Source: Pseudomonadota bacterium (GTDB lineage Bacteria; Pseudomonadota; Gammaproteobacteria; Burkholderiales; SG8-39). From it: a stretch of DNA of 64,000 nucleotides. Location of the stretch: assembly GCA_018241645.1 (NCBI GenBank), contig JAFEDL010000029.1, positions 36,389-100,388 of the forward strand. Reading direction: 5' to 3'. A program made the translations under genes and the position numbers. The notes under the pieces were generated by a model. It was not told the origin of the DNA, did not search any database, and saw only the letters and a program-made list of their open reading frames with translations. Positions within the stretch are counted from its first letter, which is position 1. Every line of letters starts with the position of its first letter. This document shows positions 1 through 64,000 of this stretch, one piece after another.

Positions 1-347
1 AGCGAGGCGAAGAACTGGATGCGGTCCGGCCAGGTCTTGTGGGCCTTGGCCATGGCGTCGTTCATGACCTGCGCGGCCTGCAGGCTGACCTTCTCGCCGC
101 CCCAGTAGACGTTGGGGCAGGAGAGCGAGGTCACCGCCACGTCGATGCCCATCCGGTCCATGTTCCTGATGCGCAGGTCCCAGTCGAACATCTCGGGCAC
201 CGGGGTCATGAACGGCGCGCCGTCGAGGTGGATCGCGCGCAGGCCGCCGAACACGGTCTTCATGGTGTACTTGCCGCCGTGCTTTTCCAGCAGCTTCACC
301 CACGCGTTGTCGAGCATGTGGGTGTGGACGTCGATTACGGGACTCAT
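1..347 (-). CDS. Amidohydrolase-family metal-dependent hydrolase/decarboxylase (ACMSD-like). N-terminal part only; the gene runs off the left window edge.
   Basis: My own minus-strand translation from ATG 347..345 gives MSPVIDVHTHMLDNAWVKLLEKHGGKYTMKTVFGG... It carries the DVHTH metal-ligand motif of the amidohydrolase_2 fold. It is missing from the ORF track because no stop lies inside the window. It starts 22 nt after the stop of the Bug gene. Confidence 0.6.
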   Translation of the reverse strand, partial: MSPVIDVHTHMLDNAWVKLLEKHGGKYTMKTVFGGLRAIHLDGAPFMTPVPEMFDWDLRIRNMDRMGIDVAVTSLSCPNVYWGGEKVSLQAAQVMNDAMAKAHKTWPDRIQFFAS

Positions 348-369
348 GGCTATTCCTTCAGGGGGTGGG

Positions 370-1350
370 TCAGTCGACTTTCAATCCTGCGGACTTCACG
401 ACGCCGGCCCAGCGGCCGACGTCGGTCTTCACGATCTCGGCGAACTGCTCGGGCGTGTTGGGCGCCCAGGGCTCCATGCCGAACTTCACCAGCTGCTCCT
501 TGAACTCCGGGGTGTTCTGGAAGCGCTGCATCTCGGCGTTGAGCTTCGCGACGATGGCCTTGGGAGTGCCGGCCGTGGTGACCACGCCCTGCCAGGCCTG
601 CCAGTCGAAGCCGGGAAGGCTGCGCGCAACCGGCTGCACGTTGGGCATCAGCACCGACTGGACCGCGGCCGAGGTGCCAAGCGCGGTGATCTTGCCGGCC
701 TGGATGTTGGGCACCGCCACCGAGAAGTCGAGGAACATCATCTCCGGCTTGCCCGCGATGATGTCGAGCACCGCCAGCGCCGAGCCCTTGTACGGCACGT
801 GCTGCACGTCGATGCCGGTTTCCTTCTTGAACACTTCCATGAACAGGTGGTGCGGGCTGCCGCTGCCGGATGAGGCGTAGTTGAACTTGCCGGGATTCTT
901 CTTCACGAGGTCGACCAGTTCGGCCACCGTCTTCACGCCGAGCCTGGGCGAGGTGACCAGGAAGAAGTTGACCGCGCCCACCATGGACACCGCGGCGAAA
1001 TCCTTCACCGGGTCGACCTGGGGCTTGGAGTAGATCGCCGGGCTGATGCCCAGCGTGGTGCTGGTGGCCATCAGCAGCGTGTAGCCGTCGGCGGGCGCCT
1101 TGGCCACCAGGTCGGCGCCGATCAGCGTGCCGGCGCCGGCGCGGTTCTCCACCACCACCGGCTGCTTCAGCGCCGTTCCCAGGCGATCGCCGATCACACG
1201 CGCCAGCACGTCCGTGAGCGCGCCGGGCGGGTACGGCACGACGAAACGGATCGGGCGGTTCGGGTAGCCGGCGGCCGGGTCCTGCGCCCACGCGCCCGAA
1301 GCGCATGCCGCAAGGGCCAACAGTGCTGCGATGAATGTGGTCTTTTTCAT
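370..1350 (-). CDS. Bug-family tripartite tricarboxylate transporter substrate-binding protein
   Basis: 326 aa with a signal peptide. The N-terminal motif YPNRPIRFVVPYPPGALTDVLARV is typical of Bug/TctC proteins. Confidence 0.85.
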   Translation of the reverse strand: MKKTTFIAALLALAACASGAWAQDPAAGYPNRPIRFVVPYPPGALTDVLARVIGDRLGTALKQPVVVENRAGAGTLIGADLVAKAPADGYTLLMATSTTLGISPAIYSKPQVDPVKDFAAVSMVGAVNFFLVTSPRLGVKTVAELVDLVKKNPGKFNYASSGSGSPHHLFMEVFKKETGIDVQHVPYKGSALAVLDIIAGKPEMMFLDFSVAVPNIQAGKITALGTSAAVQSVLMPNVQPVARSLPGFDWQAWQGVVTTAGTPKAIVAKLNAEMQRFQNTPEFKEQLVKFGMEPWAPNTPEQFAEIVKTDVGRWAGVVKSAGLKVD

Positions 1351-1434
1351 GGGTCCTCCCTCCAGGGAGCGCTAAGGCTAGTCGGTGCGGCTGCTAAAAT
1401 CAATTTCCGCAGCATTCGTTTCACATCGAAACCC

Positions 1435-2394
1435 TTGGCCCCTCACCGCATCGTCTACCTGCAGCGCGCCACGCTCGACGCGGGGGTACGAGTGCGCCGC
1501 CCCGCATTCGAGCACGAATGGATCGAATATCCCGCCACGCCCGTGGAAGAGATCGCCGGGCGGCTGGCCGGCGCGACGATCGCCGTGTCGAACAAGTTCC
1601 GCCTTACGCGCGAGACGATCGCGTCCGCGCCGACGCTCAAGCTCATCGCCATTGCCGCCACCGGCCACGACAGCGTGGACCTCGACGCCTGCCGCGACCT
1701 GGGCATCGCAGTCACCAACGTGCGCCGCTATTCGGAGCACAGCGTGGCCGAGCACACGCTGATGCTGATGCTGGCCGTCAGCCGCCACCTGAAGGGCTAC
1801 GCGACGCGCACGGCCCTGGGCGCCTGGAACCAGTCGCAGCGCTTCTACCTCGAGGGCCCGGCCATTGGCGACCTGTACGGCAAGACGCTCGCAATCGTCG
1901 GGCGCGGGGGGCTGGGCACCAGCGTCGCGCGGCTGGCCGAGGCTTTCGGCATGAAGATCCTGTGGGCCGAAAGGAAGGGGGCCCCCGCCACGCGCCCGGG
2001 CTACACGCCGTTCATGGAGGCGCTCGCCGCTGCGGACTTCGTGTCGCTGCACTGCCCGTTCTCTCCCGAGAACCTGCACATGATCGGCGAGCCGGAACTG
2101 CGCGCAATGAAAAAGACCGCCTACCTCGTCAACACTGCGCGCGGAAAGCTGATCGACGAGCCGACGCTCGTCTGGGCGCTGATGGAAGGCTGGATCGCCG
2201 GCGCCGCGCTCGACGTGCTGTCCGCCGAGCCGCCGGCGCAGGGCAATGTGCTGCTCGACCAGCGCATCGCCAACCTGCTGATCACGCCGCACATCGCCTG
2301 GGGCTCGACCGAGGCCCGCCAGGCGCTGGCCGACGAGCTGGTCGACTGCATGGAGGCGTTCGTGCGCGGCGAGGCGCTGAACCGGCTGGTGTGA
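1435..2394 (+). CDS. D-isomer-specific 2-hydroxyacid dehydrogenase (glycerate dehydrogenase-like)
   Basis: 319 aa. NAD-binding GKTLAIVGRGGLGTSVA, and the catalytic-region motifs LVNTARGKLID and ITPHIAWGS. Confidence 0.85.
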   Translation: MAPHRIVYLQRATLDAGVRVRRPAFEHEWIEYPATPVEEIAGRLAGATIAVSNKFRLTRETIASAPTLKLIAIAATGHDSVDLDACRDLGIAVTNVRRYSEHSVAEHTLMLMLAVSRHLKGYATRTALGAWNQSQRFYLEGPAIGDLYGKTLAIVGRGGLGTSVARLAEAFGMKILWAERKGAPATRPGYTPFMEALAAADFVSLHCPFSPENLHMIGEPELRAMKKTAYLVNTARGKLIDEPTLVWALMEGWIAGAALDVLSAEPPAQGNVLLDQRIANLLITPHIAWGSTEARQALADELVDCMEAFVRGEALNRLV

Positions 2395-2408
2395 CCTGTC
2401 CTGCGAAA

Positions 2409-2426
2409 TGTACCGGTACCGGTACA
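2409..2426. promoter_or_regulatory. Perfect 18-bp palindrome TGTACCGGTACCGGTACA. Candidate operator, or a weak terminator hairpin.
   Basis: Reads identically on both strands. It lies between the dehydrogenase stop (2394) and the AhpD-like gene start (2551). Confidence 0.3.
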
Positions 2427-2550
2427 AGGATTAGCCGGAGATCGGCTCCTAGCGCGGACATTACAGATACAATGTTCGCAATTCAGTCCACCTGGACGAT
2501 GCGGTCGGCATTCCTTGCGCGCATGCGGTTCGGGCCAAAAGGAGTCCCCG

Positions 2551-3093
2551 ATGCCTTTTTTCGACTCACTGCCGGCCGACGCCGGCGTCCGCCACATCCT
2601 CCAGCTGAACAAGCCGGCCGGACGCGCGTTGATCGAGTTTCACGAGGCGCTGCTGCGCGGCGATTCGCCGCTCAGCCCGGCGCAGCTCGAATTGATCGCC
2701 GCCTACGTTTCGGGGCTGAACGCCTGCCACTATTGCTATGGCGTTCATTCCGAGACCGCGCGATCGTACGGCCTGGAGCCCGGGGTGCTGGAGGCAATGC
2801 TCGCGGATCCCGACTCGGCGCCGGTCGATGCAAGGATGCGCCCGCTGCTTCATTACGCGCGCAAACTCACCCTTACCCCGTCGCGAATGATGCAGTCGGA
2901 TGCCGACGCCGTGCTCGCCGCAGGCTGGAGCGAGCGGGCGCTGCACGACGCAGTGCTGACCGTCTGCCTGTTCAATTTCATGAACCGGCTGCTGGAAGGA
3001 CACGGCTGCAAAGGCGCGCCGGAGGCATTCGCCACGCGGGGCAAAGCGCTCATGGACGAGGGCTACGCGCCGTTGCTCAAATTCCTGGAGTAA
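2551..3093 (+). CDS. Carboxymuconolactone decarboxylase / AhpD-like peroxidase-related protein
   Basis: CHYCYGVH CxxC motif. AAGGAG RBS 8 nt upstream of ATG 2551. The ORF-track start at 2515 lacks an RBS. Confidence 0.75.
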   Translation: MPFFDSLPADAGVRHILQLNKPAGRALIEFHEALLRGDSPLSPAQLELIAAYVSGLNACHYCYGVHSETARSYGLEPGVLEAMLADPDSAPVDARMRPLLHYARKLTLTPSRMMQSDADAVLAAGWSERALHDAVLTVCLFNFMNRLLEGHGCKGAPEAFATRGKALMDEGYAPLLKFLE

Positions 3094-3133
3094 GCGGCTC
3101 AGCCATCCGATCGTTGCACGGCGTCGAGCCGCT

Positions 3134-3661
3134 TCAGGCGTCCCCGCGCGCCGGATAGTTCTTCGCGATGACGAAGTCGAGGCTTTGCAGGATTTCGTTG
3201 AAGTGCGGCCGGCCGAACGGCATGGTCGAAGTGGTGCCCCAGTACAGTCGTCCATCCGGCCGAACGATGTAGAGGCCCGGCTCGTTGAACAGGTCAGGCT
3301 CAACCACGCCCGCCGAGGTCATCCCATTTGAGCGGGAAACGTAAAGGCCCCATTCGCGTACGTCCGCGATCGACAGCCCGTGCCCGATGCGCAGGTTCTT
3401 CAGGCCCCAACCGGCTTTCGCCTGCTCGGCACGGTCTTGCGGATCCGAACTGGCGGCGATGACCGATACACCCCGTTTCTCGAATTCCGGGAGCAGGGTT
3501 TCCAGTTCCGAGAGATAACGCCGGCAGATTGGGCAGTGCAGGCCCCGATAGAACACAACCATCGTGAATTGCTGCGGCCTCTCGCCTGCGAGCGAGAAAG
3601 TCCCGCCTCCTGCGAGGTCTAGTTCCAACATCGGCACCGCTTGGTTCGGGATGAGTGACAT
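3134..3661 (-). CDS. Peroxiredoxin-like (AhpC/TSA-redoxin family) protein
   Basis: MSLIPNQ...FYRGLHCPICRRYL... on a thioredoxin-fold peroxiredoxin-like layout. The upstream part of the 221-aa ORF is Arg-rich junk. Confidence 0.75.
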   Translation of the reverse strand: MSLIPNQAVPMLELDLAGGGTFSLAGERPQQFTMVVFYRGLHCPICRRYLSELETLLPEFEKRGVSVIAASSDPQDRAEQAKAGWGLKNLRIGHGLSIADVREWGLYVSRSNGMTSAGVVEPDLFNEPGLYIVRPDGRLYWGTTSTMPFGRPHFNEILQSLDFVIAKNYPARGDA

Positions 3662-3684
3662 GTTATTCGTCTCCGGGCAAGGAT

Positions 3685-4164
3685 TTATCGGTCCGCCGCT
3701 TCGCGCACGATCTTCTCGAAAACCGGATCGAGCTCCCGTGCCATCGCATTCAGTTCGGCGCTGCCATAAGGCGCAAATACCGCGCTGGGGGAGCGCCAAG
3801 TCACGCTGGTCTTCCCGTCGGCCTCCTCGACCAGGTAGATCCGGATCGGCGCTTCGATGCCCGCAGGCACGCTCGCCGCGAGCATCCTTACCGCGTAATC
3901 ATTGCGAAACACCATCAATACGAGATTGCCGCGGATCTTCACTCCGCGTGCGGCTGCGCCGCGACTCGCGCTTGCCTGCGCGACGAGCCCCATCTTGTTC
4001 GACTCGATCGACTTTTCCAGGCGACCGGCCAGCACATCGAAAGCGTACCTCGAGGTTACGCTGTTGGTCCCAGGATATGCCGGGAGCGACTGGGCGAAAG
4101 CAGCGTGCGACACGAGCATGAGCGCCGTGGCGAAAGTGCCCAGGCTGCTGAAAAGTATCTTCAT
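3685..4164 (-). CDS. Secreted DUF302-domain protein
   Basis: Signal peptide MKILFSSLGTFATALMLVSHAAFA, then a DUF302-like core (VLMVFRNDYAVRML...IRIYLVEEADGKT). Confidence 0.7.
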   Translation of the reverse strand: MKILFSSLGTFATALMLVSHAAFAQSLPAYPGTNSVTSRYAFDVLAGRLEKSIESNKMGLVAQASASRGAAARGVKIRGNLVLMVFRNDYAVRMLAASVPAGIEAPIRIYLVEEADGKTSVTWRSPSAVFAPYGSAELNAMARELDPVFEKIVREAADR

Positions 4165-4364
4165 CTGGAGTACCCCTTTGGGTTTGGCGTAAATCGTGAT
4201 CTCTGCGCGATTCAACGGCTGTTGATCGCCTTGCTTTGCCGGCTGATGCTTGGACGCGGGCACAAGCCGATTTCTTACGCCAAGGTCATGCAATGCCGTT
4301 CGGCAGCAAGACGCAGGCGCTAAAATGATCGATCGCAGCACATGAAGCGCCTGGGAGGCTGGGA

Positions 4365-4940
4365 GTGGCGGGGAAAGAGACGGATCTGGCGAGAGAACTC
4401 GAATCGCATCGCGATTACCTCGTGCGATTCGCGCTATTCATGCTGCGCGACCTGGCGCTCGCGGAGGACGCCGTACAGGAGACGTTCATCTCCGCTCTTG
4501 CGAGCCATGAAGAATTCCAAGGTCGCTCGCAATTGCGTACCTGGCTGACGGCGATCCTGAAGAACAAGGTGTTCGACCTCGTGCGCAGCCGAAGCAAGGG
4601 CCCGCCGATGGTTTCTTCGGACGACTTACAGGAAGACGACGGCAGGGACGGCGCATTCGGCGAGAGGGGGCAGTGGATTGACCCCCCGTCGAACTGGGGT
4701 TTGCCCGAGGAAGCCTTCGAGTCGAGCCAGTTCTGGGAAACCTACTTGAAATGCTGCAAGGTCATGCCGGAGCGCCAGGCGCTGGTGTTCTCGATGCGCG
4801 AGGTGTTGGGCCTCTCAGCCGAAGAAATATGTAAGAAACTCGAACTGACCACGTCCAATCTCCATGTGATCCTTTTCAGGGCGCGGCAGAGTTTGCGCAC
4901 GTGCATGACGAAAAACTGGTTTGGTGGCGAACATGGGTAA
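4365..4940 (+). CDS. ECF (group IV sigma-70) RNA polymerase sigma factor
   Basis: Region 2 (YLVRFALFMLRDLALAEDAVQETF) and region 4 (LSAEEICKKLELTTSNLHVILFRARQSL) are both recognisable. Confidence 0.85.
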   Translation: MAGKETDLARELESHRDYLVRFALFMLRDLALAEDAVQETFISALASHEEFQGRSQLRTWLTAILKNKVFDLVRSRSKGPPMVSSDDLQEDDGRDGAFGERGQWIDPPSNWGLPEEAFESSQFWETYLKCCKVMPERQALVFSMREVLGLSAEEICKKLELTTSNLHVILFRARQSLRTCMTKNWFGGEHG

Positions 4941-5136
4941 GCTGATGTATTCGTGCGAGCAGGCCGCAAGACTCAGCTCGCGGGCGATGGAAGAGCCTCT
5001 GGGGCCCGTGGATCGGACGATGCTGAGGCTCCACCTGATGATGTGCGCCAATTGCACGAATTTCTCCCGCCAGATCGAGTTCCTCCGCCGAGCTTCGCGC
5101 AAGGTCCCGGAAGCCATCGATAGGGGAAAAACCTGA
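4921..5136 (+). CDS. zf-HC2 type anti-sigma factor
   Basis: 71 aa. Overlaps the sigma gene by 20 nt. H-x3-C-x2-C motif (HLMMCANC). Confidence 0.7.
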   Translation: MVANMGKLMYSCEQAARLSSRAMEEPLGPVDRTMLRLHLMMCANCTNFSRQIEFLRRASRKVPEAIDRGKT

Positions 5137-5172
5137 ATCCGGCCCGGCGCACGGCGGTTCAGGACCATACAC

Positions 5173-6570
5173 ATGAATGAACTGCAGACTTACCTGTTCT
5201 GGGGATTTCTCCTCGCGTTCGGCGCGGTGATGTACCTGGTGGTGCCGAAATCCGAAGATGAGGCCGGATTTTTCCGCGGCCACGATTCGCAGGGCCGGCC
5301 CGCCTCCGAGTGGGCGCTGATGTTGAGCATCTTCATCAGCTGGATATTCGCCAAGTCGGTGACCAATGCGGCGAACCTCGGGGCGGCCTACGGCATCGTC
5401 GGCGGACTTGCCTACGCCGCGTACTGGCTTTCGATCCCCGTCGCCGGCCTGGTCATCTACCGGCTGCGCACCCGGGAGGGCGCAACCGGCCTGGTGCCGT
5501 TCCTGATCGGGAAATACGGCCGCGGCGCGGCGCTTGCGTTCTCGGCGGCGATCCTGATCCGGCTGTTCAACGAAGTGTGGAGCAACACCGCGGTGGTCGG
5601 CGGCTACTACGGCGACAGCGGTTCACCAGGCTTTATCTTCTCGGCGCTGCTGTTTACCGCGGCGGTGCTGTTCTACAGCTTGAAAGGCGGATTGCGCAGC
5701 TCGATCTTCAGCGACGTGATCCAGGCGATCGTGTTCATCCTGTTCCTGGGCGTGGTGCTGGCGTTCGTGCTGCCGAATCACACTCCCCGGGTACTGCTGA
5801 CAGAAGGCGATTTCGCGCTGAGTTCCGGCGTCGACCTGCTGCTGGTCGCGCTATTGCAGGTCGTGTCCTACCCGTTCCACGACCCGGTGCTGACCGACCG
5901 CGGATTCATCACGCGCGAGAAGACCATGCTCCGGGCGTTTGTCGCGGCCGGAGCGCTCGGATTCCTGGCGATACTCGCATTCAGCCTCGTCGGCGTGCAC
6001 GCGCGCCTCGAGGGCTTCAAGCCGAGCGGCAACGTTCCGGCGGAGGTCGCAAGAGGGCTGGGTTTCGCGGGATTTTTCGCGATGGTCGTAGTGATGGTCA
6101 CATCGGCCGGCTCCACGCTGGACTCGACTTTCACGTCATTGTCGAAGCTGGTGGCGCGGGAGCTCCCGCTGCTTGCCGGCCGGCTGCCTTCGCCGAAGGC
6201 CATGACCATCGGATCGCTGGCGATGGTGGCGTTTGCGCTGCTCGGCAACGTACCGATGATTGCGGGAACCGACATCCTCAAGGCGACCACGATCAGCGGC
6301 ACCATGGTCATTGGGCTGGCGCCGGTCTTCCTCTTGTCCCGCTGGGTACGCTATTCGCCGGCATCGTTCCATCTCGCATTCTGGACGGGCATCGCCCTCG
6401 GTGTGCTCCAGGCCGTCGACATGGTTCCCGCCAGCTGGGCAATCGGGAGTGGCAAGTACGGGATCCTGCTCGGAACCAATCTATACGGCCTGGTGCTTTG
6501 CACCGCCGGCTTCCTGCTGCCCTTGGCGTTGCCCCGACGTCGCATGGCTTCATCCGGGAGTGCGGCGTAG
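5173..6570 (+). CDS. Polytopic membrane transporter, sodium:solute symporter-like
   Basis: 465 aa, about 12 hydrophobic segments, SSS-like N-terminus. The family call is tentative. Confidence 0.55.
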   Translation: MNELQTYLFWGFLLAFGAVMYLVVPKSEDEAGFFRGHDSQGRPASEWALMLSIFISWIFAKSVTNAANLGAAYGIVGGLAYAAYWLSIPVAGLVIYRLRTREGATGLVPFLIGKYGRGAALAFSAAILIRLFNEVWSNTAVVGGYYGDSGSPGFIFSALLFTAAVLFYSLKGGLRSSIFSDVIQAIVFILFLGVVLAFVLPNHTPRVLLTEGDFALSSGVDLLLVALLQVVSYPFHDPVLTDRGFITREKTMLRAFVAAGALGFLAILAFSLVGVHARLEGFKPSGNVPAEVARGLGFAGFFAMVVVMVTSAGSTLDSTFTSLSKLVARELPLLAGRLPSPKAMTIGSLAMVAFALLGNVPMIAGTDILKATTISGTMVIGLAPVFLLSRWVRYSPASFHLAFWTGIALGVLQAVDMVPASWAIGSGKYGILLGTNLYGLVLCTAGFLLPLALPRRRMASSGSAA

Positions 6571-6573
6571 CCT

Positions 6574-7260
6574 TTACAGGCCGAGGATTTCCGGCAAGGC
6601 CGCCAGCGTGCTGATTTCGCCATCCGGAAGTTCGGGGATGCGCTCCGGCGCCTGGCCGAACCGATTGCACCAGACCACGTGAAATCCGAACGCCTTGGCC
6701 GCGTGCGCGTCCCATGCGTTGGAAGACAGGAAGCAGATCTCCTCCCGCTCGATCCCGAACTGCGTGGTCGCAAGCGCATACACCGAGGGATGGGGCTTGA
6801 ATACTTTGACTTCCTCAACTGATATGACTGCGTCCAGCAGGCTGGCGATCCTCGAATTCTCGGTGGCTGCCCCCAGCATTCGCGGCGAACCGTTGGAGAG
6901 GATCGCAAGCCTCATGCCGCCCGCCTTGAGGCGCTCGAGCGTGCCCTTTACCTCCGGGTAACTGCTGAGCCTGAGGTAGGACTCCATCAACCGGGTGCGC
7001 AGGACCGGGTCGGCGATCTTCAGGCTCGTCATAGCGTAGTCCAGCGCGTCTCCCGTGACCTGCCAGAAGTCCGCGTGGCGGCCCATGAGGCCCCGCAGCC
7101 AGGTGTACTGCAGTTGCTTTGTTCGCCACAGGTCTGCGAGCGGCTGCCACTTGTCCCCCAACGCGTCGCTTTCGGCCGCGGCGGCGCTATTGACGTCGAA
7201 CAATGTGCCGTACGCGTCGAACACGCATGCACGGATTCCGGTGAGGCGAAGCGGTGTCAT
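6574..7260 (-). CDS. Haloacid dehalogenase type II (HAD superfamily)
   Basis: ACVFDAYGTLFDV nucleophile motif, SNGSPRML, and SSNAWDAHAAKAFG. Confidence 0.85.
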   Translation of the reverse strand: MTPLRLTGIRACVFDAYGTLFDVNSAAAAESDALGDKWQPLADLWRTKQLQYTWLRGLMGRHADFWQVTGDALDYAMTSLKIADPVLRTRLMESYLRLSSYPEVKGTLERLKAGGMRLAILSNGSPRMLGAATENSRIASLLDAVISVEEVKVFKPHPSVYALATTQFGIEREEICFLSSNAWDAHAAKAFGFHVVWCNRFGQAPERIPELPDGEISTLAALPEILGL

Positions 7261-8603
7261 TCTTTTCCCCTTGGCGAATGCCCTTTGATTTGCGAGTACT
7301 GCCTGTCCGCACCAACCACCGTAACACGCCGTGGTTGAATCCCGGCTTCCTGGCCGGGCAACGGCCGGCGCTCCTCATTGAAGGTGAAGCCGGAGCGCAG
7401 GGAAGCGGCGAGCGCGGTACGGATCATTTTTTCCCCGCGAACGGCCGGTCCGCCGGCCAGCAACGACTCGAAGAGGCCCGCGTAAAAGGCGTCGGGTTCG
7501 ACGCGCATCCGGTAGGTCAGTGACACAGCGTTAGGGTGAATGGTCTCGAGATAGTCGAACGTTGCCGCCTCGTCGGGCGCCAGCCGTGTATCGGATATCT
7601 CAGTCGACAGGTCCGCTGAAACAACGCGAGCGATCACGTATTGGCGGAGCGTACCCCGCAGCATCTTCCCTGCCCGGTCGGACTGGAAGATCTCGGCGAT
7701 CACCTTGGGCGTCACATAAGTCGGGAACCGGTGCCCGGTACCGGTATTGCGGACCTCGAGGCTCGCCTGGATTGCGGGGCCCGCGCGGACCGGATCCGAT
7801 GCACGCATCGTCACGCCGCCCCGCATGGTCGGTTCGTCATGGACCCCGCGCCACAGATGGCGCCGGTCCGGCATGTGACACGACTGGCAAGCGCGCCCTT
7901 CCTTCGCGTAGCGGCTCGCCTTCCATTCCTCGTAGGTGTTTTCGAGATACTTCCCGTTCAAGGCGAAGTCGCCTTCCCCGAACTGGTGGCATGCGGCGCA
8001 GAACTTCGAATCCTCAAACGCGGCGCTTGCGCTCCAACCGCCGTGGGGAAGGCCGGTGTCTGTCGCCAACGGTGCGCTGCCGTCGCGCCTTGGCGGCCCG
8101 AAGCGGATGTGCTGGCGAACATGACAACCCGCGCAGGTCAGCCCCCGCTCGTGAGCCCCTGGGCGTGCGTGTGCAGTTTTGTCTGCGATCGCCTCGGACA
8201 GGCTAGTCGCCTGCTCGGACAAGGGCGCGTGGCAGCGGATACACGCCTGGTGCTCCTCGCGTGCTTCCGGCGCCATGTCGACCAACTGGCCGAGCACGCC
8301 CGGTCCCATGGCCCGTGAATGAAGCGACGCCTTCCAGTCGCTGAACTGGCCCGCATGACAGGCGCCGCAGGCTTCCGGGTCAAGCGCATGCCCCGCTGTG
8401 CCGAAGCCGGCCGGAACGGGACCCTGAGGCCCGATCGGTCGCTGCCAATGACGGCCGAGAAATCCATCGATCGCGCCAGTTCGGACACCCGACCCGTCCG
8501 TGGGCAGCGGCTTCTCGCCGCACCCAGCCAACAGGAAGAAAAGGACGAGGACGGCAAGCCTCCTGCCGTTCGCAATCAGGAATTGCCCATGCCGGCGTGA
8601 CAT
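7257..8603 (-). CDS. Pentaheme c-type cytochrome lipoprotein
   Basis: Lipobox LLAGC. Five CxxCH motifs (CGACH, CIRCH, CAGCH, CAACH, CQSCH). 4-nt ATGA overlap with the downstream HAD gene. Confidence 0.8.
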   Translation of the reverse strand: MSRRHGQFLIANGRRLAVLVLFFLLAGCGEKPLPTDGSGVRTGAIDGFLGRHWQRPIGPQGPVPAGFGTAGHALDPEACGACHAGQFSDWKASLHSRAMGPGVLGQLVDMAPEAREEHQACIRCHAPLSEQATSLSEAIADKTAHARPGAHERGLTCAGCHVRQHIRFGPPRRDGSAPLATDTGLPHGGWSASAAFEDSKFCAACHQFGEGDFALNGKYLENTYEEWKASRYAKEGRACQSCHMPDRRHLWRGVHDEPTMRGGVTMRASDPVRAGPAIQASLEVRNTGTGHRFPTYVTPKVIAEIFQSDRAGKMLRGTLRQYVIARVVSADLSTEISDTRLAPDEAATFDYLETIHPNAVSLTYRMRVEPDAFYAGLFESLLAGGPAVRGEKMIRTALAASLRSGFTFNEERRPLPGQEAGIQPRRVTVVGADRQYSQIKGHSPRGKE

Positions 8604-8703
8604 TCTTCGGTTCGCAGCTTACCCGCGGCCGGGGAAATCCGAACGGATTCCCCCGGGTCCTGTTGCCAGCCCAGCAATCGGCACAGGGCTTGTGGGCCCC
8701 GCG

Positions 8704-8934
8704 TTACTTCTTTTTCGCCGCGCAGGGGTTCTTGGCAGCGCACGGATTTTTCGCAGCGCACGGATTCGCTTTCGCCCCGCACGGGTTCTTCTTTGCGGCG
8801 CACGGATTGGATTTCGCCGCACACGGATTCTTCTTCGCGGCGCAGGGATTCGCCTGGGCATGGGCCATCGGGACTGCCAGTGCGAGCGCGGCGGTGCCGA
8901 GGGCCAGGCGGACGTGCTTCATGTCGATCTTCAT
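8704..8934 (-). CDS. Secreted cysteine-repeat peptide: signal peptide plus seven NPC(A/G)AK repeats
   Basis: MKIDMKHVRLALGTAALALAVPMAHA / QANPCAAKKNPCAAKSNPCAAKKNPCGAKANPCAAKNPCAAKNPCAAKKK. The repeats differ at synonymous codon positions. Confidence 0.7.
   Translation of the reverse strand: MKIDMKHVRLALGTAALALAVPMAHAQANPCAAKKNPCAAKSNPCAAKKNPCGAKANPCAAKNPCAAKNPCAAKKK
8707..8850 (-). repeat. Coding tandem repeat of 18-21 nt units encoding NPCAAK(K)
   Basis: Seven units seen in translation. They also generate the mirror repeat FAAHGF in the antisense ORF 8597..9064. Confidence 0.8.
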
Positions 8935-9119
8935 GGTGGGTTCCTGTCAGGTTGGGGACGTAATTGTCTTGCTGCGAAATTTCCGCGGCAGGCATCTGAC
9001 GAGGGCACTGCCAGGAACCTTACACATCCGCCACGGGTTGCAGTTGGCCGTGACTGCACTGTAAGGATCCGGGTTGCCAGGCGGTCTAACCGGCACCAAT
9101 CATCGAAGGGGTTCGGGAA

Positions 9120-9515
9120 ATGCGCGCATTCAACTCACTTTGCCGGTCGGCGTTGCTGCTTGCGGTCGGGATGTTCATGTCGGGCGCGATCGCGGCGGCC
9201 GAACGGCCCTACTCGGATGCAGAGTTTGCAGCGACACAGCGCGCAGGCAAGCCGGTACTGCTCGCCGTGCATGCCGACTGGTGTCCGACCTGCCGGGCGC
9301 AAGAGCAGGTCCTGAAAGAGTTGCTCACGGACAAGCGGTACGCGGGCATCTCGGTTTTTCGCGTCGACTTCGACTCGCAAAAGGCGGTACTCAAGCGGTT
9401 CGGGGTCCGAACCCAGAGCACGTTGATCCTGTTCAAGGGGACCACCGAGGTTTCCCGCTCAATCGCACAGACTGACCGAAACGCGATCGCCGCGGATCTC
9501 GCGAAAGCGCTGTAG
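9120..9515 (+). CDS. Periplasmic thioredoxin-family protein
   Basis: Signal peptide plus the WCPTC active site. Confidence 0.8.
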   Translation: MRAFNSLCRSALLLAVGMFMSGAIAAAERPYSDAEFAATQRAGKPVLLAVHADWCPTCRAQEQVLKELLTDKRYAGISVFRVDFDSQKAVLKRFGVRTQSTLILFKGTTEVSRSIAQTDRNAIAADLAKAL

Positions 9516-9528
9516 CCGGGAGCAGGGA

Positions 9529-10257
9529 ATGGAGTTCGGCCTGGGTACCTACGGAATCGCGTTCGCCGCGGGAGGACTCTCCACGCTCTCCCCGTGCGTT
9601 CTGCCACTGGTGCCGATTCTTATCGGATCGGCCCTGACCGCGCATCGGTTCGGCGCATGGGCGCTCGCCGGAGGCTTGGCCCTGTCGTTCACGCTGGTAG
9701 GCGCCCTGCTCGCCAGCCTCGGTGCCACCTCCGGCCTGGACCCGGATGCTCTGCGCACCGTCGCAGCGGTGATGTTGCTTGTATTCGGGGGCCTACTGGT
9801 GTCACAACGACTGCAGGATCGCTTTGCGCTTGCCACCGCCGGGGTCTCCGGAGCCGGACAAAATATGCTTTCCGGGTTGTCGGCTGACGGGCTGTCCGGA
9901 CAGTTCACTCTCGGATTGCTCCTGGGCATTGTGTGGAGCCCCTGCGTCGGACCTACGCTGGGGGCGGCAATCACTCTTGCGAGTCAAGGCGAACACCTGA
10001 GCCAGGTCGCGCTGGTCATGGCGCTGTTCGGGCTCGGCGCAGGGATTCCGCTCATCGTACTTGGAACGCTATCGCGCCAGGCGATGAGCCGCATTCGGGG
10101 GCGGCTCCTGTTCGCGGGACGTAACGGAAAAAAAATTCTGGGCGTGGCGATGCTGATTCTCGCCGCCTTCATTTTGACGGGTGCGGACAAGAGTGCTGAA
10201 AGCTGGATCCTGGACGTGACACCCGACTGGGTTACCCGCGTCGGCACGCAGCTATAG
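9529..10257 (+). CDS. ccdA: Cytochrome c biogenesis / thiol-disulfide electron transporter CcdA (DsbD family)
   Basis: 242 aa, six TM segments, with the conserved Cys pair in LSPCVLPLVP and VWSPCVGP. Confidence 0.85.
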   Translation: MEFGLGTYGIAFAAGGLSTLSPCVLPLVPILIGSALTAHRFGAWALAGGLALSFTLVGALLASLGATSGLDPDALRTVAAVMLLVFGGLLVSQRLQDRFALATAGVSGAGQNMLSGLSADGLSGQFTLGLLLGIVWSPCVGPTLGAAITLASQGEHLSQVALVMALFGLGAGIPLIVLGTLSRQAMSRIRGRLLFAGRNGKKILGVAMLILAAFILTGADKSAESWILDVTPDWVTRVGTQL

Positions 10258-10399
10258 AGCGCTGGTGTAAGTTTTCCGCGCACCACGGTGTCTCATCAAC
10301 ACGGCGAGCGCAAAGATGTTGGATCCGCGGGTCGGCTGCCGGTACGAATCCGACAGCCCCCTGCAGGCGCGCTTCGCATACCCACCAAAGGGAGTACAA

Positions 10400-11047
10400 A
10401 TGAACCTGAACCTTCGCCCCATGACTGCCGCGATGCTGTCGTCCGGATTGTTGCTTGGCGTGCCACCAGCCTCGGCCAATCCGTGCGCCCCGCGCGCAAA
10501 CGCACCGATGCAGTTGGCGCAGAACCCGTGTGCCGCCAAAAAGAACCCCTGTGCAGCGAAAAATCCCTGCGCGGCTAAGAACCCCTGCGGGGCGGGCGGC
10601 GTCAACCCGAACCTGGTCACCCGTCCGGCCGGAAGCAAGCCGTTTGCAGGCAACAAAGCGGAGCTTGTCGCGCTGGGCGAGAAGCTCTGGTCCGACACCA
10701 AGCTGAGCTCCAACGGCCTTTCCTGCGTGACGTGCCACCAGGGCAACAACGCTTTCAATGCCAGTTTCGCAAAGCCCTACCCGCACCTCGTTGCCATGGC
10801 GGACGATCAGTCGAAGTTGAAGCGGATTACGATGGAACAGATGGTCCAGTTCTGCATGGTCGTTCCGATGGCGGCGAAGCCGCTGGCCTGGGATTCCAGG
10901 GAACTCGCGGCATTGACCGCGTACACCGGTGTGGTGCAAATGGGGTTCACCAAGACTGGTGCGAAAAATCCTTGCAGCGCGAAAAATCCATGTGCGGCCA
11001 AAAACCCCTGCGCAGCGAGGAACCCCTGCGCAGCGAGGAAGAAGTAG
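10400..11047 (+). CDS. Monoheme c-type cytochrome flanked by N- and C-terminal NPCAAK repeat tracts
   Basis: AAAGGGAG RBS upstream of ATG 10400. Signal peptide, five N-terminal NPC units, heme site LSCVTCHQG in a CCP-like context (LWSDTKLSSNG), and five C-terminal NPC units. Confidence 0.8.
   Translation: MNLNLRPMTAAMLSSGLLLGVPPASANPCAPRANAPMQLAQNPCAAKKNPCAAKNPCAAKNPCGAGGVNPNLVTRPAGSKPFAGNKAELVALGEKLWSDTKLSSNGLSCVTCHQGNNAFNASFAKPYPHLVAMADDQSKLKRITMEQMVQFCMVVPMAAKPLAWDSRELAALTAYTGVVQMGFTKTGAKNPCSAKNPCAAKNPCAARNPCAARKK
10475..10591 (+). repeat. Coding NPC(A)AK tandem repeat (N-terminal tract of the cytochrome)
   Basis: ANPCAPR...QNPCAAKKNPCAAKNPCAAKNPCGAG. Confidence 0.75.
10940..11044 (+). 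repeat. Coding NPC(A/S)A(K/R) tandem repeat (C-terminal tract of the cytochrome)
   Basis: GAKNPCSAKNPCAAKNPCAAKNPCAARNPCAARKK. Confidence 0.75.
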
Positions 11048-11054
11048 GCAGCGC

Positions 11055-11822
11055 ATGAACGGGCGCGCGGCATTGGCTGAAGGGGATGGGCTTCACGATT
11101 CCGCGTGCGCCGTGCCGCGCCTTGCGTCCCTTACCCGGGGGGAACTGCTGTCAATGCGCGCCGCCGGGCTGGACGTGCTCGAATTCCAGCGGGTCCTGGC
11201 CAAGGGCGGCTTGAACATCGTCGGCGAACTGCTGCGCGGAGCAGATGGTTTCGTCGAGTACGACCACTACCCGGAAGACGACGTATTCGATGCGGATTCG
11301 GGTGCGCAGTACTACTACCACGCGCATCGCGGATTGCACGGCGAGCACGGGCATTTTCACACCTTCCTGCGCGCGCGCGGGATGCCGGCCGGCGTCTCCC
11401 TGTCGGATATGCCGCACGCCGAACCCTGGCCCGAGGGCAACGACGCGCTTTGCCACCTGATCTCCATATCGATGGATGCCTACGGCGCGCCGATCGGCCT
11501 GTTCGCACCGAACCGCTGGGTGACCGGCGACACCTGGTACCCGGCCGACGAGGTCGTCAGAATGCTCGACTGCTTCCGCATCGATCATGCAAATCCGTCC
11601 TGGCCAGTCAATCGCTGGCTGGGTGCCATGTTCCTGCTGTACCGGCCTCACATCATCGAGCTGCTCCACGCACGTGATCGCAAGATCGCACTGTGGCGAG
11701 AGAAGCACCCCCGGGAAGACGTACTCGAGGATCGCGAACTGGAAATCCTCGCGCATCTTCCGATTTCCATAGCGGCCACGATGTCCGAGCTGGACATGGC
11801 CCTCGCAGTAGCAACCCGTTGA
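11055..11822 (+). CDS. Conserved hypothetical protein (His-rich motif YYYHAHRGLHGEHGHFHTF)
   Basis: 255 aa, starting 7 nt after the cytochrome stop. I could not assign a family. Confidence 0.5.
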   Translation: MNGRAALAEGDGLHDSACAVPRLASLTRGELLSMRAAGLDVLEFQRVLAKGGLNIVGELLRGADGFVEYDHYPEDDVFDADSGAQYYYHAHRGLHGEHGHFHTFLRARGMPAGVSLSDMPHAEPWPEGNDALCHLISISMDAYGAPIGLFAPNRWVTGDTWYPADEVVRMLDCFRIDHANPSWPVNRWLGAMFLLYRPHIIELLHARDRKIALWREKHPREDVLEDRELEILAHLPISIAATMSELDMALAVATR

Positions 11823-11832
11823 ACTTCCCGCC

Positions 11833-12300
11833 ATGGACCTTCGAAAAATATTGATTGCTGGCTTGGTGCTTGCCGCACCGGTGGCGTCGCTTTTGGCACA
11901 GTCCGGGCCCAAATCCCCGCTGATCGAACTGACCCAGATCCCCTGCCAGTTCCTGGAGAGTGAGGACGGGCGGGACCGCGGCTTCAAGGCTGCCGCGGCG
12001 AAGGATTGCGAGGCGATCAACGCGCGCGGCGGCAGGCAACGGGTGGCGGAATCTAAGACGATCGAACTCAGGCCGGGCAAGTACATCTTTCGCGTAACCA
12101 ACAAGAACGTGCCCTATGAACTTGGCTTCTGGGTGCGCGGCGAATCTCTGGTCGATCGTGCCCGGCTGCCGAGCGTATCCGGTGGGGGATTGACCTCCGG
12201 GAAGACGCAGGACTACGCCATCGAACTCAAGGCCGGCAATTACGTCTATTCCTGCCCCTTGAATCCCACGCCCGACTACAAGCTCGTCGTGAGGAACTGA
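11833..12300 (+). CDS. Secreted cupredoxin-like beta-sandwich protein lacking a full type-1 copper ligand set
   Basis: Signal peptide. GKYIFRVTNKN...YELGFWV...AGNYVYSCPLNPTPDYKLVV resembles a cupredoxin C-terminal loop but has no His or Met after the Cys. Confidence 0.45.
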   Translation: MDLRKILIAGLVLAAPVASLLAQSGPKSPLIELTQIPCQFLESEDGRDRGFKAAAAKDCEAINARGGRQRVAESKTIELRPGKYIFRVTNKNVPYELGFWVRGESLVDRARLPSVSGGGLTSGKTQDYAIELKAGNYVYSCPLNPTPDYKLVVRN

Positions 12301-13446
12301 TTGCCAAAGGTGCAGGCGGGACCGCTCTGCAGCGCGGCCGCGATCTGCGCGTTACTGATCGCAGCCGTCTGGGGCCAGGGCCCGCGAATGGTCCTGCTTG
12401 CCACAATCGGCATCCTCCTGGGAATCACGCTCTTCCATTCGTCCTTCGGCTTCGCGTCGGCCTACCGGCGGCTGCTCGAAGGCCGCGGGGTACGCGCCGT
12501 GCAGGCGCAGATCCTGATGCTCGCCGCAGCAACGCTGCTCTTTACGCCGGTCCTCGCCCAAGGTGAATTTTTCGGTCGCGAAGTAGTCGGCGCAATCGCC
12601 CCGGCCGGCATACCGGTGGCACTGGGCGCGTTCCTGTTCGGAATCGGCATGCAGCTGGCAGGCGGGTGCGGGTCGGGCACCCTCTATGCAGCAGGCGCCG
12701 GGCAAGGGCGCATGGTCCTGGTCCTCGGCGCCTTCTGCGCCGGTGCGTTCTGGGCGAGCCTTCACATGGGTCTTTGGGAGCGGCTCCCCGCTTTTGAACC
12801 CATGGCCCTTGGGGACGCGCTCGGGTGGCCGATTGCGGTCGTGTTGCAACTGGCCTTGTTCGGCGTGCTGCATGGCCTGCTCGGCAGGCTCCCCGGGGCC
12901 GGCGCCGATGCATCGCCCCGGATTGCCGCATCGCTGCAGCGAGTCTGGCGCGGCCCCTGGACTCCCGAGGTCGGGGCGCTTGTCCTCGCCGGGCTGGCTT
13001 TTCTGACGCTGATTGTGGCGGGCCACCCGTGGTCGATCACCTGGGCGTTCACGCTGTGGGGAGCGAAGGCGGCAGTGGCGCTGGGCTGGGAACCGGGCGC
13101 AAGCGAATTCTGGGCCGCGGCATTCCAGCGCGAATCGCTCGAGTCAGGGGTGCTTTCTGACGTAACCTCGGTCATGGATATCGGGATTCTTGCAGGCGCC
13201 TTCCTGGCGGCAGGCTGGGCGGGCGGATTCAGGCCGCGCCTCGGCCCCACTCCGCGCGCCGTGCTGGTCGCGATGCTGGGCGGCGTCGCGATGGGGTATG
13301 GCGCACGTATAGCGTTCGGTTGCAACGTCGGCGCGTTCTTTTCTGGCATTGCCAGTACCAGCCTGCACGGCTGGCTGTGGATCGCCAGCGCGCTGCCCGG
13401 AAGCTGGGTCGGCCTGAAACTTCACGCGCGCCTGGCGATCCGGTAG
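12301..13446 (+). CDS. YeeE/YedE-family sulfur-compound (thiosulfate-type) transporter
   Basis: Two sulfur-transport half-domains with GGCGSGTLY and FGCNVGAFFSG. The start is uncertain: TTG at 12301 abuts the previous stop, and the alternative is ATG 12388. Confidence 0.8.
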   Translation: MPKVQAGPLCSAAAICALLIAAVWGQGPRMVLLATIGILLGITLFHSSFGFASAYRRLLEGRGVRAVQAQILMLAAATLLFTPVLAQGEFFGREVVGAIAPAGIPVALGAFLFGIGMQLAGGCGSGTLYAAGAGQGRMVLVLGAFCAGAFWASLHMGLWERLPAFEPMALGDALGWPIAVVLQLALFGVLHGLLGRLPGAGADASPRIAASLQRVWRGPWTPEVGALVLAGLAFLTLIVAGHPWSITWAFTLWGAKAAVALGWEPGASEFWAAAFQRESLESGVLSDVTSVMDIGILAGAFLAAGWAGGFRPRLGPTPRAVLVAMLGGVAMGYGARIAFGCNVGAFFSGIASTSLHGWLWIASALPGSWVGLKLHARLAIR

Positions 13447-13462
13447 GCGCGGGACTTCATTC

Positions 13463-14155
13463 ATGGATGTGCCCACCCGCAAACCCAGCAGCCGCTGGTT
13501 CGCCGCAATTGCCGCCGTGATCCTGGTGACGATCCTTGTTGCGATCTACCTCGTACTGCACCAGACGGGAACACTCGGCACACTCCTCGACAGTGCGGCA
13601 CTGCACGCGCTGGTTGAACGGCTGGGCCCTTGGGGGCCCATCGCAATCATCGCGCTGATGGTGCTTTCCGTCGCGATCAGTCCGATCCCCAGCGCGCCGA
13701 TCGCGATGGCTGCCGGTGCGGCGTATGGGCATCTTTGGGGCACGCTTTACGTGGTCGTCGGCGCGGAGATAGGCGCACTGACGGCGTTCGGCGTCGCCCG
13801 CCTGGTCGGCCAGGCCGCGCTGTACCGATGGTTCGGCGAGCGCCTCTCGACCGGCCTGATCGGGTCCCAGAACGCATTGACTGGCATCGTCTTCGTCAGC
13901 CGCCTGCTGCCCTTTGTGTCGTTCGACCTGGTGAGCTACGCCGCAGGCCTGACGCTGCTTTCGCCCTGGCGCTTCGCCCTCGCCACGCTCGCGGGCATCA
14001 TCCCCATGAGCTTTCTGCTGGCCCATTTCGGCACGGAACTGTCCAGCGGCGAGTCGGATCGATTCATGTACACCGCCCTGGGTCTGGGTCTGGTGACCGC
14101 GCTGCCGATTGGCGCGAAGCTCCTGCGTGACCGATACCGTCGGCGGAGCGCATGA
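13463..14155 (+). CDS. TVP38/TMEM64 (DedA-related) membrane protein
   Basis: VSRLLPFVSFDLVSYAAGLT signature. 230 aa, polytopic. Confidence 0.75.
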   Translation: MDVPTRKPSSRWFAAIAAVILVTILVAIYLVLHQTGTLGTLLDSAALHALVERLGPWGPIAIIALMVLSVAISPIPSAPIAMAAGAAYGHLWGTLYVVVGAEIGALTAFGVARLVGQAALYRWFGERLSTGLIGSQNALTGIVFVSRLLPFVSFDLVSYAAGLTLLSPWRFALATLAGIIPMSFLLAHFGTELSSGESDRFMYTALGLGLVTALPIGAKLLRDRYRRRSA

Positions 14156-14189
14156 AAGGTTTCGGCATTCGTGCGCGACTAACTGTCAC

Positions 14190-15560
14190 ATGGAACCGAA
14201 CCCGCCCCACGACAAATCGGTACTGAGCTGGCTCGGATTGTGGCGGATCAGGCCGGACATGCACCTCCCGGCGCGCGTGGAGCGCGCCCTCGAGGAACTA
14301 CAAAAGCGAAGTGAGATCCTTATTGGCTGGGTGCAGGCGTCGCTGATTGCGGTGCTCGGTACTTTGTACCTCGTCGCGCCCAGCACTTCCCCCGCAGACG
14401 CGACATTCCGTCCGGTGCCGTGGGCGCTCGGCATCTACGCCGCGTTCACGTTGCTGCGGCTAGTGCTCGCATACCGCAACCGCCTCACCCCCGTGTTGAA
14501 GATCGCTTCGGTGCTGGTGGATATTTCGATGCTGATGATCACGATCTGGAGCTTCCACATCCAGTATTCCCAACCGGCGGCGTTCTACCTCAAGGCGCCG
14601 ACGCTCCTTTACGTATACATTTTCATCGTACTGCGCGCGCTGACCATCACGCCCGGCTACGTGATGTTTACGGGCCTGGTAGCCGCGGGCGGATGGCTGG
14701 CCCTGCTTGGGTATGCGCTGGCGGAACCGGGCGGCGCGGCACTCGTGACGCACGACTACGTCGAGTACATGACTTCGGCCAAGATCCTGGTTGGCGGGGA
14801 AGTGGATCGTGTCGTCTCTATCCTGATAGTGACCCTCGTGCTCTCGGTTTCGGTGGCACGCGCGCGGCAGCTCTTGTTCCAGGCAGTTGGCGACCAGGCA
14901 GCGCTTTCACAGTTGTCGCGCTTTTTCTCACCTGAAATCGCCGAGCGGCTGGCGCGCGCCGACGAACTGCTCCACTCTGGGGACGGCGAGCAGCGCGAAG
15001 CGGCGGCGATGTTCATCGACCTGCGCGGCTTTACCAAACTTGCTGCCGAACTCGCCCCTGCCAGCCTGATCGAGCTGCTGCGCGAATACCAGCGCGTGGC
15101 CGTGCCGATCATCCACAGGAACAACGGCAGCGTGTCGACCTACGTCGGCGACGGCATCATGGTGACCTTCGGCGCCACCCGGGCGTCCGGCACTCATTGT
15201 GCGGACGCAATGCGCTGTGCGGACGAACTGCTCACGGCGCTGGTCGGTTGGTGCATGGCGCGCGAAGCGAAAGGCCTTCCGGCGCCGGGCGTGGGCATCG
15301 GAGTGGAGGCGGGCACGGTCACCTGCGGCGTCATCGGCGACGAGGGCCGCCTCGAATACTCGATCATCGGCGACCCGGTGAACCGCGCCGCCAAGCTGCA
15401 GAACCACACCAAAGTCGAGGGCGTGCTCGGACTCGCGAGCATCGCCTGCCTCGAGCGCGCGCTTGCGCAGGGGTACTTGCCGAAGGGGCAGCAACGGGTA
15501 CTCGCCGATCGTGAGGTTGCGGGCGTCTCAGGCGCCATGACTGTCGTGGCTCTTGGGTGA
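14190..15560 (+). CDS. Membrane-anchored class III adenylate/guanylate cyclase
   Basis: N-terminal multi-TM domain, then a cyclase homology domain (AAMFIDLRGFTKL, YVGDGIMVTFG, GDPVNRAAKLQ). Confidence 0.85.
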   Translation: MEPNPPHDKSVLSWLGLWRIRPDMHLPARVERALEELQKRSEILIGWVQASLIAVLGTLYLVAPSTSPADATFRPVPWALGIYAAFTLLRLVLAYRNRLTPVLKIASVLVDISMLMITIWSFHIQYSQPAAFYLKAPTLLYVYIFIVLRALTITPGYVMFTGLVAAGGWLALLGYALAEPGGAALVTHDYVEYMTSAKILVGGEVDRVVSILIVTLVLSVSVARARQLLFQAVGDQAALSQLSRFFSPEIAERLARADELLHSGDGEQREAAAMFIDLRGFTKLAAELAPASLIELLREYQRVAVPIIHRNNGSVSTYVGDGIMVTFGATRASGTHCADAMRCADELLTALVGWCMAREAKGLPAPGVGIGVEAGTVTCGVIGDEGRLEYSIIGDPVNRAAKLQNHTKVEGVLGLASIACLERALAQGYLPKGQQRVLADREVAGVSGAMTVVALG

Positions 15561-15596
15561 ATCAACAAGATGCGGGATGATGCTGGTGCACTCTGA

Positions 15597-15704
15597 ACCG
15601 CGCAAGGGCGGTTTCCGTATTGGCGACTGTATGCGCTGCATACCGCCGAGAGCCCCGAGGACATGGATATCCTCGGCTAGGGTCTGCACAAACTCAAGGA
15701 CTGA
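15597..15704 (+). pseudogene. higB: higB-like (plasmid-maintenance killer, RelE/ParE superfamily) toxin remnant
   Basis: Frame starting at 15600 reads AQGRFPYWRLYALHTAESPEDMDILG*GLHKLKD*, which matches only the central L..L..A.sP.DM..pG.rLH.LKG part of HigB. It has an internal TAG and both ends are missing. Confidence 0.45.
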
Positions 15705-15713
15705 GAGGCCGCC

Positions 15714-15989
15714 ATGCAAATGTACAACCCACCTCACCCCGGGCAGATCCTTAAGGAATTCTTCCCGGACGGACTAAGCGTGACCGAGGCTGCAAGGCGA
15801 TTGCGGGTCTCACGGCAGACCCTTTCCGCGGTCATCAACGGACGAGCCGGAGTAACCGCCGACATGGCGCTACGCCTTGCATCCGCACTCGGCAACAAGG
15901 CCGACTTCTAGCTCCGCCTGCAGATGCAATACGACCTCTAGCATGCGAAGAAGCACGTACCCAATGGGCTCCAGAAGCTCGTGGCGTGA
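15714..15989 (+). pseudogene. higA: higA-family HTH antitoxin interrupted by two in-frame TAG codons
   Basis: [17 protein letters not shown]...[58 protein letters not shown]... Both TAG codons fall where HigA proteins normally have Trp (FW..LQ..YDLW). Confidence 0.6.
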
Positions 15990-16072
15990 ATTTCTGTTTC
16001 CGGCATATAAACTGACATAAACGCGGCTCCTGGAGTCACTTTCTTGAAGAAAATGTTTGTAATTTTAGATGC

Positions 16073-16684
16073 ATGATGCCTGCTGACCTCCCCAACCGCT
16101 CCGTCGAATTCTTCGACACCCAGTTCCGCCGCCAGGCCGCGGCGGGCGAATACGCGCTCAATCCCTTTGAGCAGGCGGTTCTGCCTTTCCTCTCGGGCGA
16201 GACGCTCGACCTGGGCTGCGGACTCGGAAACCTTTCGCTGGCGGCAGCAGCGCGCGGCTGCATGGTGCTGGCGCTTGATGCGAGCGCCGCCGCAGTGGAA
16301 AGCCTTGCAGGGCGGGCCGCGGCAGGCGTGCTCCCGGTCCAAGCGCGGCAAGCCGACCTGCGGAACTACGCACCTTCACAAGAGTATGACTCGGTCGTGG
16401 CGATCGGCCTCGCCATGTTCTTCGCCTGCCCGGACGCCCATGCAATGATTGCGCGCATCCGCGCCGCCGTCCGCCCCGGCGGCGTGGCCGCCGTGAACGT
16501 GCTGATCGAAGGGACGACTTTCATGGGGATGTTCACGCCCGGGGACTATTGCCTGTTCGGCGAGCATTCCCTTGAAGAGGCCTTCGCAGGCTGGGCGGTC
16601 GAGTACCTGAAGTTTGACGCATTCCCCGCGCCCGGCGACACGGTGAAGCGCTTCTGCACGATGGTTGCGCGGCGGTCCCGGTGA
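16073..16684 (+). CDS. Class I SAM-dependent methyltransferase (TehB-like)
   Basis: SAM motif I LDLGCGLGNLSLAAAARG followed by VLALDAS. Confidence 0.8.
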   Translation: MMPADLPNRSVEFFDTQFRRQAAAGEYALNPFEQAVLPFLSGETLDLGCGLGNLSLAAAARGCMVLALDASAAAVESLAGRAAAGVLPVQARQADLRNYAPSQEYDSVVAIGLAMFFACPDAHAMIARIRAAVRPGGVAAVNVLIEGTTFMGMFTPGDYCLFGEHSLEEAFAGWAVEYLKFDAFPAPGDTVKRFCTMVARRSR

Positions 16685-16884
16685 CGACCGCCGTGTTTGC
16701 ACGATTGACGCAGTGGGCACGGGAGATCAAAGCCCAGGGTCCTGTGATCCGGTTCACCCGCGCCCGTCTGCCGGCAAGCCAGATCAAATCCCGCAACTAC
16801 GCCGCTGGCGCATTCGTGATCCACGCATGGGCTGTGGCTGCGTATTGGACATGGCTGCGATTGGCCGAAAGGTGGACCCGATGA
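16681..16884 (+). CDS. Possible small bridging ORF (67 aa), hypothetical
   Basis: Its GTG overlaps the methyltransferase stop (GTGA) and its stop overlaps the next ATG (ATGA). I recognise no family. Confidence 0.3.
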   Translation: MTTAVFARLTQWAREIKAQGPVIRFTRARLPASQIKSRNYAAGAFVIHAWAVAAYWTWLRLAERWTR

Positions 16885-17192
16885 CGATGCTTCCCGCCGA
16901 CGCGTCTTGCGTCAAAGCTTCCAAAGATGCGCAGCCGGTCAGCCTGCTTGAGAAGGTGCTGCGCGGCATGTCCGTATTCACGATGCTGATGACTGTGCCG
17001 CAGGTCTTCATAGTCTGGGTCAGGCACGATGTCGGCGGCGTGTCGCTGCTGTCCTGGCTGGCCTACTTGTTGTCCGCCTGCCTGTGGTTCGTGTACGGGT
17101 TCCAGAAGGGCGACAAGACGATCTACCTTGCCTGCATCGGATGGATCCTGCTCGACGCCGCAATCGTGGCCGGCGTCATCATCTTTGGCTGA
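16881..17192 (+). CDS. SemiSWEET / PQ-loop small membrane protein
   Basis: About 103 aa, three TM segments, PQ motif (TVPQVFIVW). Confidence 0.55.
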   Translation: MTMLPADASCVKASKDAQPVSLLEKVLRGMSVFTMLMTVPQVFIVWVRHDVGGVSLLSWLAYLLSACLWFVYGFQKGDKTIYLACIGWILLDAAIVAGVIIFG

Positions 17193-17201
17193 CCTGCGAC
17201 C

Positions 17202-17417
17202 ATGAGCGAAGTCTTACTCGAATCGACCCTGACCTGCCCGCACTGCGGCTACGTGAGCACGGAAACGATGCCGACGGACGCCTGCCTGTTCTTCCACGGC
17301 TGTGCCGGCTGCGGCGCGCGCCTCAAGCCCAAACCCGGCGATTGCTGCGTATTCTGCAGCTACGGTTCGGTGCCCTGCCCGCCCGTGCAGCAGGAACGGG
17401 GCTGCTGCAAAACCTGA
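17202..17417 (+). CDS. GDCCVxC-domain metal-binding protein
   Basis: 71 aa with CPHCG, GCAGCG and the GDCCVFCSYG motif. 11 Cys in total. Confidence 0.75.
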   Translation: MSEVLLESTLTCPHCGYVSTETMPTDACLFFHGCAGCGARLKPKPGDCCVFCSYGSVPCPPVQQERGCCKT

Positions 17418-17472
17418 AGGACCGCGTACAGCTTAAAATTGTGGCGTCCATCCACGGCGAACACGCCCGGCC

Positions 17473-18138
17473 ATGATCTCAAGTGCGGCAGCAGAGCAAA
17501 TCGAAACCCTGTTCCCTGCGCTGCGCGGGCTGCCCGAGGCGCTGCGCACGGCGCTGTACGCGAAGGGAGCATTGCATACCGTGCCGGCCGGCACCGCCTT
17601 GTTTTCACCGGGCGCCCCGTGCACCGGCTTTCCGCTCGTCATCGACGGCGTCGTGCGGGTGGGCAAGACCACGCCGAACGGCCGCGAGATCCTGCTCTAC
17701 CGCGTCCAGACGGGCGAAAGCTGCATCCTGTCGAGCGGGTGCCTCCTCGGCCACAGCGAGTACTCCGCAAACGGCGTGGCCGAGACCGAAGTCACGCTGT
17801 TCCACATCCCGGCCGGGCTGTTCCAGGAACTGCTGCTCGCCGTGCCGGCCTTCCGCGAGTTCGTGTTCGGCATGCTCGGCGCGCGGCTCGCGGAGGTCAT
17901 GGAACTGGTGGAGGAAGTGGCCTTCCACCGCGTCGACGAGCGCCTGGCGCGGCTGCTCGTGCATCGCGGCCCGGTGCTGAACGCCTCGCACCAGGCGATC
18001 GCCGACGAGCTGGGCAGCGCGCGCGAGGTCATCAGCCGGCTGCTGGGCAGCTTCGAGCACCGCGGCTGGGTGCAGCTCGCGCGCGAGCGGGTGACGGTGA
18101 CCGACCCGAAGGCGCTGGCGGCCCTCGCCGCAGGCTAG
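17473..18138 (+). CDS. Crp/Fnr-family transcriptional regulator (no FNR-type N-terminal Cys cluster)
   Basis: Beta-roll effector domain plus a C-terminal HTH SHQAIADELGSAREVISRLLGSF carrying the E--SR recognition motif. Confidence 0.85.
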   Translation: MISSAAAEQIETLFPALRGLPEALRTALYAKGALHTVPAGTALFSPGAPCTGFPLVIDGVVRVGKTTPNGREILLYRVQTGESCILSSGCLLGHSEYSANGVAETEVTLFHIPAGLFQELLLAVPAFREFVFGMLGARLAEVMELVEEVAFHRVDERLARLLVHRGPVLNASHQAIADELGSAREVISRLLGSFEHRGWVQLARERVTVTDPKALAALAAG

Positions 18139-18156
18139 TCCGGCGCCGCAAGTGCC

Positions 18157-18174
18157 TGTGTAACCCGGGTCACA
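18157..18174. promoter_or_regulatory. Imperfect palindrome TGTGTAACCCGGGTCACA between the crp/fnr-family gene and the DUF2892 gene
   Basis: The core ACCCGGGT is a perfect palindrome and the outer TGTG..CACA arms are CRP-like, but the spacing is not canonical. Confidence 0.25.
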
Positions 18175-18236
18175 GACATACCCGGACCCCGCTCCGACAA
18201 TGTGTGCATCAACAACCAATGCACAAGGAGTCGGAC

Positions 18237-18443
18237 ATGAAAGCGAACGTCGGTGGCGTGGACAAGGTCGGCCGGATCGCCGTGGGCGCGGGATTGCTGC
18301 TGCTGGTGGTGTTCCTCGAAGGCAATGCGCGCTGGTGGGGGCTCGTGGGCCTCGTGCCGCTGCTCACCGGGATCTTCGGCTTCTGCCCGCTGTATACGGT
18401 GCTGGGCATCAACAGCTGCCCGCTCGAGAAGAAGGCGGGGTAG
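18237..18443 (+). CDS. DUF2892 (YgaP-like) small membrane protein
   Basis: MKANVGGVDKVGRIAVGAGLLLL...FGFCPLYTVLGINSCP. AAGGAG RBS upstream. Confidence 0.7.
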   Translation: MKANVGGVDKVGRIAVGAGLLLLVVFLEGNARWWGLVGLVPLLTGIFGFCPLYTVLGINSCPLEKKAG

Positions 18444-18483
18444 TTCCCCGCCGCAGGGAGCAGACCAAACCGGGAGGCAGATC

Positions 18484-18873
18484 ATGAGCAAGTACGTATT
18501 CGGCAAGACAGTGAACTTGACCTATGAAAAGGCAATCGAGGCCGTCACGGCTGCCCTCGCCAAGGAAGGCTTCGGCGTACTGACCGAGATCGACGTGGCG
18601 GCGACGCTGAAGAAGAAGCTCGGCCTCGAGCGGCCCGCCTACAAGATCCTCGGCGCCTGCAATCCGCAGTTCGCCGCGCGCGCCCTTGAGTTCGAGCCCC
18701 AGATCGGCGCGCTGCTCCCGTGCAACGTCGTCGTGCGCGTGGACGAAACCGGAAAGACGGTGGTCGAGTTCATGGACCCCAACGCCGTGCTGCAGCTGGT
18801 GGACCGGCCCGGGGTGGATGAAATCGCCGCTGAGGTGCGCGCCCGGCTGGTACGCGTGATGGACGCGCTGTGA
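18484..18873 (+). CDS. DUF302-domain protein (cytoplasmic form)
   Basis: FGVLTEIDVAATLKKKLG...YKILGACNP...LPCNVVV is typical of DUF302. Confidence 0.75.
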   Translation: MSKYVFGKTVNLTYEKAIEAVTAALAKEGFGVLTEIDVAATLKKKLGLERPAYKILGACNPQFAARALEFEPQIGALLPCNVVVRVDETGKTVVEFMDPNAVLQLVDRPGVDEIAAEVRARLVRVMDAL

Positions 18874-19097
18874 AAACCGGCAATCCCCAGGAGGCGGCCC
18901 GCGGGCCGCTCGTTCTCCAGATCCTGCAGGCGATCTTCTGGTCGTTTTTCGGCGTGCGCAAGCGCGTCGACCTGCAGGCCGACTTCGCCCGGCTGCCCGT
19001 CGTCCCGGTCATCGTGGCCGGCGTGATCGCAGCCGCGCTGCTAGTCGGGGGCGTGCTGCTCGCCGTCCGGCTGGTACTGGCGCAGGCCACGGCTTAG
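18870..19097 (+). CDS. DUF2970-like small membrane protein
   Basis: 75 aa, SFFGVRKRVDLQADF followed by one TM segment. 4-nt overlap with the previous gene. Confidence 0.5.
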   Translation: MKTGNPQEAARGPLVLQILQAIFWSFFGVRKRVDLQADFARLPVVPVIVAGVIAAALLVGGVLLAVRLVLAQATA

Positions 19098-19182
19098 TTC
19101 CCGCGCAGCCGGGTTGATCCATGTCAACGGGCGGATCGCCCCGCGGCGCATCATTTGCCCGATTCGCGCCGGGAGCCCGAGC

Positions 19183-19638
19183 ATGAGCGAAAACGCCAGC
19201 GTCACCATCACCCAGAAGAGCAACTACCAGTTCCTCGTCGATTTCGGCGCCGGCATTCCGCACGTGCTGGCCGACGAGCCCGTGCCGCTGGGCGCGGGCG
19301 AAGGGCCTTCGCCGAACCAGCTCCTGCTCGCCGCAGTCACCAACTGCCTGTCGGCCAGCCTGTTCTTCGCGCTGAACAAGTTCAAGCAGGATGCCGGCGG
19401 CATCACCACCACGGGCACCGCGATCGTCGGCCGCGACGCCGACAAGCGCCTGAGGGTGAACGAAATCGACGTCACCATCCGGCTCGGCAAGCCGGGCGGA
19501 GACATCGAGCACCTCGATCGCATCCTCGCCCAGTTCGAAGCCTTCTGCACCGTCACCCAGAGCGTGCGCCACGGAATCCCGGTGGTCATCGCGGTGGAGG
19601 ACGGCCAGGGCGTGCGGGTGGACAAGCCCGCGCCCTAG
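19183..19638 (+). CDS. OsmC-family peroxiredoxin-like protein
   Basis: PSPNQLLLAAVTNCLSASL ... FEAFCTVTQSV, the two conserved Cys regions of OsmC/Ohr. Confidence 0.8.
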   Translation: MSENASVTITQKSNYQFLVDFGAGIPHVLADEPVPLGAGEGPSPNQLLLAAVTNCLSASLFFALNKFKQDAGGITTTGTAIVGRDADKRLRVNEIDVTIRLGKPGGDIEHLDRILAQFEAFCTVTQSVRHGIPVVIAVEDGQGVRVDKPAP

Positions 19639-19669
19639 CAACCCATCCAAGCCAAACCCGGAGAAGACC

Positions 19670-20854
19670 ATGACCACACGCGAAATCGTTCTGTGCAATC
19701 CCGTGCGCACCGCCATCGGCACCTACGGCGGCTCGCTCAAGGACACGGCGGCCCCGGCGCTCGGCGCCGCCGTGATCCGCGAAACCCTCAAGCGTTCCGG
19801 CCTCGCCGCTGACAAGGTGCAGGCGCTGGTGATGGGCAACGTCATCCAGGCGGGCGTGAAGATGAACCCGGCGCGCCAGGCGGGCATCGGCGCCGGGCTC
19901 CCCGTTACGGTTCCGGCGCTGACCGTGAACCGCGTGTGCGGTTCGGGCGCGCAGGGCATCGTCAGCGCGGCGCTGGAGATCTCGGCGGGCATGCTCGACT
20001 GCGCGATCGCGGGCGGCATGGAGAACATGGACCGCGCCCCCTACCTGATGCCGCAGGCGCGCTGGGGCGCCCGCATGGGCGACGTCACGTCCTACGACTC
20101 CATGCTGTACGACGGGCTCAACGACGCGTTCTCCGGCCAGCATTCGGGCTGGCACACCGAGGACCTCGTGGCGAAGAACAACGTCAGCCGCGCCGACCAG
20201 GACCGCTGGGCGCTGCGTTCGCAGCAGCGGTTTTCCGCGGCGCAGGCAGCGGGAAAATTCGGCGCCGAGATCGTGCCGTTCGAAGTGCCCGGCAGGAAGG
20301 GCCCGACCGTCTTCGACAAGGACGAGCACAACCGGCCGGAGACCACGGCGGAAAGCCTTGCCAAACTGAAGCCCGCATTCCGCAAGGAAGGCACCATCAC
20401 CGCCGGCAACGCGCCCGGGCTGAACACCGGCGCCGCGGCGATGATCGTCGCCGAGCGCGGCTGGGCCGAAAAGAACGGCCTCAAGCCGATGGCGAAACTG
20501 GTGTCCTACGGCGTGGGCGCGGTGGAACCCGGCTTCTTCGGCCTCGGTCCAGTGCCCGCGGTGCGCCAGGCGCTCGAGCGCGCCGGCTGGAAGGTGGGCG
20601 ACGTGCAGCGCGTCGAGATCAACGAGGCCTTTGCGGCCATCGCGCTCGCATGCCTGCGCGAGCTGGGCTTTGCCGAGGACATCGTCAACGTCGAGGGTGG
20701 CGCGATCGCCCATGGCCACCCGATCGGCGCTTCGGGCGCGGTGCTGGCCACGCGCCTCATGCACTCGATGCAGCGCGACGGCCTGAAGCGGGGCATCGTC
20801 ACGCTGTGCATCGGCGGCGGCCAGGGCATCGCGCTGGCGCTCGAGATGCTTTGA
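19670..20854 (+). CDS. Acetyl-CoA C-acetyltransferase (thiolase II)
   Basis: 394 aa. VNRVCGSG active-site Cys, NEAFAA, GGAIAHGHPIGASG, CIGGGQGIA. Confidence 0.95.
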   Translation: MTTREIVLCNPVRTAIGTYGGSLKDTAAPALGAAVIRETLKRSGLAADKVQALVMGNVIQAGVKMNPARQAGIGAGLPVTVPALTVNRVCGSGAQGIVSAALEISAGMLDCAIAGGMENMDRAPYLMPQARWGARMGDVTSYDSMLYDGLNDAFSGQHSGWHTEDLVAKNNVSRADQDRWALRSQQRFSAAQAAGKFGAEIVPFEVPGRKGPTVFDKDEHNRPETTAESLAKLKPAFRKEGTITAGNAPGLNTGAAAMIVAERGWAEKNGLKPMAKLVSYGVGAVEPGFFGLGPVPAVRQALERAGWKVGDVQRVEINEAFAAIALACLRELGFAEDIVNVEGGAIAHGHPIGASGAVLATRLMHSMQRDGLKRGIVTLCIGGGQGIALALEML

Positions 20855-20895
20855 GAACCGGCGGGCAGCCTTAGCAGGCCGCGGCGGATTGCGGC

Positions 20896-21399
20896 CTACT
20901 TGAGCCGGTAGGCGGCGTGGCAGGCCACGCAGGCCTGCGTAGTCACGGCAAGCGCGGCGAGGGCCGGCTTGAGGTCGCCGGTCGCCGAGGCGTTCTGCGC
21001 CTCCAGCGCAAACTTGCTCGCGCTTCGATGCATGGCGGTGCCGATGTCCTGCATCCCTTTCGGCATGAACTTCTCCACCTCGTGGGCGCCATGCAGCTTC
21101 AGCGAGCTCATCCCGAGGCGCTCTTCCGCGGTCCTGCCCGCGGCGTCGAACGCACCCTTTGAAAGGGCCTCCTGGATTTCCGCGACCGCAAGCAGGTGGT
21201 CCCGCATGTTGGCCAGCGTGTGCTCGCGCAGCATCGCCGGGAACCGGACCGGGACGCGCCCGTCCGCAGCGGGCTTTTGCGCCGCCGCCATGTGCATGGC
21301 GGGGTCGTGCTGGTGCTGCGCCGGGGCGGGAATGGCCGCGACGCACAGGCTGGTCCCGAGGATGCAGGCCACGATCGATCTGCGTACTTGCATGAACAC
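20896..21399 (-). CDS. Class II (cytochrome c-prime-like) c-type cytochrome with a His/Met-rich N-terminal segment
   Basis: Signal peptide, and a single C-terminal heme site CVACHAAYRLK as in four-helix-bundle class II cytochromes. The mature N-terminus reads QHQHDPAMHM. Confidence 0.6.
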   Translation of the reverse strand: MFMQVRRSIVACILGTSLCVAAIPAPAQHQHDPAMHMAAAQKPAADGRVPVRFPAMLREHTLANMRDHLLAVAEIQEALSKGAFDAAGRTAEERLGMSSLKLHGAHEVEKFMPKGMQDIGTAMHRSASKFALEAQNASATGDLKPALAALAVTTQACVACHAAYRLK

Positions 21400-21415
21400 T
21401 CTCCGGTAAACGACG

Positions 21416-22075
21416 TCAGGTGTAGAGCCCGGGCGAAGCCGCGAACACCTGACCGCAGTGCTTGGAACAAAACCAGTAAGTCTTGCCGCCGTGCTCGACC
21501 CTGGCGGCCGCGCTGTCGACGTCCACCTGCATGCGGCAGACCGGGTCGATTGCTATGGTTGCGCGGGCCTCGTCCGCCTGCACGAGCTCGAAGAGGTCCA
21601 CCGGATGGGCCACGTTCTTGAAATGCTGCTCGCCGAGCGGGCGGCAGTCCACGCCTGCAACCGCGGCAATTGCGCCGGCGATCGGCGCGGTGCACAGGAT
21701 CTGCTCGCCGGCGGCGTGCGACGTCAGCCGCGCGGTCAGGTTGATCGGCCCGCCGAACAGCCGTGCCTCGCGCTCCACGATCGGCCCGCGGTGGATGCCG
21801 GTGCTGACCCGCGGGAACCCCGGCTCGCGGCCCACCGCCTCGCGCAGGCGCAACGCGGTGCGCACCACCGCAAGCGTGTCCTCGCCGGCGCAGAACACCG
21901 AGTCGCCGATGCTGTCGACGATGCGCACGCCGGGCTCCAGGCTCGCCTCCACCAGCCGCACGAAGCGCAGGACCGTCTCGGAAGCCTGCAGCGCGCCGTG
22001 CGTCTCGGTCAGCGCCGTGTAGCCGCACAGGTCGGCCATCATCAGGGCAAGGTCGAGCTCGCGCGCTTCGCTCAT
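21416..22075 (-). CDS. Soluble class III adenylate/guanylate cyclase fused to a C-terminal YHS/TRASH metal-binding domain
   Basis: Cyclase motifs MMADLCGYTALTE, IGDSVFC and GGPINLTARL. The C-terminus reads IDPVCRMQVDVDSAAARVEHGGKTYWFCSKHCGQVF. Confidence 0.8.
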   Translation of the reverse strand: MSEARELDLALMMADLCGYTALTETHGALQASETVLRFVRLVEASLEPGVRIVDSIGDSVFCAGEDTLAVVRTALRLREAVGREPGFPRVSTGIHRGPIVEREARLFGGPINLTARLTSHAAGEQILCTAPIAGAIAAVAGVDCRPLGEQHFKNVAHPVDLFELVQADEARATIAIDPVCRMQVDVDSAAARVEHGGKTYWFCSKHCGQVFAASPGLYT

Positions 22076-22186
22076 CCCGGCCTGTCCGATAAATGTTTGA
22101 CTTTAATTTCTAGAGATTGGCTGCTGGAGCCGCTTCCAGGCCGGATGGATTGCCTTTTACGGAAATTATCATGGCGCAGTTGCGGA

Positions 22187-22588
22187 TCAACGCCGCGATC
22201 CTGGCCTGCCATCCGGGCGCCGCTCCAACCGCTCGACGACGAAGTCGCCGTCCTTGTTCGGCAGCCCGCCCATCTCGAATTCTATCTCGTCGCCCTTCTT
22301 TAGTCCTTCGAGCAGCCTCTTGTCGGCGACCGCAAAGCCCATTTGCATTGCGTCCATGCGCATCGAGGGGATCGGTTCATGCTTGAGCTCGAGATAGCCG
22401 TCAGGCGCACTTACCCCCGTCACTATGCCGCGACCTTTGTGCAGCACTGCGGCCGGTTTGGCTGTTTCCTGCCGTGGCACGATCGGGGCCTGGACGGGCT
22501 GCATTTCGTGCGTGGAAAAGCGGTAACCACCCACCGCGATGCCGGCGACCACTACGACAACAATGACAATGACCAACAGCGCTTTCAC
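22187..22588 (-). CDS. Membrane-anchored CusF-like copper-binding protein
   Basis: N-terminal TM segment, then LELKHEPIPSMRMDAMQMGFAV, which resembles the CusF H-x..-M-x-M site. Confidence 0.6.
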   Translation of the reverse strand: MKALLVIVIVVVVVAGIAVGGYRFSTHEMQPVQAPIVPRQETAKPAAVLHKGRGIVTGVSAPDGYLELKHEPIPSMRMDAMQMGFAVADKRLLEGLKKGDEIEFEMGGLPNKDGDFVVERLERRPDGRPGSRR

Positions 22589-22649
22589 GGGCTAGCCTCC
22601 ACCGGATAAAGAAAGGCCCGGGCCCCGCACAAGGCTCGTGGGCTCAAAA

Positions 22650-23429
22650 TCAGGTTTCTCCACGCTTCCAGAGCAATTCGTGCACTCGATGAAACCCGCT
22701 GAAACCCTTTAGACGGCAGACGCCCACCTGCCGCAGCGTGAATCCAGCCGATCCCAGTTCCTTGACCGCGTCCTCATCCAGGAAAACCCGATTGCGGTCC
22801 GGGATTTCAGTCAGGCGCTCTTCCCCGTCGACTTTCACGAATGCTTCATCAGGCACGCCCATCAACCGGAAGGCCTCGTTGATCACGGCTCCGTGGCGAG
22901 ACCCGCGCGAATCGAGCAGAATCTGCCCATAAGTAATTGCGGCCCTGACCTCAAGCATCGGGCCCGGGGCCATTTCCGGCGGGCGGTCTTGCAGGCCCCG
23001 CAACAGTTCGGTGGCCGCCCGCGCGGCGGCAGGGACCGAGGGAAACGCCATCATGCTCCCGTCTCCCGTATTTTCCACGAACGAAACGCCGTTTGACTTG
23101 CCCGCGGCGAGCGCGCGCCGTTCGAGTACGTTGCGCGCGCGCATTGCCAGTTCTTCCCCATGATGCGTCGCCAGCCAGGTCGAATTCACCAAATCGACCG
23201 CCAGGATCGACTCTACGGTCACTGCGGCCGGCGCGCGCTGCCAGCGCCGCCGGGACCAGGCGCGATGCGCGAGCACTCCGGCAACTGCAGCGCTCGCGCC
23301 TACCAGCACGTGCGACAGCCACTCGAGGAGCCAGTCCACCGGCAAGTGCACCGGCGGAATCATATCCGCCATGGCGCTTTGTGCCCCGAGCAAGCCGCCG
23401 ATCGCTACCACGGCAACTACTACGGGCAT
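22650..23429 (-). CDS. Membrane-anchored class III cyclase-homology-domain protein
   Basis: Start MPVVVAVVAIGG. Two TM segments, then AVDLVNSTWLAT...ENTGDGSMMAF. The upstream part of the 400-aa ORF overlaps the Prs-family gene and was discarded. Confidence 0.65.
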   Translation of the reverse strand: MPVVVAVVAIGGLLGAQSAMADMIPPVHLPVDWLLEWLSHVLVGASAAVAGVLAHRAWSRRRWQRAPAAVTVESILAVDLVNSTWLATHHGEELAMRARNVLERRALAAGKSNGVSFVENTGDGSMMAFPSVPAAARAATELLRGLQDRPPEMAPGPMLEVRAAITYGQILLDSRGSRHGAVINEAFRLMGVPDEAFVKVDGEERLTEIPDRNRVFLDEDAVKELGSAGFTLRQVGVCRLKGFSGFHRVHELLWKRGET

Positions 23430-23443
23430 CGGCTTGCGCGTAC

Positions 23444-24370
23444 TCACACGGCTGCCTTTCCGTCGATGGCCGGGGACGCGCCGTTGCCAAGCAGGCCCGC
23501 AACGGACGCGCAAAGCACCCCCTCGAGGGCAATGGCGTTCGTGGGGTGCGGAATGGTGTCGCAACTTACGACGCGACCGGCGCCGGCGGCGTGCAGCGCA
23601 TGGAGCGCGTCGCCGGCAAAGACCGCATGCACGGCAATGCACACCGGTGGCGCGAGGCCCGCCTCGCGCAGGTGGCGCACCGCCGCGATCATAGTGCGCG
23701 CCGTGGATACAATGTCGTCCACCAGTACCGGCGTGCGGCCGGCGAGCTTTGCCGGTTCCGGGACCGACACCTCCACGTCGCGGTCGCCGCGGCGCCGCTT
23801 GGCGAGCACGATGCTCGGTACGCCCGCGAGGGACGCTACTTCTTCCACCCACTGCGCGCTCTCCTGGTCCGGCCCGACCAGCACCGGTGCCGGGACGTTT
23901 TCACGCAGCCATGCGGCGATCACCGGTGCGGAATGCGCGGCGCGCGCGGGGATTGAGTAGAGCTCCGCCAGGTGCGCGAAGCGGTGCAGGTGCGGGTCGA
24001 CCGTGACCAGCCAGTCGAAGTGCAGCTCGATCCACTGCGCAAATACCTTCGCGCTCACGCATTCTCCCGGAGTAAATCGGGCGTCTTGGCGCATGTACGC
24101 GAGATACGGCGCAACCAACCCTACCCGCAAGGCGCCCGACTCCCTCGCGGCCGATGCCAGGAGCAAGAGCTGCGCGATTCGTCCATCCGGCCTGTCGAGC
24201 GTGCAGACCAGGATCGCGTCGCGACCGGAAACCGCAGTTTCGACGCGCACATACGACTCATCGTCCGGAAAGCGCCGCACGGTGCAAGCGCCACGCTCGG
24301 CCGACAACCGCGCCGAAAGCGCATCGGCCATCGCCTCGTTACCCGGGAATGCGAACACGACCGGCGTCAC
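23444..24370 (-). CDS. prs: Ribose-phosphate pyrophosphokinase-family protein
   Basis: 308 aa. VAPYLAYMRQD, VTVDPHLH, and the PRPP-binding loop VLVDDIVSTARTM. Confidence 0.85.
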   Translation of the reverse strand: MTPVVFAFPGNEAMADALSARLSAERGACTVRRFPDDESYVRVETAVSGRDAILVCTLDRPDGRIAQLLLLASAARESGALRVGLVAPYLAYMRQDARFTPGECVSAKVFAQWIELHFDWLVTVDPHLHRFAHLAELYSIPARAAHSAPVIAAWLRENVPAPVLVGPDQESAQWVEEVASLAGVPSIVLAKRRRGDRDVEVSVPEPAKLAGRTPVLVDDIVSTARTMIAAVRHLREAGLAPPVCIAVHAVFAGDALHALHAAGAGRVVSCDTIPHPTNAIALEGVLCASVAGLLGNGASPAIDGKAAV

Positions 24371-25884
24371 GAGTCCCGCTCCACATGAATCAGCATCGGA
24401 TGCGCCTTGACGTAAGCAAGCGCGTAGTCGAGTTCACCCGGTGAATCGGCGTGTAGCGTGAACAGGGGTTCGCCTCGGGCAATCCGCGCGCCGAGACGAA
24501 CGTGCAGGTCGATTCCAGCCCCCGGATCCCGCGGCGCTCCGGCGAGTTTTCCTGCCCGAGCGAGGCTGCGATTGTCTATGGAAATTACCGTACCGCCGTA
24601 CGCGGCGGGCCAGGGCCGCGTATGCGCTGCGTGGGGCAACTCGCGCAGCCCGCCTTGCGCCTCGCAGATGGCCTCGAACTTGCGCCATGCCGCACCACTG
24701 TCCAGAATTTGCCTCGCGCGCAAGATTCCCTTGTCGAATGGAGCCGCCGCGAGATGCTCGAGCAACGCACCGGCCAGGGCCAGCGCCCGCTCTCGAAGAT
24801 CCGCCGGCGCGGCGCGCTCGCCGCGCAGGACCTGCAGCACATCACGCGCTTCCAGTGCCGGCCCGATTCCACGACCGACCGGCTGCGTTCCGTCAGTGAC
24901 GATGATCTTTGCCAGGAGCCCGACCCGGGCAGCTACGTGCTCGAGCGTCTCACCCAGTGCGCGCGCCGCCGCCGGCGAGCGAACCTTGGCTGTCGGGCCG
25001 ACCGGAATGTCGATGATTGCGTGCGTCGATCCGGCCGCGACCTTCTTCGAAATGACCGAGGCAACGAGTTGCGCGCCGCTGTCCAGGTCCAGCGGCCGCT
25101 CCACGCGAATAAGGGCATCGTCCGCGGGGCTCAGCCCCACTGCACCACCCCATACAATGCAACCGCCCTCCCGCTCCACCACGCGGCGGATTGACGCGAG
25201 GTCAAGGTCGACGGGGGCAAGCGTTTCCATCGTGTCCGCCGTCCCAGCGGGCGACGTGATCGCCCGGGACGAAGTCTTGGGCATCGTCAGGCCGGCAGCG
25301 GCGAGGATCGGGACCACGATCAACGTCGTCCGATTGCCCGGAAGTCCACCGACGCAGTGCTTATCCGCAATCTTCTCGCCGCGCGGCCACGCCAGCCTGT
25401 CTCCCGAATCGATCATCGCCCGCGTGAGCCCGACGATCTCCTCACGATCAAGCCGCCCGCCGGCGCAGGCGGATACGAAAGCCGCGAGCTGGATATCGGC
25501 GTAGCGTCCCGCGGCGATATCCTCGACGATGGCCCGCAGGTCTGCGTCGCTGAGCCGCTCCCCGTACAGCTTGCCGCGCACCCGAGCCAATGATTCGATC
25601 AGCGGCATCGGCTCGACTTCCAAAAGCTCCCCGTCGCGCGCGCCGAACTTGCGCCACGCGCTTTCCGAAAGCCCCGCCTCGCCCGGCGAGACAATGGACG
25701 ATTCGACCACGTTAAGGGTCGCAATCAACTCCACGCCATTGCAGCGCAGAAGGACGCGCGACTGGGCGGCAAAGCCCTCGGACCGGCATACGTGGCAATC
25801 GCGATGCATGTAGACGACCGCTTCCTGGTAGGTGTCGATGCCAACCCGCTTTAGGCGAAGCGAATGGGAGCCATGACCGTTCAT
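24367..25884 (-). CDS. Thymidine phosphorylase-family protein, long form (AMP-phosphorylase-like N-terminal extension)
   Basis: Start MNGHGSHSLRLKRVGIDT. DKHCVGGLPGNRTT and SSRAITSPAGTADTME motifs. 4-nt overlaps with both neighbouring genes. Confidence 0.85.
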   Translation of the reverse strand: MNGHGSHSLRLKRVGIDTYQEAVVYMHRDCHVCRSEGFAAQSRVLLRCNGVELIATLNVVESSIVSPGEAGLSESAWRKFGARDGELLEVEPMPLIESLARVRGKLYGERLSDADLRAIVEDIAAGRYADIQLAAFVSACAGGRLDREEIVGLTRAMIDSGDRLAWPRGEKIADKHCVGGLPGNRTTLIVVPILAAAGLTMPKTSSRAITSPAGTADTMETLAPVDLDLASIRRVVEREGGCIVWGGAVGLSPADDALIRVERPLDLDSGAQLVASVISKKVAAGSTHAIIDIPVGPTAKVRSPAAARALGETLEHVAARVGLLAKIIVTDGTQPVGRGIGPALEARDVLQVLRGERAAPADLRERALALAGALLEHLAAAPFDKGILRARQILDSGAAWRKFEAICEAQGGLRELPHAAHTRPWPAAYGGTVISIDNRSLARAGKLAGAPRDPGAGIDLHVRLGARIARGEPLFTLHADSPGELDYALAYVKAHPMLIHVERDS

Positions 25885-27386
25885 GTCGCGTCCTTCGCGC
25901 CGGTCTCCCCGCCGTCCAACTCGACGCATTGCAGGTGCTCTGGAATATCGGCCTCCCATCCGAATTCGCGCTCGATACGCCGGCGCAGCGCGTCTGAGGC
26001 GGTCGGCTCGCCGTGCGTGACGAACGTTCGCCGAGGGGGCCGTCCGAACGTGCGCAGCCACGAGATGATTTCGCCAGCATCCGCGTGCGCCGAGAGGCTG
26101 TCGATATTGAGCACTTCCGCCCGAACCCGCACATCCTCGCCATGAATGCGGATCTCGCGCTCGCCAGCCACGAGGCGGGCACCGCGGGTGCCGCCGGCCT
26201 GATAGCCGGCAAAGAGAATGGTGTTCTTCGGATCGGGCGCAAAGGCTTTAAGGTGATGGAGCACCCTGCCGCCGGTGGCCATCCCGCTTGCCGAAATGAT
26301 CACCGCCGGATGCCTGATCCTGTTCAGGGCGCGGGACTCCTCGACCGAGCGCACAATCTTCGCCACGGTGCACATTCCTTTGCACTGTTCCGGAGAGAGC
26401 CGGTGCTCCGCGCGGTGACGATGGTAGACCGCGGTCGCGTCCGTCGCCATCGGGCTGTTCAGGAATACGGGGAGATCGGGAATCCTCCCGCTGGATTTGA
26501 GCCGCCACATGAAGTACATGAGCGCCTGGGCACGGCCCACCGCGAACGAGGGGACGACGACGATCCCGCCACGCGCCGCGGTGCGATTGATGACTTCCGC
26601 GAGCGCCGCCTCGGCATCTTCCGATGAATGCACCCTGTCGCCATATGTCGACTCGACCACCAAGTAATCTGCCTCGAGCCCGGTCGTGGGTGCTGACAGT
26701 ATCGCGTCGTTCGGTCGGCCGATGTCGCCGGAAAATAGGACTGTCCCGTCCTTGCAGGAGAGCCTAATGCATGACGCCCCAACCATATGCCCGGCTGGGT
26801 ACAACTGGACCTGCACGCCCGGCGCCAGATCGAAGGACTTGCCGAATTCAATGGCTCGAAAGCGCTTGAGCGCATTCTTCGCGTCGTCCTCGGAATACAG
26901 CGGCAATGCCGGGTGATGCTTCGAAAATCTCTTCCGGTTGGCGTACTGCGCTTCCTCCTCCTGCAGGCGTCCGCTATCCGGGAGCAGGATTTCCGCCAGT
27001 TCACGCGTCCCCTCGCTGCAAAAGACCGGCCCGCGAAATCCGTCGCGCACCAGCGCAGGCAAGTAACCACTATGGTCGAGATGCGCGTGCGTGAGAACCA
27101 CCGCGTCAATTCCTGACGGTGATACCGGAAATGGCGCCCAATTGCGCAAACGCAGCGGCTTGTAGCCTTGAAAGAGGCCGCAATCCACCAGTATCTTGTG
27201 CCCACCGGCTTCGACCAGGTACCGCGATCCGGTCACCGTTCCGCTCGCGCCGAGGAAAGAGATCCGCGTGCGGCCAGACTCGTCCCGCCCCAGGGTCACG
27301 TCATGGCCCTGCAATTCTTGTTGCCCCGTCTGTGGTGATAGATGCATTCGCTTACAGGGCCCTATCCATGACTTTTCATACGGCAT
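25881..27386 (-). CDS. MBL-fold metallo-hydrolase of the beta-CASP (RNA-specificity domain) family
   Basis: VLTHAHLDHSGYLP (HxHxDH) and C-terminal beta-CASP motifs (LSAHAD, VTHGE). The start may instead be ATG 27347. Confidence 0.8.
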   Translation of the reverse strand: MPYEKSWIGPCKRMHLSPQTGQQELQGHDVTLGRDESGRTRISFLGASGTVTGSRYLVEAGGHKILVDCGLFQGYKPLRLRNWAPFPVSPSGIDAVVLTHAHLDHSGYLPALVRDGFRGPVFCSEGTRELAEILLPDSGRLQEEEAQYANRKRFSKHHPALPLYSEDDAKNALKRFRAIEFGKSFDLAPGVQVQLYPAGHMVGASCIRLSCKDGTVLFSGDIGRPNDAILSAPTTGLEADYLVVESTYGDRVHSSEDAEAALAEVINRTAARGGIVVVPSFAVGRAQALMYFMWRLKSSGRIPDLPVFLNSPMATDATAVYHRHRAEHRLSPEQCKGMCTVAKIVRSVEESRALNRIRHPAVIISASGMATGGRVLHHLKAFAPDPKNTILFAGYQAGGTRGARLVAGEREIRIHGEDVRVRAEVLNIDSLSAHADAGEIISWLRTFGRPPRRTFVTHGEPTASDALRRRIEREFGWEADIPEHLQCVELDGGETGAKDAT

Positions 27387-27413
27387 GCCAAAAATTCGTG
27401 CTGCAAATATCCA

Positions 27414-29240
27414 TTAAGTAGGCCTTTCATCGTCCGCTCCTGGATCGTCCCTAAAATAGGGTGGCTGCCCATACAACAACCTGAACATGTTTTCGTTCCA
27501 CTGATCTGCGGCGCTCCTCCACAGGTCGAGCGTCCTCGCAATCTGGCTGCCGGCGGACTTTTCGAATTGCAGGAACGGATTCGCGGCATCCACCGGCTGA
27601 CGTTCGGCGCGCGCCTGAGCCACGAGCGGCGCAAGCGCAGCCATCCAGGGCGCCACGCGCTCGGAGAACGTATAGCGGGAGATTCGCATCGGGTGCAGCC
27701 ACTTCAGCCATGCCGCAGCCAGGGGGTTCACGGAAGCCCGCACCCAGGGGCTGACGAAACTCGCGTACGCCCATTCATTCCACTCGGAGACCGCCTTCAC
27801 CCGCTCGAATGAGTCGCGTGGATACTCGTAGCGGATGTCCTCGACGCGGCGCGCTTCGAACTGCACCTCATAGTGCGGCTTGCGGCAGTCCGGATTCCCG
27901 GTCGGATTGGAGATCTTCATCTGGTACAGACCCGGCGCGAGCGCCTCGATGTCCTCCAGGCTCTCCAGGATCGCGCGGTGCTCGAACCGCGCCACCTCCG
28001 CGGAGACGAAGATGCCGAGATGCCCGACATGGGGATTGAGGAGATACACGATGCGCTGTCCCGCGAGTTTGAGCTCCTCCGTGGACGGGTAGATTGCGGG
28101 CACCCAGTTCAGCGCCTGGTGGGGCGGCGTGATGTTGTCGCCCGAGGACGCGAATACCACGATTGGGTTGCGGATGCGCTTCAGGTCGGCGACGCAATGC
28201 TCGCAGATGCGCATCACGCCCTGCTCGAGCCTGTTCCCGACAAACAGGTTCTCGACAATGGCCACGATCTCCTCGCGGCCGAGGAAATAGTAGCCACTCC
28301 ACCAGCGCTCGAACTTGAGAAACCGCTCACGCTCGCCCTCTGGATCCGCCAGCACGGCATAGTTCTTTTCCCACAGGGCATGCGCCGGATTCAGGCCCTC
28401 GAAGTTCTGCGCCAGCCAGGCGCCATCGAACACGCCGCCGGACAGGTCGGCAGTCAGGTGCGAGAGCCAGGCACCGCCGAGCAGCCCGCCTGCGAGGCGC
28501 ATCGGGTTCACGTCCGACTCTCCGGCCCAGTACGACAGTGGCGATCCGTTCATCACAACCGGTCCGGCCAGACCCACGCAGTCGGCGGCCAGCAACGCGA
28601 CCACCCACCCTCCCTGGCAATTCCCGTACAGCACCGGCGCCTGGCCTGAATGGCGCTTGGCAACCTCGGCGACGAACCGGCGCAGAGCGTGATGCACGTC
28701 GGCCAGCGTCTGTCCCGGGCAAGGCTGCGGAAAGAAGGTCACGAAATACACCGGGTGGCCTTCGCGCAGCGCAATGCCGACTTCCGAGTCGTGCTTGAAG
28801 CCGCCGATGCCGGGGCCATGCCCGGCGCGCGGATCGACGATCATCACCGGCGGTTTCGATTCGTCTGGACACGTGTCGACGCACGGATCCCCGGCACCGG
28901 TGATCCTTAGCAGCGCGTAGTTCGCCGGAGCGTCAAACGTGCGCGCATCGAGGACCATCTCGTAGCGGAAGTCGAGCAACGGCGGCAGACCGGCCTGTTC
29001 GTGGTCGAGCATGTTGTTGGCGCGTTCGCGCAGGATGTCGAGGAAAAGCACGCTGCGCTGCCACAAGTCCTGCTGATAGCTCAGGGCATCGCCGGCCAAC
29101 CGTGCCGGTACAGCGGGCTCAACGCTTTCCTGTTGGCGGAGTGACGGCGATTCCGGTTGCAGGGCCGCTACGCCGGGCCGGGCTCTCGCCACTTTTTTCT
29201 TCAGGGCACGTTGCATGGTTCTCTCCGCATACGCTCGCAT
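27414..29240 (-). CDS. DUF3141-domain protein (alpha/beta-hydrolase-like, often annotated as a PHA-synthase-related protein)
   Basis: 608 aa. The family call is by recollection of the DUF3141 N-terminal pattern (YQQDLWQRSVLFLDILRERANNM...) and a GNCQGGW nucleophile-elbow-like motif. Confidence 0.65.
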   Translation of the reverse strand: MRAYAERTMQRALKKKVARARPGVAALQPESPSLRQQESVEPAVPARLAGDALSYQQDLWQRSVLFLDILRERANNMLDHEQAGLPPLLDFRYEMVLDARTFDAPANYALLRITGAGDPCVDTCPDESKPPVMIVDPRAGHGPGIGGFKHDSEVGIALREGHPVYFVTFFPQPCPGQTLADVHHALRRFVAEVAKRHSGQAPVLYGNCQGGWVVALLAADCVGLAGPVVMNGSPLSYWAGESDVNPMRLAGGLLGGAWLSHLTADLSGGVFDGAWLAQNFEGLNPAHALWEKNYAVLADPEGERERFLKFERWWSGYYFLGREEIVAIVENLFVGNRLEQGVMRICEHCVADLKRIRNPIVVFASSGDNITPPHQALNWVPAIYPSTEELKLAGQRIVYLLNPHVGHLGIFVSAEVARFEHRAILESLEDIEALAPGLYQMKISNPTGNPDCRKPHYEVQFEARRVEDIRYEYPRDSFERVKAVSEWNEWAYASFVSPWVRASVNPLAAAWLKWLHPMRISRYTFSERVAPWMAALAPLVAQARAERQPVDAANPFLQFEKSAGSQIARTLDLWRSAADQWNENMFRLLYGQPPYFRDDPGADDERPT

Positions 29241-29324
29241 TGCTCACCGCAACCGCTGTCTCGCCGCCAGTCGGACGGCACTAGAACCGCTTGCATGATT
29301 TTCCTCTTCGATTCTCAATCATGA

Positions 29325-30287
29325 TCACTGGTCGTCCTTTTCGCGTCGCGGATTCACCCGCCGCGATTCCTCTGACGCGATGCGCCGCCATGAGATGCCG
29401 CCGTCGTTGGTCACGTAGACATCGCGACGGCGCGTCGCGAACGCGAGCACGCGCTCGTCCTTCGGGTTCTGCGCGAGGCACGTCACGTAATCTAGCCTGA
29501 GCCGCGGCAAACGCAGCGCCTTGCGGCCCCGGCCGTCCAGCGTCGACTCGACCACCTGATTCGACACGGTCCGCGCATAGCGCACGCGCTGGCCGCCAAA
29601 GTCGAACGCGACGGCGGTGGCCGGCTCTTTGCCATCGACCAGTACGAAGCTTCCGCCGGAATCCCGCGAAAGGTAGAGCCCCCGCCCGGTCGCAACCGCC
29701 ACCGTACCCGTCTCCCGAGGGTGCGCGGCAAGGCCGTGGATCTCACCCTCCAGGTTGCGAGCCGTGGCGCGCAGCCAGGACAAACCCTCGTCGCGCGTCA
29801 GGTAGATCCCCGGCGTCGGCATCGCCGGATTCGGCCGCGCGTTCACCACGTAAATCGCCTTGGAGCGATAGCCCGCCGCCAGCAGCGGAAAATCAGCCCC
29901 GCCGGCGAGTCCCGGCGCAATCGGTTGCCAGGACCTGCCGCCATCGGTGCTGCGAACGAGGCCTATCGGTTCGTGCGCCGATGGAACGCCCGCCCGCGAA
30001 TGGCCGCTTGCGTAGATAGCGTGCTCGGCAACCGAAAAGCCCGAGAAGCCCTGTATCGGGCCGGCTGCCTCCCGCCATGCGCCGCCCTCGTACACCGCGA
30101 GCCCTCCGTGGCTGGGCGCGAGCAGCGCCTTGCCGTCGGACGAAAACGAAAGTCCATGCCCATGGTCGTGGAACAGCGCTGGCTGCGCGCGCACCGCGAG
30201 TGCGGCCGTGACGAGCAGCACCGCGACCACCAGGCGGGCGATACCGGTTGCGGGTTGAAGCCAGCGCGCATGGCATTCTGGTTTCAT
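29325..30287 (-). CDS. Secreted BNR/Asp-box repeat (beta-propeller, Ycf48-like) protein
   Basis: Asp-box repeats STDGGRSW, TRDEGLSW, SRDSGGSF and TNDGGISW. The ATG overlaps the upstream stop (ATGA). Confidence 0.65.
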   Translation of the reverse strand: MKPECHARWLQPATGIARLVVAVLLVTAALAVRAQPALFHDHGHGLSFSSDGKALLAPSHGGLAVYEGGAWREAAGPIQGFSGFSVAEHAIYASGHSRAGVPSAHEPIGLVRSTDGGRSWQPIAPGLAGGADFPLLAAGYRSKAIYVVNARPNPAMPTPGIYLTRDEGLSWLRATARNLEGEIHGLAAHPRETGTVAVATGRGLYLSRDSGGSFVLVDGKEPATAVAFDFGGQRVRYARTVSNQVVESTLDGRGRKALRLPRLRLDYVTCLAQNPKDERVLAFATRRRDVYVTNDGGISWRRIASEESRRVNPRREKDDQ

Positions 30288-30676
30288 TCTTTCGCTCCGG
30301 CAGCCATCTTGCGATGCTCCCTCGCCAGGGAAAGATCCTCCGCCGCCGCTTGCTGGAAGATGCGCGCAAGATTTTCGCAATGGGCGATTTGATTCTGATT
30401 GCCCTTTCTCGCACTGATCACGCCACCGGCCTTTGGGCCTGCCCAGACCCAGCCTCGCTCGTAGGCCCGCGCAAGATTGCGGTGCCGTTCCCCGGCTTCC
30501 ATGTCGGCTTGCGCCTGCTGCTCAAGGATCGCGGCGATTTCGCCGTGATCCGCACGGGTGCGCGCCGCTTCGATCTTCTGCTCGAGCTCGGCCGGCTTGA
30601 CCGGGCCTTCAGCCGCGCAACCGCCCAAAATCAACAGCGCGGGCCCCAGAACCAACCACCTTCGATCGATATTCAT
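30284..30676 (-). CDS. Lipoprotein, paralog 1 of a three-member family flanking the N-ATPase operon
   Basis: Lipobox LILGGC. GGAG RBS before ATG 30676. Shares the LEQKI..ADH..IA....A.RHR and C..L.R....QAA.E...LA..HR..AAG.K pattern with 37007..37252 and 37312..37800. Confidence 0.6.
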   Translation of the reverse strand: MNIDRRWLVLGPALLILGGCAAEGPVKPAELEQKIEAARTRADHGEIAAILEQQAQADMEAGERHRNLARAYERGWVWAGPKAGGVISARKGNQNQIAHCENLARIFQQAAAEDLSLAREHRKMAAGAKE

Positions 30677-30704
30677 AATCTTCTCCGCCTGACCCATGAA
30701 TCGC

Positions 30705-31574
30705 TTAATGAACCGCCCCGCGAACGGTCTGCAATGCCTCGTTACTCAGCAGGATCACCTCGATTTCCTCGGTAATCTCCTCCTGCCGCAGCAGGTTGTA
30801 TTTCTGTTGCAGTCGGGCCGTCTTGTCCTGGATACGCTGCGTCGCTCCTTCGAGGTGCTGCAGACGACGGCGGTTTTCCGCCATCAGCGAACCGTAGAAC
30901 ACGTCGTGCATCTGCGCCCAGAGGTAGTGGTTGGCCAGTTGCGGAAAGAACGTCCCCGCCTCCAGGTTCAGCAACGGCGGACTAGAGAAACGCGGGGTCG
31001 CAGACCCGGTGCGAGGCACCGGCAATATGGGGCGGGAGGCAACCCCGGCTTCGCCGTCGCGATGAGCAAAGACGGTTACCGCAATCGGCCCGTCCCGCCC
31101 CGCCTCCGCCTGAAGTTCGGCGAGGGAATTCATCAGGCGGTGCAGAACCGGCTGCACTTCCTCGGCCACGCTGGGCCCATCCAGCGTGGCGACGATGCCG
31201 GGCTCCCGGGAAAGGTTCGAGGCCAGCCTGCGGCCTACTGCCACTACGCGGGGCGGCGGCGCGGCCGAGTGGCGTCTGTGCTCAAACACGGCATCCGCGA
31301 GCGATTTATTGAAATCACCGCAGAACCCCCTTTGCGAACCGATGGCGACAATGAGGTCGGAGTCCCCGGGGCGCGAGCGGTATCCGTATTCCGGATGATG
31401 GCCGAGGAAATCCTCCGCGGCCGCCTCGACGCCCGCCAGTACGCGGTGCTGGTGGACAAGGAAGCGGGCGATCTTGTGCGTCTCCATGAGCGAAATGTTC
31501 TTCATGGCGCCCATGATGCCGCCTATATCGTCGAGCACCCCGAGGTGCCGCCGAATCTGCGCGCGCGTGCTCAC
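30705..31574 (-). CDS. atpG: N-type F1Fo ATPase gamma subunit
   Basis: GTG start overlapping the atpA stop (GTGA). Begins [31 protein letters not shown] and ends [11 protein letters not shown], as gamma subunits do. Confidence 0.8.
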
Positions 31575-33037
31575 CCCGCACCCCCTTCCTTGAGCCACCC
31601 CGCGAGCGCCTCCAGCCACCGCTCGCGATCGGTGTCCAGGGTCAGAGCGCCCCGGGCGACGTGAGTCCCGATGCGCCGCACGCGCTCGGACAGCGCGCCT
31701 GGCGCGACGCCGTCGAACATGCCTTCGTTGTGGGCCATCATCCATGCGAGCTGGAATTCGATCGGCTCCGGCGCCAGGCGATCCTGCCTGAATATTTCGC
31801 GCAAAACGCGGCCGCGCCGGATCTTGGCCTCCATCGAGGCTTCCAGCTGCGAGCCGAAGCGGGTGAACACCTCGAGTTCCAGGAACTGGAGGTAATCGAG
31901 CTTCATGCTGCCGGCTTCCCGCTTGATGCGCGCGTGCTGCGCCTTTCCGCCGATCCTCGATACCGACTTGGTCACATCGATGGCCGGCAGGAAGCCGCCG
32001 GCGAACAGGCCCTGGTCCAGGTAGACCTGCCCGTCGGTAATCGAGATCAGGTTGGTCGGGATGTAGGCCGACATCTCGCCTTGCTCGGTCTCGACGATGG
32101 GCAGCGCAGTCATGCTGCCGCCGCCATGCATCGGACCCAGGTGGGTGGAGCGCTCGAGCAGGCGCGAATGAAGGTAGAAGATGTCCCCGGGATAGGCTTC
32201 GCGCCCCGGCGGGCGGCGCAGCAGAAGCGAGAGTTCGCGGTAGGCGCGGGCGTGGGTCGTCAGGTCGTCGTATACAATCAGCGCGTCCTTCCCCTGCCAC
32301 ATCCAGTGCTCGGCCGCCGCGCATCCGGCAAACGGCGCCAGATACTTGAGGCCCGGCATCGCCGTGGCTTCCGCGACAACCACCGTCGTATGGGCAAGCG
32401 CGCCGGATTCGCGCAGCACTTCAATGGCGTTGATCACGCTCGAGCGCTTCTGCCCGATCATCACGTAGATGCAATAGGCGTCCTTGCCGCGCTGGTTGAC
32501 CACCGCGTCGAGCGCAAGGGCGCTCTTGCCGACGCCGTTGTCGCCGATGATGAGTTGGCGCTGCCCCTTTCCGATCGGGACCAGGGTGTCGATGATCCGG
32601 TTCCCGGTATAGAGCGGGGTGTTGACGAAATCCCGCGCCACAATCGGCGGAGACAGCACGTCGAGATCGCGCCGCGCGCTGCACTCGGGCATCGCACCCC
32701 CGTCCAGCGGCACGCCGAGCGGATCGATGACGCGGCCGAGCAGGCCCTCCCCCACGCCGATCCCGAGACGCTCTCCCGAGCGGTAGGCCGGGGTTCCGGC
32801 ACTCAGCGCCGGGGTCTGGCGCAGGAGTATCGCCCCCAGGGATTTCTGTTCGAGATGAAATACCAGCGCCCTGCTGCCGTCTTCCAGTTCGAGGACCTCA
32901 TCCATGGCTGCCGAGGGAAGTCCGCCGATCCAGGCGATTCCGTCGCCGATCGACAGCACGCGACCCTGCTCGGTCATGCGCAACCCGAAGCGATATGCGC
33001 CGCCTGACCCTGTGAGACCGTCTTTAGAATCCGGCAT
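31571..33037 (-). CDS. atpA: N-type F1Fo ATPase alpha subunit
   Basis: Walker A GDNGVGKS, plus the [20 protein letters not shown] motif. Confidence 0.95.
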
Positions 33038-33773
33038 GGCGGTTCTCGGCGAAGAATTTCAATTCGTCCTGCAGGTTGCAGCGCAGTACCCAGGACCCGA
33101 TGCTGATGCGCAATCCGGCGACAAGGTCGGGGTCCGGGCCGAACTCGCACGCGACGGGTGTGCCTGCCACCCGACCCAGCGCCTCCGAGAGCGACGCCCG
33201 CTGCGGTTCCGCAATCGGGTAGCGGCTGGTAACCCTGATCCTCGCGTGCTCGTCCTTGAAGGCCGCCCGCAAGGATTGCAGGTCGGCGTCGCCGAGTTGC
33301 GGCAGGTCTTCGATCAGCAGGACCCGAATCTTCTCCTCCAGGTCCGGGGAGGCCAGCCGCGACAACAGGTTCGCAGCAAATCGCGCGCCCTCGGCCAAGG
33401 CGCCTTCCTCCATCTTGTGCCGCAGTTCCAGTATCCGGCGCTCCTCCAGCGCGCGCGCCCGCTCGCGCTCCTGCTCGAGCGAGGCGCGCAACGCATCCAT
33501 CAATCGAGCGCGTTCCGCCTCGACCTCCGACCCGAGCTTCACTTGCGCACGAGCCTTTTCCTCCTCCCACTCGGCCATGCGGCTTTCGTAATGCTGCTTG
33601 AGGGACAGCGCCGCCGCTTCCAGCGAGCGCGCATCCGCGAGCGTCTTCTCGATCGCCGCCTTGCGTTCCGCGATCGCGTTCGTCACCGGCTTGTAGAGAA
33701 GCCTTTGCAGCAGCCATACCAGCACCAGGAAGTTGACGACCTCCAGAGCGAAAGTGGTCCAGTCGAATTCCAT
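33024..33773 (-). CDS. atpF: N-type F1Fo ATPase b subunit (long form; no separate delta gene)
   Basis: One N-terminal TM segment, a long charged coiled coil, then a C-terminal extension. 249 aa. Confidence 0.8.
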
Positions 33774-33823
33774 GGCCTTTCCTTATCGCAGGGCCGGCAG
33801 GACGCCCGTTTCGGCTTGCGACC

Positions 33824-34093
33824 TCACGGCTTGATCAGGTATTCGAGCAACGGATTCCTGAACAGGATGATCAACACCACGACCAACACATAGATCGCAA
33901 GCGATTCGATCATCGCCAGGCCGATGAACAGCGTGCGCGAGATCGCCTTCTCCGCCTCGGGTTGTCGCGCCAGCGCATCGAGCGCCTGGCTGATCGCGCG
34001 CCCCATGGCTTGCGCCGGAAAGAACACGCCCAGAGCCACCGCAAGCGCGGCCGCGACGGTGGAAGCGGTTACAAAAAACGTCATATCGTTCAC
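33824..34093 (-). CDS. atpE: N-type F1Fo ATPase c subunit
   Basis: Hairpin with an ARQPE loop. Helix 2 reads GLAMIESLAIYVLVV (E-S-x3-Y). Confidence 0.9.
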   Translation of the reverse strand: MNDMTFFVTASTVAAALAVALGVFFPAQAMGRAISQALDALARQPEAEKAISRTLFIGLAMIESLAIYVLVVVLIILFRNPLLEYLIKP

Positions 34094-34096
34094 TTT

Positions 34097-34786
34097 TCAC
34101 TCCTTTTCCCGATGTTGCTTGAGGTGTTGCGACTGGATCGCTCCGGCGATGTAGATCAGTGCGAGCATGCCGAAGATGTAGGCCTGCACGACGGCCTCGA
34201 TGATGTGCAGCATCAAAACCGGCACGGGGGCCAGGAATCCCGCCACCAGCAGCACCAGCAGCGCCGCCATCTGCAGGCTGAAGATGTTCCCGAACAGGCG
34301 CACCGCCAGGGCCACGGTGCGCGAGATTTCGCTGATCAGGTGGAATGGCAGCAGGATCGGATTGGGTGCGAGGTAATGGCGCAGGTAGCTCTTCAGCCCG
34401 TTGGCGCGAATTCCGTACCAGTGGACCGAGAGGAACACCAGTATCGCAAGCGCCACAGTGAGCGAAAGATCGCCGGTGGGCGAGCGCACGCCGGGCAGCA
34501 CGCTGGCCAGGTTGGCGGCCAGGATGAATATCCACAGGGTGGCGACGAGCGGCATGACCCGCCGGTGCTCGGCGGGCAGCACCGCGCGAATGGCATCCTC
34601 GATCGCAGTCACAATGCCTTCGACTATCACCTGCCATGGGCCGGGGACGGCCCGCAGGCCCCGAGTCACCCCCCAAGCGGTCAGCGCCAGCCCGAGCATG
34701 ATCGCCCAGGTCACGACCACCGTATTGGTGACCGCGACGGGACCGATATGGAACACCTGCGTGATGAATGACAGGGAGGCAGCCAT
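34097..34786 (-). CDS. atpB: N-type F1Fo ATPase a subunit
   Basis: 229 aa, polytopic, with the conserved stator Arg region LAVRLFGNIFS. Confidence 0.9.
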   Translation of the reverse strand: MAASLSFITQVFHIGPVAVTNTVVVTWAIMLGLALTAWGVTRGLRAVPGPWQVIVEGIVTAIEDAIRAVLPAEHRRVMPLVATLWIFILAANLASVLPGVRSPTGDLSLTVALAILVFLSVHWYGIRANGLKSYLRHYLAPNPILLPFHLISEISRTVALAVRLFGNIFSLQMAALLVLLVAGFLAPVPVLMLHIIEAVVQAYIFGMLALIYIAGAIQSQHLKQHREKE

Positions 34787-34789
34787 GGG

Positions 34790-35073
34790 TCACTCCCGCA
34801 CAAAGAAATAGACGTTGATCGCGCCAACGACGACGCCGAGAAACAGCATGCTCAGCGTCCAGCGCATCGAGTAGCCTTCGAGCAGGCCGTCGATCCAGCG
34901 GCCCAGATAGGCCCCGCCGACCACGGGCAGCACGAACAACAGGCCGAGAACGCCTATGTGCGCGGACTGCGCGAGCAGCGTGGGCCGCTCCCGATCCGCC
35001 CGCCGCATCCGCTCGCTCTGCCTGTCGACCTGGCGCTCGAGTTCTTCCGGTCCGGAAATCGGCGGCGCCCGCT

Positions 35074-35077
<4 letters not shown>
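34790..35077 (-). CDS. atpQ: AtpQ (AtpZ/AtpI-like small membrane subunit of N-ATPase operons)
   Basis: GTG overlapping the atpC stop (GTGA). Two TM segments with the VGGAYLGRWIDGLL motif. Confidence 0.65.
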
Positions 35078-37252
<2,175 letters not shown>

Positions 37253-37311
37253 TTCGTCTTCCTGTCGGCTCGAATCATGTTTCTGCGCAAACTCTTCCGG
37301 CGAGGCCGTGG

Positions 37312-37800
37312 CTATTGCTTCATCCCCGCAGCGATCCGGCGATGCAGTTTTGCAAGTCCCCGGTTTTCCTCCGCGGCCTGCGCGTAGAGACGCACCAGAC
37401 TCTCGCATCGCTCCCAGAATCCTGTGCTGCCCAAGGTGTCCCGCGCGTTCGCCATACGATCGGATTGGGGTCTTGAAGCCCATTGATCATAGTGCTCGCC
37501 CATTCCGCGATGCCGTTCGGCGCTCTCTTCGGCTTCCTTCGCCTCCTTGTCGTACCAGACGGCCAGCGCCTCATGGTCCGCCGGTGAATTCGCCGTCGCG
37601 ATTCGTTGCTCGATCTGCTGCCGTCGCTGCATCGCCTCGGTGGCACACCCGCTCATTGCACCCGCCAGCAGCAGACAGAGAGCAATCCCTACGGATCGCC
37701 TCGCGTTCAACCGCCAGCGGACGGAAGCGACCTTTGCATCGGTCTCGGTTCGATTCGCGTTTCCAATTTCGTCCATTCCCGGCTCCTTTGCGTCGACCAA
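37312..37800 (-). CDS. Lipoprotein, paralog 3
   Basis: Lipobox AMSGC. IEQRIATANSPADHEALAVWYDKEA...AERHRGM ... CESLVRLYAQAAEENRGLAKLHRRIAAGMKQ. Confidence 0.55.
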   Translation of the reverse strand: MVDAKEPGMDEIGNANRTETDAKVASVRWRLNARRSVGIALCLLLAGAMSGCATEAMQRRQQIEQRIATANSPADHEALAVWYDKEAKEAEESAERHRGMGEHYDQWASRPQSDRMANARDTLGSTGFWERCESLVRLYAQAAEENRGLAKLHRRIAAGMKQ

Positions 37801-37812
37801 CTCCTGCGTAGA

Positions 37813-38262
37813 TCAGTGCCGTTCAAAAACAGCGCTGCCGCCATCGCCGAACACGAGCGTCGCATACGGCTGGGGCCGACCCTGCTCCATTCCGGGCGAG
37901 CCAACCACCATGCCCGGCACCGCCAGCCCCTTCGCCTTGGTCCTTTCGCGCAGCAGCCGCTTGATGTCCGTCGCCGGCACGTGGCCTTCGATCGTGTAAC
38001 CGGCCACGATGGCGGTGTGGCAGGAAGACAGTTCGTCTGGAACACCGAACCTGCGCTTGAGCGGCGCCATATCGGCTACGTCGTGCGTCTCGACGCGAAA
38101 GCCGCTTGCCTGAATGTGCTTTACCCATTCGCCGCAACAGCCGCAGGCCGGACTCTTGTATACCGTCACAATCGGCGGCGCCTGCTGCGCGCGCGCCGCG
38201 GGCAGTACGCCGAGCCCCAGCATCGCACTCGCCGCAAGCATGAAAGTCCGTCTCGTAGTCAT
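37813..38262 (-). CDS. copG: DUF411 / CopG-family periplasmic copper-binding protein
   Basis: Tat-like signal MTTRRTFML, a CGCCGEW cysteine motif and VPGMVVGSPGME. GGAGG RBS before ATG 38262. Confidence 0.8.
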   Translation of the reverse strand: MTTRRTFMLAASAMLGLGVLPAARAQQAPPIVTVYKSPACGCCGEWVKHIQASGFRVETHDVADMAPLKRRFGVPDELSSCHTAIVAGYTIEGHVPATDIKRLLRERTKAKGLAVPGMVVGSPGMEQGRPQPYATLVFGDGGSAVFERH

Positions 38263-38293
38263 GAATTCCTCCGGATGACGCTTCATCAAATAC

Positions 38294-39031
38294 TCACCCC
38301 AGCCGGCCCAGTGCCGGAACCGCGTCGAGCAGCCAGATCGCCAGGACCGACAGCTGCCCGGTAATCATCGCGGTACCCAATGCCACCAGGACCAGCCCGC
38401 CCCCCATTTGCAGCACTGCGCCCAGGCCCCGGAGTTTGCCTAGCCACTTGGCAGCCCGGTCCACGAACAGCGCGGCCAGCAGGAACGGCACGCCGAGGCC
38501 AAGGGCATACGCCGCGAGCAGGCCGATCCCGGTCGCGCTGGTACCCGCGGCGCCGACGGCAAGAATGGCACCGAGCACCGGTCCGATGCAGGGCGTCCAC
38601 CCGAAAGCGAACGCCACGCCGAGCACGAAGGCGGCGGTCGGGCTGCCGCCGCTGAGGTGCGGATGCAACCGCAGATCGCGCTGCAGCCACGGCACCCACC
38701 GCCATAACCCCAGCGTAAACAGCCCGAACGCAATCACGATCGCACCGGCTACCAGATTCGCCTCGTAGCGGTAGTGAAGGAACAATTGCCCGAGTGCGGT
38801 CGCGCTGGCGCCGAACGCCAGGAACACGATCGAAAAGCCCGCCACAAAAAACGTGCTCATGCCGAGCGCTGCAAGCCTTTCCGGCGCATGCAGATGCCTC
38901 TTCCCGTGGATGCCCCCTCCGGCGACATACGACACATAGGCGGGCACCAGCGGCAGCACGCACGGCGAAAGGAACGAGACGATCCCTGCCGCGAATGCGG
39001 CCAGCATTCCAATGGACGCGGCGTCGGTCAT
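38294..39031 (-). CDS. ccdA: CcdA/DsbD-family thiol-disulfide electron transporter (second copy)
   Basis: LSPCVLPLVPAY and GWTPCIGPVLG. ATGA overlap with the cusA stop. Confidence 0.85.
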   Translation of the reverse strand: MTDAASIGMLAAFAAGIVSFLSPCVLPLVPAYVSYVAGGGIHGKRHLHAPERLAALGMSTFFVAGFSIVFLAFGASATALGQLFLHYRYEANLVAGAIVIAFGLFTLGLWRWVPWLQRDLRLHPHLSGGSPTAAFVLGVAFAFGWTPCIGPVLGAILAVGAAGTSATGIGLLAAYALGLGVPFLLAALFVDRAAKWLGKLRGLGAVLQMGGGLVLVALGTAMITGQLSVLAIWLLDAVPALGRLG

Positions 39032-42000
39032 GGCCGATTCCTCCGCCGCGCGCGCTCAAGGCCGAACTCCTTGACCAGTCCGTAGATCGCGGGGATCACG
39101 ATCAGGGTCAGGAGGGTCGAGGAAATCATTCCGCCCACCATCGGCGCCGCAATGCGGCGCATCGTTTCGGATCCGGTGCCGCTGCCCCACATGATCGGGA
39201 GCAGGCCGGCCATGATGGCCACTACCGTCATCATTTTCGGCCGCACGCGATCCACCGCACCCTCCATCACCGCTTCGTACAGATCGGCGACGGTCGGCGT
39301 CTTGCCTTCGGTGGCGCGCTTTGCCCTGATGGCCTCCCAGGCGTGGTCGAGATAGATCAGCATCACCACCCCGGTCTCCGCAGCGACGCCGGCGAGCGCG
39401 ATGAAACCCACGGCCACCGCGACGCTTACGTTGTAGTCGAGCAGCCACATCAGCCAGACGCCGCCGACGAGCGAAAACGGCACCGAAAGCATGACGATCA
39501 GCGTTTCCGTCAGGCGTCGGAAGTTCAGGTACAGCAGCAGGAAGATGATCGTCAGGGTCAGCGGGACCACGATGACGAGCTTTTCCTTCGCCCGCTCCAT
39601 GTACTCGAACTGGCCGCTCCAGGTGGCATAGTAGCCAGGGGGAAACTGCACCTGTTCGCGCACCGCCTTTTGCGCGTCGGCCACGTAACCGCCGATGTCC
39701 CGATCGCGGATGTCCACGAAGATGTACGCGGCCAGCAGCGCGTTTTCGGTGCGTATGGCCGGGGGCGCCTGCGTCAGGCTGACGCGGGCGAGCTGTCCCA
39801 GAGGGATCATCGCGCCGTTCATGATCGGCACCAGGACCTGCGTGGAGATGCCCTGTGGATCCTGACGCAACTCGCGCGGATAGCGCACGATCACGCCGTA
39901 GCGCTCGAGACCTTCCACCGTGGTGGTCACCATTTCACCCCCTAGCGCCGTGCCGATGACCTCCTGCAGTTCGCCCACGCCCAGGCCATAACGCGCCAAG
40001 GCCAGCCGGTCGGGTTCGATGTCGAGGTAATACCCGCCCGTGACTCGCTCGGCATACGCGCTGGTGGTCCCGGGAACAGCCTTCACGACCGATTCGATTG
40101 TTTTGGCGAGTTTTTCGATCTCGGCCAGGCTTTTGCCGTAGACCTTGATTCCGATCGGGGTTCGGATGCCGGTCGCGAGCATGTCGATGCGGCCCTTGAT
40201 GGGCATCGTCCATGCGTTGGAGACCCCGGGAATCTGGACCGCCTTGTCCATCTCCGCGATCAGCTTGTCCACGGTCATGCCCGGGCGCCATTCGCTTTGC
40301 GGCTTGAGGTTGATGACGGTTTCGGACATCTCGAGCGGCGCGGGGTCGGTCGCAGTCCCGGCGCGGCCGGCTTTGCCGAAAACCGAGGCGACCTCGGGAA
40401 ACGTCTTGAGGATCTTGTCCTGGGTCTGCAACAGCTCACCGGCCTTGGTGACCGACATCGAGGGCAGCGAGGCCGGCATGTACAGCAGGGTTCCTTCGTT
40501 CAGCACCGGCATGAACTCGCTGCCCAGCCGCATTGCGGGGTAGGCCGACAGGCCCAACGCAAGGATGGCGGCGGCGATGGTGAGTTTCTTCCGGCGCATC
40601 ACCCCCTCGATCACTGGGCGGTAGATCCAGATCAGGAAGCGATTAACCGGGTTCTTCTTCTCCGGCATGATCCTGCCGCGTATGAACAGCAGCATCAGCA
40701 CCGGTACCAGCGTGATCGACAAGAGCGCCGCCCCCGCCATGGAAAACGTCTTGGTGTAGGCGAGCGGCTTGAACATCCTGCCTTCCTGCGCTTCGAGCGT
40801 GAACACCGGCAGGAACGAGACGGTGATGATCAGGAGGCTGAAGAACAGCGCGGGCCCCACTTCCCGGCAGGCGTCGATCACGATCGGCAGGCGCGGCGCG
40901 TCCGGCGGCGCCCGCTCCAGGTGCTTGTGCGCGTTCTCGATCATGACGATGGCCGCATCCACCATGGCGCCGATGGCGATGGCGATGCCCCCCAGGCTCA
41001 TGATGTTCGAGTTGAGCCCCATCCAGTGCATTGCGATCAGCGCCATGAGCACGCCGACCGGCAGCATGACGATCGCCACTAGGGCGCTGCGCGCATGCAT
41101 CAGGAACACGACGCACACCAGCGCAACGATCACGCTTTCCTCGATCAGGGTGCGCGTCAGGTTGCCGATCGCGCGGTGGATCAGGTCGGACCGGTCGTAC
41201 ACGGTCTGCAGCGACACGCCCTTGGGAAGTCCGGCGGAGATTTCCGCGAGCCTGGCTTTGACGTTGTGGATGACATCGAGCGCGTTCTGGCCGTAGCGTG
41301 CGACGACGATGCCGGCAACCACCTCCCCTTCGCCGTTCAGTTCCGTGATCCCGCGGCGCTCGTCCGGCCCGAGTTCGACTTTTGCCACGTCGCGGATCAG
41401 CACCGGCACGCCCTTGTCCGCCTTGACGACCAGATTCTCGATGTCGGTTACACCGCGCAGATAGCCCCGGCCGCGCACGACGAACTCGGTCTCCGCCAGT
41501 TCGATGACGCGGCCGCCCACGTCCCGGTTGCTCGCGCGAATCACTTCGGCGACCTTGTTCAGGGGGATTCCGTAGGCCTGCAGCTTGCGCGGCTCGACGA
41601 TCACCTGGTATTGCTTCACGAAGCCGCCCACGCTCGCCACTTCCGCCACGCCCTGCGCCTTGGTGAGTTGGTAGCGCACAAACCAGTCCTGAATGGTGCG
41701 CAACTCGGCGAGGGTGTGCTGAGCAGCGACCACGGCGTACTGGTACACCCAGCCGACCCCGGTGGCGTCCGGACCGAGGCTGGGGCGGACCCCTTGCGGC
41801 ATCTGTCCCGATGCGAAATTGAGATATTCCAGTACCCGCGTGCGCGCCCAGTAGATGTCGGTGCCGTCCTCGAAGATGACGTAGATGAAGGAGGCGCCGA
41901 ACACCGAGAGCCCCCGCACCACCTTCGATTTGGGCACCGCCAGCATGGCCGTGCTCAGCGGATAGGTGATCTGGTCCTCCACCACCTGCGGCGCCTGGCC

Positions 42001-42162
42001 CGGGTACTCGGTGTAGATGATCACCTGCACGTCCGACAGGTCCGGAATCGCATCCAGCGGCGTACGCATCACCGCATAGATCCCGGTTGCGACGATGAAA
42101 AGCGTGCCCAGAAGCACCAGAAACACGTTGCGGACCGACCAGGCGATGATGCGTTCGAGCAT
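39028..42162 (-). CDS. cusA: Heavy-metal efflux RND pump, CusA family
   Basis: 1044 aa. The N-terminus MLERIIAWSVRNVFLVLLGTLF and overall HME-RND architecture. Confidence 0.95.
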   Translation of the reverse strand: MLERIIAWSVRNVFLVLLGTLFIVATGIYAVMRTPLDAIPDLSDVQVIIYTEYPGQAPQVVEDQITYPLSTAMLAVPKSKVVRGLSVFGASFIYVIFEDGTDIYWARTRVLEYLNFASGQMPQGVRPSLGPDATGVGWVYQYAVVAAQHTLAELRTIQDWFVRYQLTKAQGVAEVASVGGFVKQYQVIVEPRKLQAYGIPLNKVAEVIRASNRDVGGRVIELAETEFVVRGRGYLRGVTDIENLVVKADKGVPVLIRDVAKVELGPDERRGITELNGEGEVVAGIVVARYGQNALDVIHNVKARLAEISAGLPKGVSLQTVYDRSDLIHRAIGNLTRTLIEESVIVALVCVVFLMHARSALVAIVMLPVGVLMALIAMHWMGLNSNIMSLGGIAIAIGAMVDAAIVMIENAHKHLERAPPDAPRLPIVIDACREVGPALFFSLLIITVSFLPVFTLEAQEGRMFKPLAYTKTFSMAGAALLSITLVPVLMLLFIRGRIMPEKKNPVNRFLIWIYRPVIEGVMRRKKLTIAAAILALGLSAYPAMRLGSEFMPVLNEGTLLYMPASLPSMSVTKAGELLQTQDKILKTFPEVASVFGKAGRAGTATDPAPLEMSETVINLKPQSEWRPGMTVDKLIAEMDKAVQIPGVSNAWTMPIKGRIDMLATGIRTPIGIKVYGKSLAEIEKLAKTIESVVKAVPGTTSAYAERVTGGYYLDIEPDRLALARYGLGVGELQEVIGTALGGEMVTTTVEGLERYGVIVRYPRELRQDPQGISTQVLVPIMNGAMIPLGQLARVSLTQAPPAIRTENALLAAYIFVDIRDRDIGGYVADAQKAVREQVQFPPGYYATWSGQFEYMERAKEKLVIVVPLTLTIIFLLLYLNFRRLTETLIVMLSVPFSLVGGVWLMWLLDYNVSVAVAVGFIALAGVAAETGVVMLIYLDHAWEAIRAKRATEGKTPTVADLYEAVMEGAVDRVRPKMMTVVAIMAGLLPIMWGSGTGSETMRRIAAPMVGGMISSTLLTLIVIPAIYGLVKEFGLERARRRNRP

Positions 42163-42163
42163 G

Positions 42164-43738
42164 TCAGTGCGCTCCGTGGCCGCCGGCTGAGGGTTGGATG
42201 CTCACGATCAGGAACTCCCCCTTGCCCGCATCGATGAATTCGAACGCAATCTTCTGGCCCGGTTTCAGCGCCCGAAGCAGTGCCGGATCCTTGACGCGGA
42301 ATTCCATGGACATGGCCGGCCATTTGAGGCTGGCGACCGGCCCGTGCGCAAGCGTGACGCTGCCGTTGGCGAGATCCAGTGCTTCGACACCGCCCTCGGC
42401 CCGGTGCACCGCCGACCCGCCTGCCGCTGCGCCGGCGTCGGCTTTGGCGCCGTGCGTGCCATGGCCAAATCCACCGAGCGCCGCCTTGAGATTGCTCTCT
42501 GCATCGATCAGGAAATTGGCGCTCACGACAACCGCTTCGCCCGCCTTTACGCCTTCCAGAACTTCGACGTAGCCATCGGCGCGCGACCCGAGTTTCACGG
42601 CGCGTGGGTCGAAGCGGCCGCCGCCGAGGTCGACGAGCACGACCTGACGCGTACCAGTGTCGAGCACCGCCGAATCCGGCACGGCCAGCACCTTCGCTTT
42701 GCCGCGGCTCGACGCGATCTCCACCCTCGCGTACATCGCGGGCTTGAGCAGGCCCTGCCCGTTGGCCAGTTCGATGCGGACCCTGGCGGTGCGGGTTTCC
42801 GGGGCCACCGTCGGGTAGATGAACGTGATCCTGCCGTTGAACTGCTTCTCCGGATATGCATCGACCTTGATGGCGGCCGCATCGCCGGGCCGCACCGTCG
42901 CGAGGTCCTGCTCGAACACGTCCGCCAGAACCCATACACTGGAGAGGTCGGCGATCTGGTACAGCACCTCCCCGGCCATGAAGCGTTTACCCTGGATGGA
43001 AGGCTTCTCGAGCACCACGCCGGTCGCGGACGAGCGCAGGGTGACGAATTGCCTCGCCTTGCCTTCCTGCTGCAACAGCTTCAGTTCGGCCTCCGAGATG
43101 TCCCAGTTGCGCAACCGCTGCAGCGCGCCCTCGACCAGTCGCTGCATGCCGGCCCGGACTTCCGGCCCGCCCTCGGCGACCGACTGCAGGCCTTTCCAGG
43201 CGATCAGGTATTCCTGCTGCGCCGTGATCAGGTCGGGGCTGTAGACATCCATCAGGGCGTCGCCCTTCCTGACCGCCTGGCCGGTCGTGTTGACGTATAG
43301 GCGCTCGATCCAGCCATCGAACCGGGGCGCCACCGTATGCAGGCGCCGCTCGTCGGCCTGCACGGTCGACACCGCCCTGACCGTGCGGGTCAGCTCACGC
43401 AGCGCGGCGGCTTCCGTCCTTACGCCCAGTTTTTGCACCTTTTCGACGCTGATCTTCACCGCCGCGCCATCCGACGCTGGCTCTTCGCCCTCGTACACCG
43501 GGGTGTAGTCCATGCCCATCGGGTCCTTTTTCGGCGCCGGCGAAGTGTCGGGCAGGCCCATCGGGTTGCGGTAGTAAAGAATCTTGCGCTCGGCCTTGAC
43601 CTCCGCCGCCGGCGGCGCTCCAACCTGTTCCCGAGCGGTGCCGGAGTGCGCCGGCTGGTTCGAACCCCACCAATAGCCCACACCGGAAGCCGCGGCTGCC
43701 ACGACGACCAGGGTAGCTGCGGTCGCTGTCCACTTCAT
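42164..43738 (-). CDS. cusB: Cu(I)/Ag(I) efflux periplasmic adaptor CusB with a C-terminal CusF-like domain (SilB-like)
   Basis: N-terminal Met motif YYRNPMGLPDTSPAPKKDPMGMDYTPV. The C-terminal 80 aa contain LAHGPVASLKWPAMSMEFRV. Confidence 0.9.
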   Translation of the reverse strand: MKWTATAATLVVVAAAASGVGYWWGSNQPAHSGTAREQVGAPPAAEVKAERKILYYRNPMGLPDTSPAPKKDPMGMDYTPVYEGEEPASDGAAVKISVEKVQKLGVRTEAAALRELTRTVRAVSTVQADERRLHTVAPRFDGWIERLYVNTTGQAVRKGDALMDVYSPDLITAQQEYLIAWKGLQSVAEGGPEVRAGMQRLVEGALQRLRNWDISEAELKLLQQEGKARQFVTLRSSATGVVLEKPSIQGKRFMAGEVLYQIADLSSVWVLADVFEQDLATVRPGDAAAIKVDAYPEKQFNGRITFIYPTVAPETRTARVRIELANGQGLLKPAMYARVEIASSRGKAKVLAVPDSAVLDTGTRQVVLVDLGGGRFDPRAVKLGSRADGYVEVLEGVKAGEAVVVSANFLIDAESNLKAALGGFGHGTHGAKADAGAAAGGSAVHRAEGGVEALDLANGSVTLAHGPVASLKWPAMSMEFRVKDPALLRALKPGQKIAFEFIDAGKGEFLIVSIQPSAGGHGAH

Positions 43739-43787
43739 AGTCTTCTCCAGATGCTTGGATGCCGTGCGTTTGGAAACAACGAGCCGA

Positions 43788-45122
43788 TCAAAGGCCGGAC
43801 TTGCCGGTCAGAAATTCCATCTCCGCGAGCGCCTTGTTGTAGCTCGAAAGCGCCGATGCGTGGCTGATCTCGTAATTGAGAACCGTCATCTGGCTGTCGA
43901 GCAGCGTGAGGAAATCGACCCGATTGACGCGGTAGGCGGCAAGCGACGATTCCACCGCGAGCCGCGCCTGAGGCAGGACGCCCGTCTCGTAAAGTCGCGC
44001 CGACTTCAGGCTCTGCTCGGCGTTGGCCGCCTGCTGACGCAGCCTCGAGACCAGCTCATTGCGCTGCGCCTCGTACATGTCCGATGCCTGATCGCGCATT
44101 GCGATCGCCTCCGCAACCCGGGGATCGCGCTTGGTCTCGCGCCAGACCGGCAGGTTGATCGCGACGGTAAAGCTCACCATATCGTCGCGGCGCATTCCTT
44201 CCAGCGTCCTGTCCCTCTGGCCGTAGGAAAGCTTGACGTCGAAATCCGGGTAGTAGTCCTTGCGCGCCAGGTCGAGGGTCCTTGCGCTGCGCTCGACCAG
44301 GCTCTTCAGCCCAAGGAGCTGCGGACGCTCCCTGAGGGCGGTTTCGAGCAGCGTATCCAGTTGCAGCGGCGCCTCCCTCAGGCGCAACGCGGCCGGCGCG
44401 GGCACGCCGGCCGAGGGTGCACGGCCGAGCACGCGCGTCAGTTCCGCCTCTATCGTCCGGCGTTCGCGCGCCAGCTTGATCAGTTCGTCCGTCATTCTCG
44501 ACAGCTGGGTCTGCGCCTTGAGCACGTCCGCCTGCGTTCCCTGGCCGACCCCGTATCGCGATTCGGAGATTTGCAGGAATTGCTCGAGCACCTGCCTGTT
44601 CCGTTCCACCACACGCGCCGACTCCACGCTCAGCGCGAGCTCGAAATACGCGACCTTCACGTCGCGCAGCACGCGGTTGACGGTTTCCTGGTAGGCATAG
44701 CCGATCGATTCGGCGTCCTTGGCGGCCACGTCCTGCCTCAGGTCGCGCTTGCCGGGGTAGGGAATCCTCTGCGACAGACCGAGCATTTTCATGGTCATGT
44801 CCTCGCGCCTGAAGGGTTGCGAGGCCAGCGGCGCGTTGATCACCCCGGCCTCGAGCATCGGGTCGTCGAGCGCCCCGGCCGGCAATACGCGCTGCTGCGC
44901 CGCCAAGCGCTCGTTCCCCGCAGCGCGGATTTCAGGGCTGTTGCGCGCAGCCTCGGAAAGGAGTTCCTGTAATTGCGCTTCGCGCGGGAACTCCGGTGCT
45001 GCGCTCACGCCGGCCGGCGTTGCCGCGAACAGTAGCACTCCGATCAGGGCGAACTTGAACCGATCTTCGTAACGGGTATGGCAATGGCTCATCTGGATCT
45101 CCCAAAAGAACTCGCGCCGCAA
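43788..45122 (-). CDS. cusC: Outer-membrane efflux factor (TolC family), CusC-like
   Basis: 444 aa with the two-repeat OEP architecture. The start may be a downstream Met. Confidence 0.85.
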   Translation of the reverse strand: MRREFFWEIQMSHCHTRYEDRFKFALIGVLLFAATPAGVSAAPEFPREAQLQELLSEAARNSPEIRAAGNERLAAQQRVLPAGALDDPMLEAGVINAPLASQPFRREDMTMKMLGLSQRIPYPGKRDLRQDVAAKDAESIGYAYQETVNRVLRDVKVAYFELALSVESARVVERNRQVLEQFLQISESRYGVGQGTQADVLKAQTQLSRMTDELIKLARERRTIEAELTRVLGRAPSAGVPAPAALRLREAPLQLDTLLETALRERPQLLGLKSLVERSARTLDLARKDYYPDFDVKLSYGQRDRTLEGMRRDDMVSFTVAINLPVWRETKRDPRVAEAIAMRDQASDMYEAQRNELVSRLRQQAANAEQSLKSARLYETGVLPQARLAVESSLAAYRVNRVDFLTLLDSQMTVLNYEISHASALSSYNKALAEMEFLTGKSGL

Positions 45123-45176
45123 TGTGCGCGCGAGCGGACAACGCGCGGCCGCAAGCCGGCCGCGCAGCCCGGGAGA

Positions 45177-45548
45177 TCAGACTTGGAAGGACTGGAGCAG
45201 GATGCGTCTTGGGGGACCGATCCCGAGCGCACGGTCCGAAATGTATGCGACGACGGCATACGGCACCGGATCGGGCTGCACCACGAGCGTCAGTATCGGC
45301 GCCGAAGGCATTGCGGGAACATCCATCGTCACCTTCTGCACTGCCTGCCGATCCGACAGGCAGTGCGCGAGGCAAGCCGCGCCGAACCCGGAATCGTGGC
45401 AGGGAGCGACTTCGGCCGCCGCCAGCACTGCGCGGTCCGGCGAGTTCTCGAGCCAGTCGCAAGCAGACAGGGCCATCACGCCTTGCGCGAACAGCATCAG
45501 CGCAAGCATGATCCGCGCGATCAGGAGGCGGTGTAGGCGGAAACCCAT
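45177..45548 (-). CDS. Small Cys/His-containing exported protein heading the cus array (DUF2946/CzcI-like?)
   Basis: N-terminal TM/signal segment, then SACDW, PCHDSGFGAACLAHC. The family is uncertain. The start may be Met14, given the promoter geometry. Confidence 0.4.
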   Translation of the reverse strand: MGFRLHRLLIARIMLALMLFAQGVMALSACDWLENSPDRAVLAAAEVAPCHDSGFGAACLAHCLSDRQAVQKVTMDVPAMPSAPILTLVVQPDPVPYAVVAYISDRALGIGPPRRILLQSFQV

Positions 45549-45554
45549 TTGGTA

Positions 45555-45595
45555 ATTCTAAGCATTCCGCCCGATGCGAGGTTGATTTAGATCAA
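45555..45595 (-). promoter_or_regulatory. Class II FNR/CRP-family-type promoter: perfect box TTGATTTAGATCAA plus -10 TAGAAT
   Basis: The box lies at 45582..45595 inside the 18-bp palindrome GGTTGATTTAGATCAACC. TAGAAT lies on the minus strand at 45560..45555, 21 nt from the box. Confidence 0.5.
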
Positions 45596-45768
45596 CCGGT
45601 GTGGGCATCAATGTCCATGAAAGACCTGTGGTTTTCCCGGAAAAGCACTGGGAGGCCGGGGCGTCCCGGACCGATCCGGGGCGATTGGATGGCCAAGCCG
45701 ACCGCTATGGGGCGCCTGGCCCAGAAGAAGGAAGAACCGTGCCTGCCAGGCGCGCTCCGGCCGTTGAA

Positions 45769-46035
45769 TCAATGACCCGGCTTGAGCGTGCCGTGCTCGG
45801 TGATGGTCTTCCAGATCGCATTGTTCTTCATCATCACCTTGCTGCCGTCCTTGGCTTCCATGACCTTGCCGTCCTTCATCTTCTCGCGCTTCCCGGCCGC
45901 GTCGATGTGCGCCATGGTTCCATCCTTGTCGACAAAGACCTTGCCGCCGTCCTTCAGTTCGATGGTTATCGGCTCGGCCGCAGATACCGCACCCGCAAAT
46001 GCGAGCGCAATGATCGAAAGTGTGAATTTACGCAT
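45769..46035 (-). CDS. copK: CopK-like periplasmic copper-binding protein, copy 1
   Basis: Signal peptide plus KDGGKVFVDKDGTMAHIDAAGKREKMKDGKVMEAKDGSKVMMKNNAIW, which resembles C. metallidurans CopK. Confidence 0.7.
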   Translation of the reverse strand: MRKFTLSIIALAFAGAVSAAEPITIELKDGGKVFVDKDGTMAHIDAAGKREKMKDGKVMEAKDGSKVMMKNNAIWKTITEHGTLKPGH

Positions 46036-46319
46036 GATTCGATTCCTTTAAGAGTGTGGTCACGAACTGGCGCGCCGCTGAGCTAAGACGACTCATCAGT
46101 TGCGCTCCGCGGCAACACCGGTGCAGAAAGCATGCCAACCGAACCACGCGAGGGCAATCCGTTCGTTGGGCGAGGCCTTACCCTCAAGTCGCTCCGGTCC
46201 CGTCTAATTATGGGCGCGACAAAATAGTGCGAAAAATATTCCACCGCACTCACATAGTGCATTCTGGCACGCAGTGAATTTGAGCATCTCGGCACAATCT
46301 CCGCAATGTCCGTTACCAT

Positions 46320-46359
46320 TTGATCCCAGTCAAAATACTTACGCCGAACAGCCGATAAT
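46320..46359 (+). promoter_or_regulatory. FNR-type box TTGATCCCAGTCAA (9/10) with -10 GATAAT, facing gene 46451
   Basis: Box at 46320..46333. GATAAT at 46354..46359, 20 nt downstream. Confidence 0.4.
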
Positions 46360-46450
46360 GTGGTGGCCGCGATAGCAGGACTGGTCTGCCGACAGAGGCT
46401 CGCGCCGTTCCGAATCCGGCATATATTTACAACCACGCAAGGACTCAACC

Positions 46451-46690
46451 ATGAAACTCAAAATTTTTGCAGCAGCAGCCGTCGCCGCCTCCCTCGCAAT
46501 GCCGGTACTCGCCCAGGACAAATCCGCCACGGAAGCGCCGAAAGCCGACGCACCGAAAGCGCAAGCGAAGTCCAAGGCAAAGCCGCATAGCCACATGAAA
46601 GAGAAGACCGGAATCGAGCCCTCCGATCAGGCGACCGGCGCGTCCAAGCCCGTGGACAAGACAAAGCACTCTCACCCGAAAGAGAAGTAA
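46451..46690 (+). CDS. Small secreted Lys/His-rich protein with a duplicated HSH motif
   Basis: Signal peptide ...PVLAQD, with KPHSHMKEK and TKHSHPKEK. AAGGA RBS. Confidence 0.5.
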   Translation: MKLKIFAAAAVAASLAMPVLAQDKSATEAPKADAPKAQAKSKAKPHSHMKEKTGIEPSDQATGASKPVDKTKHSHPKEK

Positions 46691-46730
46691 CGCAGGGCCT
46701 GGCGGGCGCCTCCAGGCGCCGCCTTGCCGC

Positions 46731-47105
46731 CTATTTGGCAGGCATGGGATGCAGCATCTGGTCGTGCTGCATCATCTGTTCCATCATCATCTGCATCATG
46801 TCCATGCGCTTTTCCATCATGGCGTGGTGCTTCATCATTTCGCCTTTCTTGCCGTCCATCGGCATGCCCCCCATCATCGGGCCACCCATGCCGCGCATGC
46901 CCTTCATGCCTTCCTGCATCAGCCTCTGGCGCACCTCGGGATCCGTCACGATGTGGATCGTGTCCATCTGCGCCTGCATGGCTTTCATCTTTTCCATGTC
47001 CATCGCCATCGCGGGCTTGTCGTGGACATGCTTGTCCTGCGCCCACGCGATGGGCGCGGACGCCGCGCAAACAATGACGGCCGCAATCAATAGCGAGTTC
47101 TTCAT
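46731..47105 (-). CDS. Periplasmic methionine-rich protein (putative Cu(I) binding)
   Basis: Signal peptide. 29 Met in 124 aa, with MxM, MMxxM and HH clusters. Confidence 0.7.
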   Translation of the reverse strand: MKNSLLIAAVIVCAASAPIAWAQDKHVHDKPAMAMDMEKMKAMQAQMDTIHIVTDPEVRQRLMQEGMKGMRGMGGPMMGGMPMDGKKGEMMKHHAMMEKRMDMMQMMMEQMMQHDQMLHPMPAK

Positions 47106-47335
47106 TCTTGTTCCTCGTGTTGCTTCCTACCGAAGATAAGGAAGAAGAGCACGGCGCCCATGACCGCTACCAGCAAGGCGGAGGCCCACATCCAGCTGAT
47201 CACGCCACCGCTTGCGCTGTCCATCATCCCGTTTCTCATCATGTTCCCGGTCATCGTGCCGCCGCCGAAGAACAACAGCAGCACGGCGACAGCAACTGCG
47301 GTAATTATCCAAGCGGACCTGCTTGTCGTATCCAT
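47102..47335 (-). CDS. Small two-TM membrane protein with a Met-rich loop
   Basis: 77 aa. The loop reads GTMTGNMMRNGMMDS. Its stop overlaps the ATG of the Met-rich protein gene (ATGA). Confidence 0.45.
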   Translation of the reverse strand: MDTTSRSAWIITAVAVAVLLLFFGGGTMTGNMMRNGMMDSASGGVISWMWASALLVAVMGAVLFFLIFGRKQHEEQE

Positions 47336-47418
47336 GGCGTATCTCCGGTGACGGGAAGCCTCAAGAAATACTTGTAAGCGTCCCCCTTCCCCTCGTCCGT
47401 GCGCTGGCGCACCCAGCC

Positions 47419-47997
47419 TCATGTGGTCTCGTTTCGCGCCGGCGGCACTGTATATATGTCCGTAACCCCATGCACTGCCCGTGCAGTCAGCCCCGCCATC
47501 AACCCGTATTTCAAGGCTTTGCCTGCAAACAGCGACGAGAAGACCGTAATCGCGGGCATGCCGAGCATGGCAGCGAGGAAAAGGACCGGCGTTTGCGCGA
47601 TCGGGGAGACCGCAATGACCGAAAGCACCCACCACCCGTGGTGAGAACCCGACTCCACCAAGTGCTGCCAGTGCGCCGAGGCGACCAGTTCCGGCAGCTT
47701 TGCCTGCAAGTACAGGGCGCCTAAATGCCCAAGCACGTGAACAAACAAGGCCCCGGCGGACGCGCTTCCCACCACTGCCCAGAATGCGATCGCGCGCCAG
47801 CGGCGCCGATTTAATGCGACCAGCGCACAGAGCATGGGCACCGTCGGCACGGTCATCGACAGGGTCGCGGCAAAAGCCATGATCCCCGCGAGTGGCGGGA
47901 ACCAGGCGTGCTGCGCGAACGGCGCGAGGCGGCCTACCAGGCGATGCAGCGCCGGCCGATTCCCGATTTGGACAAGCCAGAGCAGCGACTTGTTCAA
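47419..47997 (-). CDS. Polytopic membrane protein (YqaA/DedA-related?)
   Basis: 192 aa, four to five TM segments. The family is tentative. Confidence 0.45.
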   Translation of the reverse strand: MNKSLLWLVQIGNRPALHRLVGRLAPFAQHAWFPPLAGIMAFAATLSMTVPTVPMLCALVALNRRRWRAIAFWAVVGSASAGALFVHVLGHLGALYLQAKLPELVASAHWQHLVESGSHHGWWVLSVIAVSPIAQTPVLFLAAMLGMPAITVFSSLFAGKALKYGLMAGLTARAVHGVTDIYTVPPARNETT

Positions 47998-48003
47998 TTT
48001 CGC

Positions 48004-48663
48004 CTACGCCGGGCGGTTGCCTTCCGCAAACAGCGCCGGCAGGAACCGCGGCGTCCTGGCGGCGTACTGCGCGTACTCGTCGCCGAACTGGGCGAGCATG
48101 TCGGCCTCCTCCGTCCTGGCGAGATACGCGTACATGAATACCAGGACGGGGAACATGGCGAGCGTGAGCAGGGTCGGCCATTGCAGCAGGAAGCCGAACA
48201 TGATCAGCACGAAGCCAATGTACTGCGGATGCCGGATGCGCGCGTAGGCCCCGGTGGTCGCCAGCCGGTGGGCGCGCTGCGCGTGGTAGAGGATCTTCCA
48301 CGCCGACGCCAGAAGCCAGAAGCCGGCGACTATGAAGATGTTGCTGAGGACGTGAAACGGCCCGAAGTGCGGATTGGCCCGCCAGCCGAACATGATCTCC
48401 AGCAGGTGCCCGGCATCATGCGAAAGGAAATCCACCCCGGGAAAGTGGCTCGCGAGCCAGCCAGAGAGCAGGTAGATCGTGAGCGGGAACCCGTACATCT
48501 CCGTGAACAGCGCGACGAGGAATGCAGAAAACGCTCCGAAAGAACGCCAGTCGCGGGCGTTCTGCGGTTTCGCGAAGCTGAACGCGAAAATAATGAACAC
48601 GAGCGAGTTGATGATCGCCAGCGACCACAGGCCGTAGGCGGGCGCCGAATTCGCGTGATCCAT
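48004..48663 (-). CDS. Isoprenylcysteine carboxyl methyltransferase (ICMT/PEMT) family membrane methyltransferase
   Basis: C-terminal motif GAYARIRHPQYIGFVLIMFGFLLQWPT. Confidence 0.75.
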   Translation of the reverse strand: MDHANSAPAYGLWSLAIINSLVFIIFAFSFAKPQNARDWRSFGAFSAFLVALFTEMYGFPLTIYLLSGWLASHFPGVDFLSHDAGHLLEIMFGWRANPHFGPFHVLSNIFIVAGFWLLASAWKILYHAQRAHRLATTGAYARIRHPQYIGFVLIMFGFLLQWPTLLTLAMFPVLVFMYAYLARTEEADMLAQFGDEYAQYAARTPRFLPALFAEGNRPA

Positions 48664-48684
48664 GATCGCTCTCCTTCGGCGGGG

Positions 48685-48921
48685 TCAGTGTTGGTGATCC
48701 TCGGGCGACCCCGTGCCCTTGCCTTTCCCGTGCCCGCCATGCCCATGCCCGAAGAAGTGCATCAAGGGGCACGCGAGCAGCAGAAGGTAAGGCAGTGCGC
48801 CGAACACATGCGCCTGGTGCTCGGTGAGAAGAAAGAAGCCTACAACGAGCAGGAAGCCGGCAAACACCCAGTTGCGAACCGTGTGCCGCGAGTCCTGCCC
48901 GTGGGAATGCTCATCCGGCAT
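48685..48921 (-). CDS. DUF2933-like small membrane protein with a His-rich tail
   Basis: LLLLACPLMHFFGHGHGGHGKGKG. Confidence 0.65.
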   Translation of the reverse strand: MPDEHSHGQDSRHTVRNWVFAGFLLVVGFFLLTEHQAHVFGALPYLLLLACPLMHFFGHGHGGHGKGKGTGSPEDHQH

Positions 48922-48951
48922 TTTGCGGCTTCCCGCTTTCAGCCAAAACGC

Positions 48952-49218
48952 TCAGTGCCCCGGCTTCAGCGTGCCGTGCTCGGTGATCGTCTTCCAGACC
49001 GCATTGTTCTTCATCATCACCTTGCTGCCGTCCTTGGCTTCCATGACCTTGCCGTCCTTCATTCTCTCCCGCTTGCCGGCTGCGTCGATGTGCGCCATGG
49101 TTCCATCCTTGTCGATGAAGACCTTGCCGCCGTCTTTCAGTTCGATGGTTATCGGCTCGGCCGCAATTGCCGCGCCGGCAAAGGCAAGTAACAGAATCGG
49201 GAATGTAAATTTGCGCAT
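48952..49218 (-). CDS. copK: CopK-like periplasmic copper-binding protein, copy 2
   Basis: The mature region is nearly identical to copy 1 (EPITIELKDGGKVFIDKDGTMAHIDAAGKRERMKDGKVMEAKDGSKVMMKNNAVWKTITEHGTLKPGH). Confidence 0.7.
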   Translation of the reverse strand: MRKFTFPILLLAFAGAAIAAEPITIELKDGGKVFIDKDGTMAHIDAAGKRERMKDGKVMEAKDGSKVMMKNNAVWKTITEHGTLKPGH

Positions 49219-49257
49219 GATTGTTCTCCTTTCAAATGGCGAAGTACCCCCCTAATC

Positions 49258-49298
49258 AGAATACAAATATGCGCGCCTGGAGAATTGATCCAGGTCAA
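49258..49298 (-). promoter_or_regulatory. FNR-type box TTGATCCAGGTCAA (9/10) with -10 TATTCT, facing copK copy 2
   Basis: Box at 49285..49298. Minus-strand TATTCT at 49263..49258, 21 nt from the box. Confidence 0.4.
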
Positions 49299-49438
49299 TC
49301 ATGTATAGTTTTCTAATTTAGGCAATACGATTGGCACGGAGACCGCTTCCAGCAATGTGTCTTCGAATTGAAAGTTGAACTATTTTGCACCGCACCTGCG
49401 CTAGCGCACCGTAGCGGTGCGCGATTTCAGCCCTCTCA

Positions 49439-51646
49439 TCACAGCTTTACCCGGTTCAGCCGCAGCGCATTGGTGACCACCGACACCGAGCTCAGCGCCA
49501 TCGCCGCCCCCGCAAGCACCGGCGACATCAGCAGGCCGAAGGCCGGGTACAGAACGCCGGCCGCCACCGGGATGCCGAGCGCGTTGTAGCCGAAAGCGAA
49601 TACCAGGTTCTGGCGGATGTTGCGCATCGTGGCGCGCGACAGCACGGCGGCCCGCGCGATGCCGCGCAGGTCGCCCTTGACCAGCGTCACGCCCGCGCTT
49701 TCCATGGCCACGTCGGTACCGGTGCCCATCGCGATGCCGACATCGGCCTGCGCCAGCGCCGGCGCGTCGTTGATGCCGTCGCCTGCCATCGCGACCTTGC
49801 GCCCTTCGCCCTGCAGGCGTTTCACGTGGCCGGCCTTGTCTTCGGGCAGGACCTCGGCCAGCGCCTCGTCAATGCCGAGTTGCTTTGCGACCGCATCGGC
49901 CGTGCGCTTCGAATCGCCGGTCAGCATTACGACACGCACTCCAGACGCTTTGAGTGCGGCAATCGCTTCCCGCGTGCCATCCTTAATCGGGTCGGCCACC
50001 GCCGTGATCCCGGCCGCCGCGCCGTCCACCGCGAGGAACACAACGGTCTTTGCTTCTGCGCGCCAGGCTTCGGCCCGCCCTTCCCACCTCTTCGTATCGA
50101 CGCCGTGCTGCTCGAGGAACGGCCGGCTGCCCACGAGCACGCGCTTGCCATCGATGTCCGCCTGCACGCCTAGGCCGTTGACGGCTTCGAAGGCGCCGGC
50201 GGCACGCGGGGTGAGGCCGCGCGCCTTCGCGCCCTCGACGATCGCGAGTCCGATCGGGTGCTCGGACAACTGCTCGACACCCGCGGTCAGTTCGAGCGCC
50301 TCGTCCTCGGCGATCCCCTCGAAGACAAAATCCGTCAGCGCCGGATGCCCGAGCGTCAGCGTGCCGGTCTTGTCCACCACTACGGTGTCGATGTCGCGCA
50401 TGCGCTCGATGGCCTCGGCATTGCGAAACAGTATTCCCGACCGCGCCCCCTGCCCCATGGCCACGGTCATCGAGATCGGCGTCGCAAGCCCGACCGCGCA
50501 AGGGCAGGCCACGATCAGCACGGCGACCGCATTCAGGAACGCGTAGGCAAACCTCGGCTCCGGGCCCGCAAACCACCAGACGGCGGCGGTAACGACGGCA
50601 ATGGCCACCACGATCTGGACGAAGTAGGCCGCAATGACGTCAGCGAGCCGCTGGATCGGCGCGCGCGTGCGCTGCGCCTCGCCCACCATGTGGACGATGC
50701 GCGCCAGCAGCGTATCCGCGCCGACGCGTTCGGCGCGGATGACCAGCGATCCGTTGCCGTTGACGGTTGCGCCGGTGACCTTGGCGCCGGCAGCCTTGGC
50801 CACCGGCACCGGCTCGCCGGTGATCATCGACTCGTCGATCCGGCTCGTGCCCTCAAGTACAGTCCCGTCGACGGGCACCTTTTCGCCGGGCTTCACGCGC
50901 AGCCTGTCGCCGACGACGACGCTGTCGAGCGGCACCTGCTCCTCGCTGCCGTCCTCGCGCAGCCGCCAGGCGAGGTTCGGCGCGAGTTCGAGCAGCTGCT
51001 GGATCGCCTGGCTGGTCCGGCCCATCGCACGCAACTGCAGCACGTCGCCCAGCATCACCAGCGTGACGATCACCGCCGCCGCCTCGAAGTAGGTACCTAC
51101 CGCCCCGTCGTGCTCGCGGAACTCCTGCGGGAACCAGCCCGGGAAGAGCACCGCCGCGAGGCTGAACAGGTAGGCGAGCCCCACGCCGAGCCCGATCAGC
51201 GTGTACATGTTGAGTTCACGGTGCGCCAGCGACAGCCAGAACTTCCTCAGGATCGGCCAACCCACCCAGAGCACCACCGGCGTCCCGAGGGCGAATTCCA
51301 CCCAGCCCCGCGGCCGCGGCTGCAGGCCGAATAGGTCATGCAAACCGACCATCGGCGACATCGCAAGGATCACGAGCGGGATCGACAGCGCGACTCCGAC
51401 CCACAGCCTGCGCGTGAGGTCGCGCAGTTCGGAGTCGTCGGACTCCCCGGATCCGGTGCCGGCCACCAGCACCAGCGTCATCCCGCACTTCGGGCAGCTG
51501 CCCGGGGCATCGCGGACGATTTCCGGGTGCATCGGGCACGTATAGACAGCCGCGCCGTGCGTGACCGTTGCTGGAGCAGCCTTCTGTGCGGAGGCAGGCT
51601 GGGCGTGCCCGTGGTGATGCTGGTGCCCGGCGTGATCGCTATTCAT
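49439..51646 (-). CDS. Copper-translocating P1B-type ATPase with a His-rich N-terminus and a YTCPMHPE...CPKCGM Cys4 metal-binding domain
   Basis: [11 protein letters not shown] in [20 protein letters not shown] and [10 protein letters not shown]. There is no classical GMTCxxC HMA domain. Confidence 0.95.
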
Positions 51647-51649
51647 TAT

Positions 51650-52102
51650 CTACCTCGGCTTCTTCAGCAGCGCTCGATGAGTGATCACGAGTGCGGGAGG
51701 AATGACCAACCATTGCAATAACGGGGTCAGGCCGATCCCATAAACGGTCGGCATGTCCGGCGTGTAACCCCATGCAGCAACGCGATACACGTTGTACCAC
51801 TCGCTCCAAGCAGTATAGGCCACTGCGCAAGCCGTCGCGATGGCCCCGCCCGACCACGGTTGCGACGACGGCCAGTCGGCGCGCCGCAGGGCGACACCCG
51901 CCAGCGCGTACGCCGCTAAGGCAATCACAACATCCCCCAGGGAGCAATGCAGCACCGACCACGCGATGCGCGGGCCATCGGCCTCCATCCACAGCGTGTA
52001 GAGCCTGACATGGCCGATCTCCCACGCCAGGTTGGAGGCGAACGCGAGCGTCGCCCACAGGCCTGTGCGTGTCAGGGCGCCGGACATCGGCGCGGAATTC
52101 AT
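51650..52102 (-). CDS. Hypothetical polytopic membrane protein
   Basis: 150 aa, four hydrophobic segments, Trp-rich. I recognise no family. Confidence 0.45.
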   Translation of the reverse strand: MNSAPMSGALTRTGLWATLAFASNLAWEIGHVRLYTLWMEADGPRIAWSVLHCSLGDVVIALAAYALAGVALRRADWPSSQPWSGGAIATACAVAYTAWSEWYNVYRVAAWGYTPDMPTVYGIGLTPLLQWLVIPPALVITHRALLKKPR

Positions 52103-52117
52103 GCCGTGCCCATCGGG

Positions 52118-52453
52118 TTATTTTGCGGGCTCGATCTTCGTCACGGTGATGTTTTCCCCCACCTTGTCCGCCGAGAAGCGCACTTTGTCCCCGGCCTTGA
52201 CCGTGTCGAGCATGGCTGGGTCTTTGACGTGGAACACCATCGTCATTCCCGGCATGTCGAGGTTGGGGATCGGGCCGTGCTTGAGCGTGATCTTCTTCGC
52301 CGCCTTGTCGACTTTGCGGACCTCGCCTTCGGTCATCGCAGCCGCCGATGCCGCGACTGCGGCCTCGGGTTTCTTGTGATGCGCGTCGTCGGCAAGCGCG
52401 GGTTGGACGAACAGCGCGACGGCGTACAACGGGACGAGCAGGTAGTTCTTCAT
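52118..52453 (-). CDS. cusF: CusF-family periplasmic Cu(I)/Ag(I) binding protein
   Basis: Signal peptide plus ITLKHGPIPNLDMPGMTMVFHV. Confidence 0.8.
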   Translation of the reverse strand: MKNYLLVPLYAVALFVQPALADDAHHKKPEAAVAASAAAMTEGEVRKVDKAAKKITLKHGPIPNLDMPGMTMVFHVKDPAMLDTVKAGDKVRFSADKVGENITVTKIEPAK

Positions 52454-52481
52454 GAATTTCCTTTCAGGTCTATAGAAGCGG

Positions 52482-52976
52482 TTATTCGACTATCACTTTG
52501 CCAATCATCCCGGCCTCGAAATGCCCGGGAATCAGGCAGCCGTAGTAGAAAGTGCCGGCCTTGCTGAAGCGCCACCCCATTTCGGCAGTCTTTGCCGGTG
52601 CGACGTGCGCCATATACAACTCATCATGCTCCATGCCCGGATTCTTTCTCATGATCTCGGAGTGTTTTTTAAGATCGTCCATCGTGCCGAGAACCATTTC
52701 GTGCATGACCTTGCCGTTGTTGGTGACGATGAAGCGCACTGTGTCGCCCTGCTTGACTTTTACTTCACCCGGCGTGAAGCGCATGGTGTCGGCCATTTCG
52801 ACACGGATGGTGCGTACGGCCTTCTTCGGATCCACCGCCACGCCGAACGGCATCTGCTCTGCCTTGGAGTAGTCGGCTTTCGCAGGCTCGGCATGCTTGT
52901 CGCCGTGCGCCAGCGCGGCGCCAGAGACAAGCATCGAACAACCAACAGACAACACAACTATGCGGTTCACTTTCAT
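52482..52976 (-). CDS. Secreted cupredoxin (type-1 blue copper protein)
   Basis: MHEMVL (His ligand) and YYGCLIPGHFEAGMIGKV (C-x3-H-x4-M). Confidence 0.8.
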   Translation of the reverse strand: MKVNRIVVLSVGCSMLVSGAALAHGDKHAEPAKADYSKAEQMPFGVAVDPKKAVRTIRVEMADTMRFTPGEVKVKQGDTVRFIVTNNGKVMHEMVLGTMDDLKKHSEIMRKNPGMEHDELYMAHVAPAKTAEMGWRFSKAGTFYYGCLIPGHFEAGMIGKVIVE

Positions 52977-53007
52977 CCACAACCTCCGTGATTGAATTGC
53001 GAAAATT

Positions 53008-54432
53008 TCAATGAGCATGGCCGCCTCCCGCCACCGGCTTGCGCACGCGCACCTCACGCGCCGCCGGATTGCCTTGCGCAGGCATGGACTGCCCGCCGTC
53101 GGACTTGAAGCGCGCGTGATCCGCAATCGGCCCGGTCCATTCGTGCGCGATTGTTCCGGGCGGGTGCTTGTACCAGCCGGGGTCCGTGTAGTCGCCGGGC
53201 TTCTGGTCCTTGCGCACCTTGAGCATGCTGAACATGCCACCCATCTCCACGGATCCGAACGGCCCGGTGCCGGTCATCATCGGCAGAGTGTTGTCGGGCA
53301 GCGGCATTTCCATTTCTGCCATGTCGGCCATGCCGCGCTCGCCCATCACCATGTAGTCCGGAATGAGCCGCGTAATCTGTCGCGCGACGCCGCGGTGCTC
53401 GACTCCGATCAGCGTCTGAACATCATGGCCCATCGCGTTCATCGTGTGGTGCGACTTGTGGCAATGAAAGGCCCAATCGCCCTCCTCGTCGGCCAGGAAG
53501 TCGACCTGGCGCATCTGCCCGACTGCGACGTCGGTGGTGACCTCGTACTGCCTGGCGCTCTTCGGCGTCGGTCCGCCGTCGGTGCCGGTGACCAGGAACT
53601 CATGGCCGTGCAGGTGGATCGGGTGGTTGGTCATCGTCAGGTTGCCGATCCTGATGCGCACCTTGTCGTTCTTGCGCACCACCAGCGGATCGATGCCCGG
53701 GAACGCGCGGCTGTTCCAGGTCCACAGGTTGAAGTTGAGCATGGTCATGATCTTCGGCGTGTAGCTGCCCGGATCTATGTCGTAGGCGTTGAGCAGGAAG
53801 CAGAAGTCCCGGTCCACCGGGTCGATTAGCGGGTGCTTTCCCTTGGGATGGGTCACCCAGAAGCCCATCATGCCCATGGCCATCTGGGTCATCTCGTCGG
53901 CATGCGGGTGGTACATAAACGTGCCCGGCCGGCGGGCGACGAACTCGTAGACGAAAGTCTTGCCGACACCAATCGCGGGCTGGTTGAGCCCCGCGACGCC
54001 GTCCATCCCGTTCGGCAGCCGCTGGCCGTGCCAGTGGATGCTGGTGTGCTCAGGCAGACGGTTGGTGACGAACAGGCGCACGCGATCGCCTTCGACCACT
54101 TCGATCGTCGGCCCGGGCGACTGCCCGTTGTAGCCCCACAGGTGCGCCTTCATGCCCGGCGCAATCTCGCGCACCACGGGCTCGGCGACGAGGTGGAACT
54201 CCTTGACCCCGGCGTTCATGCGCCACGGCAGCGTCCAGCCGTTGAGGGTCACGACTGGGTTGTACGGCTGCCCGCTGTTGGGCACCAGCGGCGGCTGGGT
54301 CGTGGCCTTGTCCATACTCACGACTTCCGGTAATGCGGCAAGCGCTGCGCGGCCAACTGCGGCCGCGGCCAGCGTCGAGCCGGCCAAGGCCGCGCCACGC
54401 AGGAAGTTTCTTCTCGAGGTCATCTTTGTCAT
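53008..54432 (-). CDS. Tat-exported multicopper oxidase
   Basis: Tat signal SRRNFLRGAALAG. Copper motifs HWHG, HPHADE, HPIHLHGHEF and HCHKSHHTMNAM. Confidence 0.9.
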   Translation of the reverse strand: MTKMTSRRNFLRGAALAGSTLAAAAVGRAALAALPEVVSMDKATTQPPLVPNSGQPYNPVVTLNGWTLPWRMNAGVKEFHLVAEPVVREIAPGMKAHLWGYNGQSPGPTIEVVEGDRVRLFVTNRLPEHTSIHWHGQRLPNGMDGVAGLNQPAIGVGKTFVYEFVARRPGTFMYHPHADEMTQMAMGMMGFWVTHPKGKHPLIDPVDRDFCFLLNAYDIDPGSYTPKIMTMLNFNLWTWNSRAFPGIDPLVVRKNDKVRIRIGNLTMTNHPIHLHGHEFLVTGTDGGPTPKSARQYEVTTDVAVGQMRQVDFLADEEGDWAFHCHKSHHTMNAMGHDVQTLIGVEHRGVARQITRLIPDYMVMGERGMADMAEMEMPLPDNTLPMMTGTGPFGSVEMGGMFSMLKVRKDQKPGDYTDPGWYKHPPGTIAHEWTGPIADHARFKSDGGQSMPAQGNPAAREVRVRKPVAGGGHAH

Positions 54433-54434
54433 CC

Positions 54435-55850
54435 TCAGTGCCCGGCGCCGGGTGCGGCGGCGGATTTGGATTCGGTGGAGGCGGCGCTCATGTTCGGCTT
54501 TCCGATGAGCGACATCTGCAGGTCGGCCTCGGCCATCCAGAAGTCGCGCAAGGCTTCGATCGCGCTGCGCACGCTCTCGATCTGGGCGCGTGCATCTGTC
54601 AGCAACTCGAACACGCCGATCAGCATGCCGTTGTAGCGCAGCAGGTTCTCGTCCGCGATGCGTTTCCTGATGGGCACGACCTCCTCTCGATAGTGGCGCG
54701 CGATGTCCCAGCTAACCCGGTAGTTGTCGTAGCTTTCACGCACCTCCGAGCGCGCATTGACTGCGGCTTCGGTTGCTCGATCCACCGCCTGCATGTACAG
54801 GGATTCCGCCTTGGCGACGCGCGATGATCCCCAATCGAAGAGCGGTATCTCGAAGCCGATCTCGTAGCCTTTCTTCCACTGGTTGCGATGCACGCCTTCG
54901 AGAACGCGCGCAGGACCGAACTCGAGCGCATTGATGAAGCGCGTGGTCCTGGTCAGCCCCAGGTTCTTCGCCAGCGCCTCGGTGTCGAGCCGCACCGCCT
55001 GCAGGTCGAGCCGCTCCTGCATGGCGCGGCGCTCGATGTCCGGCAGGTCCTCGGCGACCTTCGGCAGGTCGGGCAGCCGCTCGGGCAGCTTCAACTGTGT
55101 CTGGTCACCCCACACGCCCAGCATCCGTATGAGCCGTTCGCGCGCCGCGGTGCGCACTTGCTCGGCCCGAGCGAGACTGAGCGCGGCGTCGGCATAAAAG
55201 CCTTGCTCGCGCGCCTGCTCGACTTTGCCCCAGTTGCCGACGCGTGCCATGCGGCGTGCGAGTTCGGCGCTGGCATCGGCTACCGCTTTCACCTGCCGCG
55301 TGTAGCGCACGGACTCTTCGGCGGCGAGCGCAGCGAAATAGGCCTTGCGCGTCTCGGAAGCCAGGCGCAGCACTTCGAGCGTAACGCCTCGCTTGACGCG
55401 TTCGAAGTTGCGCGCTTCGATCTCGGAGGCGAGCGGCGTCGTGATCAGCGAGAACACATTCATCGTCAGAATCTGCTCGATCTTGTACTCCCGTCCGCCA
55501 ATATCGTCGCGCGACGTACGCAGCATGGAGATCCGCGGATTCGGCAACCGTCCGGCCTGCACCAGATCCGCCTCGCCAATGCCGAGCTCCGCAAACTCCG
55601 CTTGCAGACCGCGGTTGTTAAGCAGCGCGACCTGCACCGCGTCGTCGGCCGAGAGTGATCGCGCGAGGAGTTCCGCAACGCGCTTCTCGGCGTCGTCGCG
55701 TTGCGCCTCGGTCTTGACCCAGGCGATGTCCTTGCCGGTGCGGTCCTTGACAGCCTTCTCGACCGTGCCGAACCCGCCGTCCGGGCTGAAGGTCGCACAG
55801 CCGACGAGAGCAATCGAGACCGCCGCCAGTACCGCTATGCGCGCGCTCAT
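54435..55850 (-). CDS. TolC-family outer-membrane efflux lipoprotein
   Basis: Lipobox ALVGC. 471 aa with OEP repeats. Confidence 0.85.
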   Translation of the reverse strand: MSARIAVLAAVSIALVGCATFSPDGGFGTVEKAVKDRTGKDIAWVKTEAQRDDAEKRVAELLARSLSADDAVQVALLNNRGLQAEFAELGIGEADLVQAGRLPNPRISMLRTSRDDIGGREYKIEQILTMNVFSLITTPLASEIEARNFERVKRGVTLEVLRLASETRKAYFAALAAEESVRYTRQVKAVADASAELARRMARVGNWGKVEQAREQGFYADAALSLARAEQVRTAARERLIRMLGVWGDQTQLKLPERLPDLPKVAEDLPDIERRAMQERLDLQAVRLDTEALAKNLGLTRTTRFINALEFGPARVLEGVHRNQWKKGYEIGFEIPLFDWGSSRVAKAESLYMQAVDRATEAAVNARSEVRESYDNYRVSWDIARHYREEVVPIRKRIADENLLRYNGMLIGVFELLTDARAQIESVRSAIEALRDFWMAEADLQMSLIGKPNMSAASTESKSAAAPGAGH

Positions 55851-56209
55851 TGCTTGCCTCCCGGCACGCCGTGGTGGCCATGCCCCGGGAGCGCCCCCTC
55901 GGCAGGTGCAGCAGGTCCAGCGGGTGCCGCCTTGGCCGGCGGGGCGGCGCCGGGTTTCTCCTCAGGCGACTGGGCTTCGCGCGCGTACTCGCGCCAGCCG
56001 CCGATGCGGCGGACCTCGTCGTTGGCCGCCCGCCAGTCGCCCACGGGCTCGTCGCCCAGGCCGCGATAGCCAGCAAACGCGGAGCGATACGCCGCGGCGG
56101 GGACCGGTGCGCCGGGGGCGGTCGGGTCCGGGCGGGACTGGGCGTTCGTCGGCAAAACGGGCGCGGCCAGGAGGGCGCATAGCAAGATCGATATCCGGGT
56201 TGGACGCAT
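55847..56209 (-). CDS. Secreted Pro/Ala-rich hypothetical protein with a C-terminal GHGHHG
   Basis: Signal peptide. 4-nt overlap with the TolC-like gene. Confidence 0.45.
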   Translation of the reverse strand: MRPTRISILLCALLAAPVLPTNAQSRPDPTAPGAPVPAAAYRSAFAGYRGLGDEPVGDWRAANDEVRRIGGWREYAREAQSPEEKPGAAPPAKAAPAGPAAPAEGALPGHGHHGVPGGKQ

Positions 56210-56286
56210 GTCCAGACTCCCTGCAAGGTTCGATGAACGCCGCGCGTATGCGCGCGGGACTGCGGCTCAATGAGCCGCGATTCGAA

Positions 56287-56730
56287 TCAGAGGGGCAGGA
56301 GGAGGGGCGGTCGTTCGAGCTGCGCGGGCACGAAGCCCGTGAAATTCTGCTCGAAGAAAGCAATGCGGCTCGCGCCGCCTGGCAGGAACGAGAGCGAAGA
56401 CCAGCCGGTGGGCGCGATCGATCCGCCCATGCAGCAAGCGGTGCAGGCACTGCAGGCCGAGGCCGCGGGAGAAGCGGTCTCTCCGGCCGAACCATCCTGC
56501 ACCGACGTATCGTGGCTGTGGTGATCGGAATGACCGGCGGCGGCTTCGCCATGCGTGCCGTGCGCGTCCGGAGGCGGCCCCGCCGATACCGTCATGGCGT
56601 CGCGCTGGTCCTGCGCGCAATGCCACGTCGCAACCGCTGCCAGGCCACGAAGCGGCAGGGCGACAAGCGCCACGAGCAGGATCAGGAATTTAAACTTACC
56701 AGTCATATATTTGAATACTAGCATGCCCAA
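56287..56730 (-). CDS. Small exported His/Cys-rich protein heading the MCO array
   Basis: TM/signal segment, then HGTHGEAAAGHSDHHSHD and CSACTACCMGG. The family is uncertain. Confidence 0.45.
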   Translation of the reverse strand: MGMLVFKYMTGKFKFLILLVALVALPLRGLAAVATWHCAQDQRDAMTVSAGPPPDAHGTHGEAAAGHSDHHSHDTSVQDGSAGETASPAASACSACTACCMGGSIAPTGWSSLSFLPGGASRIAFFEQNFTGFVPAQLERPPLLLPL

Positions 56731-56784
56731 TTCTGGCTTCTACGCAGAGTAGGACACACAACGGTCCGTTTTGTTCATGCGCGC

Positions 56785-56817
56785 ATTCTGAACCTCTCCC
56801 CCTACGAGAAGGTCAAG
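56785..56817 (-). promoter_or_regulatory. MerR/CueR-type promoter upstream of the MCO array
   Basis: The minus strand reads CTTGACCTTCTCGTAGGGGGAGAGGTTCAGAAT. This gives -35 TTGACC, a 19-20 bp spacer holding the imperfect dyad CCTTCTC/GAGAGG, and -10 CAGAAT. Confidence 0.45.
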
Positions 56818-56882
56818 CGCCGTGGACAGGCGGCCGGGTATCGTCCGACAATGCAATCCTCACCCGGTTCACAGGATCGTAC

Positions 56883-57347
56883 ATGAGCGAAGTCGGCGTC
56901 GTCCCCATGGAGGAGCTGAGGAAGCTCTCGGGCCTCGAACTCATGCACGGCCTGATCGCGGGCAAATACCCGCCGCCACCGATCATGCGCGCCCTCGATT
57001 TCACGCTGGACCGGGTGGAGCATGGGGTGGCCGTGTTCTCGGGCGACGCCAAATACGACCATTACAACCCGATCGGCAGCGTGCATGGCGGGTGGATCGC
57101 CACGCTGCTCGACTCGTGCATGGGCTGCGCGATGCACACGACGCTGAAACCCGGCCAGGGATACACCAGCCTCGAGATCAAGGTGAATTTCGTGCGCGCC
57201 GTGCTGGACACCACCGGGCGGGTGACTGCGGAAGGGCGCGTGCTCTATGCCGGCAGCCGCACCGGCACGGCCGAGGGCAAACTGCTGGACGCCAACGGCA
57301 AGCTGCTCGCGCATGGCACTACGACCTGCCTGATTTTCCCGATCTGA
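56883..57347 (+). CDS. PaaI-family hotdog-fold thioesterase
   Basis: NPIGSVHGGWIATLLDSCMGCA motif. Confidence 0.8.
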   Translation: MSEVGVVPMEELRKLSGLELMHGLIAGKYPPPPIMRALDFTLDRVEHGVAVFSGDAKYDHYNPIGSVHGGWIATLLDSCMGCAMHTTLKPGQGYTSLEIKVNFVRAVLDTTGRVTAEGRVLYAGSRTGTAEGKLLDANGKLLAHGTTTCLIFPI

Positions 57348-57736
57348 CCTGACCGGCCGGCGCCGGGCCGGACAGTTCGTCCAGGATCGGGCACTCCGGC
57401 CGGTGGTCGCCATGGCAATGCGCGGCCAGCCGCTCCAGCGTCGCCTTCATCGCGAGCATCTCGCGGATCTTCTCCTCGAGCTCCCCGATGTGCTCCAGCG
57501 CCAGCTTCTTCACCGTGGCGCTCGACCTGCGGCTGTTCTGCCACAGGCCCAGCAGTTCGCCGATCTGCCGGATCGAAAAGCCCAGCCCGCGCGCCTGGCG
57601 GATGAACCTGAGCAGGTGGACCTCGTTCTCCGAGTACGTGCGGTAGCCGGAATAGGAGCGCTTCGCCTTGGGGATCAGCCCGATCTCCTCGTAGTGCCGG
57701 ATCATCTTGGCCGATACCCCCGCGGCCGCGGCCGCG

Positions 57737-57759
<23 letters not shown>
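57319..57759 (-). CDS. cueR: Cu(I)-responsive MerR-family regulator CueR
   Basis: N-terminal [26 protein letters not shown], and a C-terminal metal loop [10 protein letters not shown]. Confidence 0.9.
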
Positions 57760-59962
<2,203 letters not shown>

Positions 59963-59989
59963 GGCAATCCTTTCGTTACCGGTTACGGT

Positions 59990-60027
59990 CCGGGGATGCT
60001 CGACCTTCCCACCGCAGGAAGGTCAAG
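59990..60027 (-). promoter_or_regulatory. CueR-type promoter/operator of copA
   Basis: The minus strand reads CTTGACCTTCCTGCGGTGGGAAGGTCGAGCAT. This gives -35 TTGACC and a 19-bp spacer holding the perfect dyad ACCTTCC-N7-GGAAGGT (60003..60023). Confidence 0.6.
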
Positions 60028-60039
60028 CGGCCGAACCCG

Positions 60040-60071
60040 CTTGACCTTCCCATGGGGGCAAGCTTCATCGT
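60040..60071 (+). promoter_or_regulatory. Second MerR-type promoter facing copZ
   Basis: CTTGACCTTCCCATGGGGGCAAGCTTCATCGT. This gives TTGACC, a 19-bp spacer with the CCCATGGG core palindrome and CTTG/CAAG arms, and -10 CATCGT. Confidence 0.45.
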
Positions 60072-60104
60072 GGCACCTCCGTTAACCGTCCCATGGAGGA
60101 CACC

Positions 60105-60317
60105 ATGATTGAGTTCCAGGTGGCAGACATGACCTGCGGGCACTGCGCGAGCGTGATCACCAGGGCCGTGAAGTCGGTCGAGGTCGCGGCGAGGGTCGAG
60201 ATCGACCTGAAGGCCAGGCGCGTTCGCATCGAAGGCCCGGTCGACGCGCAGGAAATCCGCGACGCGATCCGGGACGCGGGCTATTCGCCGGCGCCGGCGC
60301 CGGCGCCGGCGGGCTAG
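60105..60317 (+). CDS. copZ: Heavy-metal-associated (HMA) copper chaperone CopZ-like
   Basis: MIEFQVADMTCGHCASVITRAV. GGAGGA RBS 4 nt before ATG 60105. The ORF-track start is 60093. Confidence 0.8.
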   Translation: MIEFQVADMTCGHCASVITRAVKSVEVAARVEIDLKARRVRIEGPVDAQEIRDAIRDAGYSPAPAPAPAG

Positions 60318-61904
60318 TTACATCTTCCTGCCGAAATCGCGCAGCACTTCCCGGGCGCAGTTGTGCCCGGGCGCGCCGGTGACGCCGCCGCCCGGGTGCG
60401 TGCCCGACCCGCACGTGTAGAGCCCCTTCAGCGGCCCGCGGTAGTCGGCGTATCCGAGCATCGGGCGCGCCGAGTACAGCTGGTCCAGGGACAGCGCGCC
60501 GTGGAAGATGTCCCCGCCGACGAGCCCGAACTGCTGCTCGAGATCGGCCGGGGACAGGGCGGTATGCGCGATCACGCTCGCCTTGAATCCGGGGGCGTGG
60601 CGCTCCACCACGTCGAAGATCCGCCCGATCGCCTCGTCCTTGCGCATGGTCCAATCCGCTTCCGGGGCGAAGTGCTGGCAGAACAGGCTCGCCACGTGCG
60701 CGCCCTTGGGCGCCAGCGAATCGTCCAGCGTGCTGGGGATCAGCATCTCGACGATGGGCGCCCGGGCGATCCCGTCGGCTTTCGCATCGAGATACGCGCG
60801 ATCCATGTACTCGAGCGACGGCGCCATGATGATGCCGGTGGAATGGTGCGGGCCGGGCTCCGGCAGGCAGGAGAATTCCGGCAGCGCCGACAGCGCCACG
60901 TTCATGCGGAAGGTGGCCGACCCGCATCTCCAGCGGCGCATGCGTGCGAGGAACTCCTCCGGCAGCGCGCCCGCCTCGATCAGGTCGAGGTAGAGCAGCT
61001 TCGGGTTGAGGTTGCTGATCACGGTCCTGCCCGCAACTTCCCGGCCGTCGCGCAGGGTGACCCCGACGGCCTTCCCGTCGCGGACGTTCACGCTGGCGAC
61101 CGCGGCATCGCAATCGATCTTCACACCCAGCCGCTTCGCCTCGGCGGCCATGGCCTGCGTGATCGCGCCCATGCCGCCGATCGCGTGGCCCCAGGCGCCC
61201 TTCCTGCCGTTCACCTCGCCAAAGCAATGGTGCAGCAATACATACGCGGTGCCCGGGTGGTACGGGCTCGCGAAATTGCCCACGACTGCGTCGAACCCGA
61301 AGGCCGCCTTGACGCCTTCGCCGTCGAACCACCCGTCGAGGAATTCAGCCGCGCCCTGGGTGAACAGCGCAAGCAGGTCGCGCCGCGCCTCCATGTCGAG
61401 CCGCTTCGCCAGGCGCCCGGCCTTGAATGCGCGCGCGAGATCGAGGATCCCGCCGCCGACGTTCGGCGGGCATTCGAGCACCACCTCGCGCAGGACATCG
61501 GCCACCCGCTCGAGCATGGCCCAGTAGGCGGGCAGGCGTTCCGCATCACGCTTCGAAAATCGCGCGAGTTCGGCCTGGGTCGCCGCGAGGCCCCCGCCGA
61601 TCTTCAGGTGCCCCCCGTCGCCGAGCGGCAGGAAATTCGAGTACGGCCGCTCGACGATCCTGAGGCCGTGCTCCGCCAGGTTGAGGTCGCGGATGACCTT
61701 CGGGTTCAGCAGGCTCACCGTGTAGGCGGCGACCGAATTGCGGAACCCGGGGTGGAATTCCTCGGTCACCGCCGCGCCGCCCACCACGCCGCGGCGCTCC
61801 AGCACGCGCACCTTGAGGCCGCCGCGCGCGAGGTAGCAGGCGCAGGCGAGGCCGTTGTGGCCCGCGCCGATGATCACGGCGTCGTAGCGGTCGGGGGTGG
61901 ACAT
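60318..61904 (-). CDS. Phytoene-desaturase-family NAD(P)/FAD-dependent oxidoreductase
   Basis: Start MSTPDRYDAVIIGAGHNGLACACYLARGGLKVRVLERR (GxGxxG). The upstream 173 codons of the ORF are GC-frame read-through. Confidence 0.8.
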   Translation of the reverse strand: MSTPDRYDAVIIGAGHNGLACACYLARGGLKVRVLERRGVVGGAAVTEEFHPGFRNSVAAYTVSLLNPKVIRDLNLAEHGLRIVERPYSNFLPLGDGGHLKIGGGLAATQAELARFSKRDAERLPAYWAMLERVADVLREVVLECPPNVGGGILDLARAFKAGRLAKRLDMEARRDLLALFTQGAAEFLDGWFDGEGVKAAFGFDAVVGNFASPYHPGTAYVLLHHCFGEVNGRKGAWGHAIGGMGAITQAMAAEAKRLGVKIDCDAAVASVNVRDGKAVGVTLRDGREVAGRTVISNLNPKLLYLDLIEAGALPEEFLARMRRWRCGSATFRMNVALSALPEFSCLPEPGPHHSTGIIMAPSLEYMDRAYLDAKADGIARAPIVEMLIPSTLDDSLAPKGAHVASLFCQHFAPEADWTMRKDEAIGRIFDVVERHAPGFKASVIAHTALSPADLEQQFGLVGGDIFHGALSLDQLYSARPMLGYADYRGPLKGLYTCGSGTHPGGGVTGAPGHNCAREVLRDFGRKM

Positions 61905-61943
61905 TCGGGATGCCGGCTTCCGGGGGGAATATACTGCGAGTAT

Positions 61944-62777
61944 ATGACTACCCCCCAAGACACCCGCAACCTGGCACTGTTCTGCGATTTCGAGAACGTG
62001 GCGCTGGGCGTGCGCGAAGCCAAGTACGACAAGTTCGACATCGGCCTGGTCCTCGAACGCCTGCTGCTCAAGGGCAGCATCGTCGTGAAGAAGGCCTATT
62101 GCGACTGGGAGCGCTACAAGGACTTCAAGGCCGGCATGCACGAGGCCTCGTTCGAGCTCATCGAGATCCCCCACGTGCGCATGTCCGGCAAGAATTCGGC
62201 CGACATCCGCATGGTCGTCGACGCGCTGGACCTGTGCTACACCAAGTCCCACGTCGACACCTTCGTGATCATCAGCGGCGACTCGGATTTCTCGCCGCTG
62301 GTCTCCAAGCTGCGCGAGAACAACAAGACGGTGATCGCGGTGGGCGTGAAGAATTCCACCTCGAACCTGCTGATCGCCAACTGCGACGAGTTCATCTTCT
62401 ACGACGACCTCGTGCGCGAGCAAAAACCCAAGCCGAAGCGGGCCGAGAAGAAGCCCGCGAGGAGCAGGTCCGCCCCCGCCGCCGCCGCCGCGGTCGCCGC
62501 GCCGGCCCAGGCGGAGGACAAGGACAAGAAGCAGGAAGCCTTCGACCTGGTGCTGGCCACCACCGAGGCGCTGTCGGCCGAGCGCGACACGGACGACAAG
62601 ATCTGGGGCTCGATGGTCAAGCAGGCGCTCAAGCGCCGCAATCCCGGGTTCTCGGAGAGCTACTACGGGTTCAAGTCGTTCAACCAGCTGCTCGAGGAGG
62701 CGGCCAAGCGGCAGCTCCTCGTGCTGGAGCGCGACGACAAGTCCGGCGGCTACATCGTCAGGACGGTGTCCCAGTAA
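61944..62777 (+). CDS. NYN-domain (LabA-like) protein with a C-terminal OST-HTH/LOTUS domain
   Basis: NLALFCDFENV...KNSADIRMVVDA...VIISGDSDFSPLV, a Lys/Ala linker, then a C-terminal WGSMVKQALKRRNPGFSESYYGFKSFNQLLEEA. Confidence 0.8.
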   Translation: MTTPQDTRNLALFCDFENVALGVREAKYDKFDIGLVLERLLLKGSIVVKKAYCDWERYKDFKAGMHEASFELIEIPHVRMSGKNSADIRMVVDALDLCYTKSHVDTFVIISGDSDFSPLVSKLRENNKTVIAVGVKNSTSNLLIANCDEFIFYDDLVREQKPKPKRAEKKPARSRSAPAAAAAVAAPAQAEDKDKKQEAFDLVLATTEALSAERDTDDKIWGSMVKQALKRRNPGFSESYYGFKSFNQLLEEAAKRQLLVLERDDKSGGYIVRTVSQ

Positions 62778-63946
62778 TGCGGATCAAGTCGGTCCGGGCC
62801 ACCTGGCTGCACGTCCCCATCCCTGAGAAACAGCAGCACGTTTCCGACTTCGGAAAGATCGGCTCGTTCGACTGCACGCTGGTGCGGATCGAGACCGAGT
62901 GCGGCATCGTCGGCTGGGGCGAGGCCAAGGAGGAGGTCGGCAGCGCGGGCAACAACCGCACGGTCACCAAGGCCATCAACGAGAAGTACGGCCCGGACCT
63001 CATCGGCGAGGACCCGCGCGACATCGTGCGCCTCAACGAGCTCATGTACAGCGGCGTGCGCGGGCACTATGCCCTTGCCCATGGCCGCGTGTTTCCCGCG
63101 CTGGGCCGCAGGGGCGCGTCGATCTGCGCGATGAGCGGGATCGACCTCGCGCTGTGGGACATCCTCGGCAAGTCGCTGAATGCGCCGGTGTGGCGCCTGC
63201 TCGGCGGGCGCAAGGCCGAAAGGATGCCGATCTACGCGTCCGGCGGCTGGGCGGATGCGAAGGGGATCGGGGAGCAGCTGCTCGGCTACGTGAAGAAGGG
63301 CAACGTCGGCGCGGTAAAGATGCGCGTCGGCATCATCGACGGCACGGTGGCCAAGTCGGTGGAGCGAGTGAAGGCGGCACGGGCGGCCCTGGGACCCGAC
63401 ATCGGTCTTGCGTGTGATGCGCACGGCACGTGGTCCGTCGCCGAGGCGAAGCAGTTCTGCCGCAAGGTCGAGGACCTGGACCTGATGTGGTTCGAGGAGC
63501 CGGTCACGGCGGACGACAAGCGCGGCTACGCGGAAGTGCGCCGCTCGTCGTCGGTGCCGATTTCGGCCGGCGAATCCGAATTCAACCGCTTCGACTTCCG
63601 CGAACTGGCCGAACTCGGGGCGGCCGACATCTTCCAGCCGGACCTGGCGATCTGCGGCGGCATCAGCGAGGCGGTCAAGATCGCCGCCATCGCTTCCAGC
63701 TACAACCTGCGGCTCGCGCCGCACCTGTGGACCGGCGCGCTCGCGTTTGCGGCAGGCATGCACGTCACGGCGGCCACGTCCTGCGGCTTCATCCTCGAGT
63801 ATTCCTTCGGCGCGAACCCGCTGCTGCAGGAACTGCCCGTGGAAGGCTTCCCCGTGAAGGACGGCAGCATCGAGATCCCGGACCGGCCGGGACTGGGCGT
63901 AACGATCAACGAGAAGTTCGTCGAGCGTTACGCCGTGGCCGCCTAG
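62777..63946 (+). CDS. Mandelate racemase / muconate lactonizing enzyme family (enolase superfamily) protein
   Basis: TAATG overlap with the previous gene. Contains GWGEAK, KMRVG, DAHG, FEEP and AGESE metal-ligand blocks. Confidence 0.85.
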   Translation: MRIKSVRATWLHVPIPEKQQHVSDFGKIGSFDCTLVRIETECGIVGWGEAKEEVGSAGNNRTVTKAINEKYGPDLIGEDPRDIVRLNELMYSGVRGHYALAHGRVFPALGRRGASICAMSGIDLALWDILGKSLNAPVWRLLGGRKAERMPIYASGGWADAKGIGEQLLGYVKKGNVGAVKMRVGIIDGTVAKSVERVKAARAALGPDIGLACDAHGTWSVAEAKQFCRKVEDLDLMWFEEPVTADDKRGYAEVRRSSSVPISAGESEFNRFDFRELAELGAADIFQPDLAICGGISEAVKIAAIASSYNLRLAPHLWTGALAFAAGMHVTAATSCGFILEYSFGANPLLQELPVEGFPVKDGSIEIPDRPGLGVTINEKFVERYAVAA

Positions 63947-64000
63947 CCCAGCGGCACCGCCACGTAGCGGCGGTTGCCTTCGCGCTGCACCAGCAGCGCC

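Follow-up and report, generated by a model that had tools for sequence, protein, structure and literature searches.

A putative FNR-type class II promoter at the head of a cus copper-efflux array in uncultured Burkholderiales

A cus-type copper-efflux array from an uncultured member of the Burkholderiales is preceded by a perfect FNR-type box, which lies where a class II activator would be expected to bind relative to the -10 hexamer of a predicted leaderless promoter. The array is located in a 64,000-nucleotide stretch of DNA that was analyzed as a whole and is hereafter called the window. With moderate confidence, we interpret this box as a class II activator site for an FNR-type regulator, most likely an oxygen-responsive Fnr or Anr protein that would be encoded outside the window. 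The term “FNR-type” is used here for a protein that carries an E--SR recognition helix and has no arginine at the position equivalent to R180 of CRP. The identity of the regulator, its signal, the extent of the operon, and activation rather than repression are features that we infer from the DNA sequence. The elements at the head of the array are as follows.

45582 to 45595: core of the FNR-type box, TTGATTTAGATCAA, an exact TTGAT-N4-ATCAA that reads TTGATCTAAATCAA in promoter orientation
45580 to 45597: 18-bp palindrome GGTTGATTTAGATCAACC, which contains the 14-bp core TTGATTTAGATCAA
45560 to 45555, minus strand: -10 hexamer TAGAAT, 21 nt 3' of the box core and 6 nt 5' of the ATG
45548 to 45546, minus strand: ATG of a small ORF and predicted transcription start (leaderless)
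45177 to 45548, minus strand: small ORF of 123 amino acids, a gene always found directly upstream of cusC or a cusC-like gene

A preliminary description of this DNA had reported the perfect box and, 21 nt from it on the minus strand, the TAGAAT hexamer. The coordinates, sequences, and spacing of both elements were confirmed. The same description had placed the center of the box near -41.5, and here a small correction is necessary. The A of the ATG (45548) is the seventh base past TAGAAT, and if this base is taken as +1, then the box spans -47 to -34 and is centered at -40.5. A center at -41.5 would instead shift the start to 45547 and thereby cut the start codon. Both positions occur among the class II FNR promoters of Escherichia coli, whose boxes are centered at -41.5 (narG, nirB, and dmsA) or at -40.5 (yfiD). 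The window promoter resembles these in having a 14-bp TTGAT-N4-ATCAA sequence over the -35 position, a -35 element that is weak or absent, and 21 to 22 bp between the box and the -10 hexamer. It differs from them in its copper-efflux target, its predicted leaderless mRNA, its putative regulator and signal, and the bias toward TTGATC that is evident among the boxes of this group.

No -35-like (TTGACA-like) hexamer is present 16 to 18 nt before TAGAAT in the window promoter, and a promoter scan revealed neither a consensus nor a full sigma-70 promoter at the cus head. Because it lacks a -35 element, this promoter is expected to depend on an activator. A CueR/MerR-type operator at the cus head was considered and rejected by inspection, since there is neither a -35 element nor the architecture with a 19- to 20-bp spacer. 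A search with ATGACAANNTTGTCAT, a CusR consensus, gave three matches when up to three mismatches were allowed, all of them elsewhere, and hence no CusR-like box near the cus head. Likewise, no two-component genes (Response_reg or HisKA) were found among the approximately 75 ORFs scanned across the window. The absence of CusRS/CopRS-type genes and of a corresponding box had been noted in the preliminary description, and our scans agree with it. The window also contains two regulatory genes of other types.

57319 to 57759, minus strand: MerR-family regulator, beside an HMA P-type ATPase gene and a divergent copZ-like gene, 12 kb from the cus head
4365 to 4940: ECF sigma factor

The exact TTGAT-N4-ATCAA sequence occurs once in the window, compared with an expectation of 0.04 per window, and it was present in 4 of 100 dinucleotide-shuffled windows. 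When one mismatch is allowed, the number of boxes rises to five (0.63 expected), a count reached by none of the 100 shuffles. The less specific pattern TTGA-N6-TCAA is also found five times (0.41 expected). The four boxes besides the exact one conform to TTGAT-N4-(G/T)TCAA. Four of the five are intergenic, and three of these four carry a GTCAA half-site. The three additional intergenic boxes and the genes associated with them are listed below.

46320 to 46333, plus strand: second box, TTGATCCCAGTCAA, followed after 20 nt by GATAAT (46354 to 46359)
46451 to 46690: gene for a small secreted His/Lys-rich protein, downstream of the second box
49285 to 49298, minus strand: third box, TTGACCTGGATCAA on this strand, followed after 21 nt by TATTCT (49263 to 49258)
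48952 to 49218, minus strand: copK copy 2, behind the third box and followed by DUF2933, methyltransferase, and membrane protein genes
19114 to 19127, plus strand: fourth box, TTGATCCATGTCAA, followed after 21 nt by CATCAT (19149 to 19154)
19183 to 19638, plus strand: OsmC-like gene, behind the fourth box, with a thiolase gene also downstream

Similar arrangements are found at homologous genes in other loci, which are designated here by L numbers. The homologous His-rich gene in L004/L027 is preceded by TTGATCCAGGTCAA, 21 nt, and TATTTT, and the OsmC gene of L020 has the same arrangement as its counterpart in the window, with TTGAGCGGGATCAA, 21 nt, and CATCAT. We regard the cus-head box as a member of a putative small regulon that includes the three additional intergenic boxes in the window.

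Relatives of the array came from collections of genomes and metagenomes and from exact-protein look-ups, and a scan of metagenome contigs added six loci. The related cus loci contain approximately 11 more FNR-type boxes, all located 5' of copper genes (copK, cusF, the His-rich gene, or the small ORF), for a chance expectation of about one box per 100 kb. Among 19 boxes, a TANNNT hexamer begins 21 nt (eight times) or 22 nt (four times) after the box, for 12 occurrences at 11 of the boxes, whereas only eight hexamers are spread over the remaining offsets between 0 and 49 on the two sides. Against a per-position background of 0.4%, the binomial tail amounts to 3.5e-17, a value that is too optimistic since the loci are partly related, although the peak is clear.

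Conservation of the site can also be examined where the surrounding DNA has diverged. The array of L003/L026 is syntenic with that of the window (copK, small ORF, cusCBA, DsbD, DUF411, and N-ATPase) at 83 to 86% nucleotide identity; L026 belongs to the MAG GCA_964599095.1. The intergenic region between copK and the small ORF gives no blastn alignment, and yet it has kept TTGATCTGCATCAA, followed after 21 nt by TAATAT and after another 6 nt by the ATG. When four diverged intergenic regions are aligned, the two half-sites form the sole invariant block, and N4 and the flanks vary. Furthermore, in a strain variant (run X3) the box becomes TTGATCTAAGTCAA, an allowed form that is used at other boxes. 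The spacing and the -10 hexamer are kept in this variant, while the DNA further upstream is entirely different.

This recurrence of the box and its spacing in syntenic and related loci lends support, within what sequence comparison can provide, to the earlier suggestion that a class II FNR-family promoter heads the cus/N-ATPase array. Direct FNR-family control of cus, which was proposed at the same time, is likewise supported as a reading of the promoter, whereas we infer that oxygen specifically is the signal. The box is missing from the operon head in most members of the small-ORF family (L008 to L014, L017, and L022), and control through it would thus be specific to some lineages.

The loci differ in how the box is combined with the leaderless promoter. 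In the window and L003, the box stands in place of the -35 element (arrangement A). In L002/L025 and L023/L024, the box, a 21-nt gap, and TACGCT or TACTCT are found approximately 37 nt 5' of the leaderless -10 hexamer (arrangement B). L015 and L016 have the box before a leaderless cusF gene, which itself precedes the small ORF (arrangement C), and the order here is box, 22 nt, TAGACT or TAGCCT, 6 nt, and the ATG of cusF. Finally, a box-less arrangement (D), seen in L008, L011, L013, and L016, has a -35-like GTGAC(C/G) located 18 nt before TAGAAT and within the end of cusF. Because the box-less loci have this -35-like element and the window promoter has none, it appears that the box replaces the -35 element.

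Several observations bear on where translation of the small ORF begins. A TANNNT hexamer (usually TAGAAT) is located 5 to 7 nt before the start codon at 16 of 19 distinct homologous loci, whose proteins range from approximately 80% down to 41% identity to the window protein, compared with 1 of 35 other genes in the window. The 12 nt before the start codon of the small ORF contain no GGAG-like Shine-Dalgarno motif. The TAG within TAGAAT is an in-frame stop codon, and therefore the ORF cannot extend further upstream. Residues 1 to 13 are conserved: R7 is invariant, M1, A11, and R12 each occur in 90% or more of the sequences, and the Arg codons of this N-terminus vary synonymously. Met14, which is itself variable, was rejected as the true start given the conservation of the residues before it. 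The transcript is therefore most likely leaderless and translated from Met1, as judged from the position of the -10 hexamer, the lack of a Shine-Dalgarno motif, and the conservation of the first 13 codons. The preliminary description had left the choice between a leaderless mRNA and a start at Met14, and these data favor the former. The stretch is contained in DNA metagenome runs, and no match was found in RNA runs.

The protein encoded by the small ORF carries a membrane helix or signal at its N-terminus, possibly with a lipobox (LSAC). Three of its Cys residues are invariant, as is the sequence PPRRILLQSFQ at its C-terminus (alignment A1). The family comprises 85 homologues, which are mostly exactly 123 amino acids long and have been found only in metagenomes and Burkholderiales MAGs. 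Searches of Pfam and NCBIfam with this protein and all 39 aligned members gave nothing meaningful at E values up to 1. An AlphaFold model has a mean pLDDT of 59.8, with the N-terminal helix alone predicted confidently. The exact-protein look-up for the small ORF found nothing on record, and a plasmid collection contained no match for positions 45100 to 46500 (blastn) or for the small ORF (tblastn).

The genes that surround the promoter form a long array on the minus strand, as listed here.

45769 to 46035, minus strand: copK copy 1 (CopK in both Pfam and NCBIfam), immediately upstream of the small ORF
43788 to 45122, minus strand: cusC-like outer-membrane factor (Pfam OEP)
42164 to 43738, minus strand: cusB-like membrane-fusion protein with a C-terminal CusF domain (Pfam HlyD_D23 and CusF_Ec)
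39028 to 42162, minus strand: cusA-like RND pump (Pfam ACR_tran)
38294 to 39031, minus strand: DsbD_TM protein, whose gene overlaps or abuts cusA, in the same order in L026
37813 to 38289, minus strand: DUF411 protein, beyond the DsbD_TM gene, in the same order in L026
31571 to 37001, minus strand: N-type ATPase genes, in the order catalytic subunit, epsilon, a, c, b/delta, and alpha
35481 to 37001, minus strand: catalytic subunit of the N-type ATPase (first gene), with an N-terminal YHS domain

A scan of positions 30000 to 45700 found no consensus sigma-70 promoter and eight terminator-like sites, compared with 10.1 expected. A long operon would fit this result. Between the DUF411 gene and the N-type ATPase operon there are one or two small lipoprotein-like ORFs. 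On the upstream side, a terminator scan found no terminator between copK1 and the small ORF, and for this reason transcription from copK1 may read through into the small ORF.

Based on these observations, we propose the following mechanism. An FNR-type dimer centered approximately 40.5 bp upstream of the start would substitute for the missing -35 element, and the bound dimer would recruit RNA polymerase to the TAGAAT -10 hexamer. Transcription would begin at position 45548, the first base of the start codon, or no more than two bases away, to produce a leaderless mRNA that encodes the 123-amino-acid membrane-anchored cysteine protein. Read-through would then cover cusC, cusB(-CusF), and cusA, continue into the DsbD-like and DUF411 genes, and probably reach the N-type ATPase genes. 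The three further boxes in the window would put copK2, the gene for the small secreted His-rich protein, and the OsmC-like gene under the same control. The logic of such a system would be anticipatory, with the oxygen signal itself turning on efflux and periplasmic chaperones. Without oxygen, copper is mostly in the form of Cu(I), which is more toxic, and multicopper oxidases need O2. Cells that face Cu(I) with idle multicopper oxidases under anoxia would therefore gain from inducing efflux and chaperones through an anoxia signal. Indeed, the Cus system of E. coli matters most without oxygen, which provides a physiological rationale for this wiring.

Known systems resemble this arrangement in part. 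The cusCFBA operon of E. coli encodes a pump of the same type, but it is under the control of CusRS, a divergently encoded two-component system that senses periplasmic copper (PMC10100754), whereas an FNR-type site is present instead in the window. In the cusDCBAF operon of Cupriavidus metallidurans, a gene for a small envelope protein likewise precedes cusCBA, and two-component genes are again missing from the immediate neighborhood; the small gene is expressed even when no metal is added (PMC10304878). However, CusD is described as a Met-rich TAT lipoprotein, whereas the small ORF described here encodes a Cys-based protein, and no FNR box is reported for the C. metallidurans operon (PMC10304878).

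A closer parallel exists in Herbaspirillum seropedicae, also a member of the Burkholderiales. Fnr proteins of Herbaspirillum activate transcription behind TTGAT-N4-ATCAA and TTGAT-N4-GTCAA boxes, and their targets include an operon with the copper ATPase gene fixI (PMC3759049). The hemN-fixIS and fixNOP operons (ccoGHIS/fixGHIS elsewhere) thus share with the window both perfect and GTCAA-variant Fnr boxes and a copper transporter in the regulon. The copper transporter of H. seropedicae supplies the cbb3 oxidase, however, and the boxes lie 128 to 143 nt before the start codons (PMC3759049), whereas the targets described here are of the resistance type (a Cus RND pump, CopK, and CusF) and the box abuts the start codon. 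FNR control of a copper ATPase for cbb3 oxidase assembly is the nearest precedent. No precedent for direct FNR or FNR-family control of cus or copper resistance was found in the literature searched, whose coverage is incomplete and leaves novelty unproven.

Several alternative explanations for the box were considered. The most probable of these, which we nevertheless regard as unlikely, keeps the geometry and mechanism proposed above but assigns the box to another FNR-type paralogue whose gene lies elsewhere, either a NO-responsive protein of the Dnr/NnrR type or a FixK-type protein. The copper island would then be part of a denitrification or microoxic cascade and would have no direct response to oxygen. 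The Anr and Dnr consensus sequences are indistinguishable (PMC6588701), and the box is recognized alike by Anr, Dnr, and FixK-type proteins (PMC6588701, PMC1274295), so that oxygen is inseparable from NO or other signals by sequence. Furthermore, DNR orthologues with a CTTGAT-N4-ATCAAG motif have been predicted in denitrifying Betaproteobacteria (PMC1274295), and the prevalence of GTCAA half-sites among the intergenic boxes of the window also fits a Dnr-type protein. Denitrification uses copper enzymes, and a link to copper handling would therefore be plausible. On the other hand, the base before TTGAT is mostly G, A, or T rather than the C of the predicted DNR motif, GTCAA half-sites are also used by the genuine Fnr of Herbaspirillum (PMC3759049), and no nir, nor, or nos genes occur in the window or in the loci examined.

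A second alternative is that the island controls itself through its own Crp/Fnr paralogue, in a manner that is local and unrelated to oxygen. The relevant features are given below.

17473 to 18138, plus strand: Crp/Fnr-family gene, the only one in the window, with the recognition helix REVISR
18159 to 18174, plus strand: TGTAACCCGGGTCACA, a CRP/HcpR2-like palindrome and the likely operator of the local Crp/Fnr paralogue
18237 to 18443, plus strand: YgaP-like gene, downstream of TGTAACCCGGGTCACA

Copper, thiol, or sulfur stress would in this case be sensed through three invariant Cys residues (C50, C84, and C90) or through a cyclic nucleotide made by the class III cyclase of the island, and an orthologous membrane cyclase is indeed located inside the copper island of L027. 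The REVISR helix contains the E, S, and R of the E--SR motif, an FNR-type box is located 1 kb downstream of the gene and before OsmC in both the window and L020, and an orthologue (81% identity) lies approximately 5 to 10 kb from the cus operon in L020. Even so, we consider this explanation quite unlikely. The protein has no N-terminal Cys cluster of the FNR type, and its helix carries an Arg at the position of CRP R180. Rodionov et al. (PMC1274295) showed that proteins with such an Arg have motifs with G at position 3 (TGTGA type), whereas those that lack it have T there (TTGA type), and the paralogue is thus predicted to prefer G rather than the T of the TTGAT boxes.

The distribution of sites points in the same direction. 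The palindrome TGT(G/A)ACC-N2-GGT(C/T)ACA is found beside the regulator gene at all four loci that have the YgaP-like neighbor (window, L020, L021, and L030) and never at copper promoters, whereas the cus box reads TTGATC-N3-ATCAA. At both loci inspected for it, the window and L020, a -10-like hexamer lies 22 nt beyond this palindrome. L020/L009 has the regulator and no box at the cus head, while L026 has the box and lacks a Crp/Fnr gene in the 10 kb to each side. Other homologues of the regulator are found in sulfur or thioredoxin contexts without copper genes. The Arg at the R180 position and the separate motif that accompanies the gene make the local paralogue a poor candidate for the TTGAT boxes, and it probably reads its own CRP-like operator. 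A second Crp-type gene in L020 (7958 to 8674) was rejected as FNR-like because it encodes a canonical cNMP cassette and a CRP-like helix.

The local paralogue is also comparable to proteins of the DNR, HcpR1, and HcpR2 families, with which it shares the lack of the FNR cysteine cluster (PMC1274295). Its GTAAC/GTGAC-N4-GTCAC/GTTAC motif is close to those of the HcpR2 and CRP types, in agreement with the R180-G3 rule, but HcpR2 has Pro at position 181 where the local paralogue has Glu (PMC1274295). Moreover, the paralogue is found near YgaP-like, DUF302, OsmC, and thioredoxin genes, in contrast to the hcp association of HcpR2 (PMC1274295).

We also considered a more speculative scheme, again rather improbable in our estimation, in which the TTGAT boxes are read by a dedicated Crp/Fnr factor that senses copper or Cu(I)-related envelope stress and is distinct from the housekeeping oxygen sensor. 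The signal could be perceived through cysteine ligands in a former cyclic-nucleotide pocket, or it could be a cNMP from the membrane class III cyclase that is found repeatedly in these copper islands. If true, this scheme would represent an undescribed form of copper sensing that proceeds from cyclase to cNMP, to a CRP-like factor, and finally to class II leaderless promoters, and the dedicated factor would take the place of CusRS/CopRS in a clade of uncultured Burkholderiales.

Less probable still is the notion that the palindrome is a repressor or roadblock site, or merely an RNA hairpin or terminator that ends the copK1 transcript, with the TAGAAT promoter being constitutive. This idea gains some credence from the leaderless TAGAAT promoters that most relatives have without any box, from the expression without metal of the small gene before cusCBA in C. 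metallidurans (PMC10304878), and from the ability of the palindrome to form a 7-bp hairpin. Box-less relatives, however, have the -35-like GTGAC(C/G) at 18 nt that the window promoter lacks, for which reason an activator is expected here. The constant gap of 21 or 22 nt to a -10 hexamer at eleven promoters is a signature of class II activation, and invariant half-sites with a variable N4 and variable flanks are the pattern of a protein site rather than of a stem. In addition, the palindrome is followed by no U-tract, the fold of the region (z = -1.27) is no better than those of shuffled sequences, and the terminator scan was empty at this site. Finally, a chance palindrome without function is barely credible, even though an exact box does arise in a few of the shuffled windows, given that the box recurs with a fixed geometry and is conserved in both diverged and syntenic loci.

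The mechanism that we favor, activation by an FNR-type regulator, matches that of standard class II FNR promoters, and the advance lies in the content and evolution of the regulon and not in its kind. The elements that appear to be new are the target (a Cus RND operon accompanied by copK, cusF, and accessory genes), the predicted leaderless arrangement of the promoter, and the exchange of a -35 element for a box among relatives. In most accounts, Cus-type efflux is induced by copper through two-component systems, and oxygen acts only indirectly, through copper speciation. This group of uncultured Burkholderiales, by comparison, probably ties copper export to low oxygen or a related signal instead of two-component copper sensing.

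In an environmental group of Burkholderiales, cus, copK, and cusF thus seem to have come under the direct control of an FNR-type activator, with the same leaderless -10 hexamer paired with a -35-like element in some lineages and with a box in others. The analysis also defines, with good support, a family of predicted leaderless genes in Betaproteobacteria, and the small conserved Cys protein that heads these cus operons merits study. If confirmed, the arrangement would be a clear case of anticipatory regulation, in which cells ready themselves for Cu(I) once oxygen falls. It would also illustrate how a promoter can be rewired by the swap of a single module, and it would add copper resistance to the functions governed by FNR-type regulons.

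The arrangement of an FNR-type box and a predicted leaderless start codon recurs at two of the related loci that we compared with the window. In front of cusF at L015 (2647..2700) and L016 (717..770), an FNR-type box is followed after 22 nt by TAGACT or TAGCCT and, 6 nt later, by the ATG. Judged from this spacing, both cusF genes likewise look leaderless. The window itself carries a further box and other genes, as follows.

Further features of the window (window coordinates)
9423..9436: fifth FNR-like box, TTGATCCTGTTCAA, within a thioredoxin-like gene, at its 3' end
14109..15560: membrane-anchored class III nucleotide cyclase
17202..17417: small Cys-rich ORF (motif GDCCVFCSYG), immediately ahead of the Crp/Fnr paralogue
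18159..18174: conserved operator candidate TGT(G/A)ACC-N2-GGT(C/T)ACA, upstream of a YgaP-like gene (also at L020 10689, L021 6981 and L030 7001)
about 30287..30610: third lipoprotein-like paralogue, after the ATPase genes
31571..37001, minus strand: N-type ATPase operon, directly behind cusCBA, DsbD_TM and DUF411
37007..37800: two small lipoprotein-like ORFs that overlap and are paralogues of each other, in the stretch separating DUF411 from the ATPase genes
45769..46035 and 48952..49218: copK copies 1 and 2, on the same strand, about 3 kb apart
46731..47105: Met- and His-rich periplasmic protein of 124 aa, encoded by the last gene of the copK2 string
57759..57319: MerR-family regulator gene, overlapping the end of the P-type ATPase gene
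59962..57737: HMA-domain P-type ATPase gene
60093..60317: copZ-like HMA gene, divergent

From the fifth box, the second DsbD_TM gene (9529..10257) begins 93 nt further on, and no convincing -10 hexamer was found at 21-22 nt. This box could be an internal promoter or a chance occurrence. Of the two copK copies, only copy 2 has its own FNR-type box at the class II distance. The single copK of a second metagenome-assembled genome (L026) aligns with both copies, at 78% and 83% nucleotide identity. The Met- and His-rich protein has no Pfam family and probably binds Cu(I).

The same second genome keeps the gene order cusCBA-DsbD_TM-DUF411-N-ATPase, with the N-ATPase part at L026 18218..20372. It has a single lipoprotein-like ORF of 136 aa at the position where the window has two. 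A YHS domain lies at the N-terminus of the first catalytic ATPase subunit (35481..37001), with a bit score of 29.6 that is slightly below the Pfam curated cut-off of 30.3. Other occurrences of this domain are in copper-related proteins. A literature search found no link between N-ATPases and copper.

The only Crp/Fnr-family gene of the window (17473..18138, plus strand) belongs to a large subfamily, with 1,787 matches at E <= 1e-20. Residues C50, C84, C90 and Y97 do not vary, and at least 90% of the sequences keep H94. In the region corresponding to the cyclic-nucleotide cassette of CRP, Y97 stands in place of the phosphate-binding Arg. The nearest solved structure, 3dv8, is that of an uncharacterised protein in which the same three Cys (C50, C84 and C90) are retained. 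Neighbours of the subfamily include DUF302, OsmC, thioredoxin, RND pumps and sulfur genes of the TusA/DsrE type. Could the ligand be a metal, Fe-S or persulfide?

The Cys-rich ORF is preceded by genes for YeeE-like sulfur transport, DedA, the cyclase, a TehB-like methyltransferase and a PQ-loop protein. With the ORF, these genes resemble a cluster for thiol, selenium or tellurium stress. A full-length orthologue of the cyclase, 46% identical, is found in another assembled genome (L027 5366..6751), within a copper island that has cusF on one side of it and a copper ATPase gene on the other. A cyclase gene also lies 2-7 kb from the Crp/Fnr paralogue in four of its five contexts.

The MerR-family regulator, P-type ATPase and copZ-like genes (57319..60317) form a classical CueR/CupR-type module. 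Cytoplasmic copper sensing is therefore present in the island.
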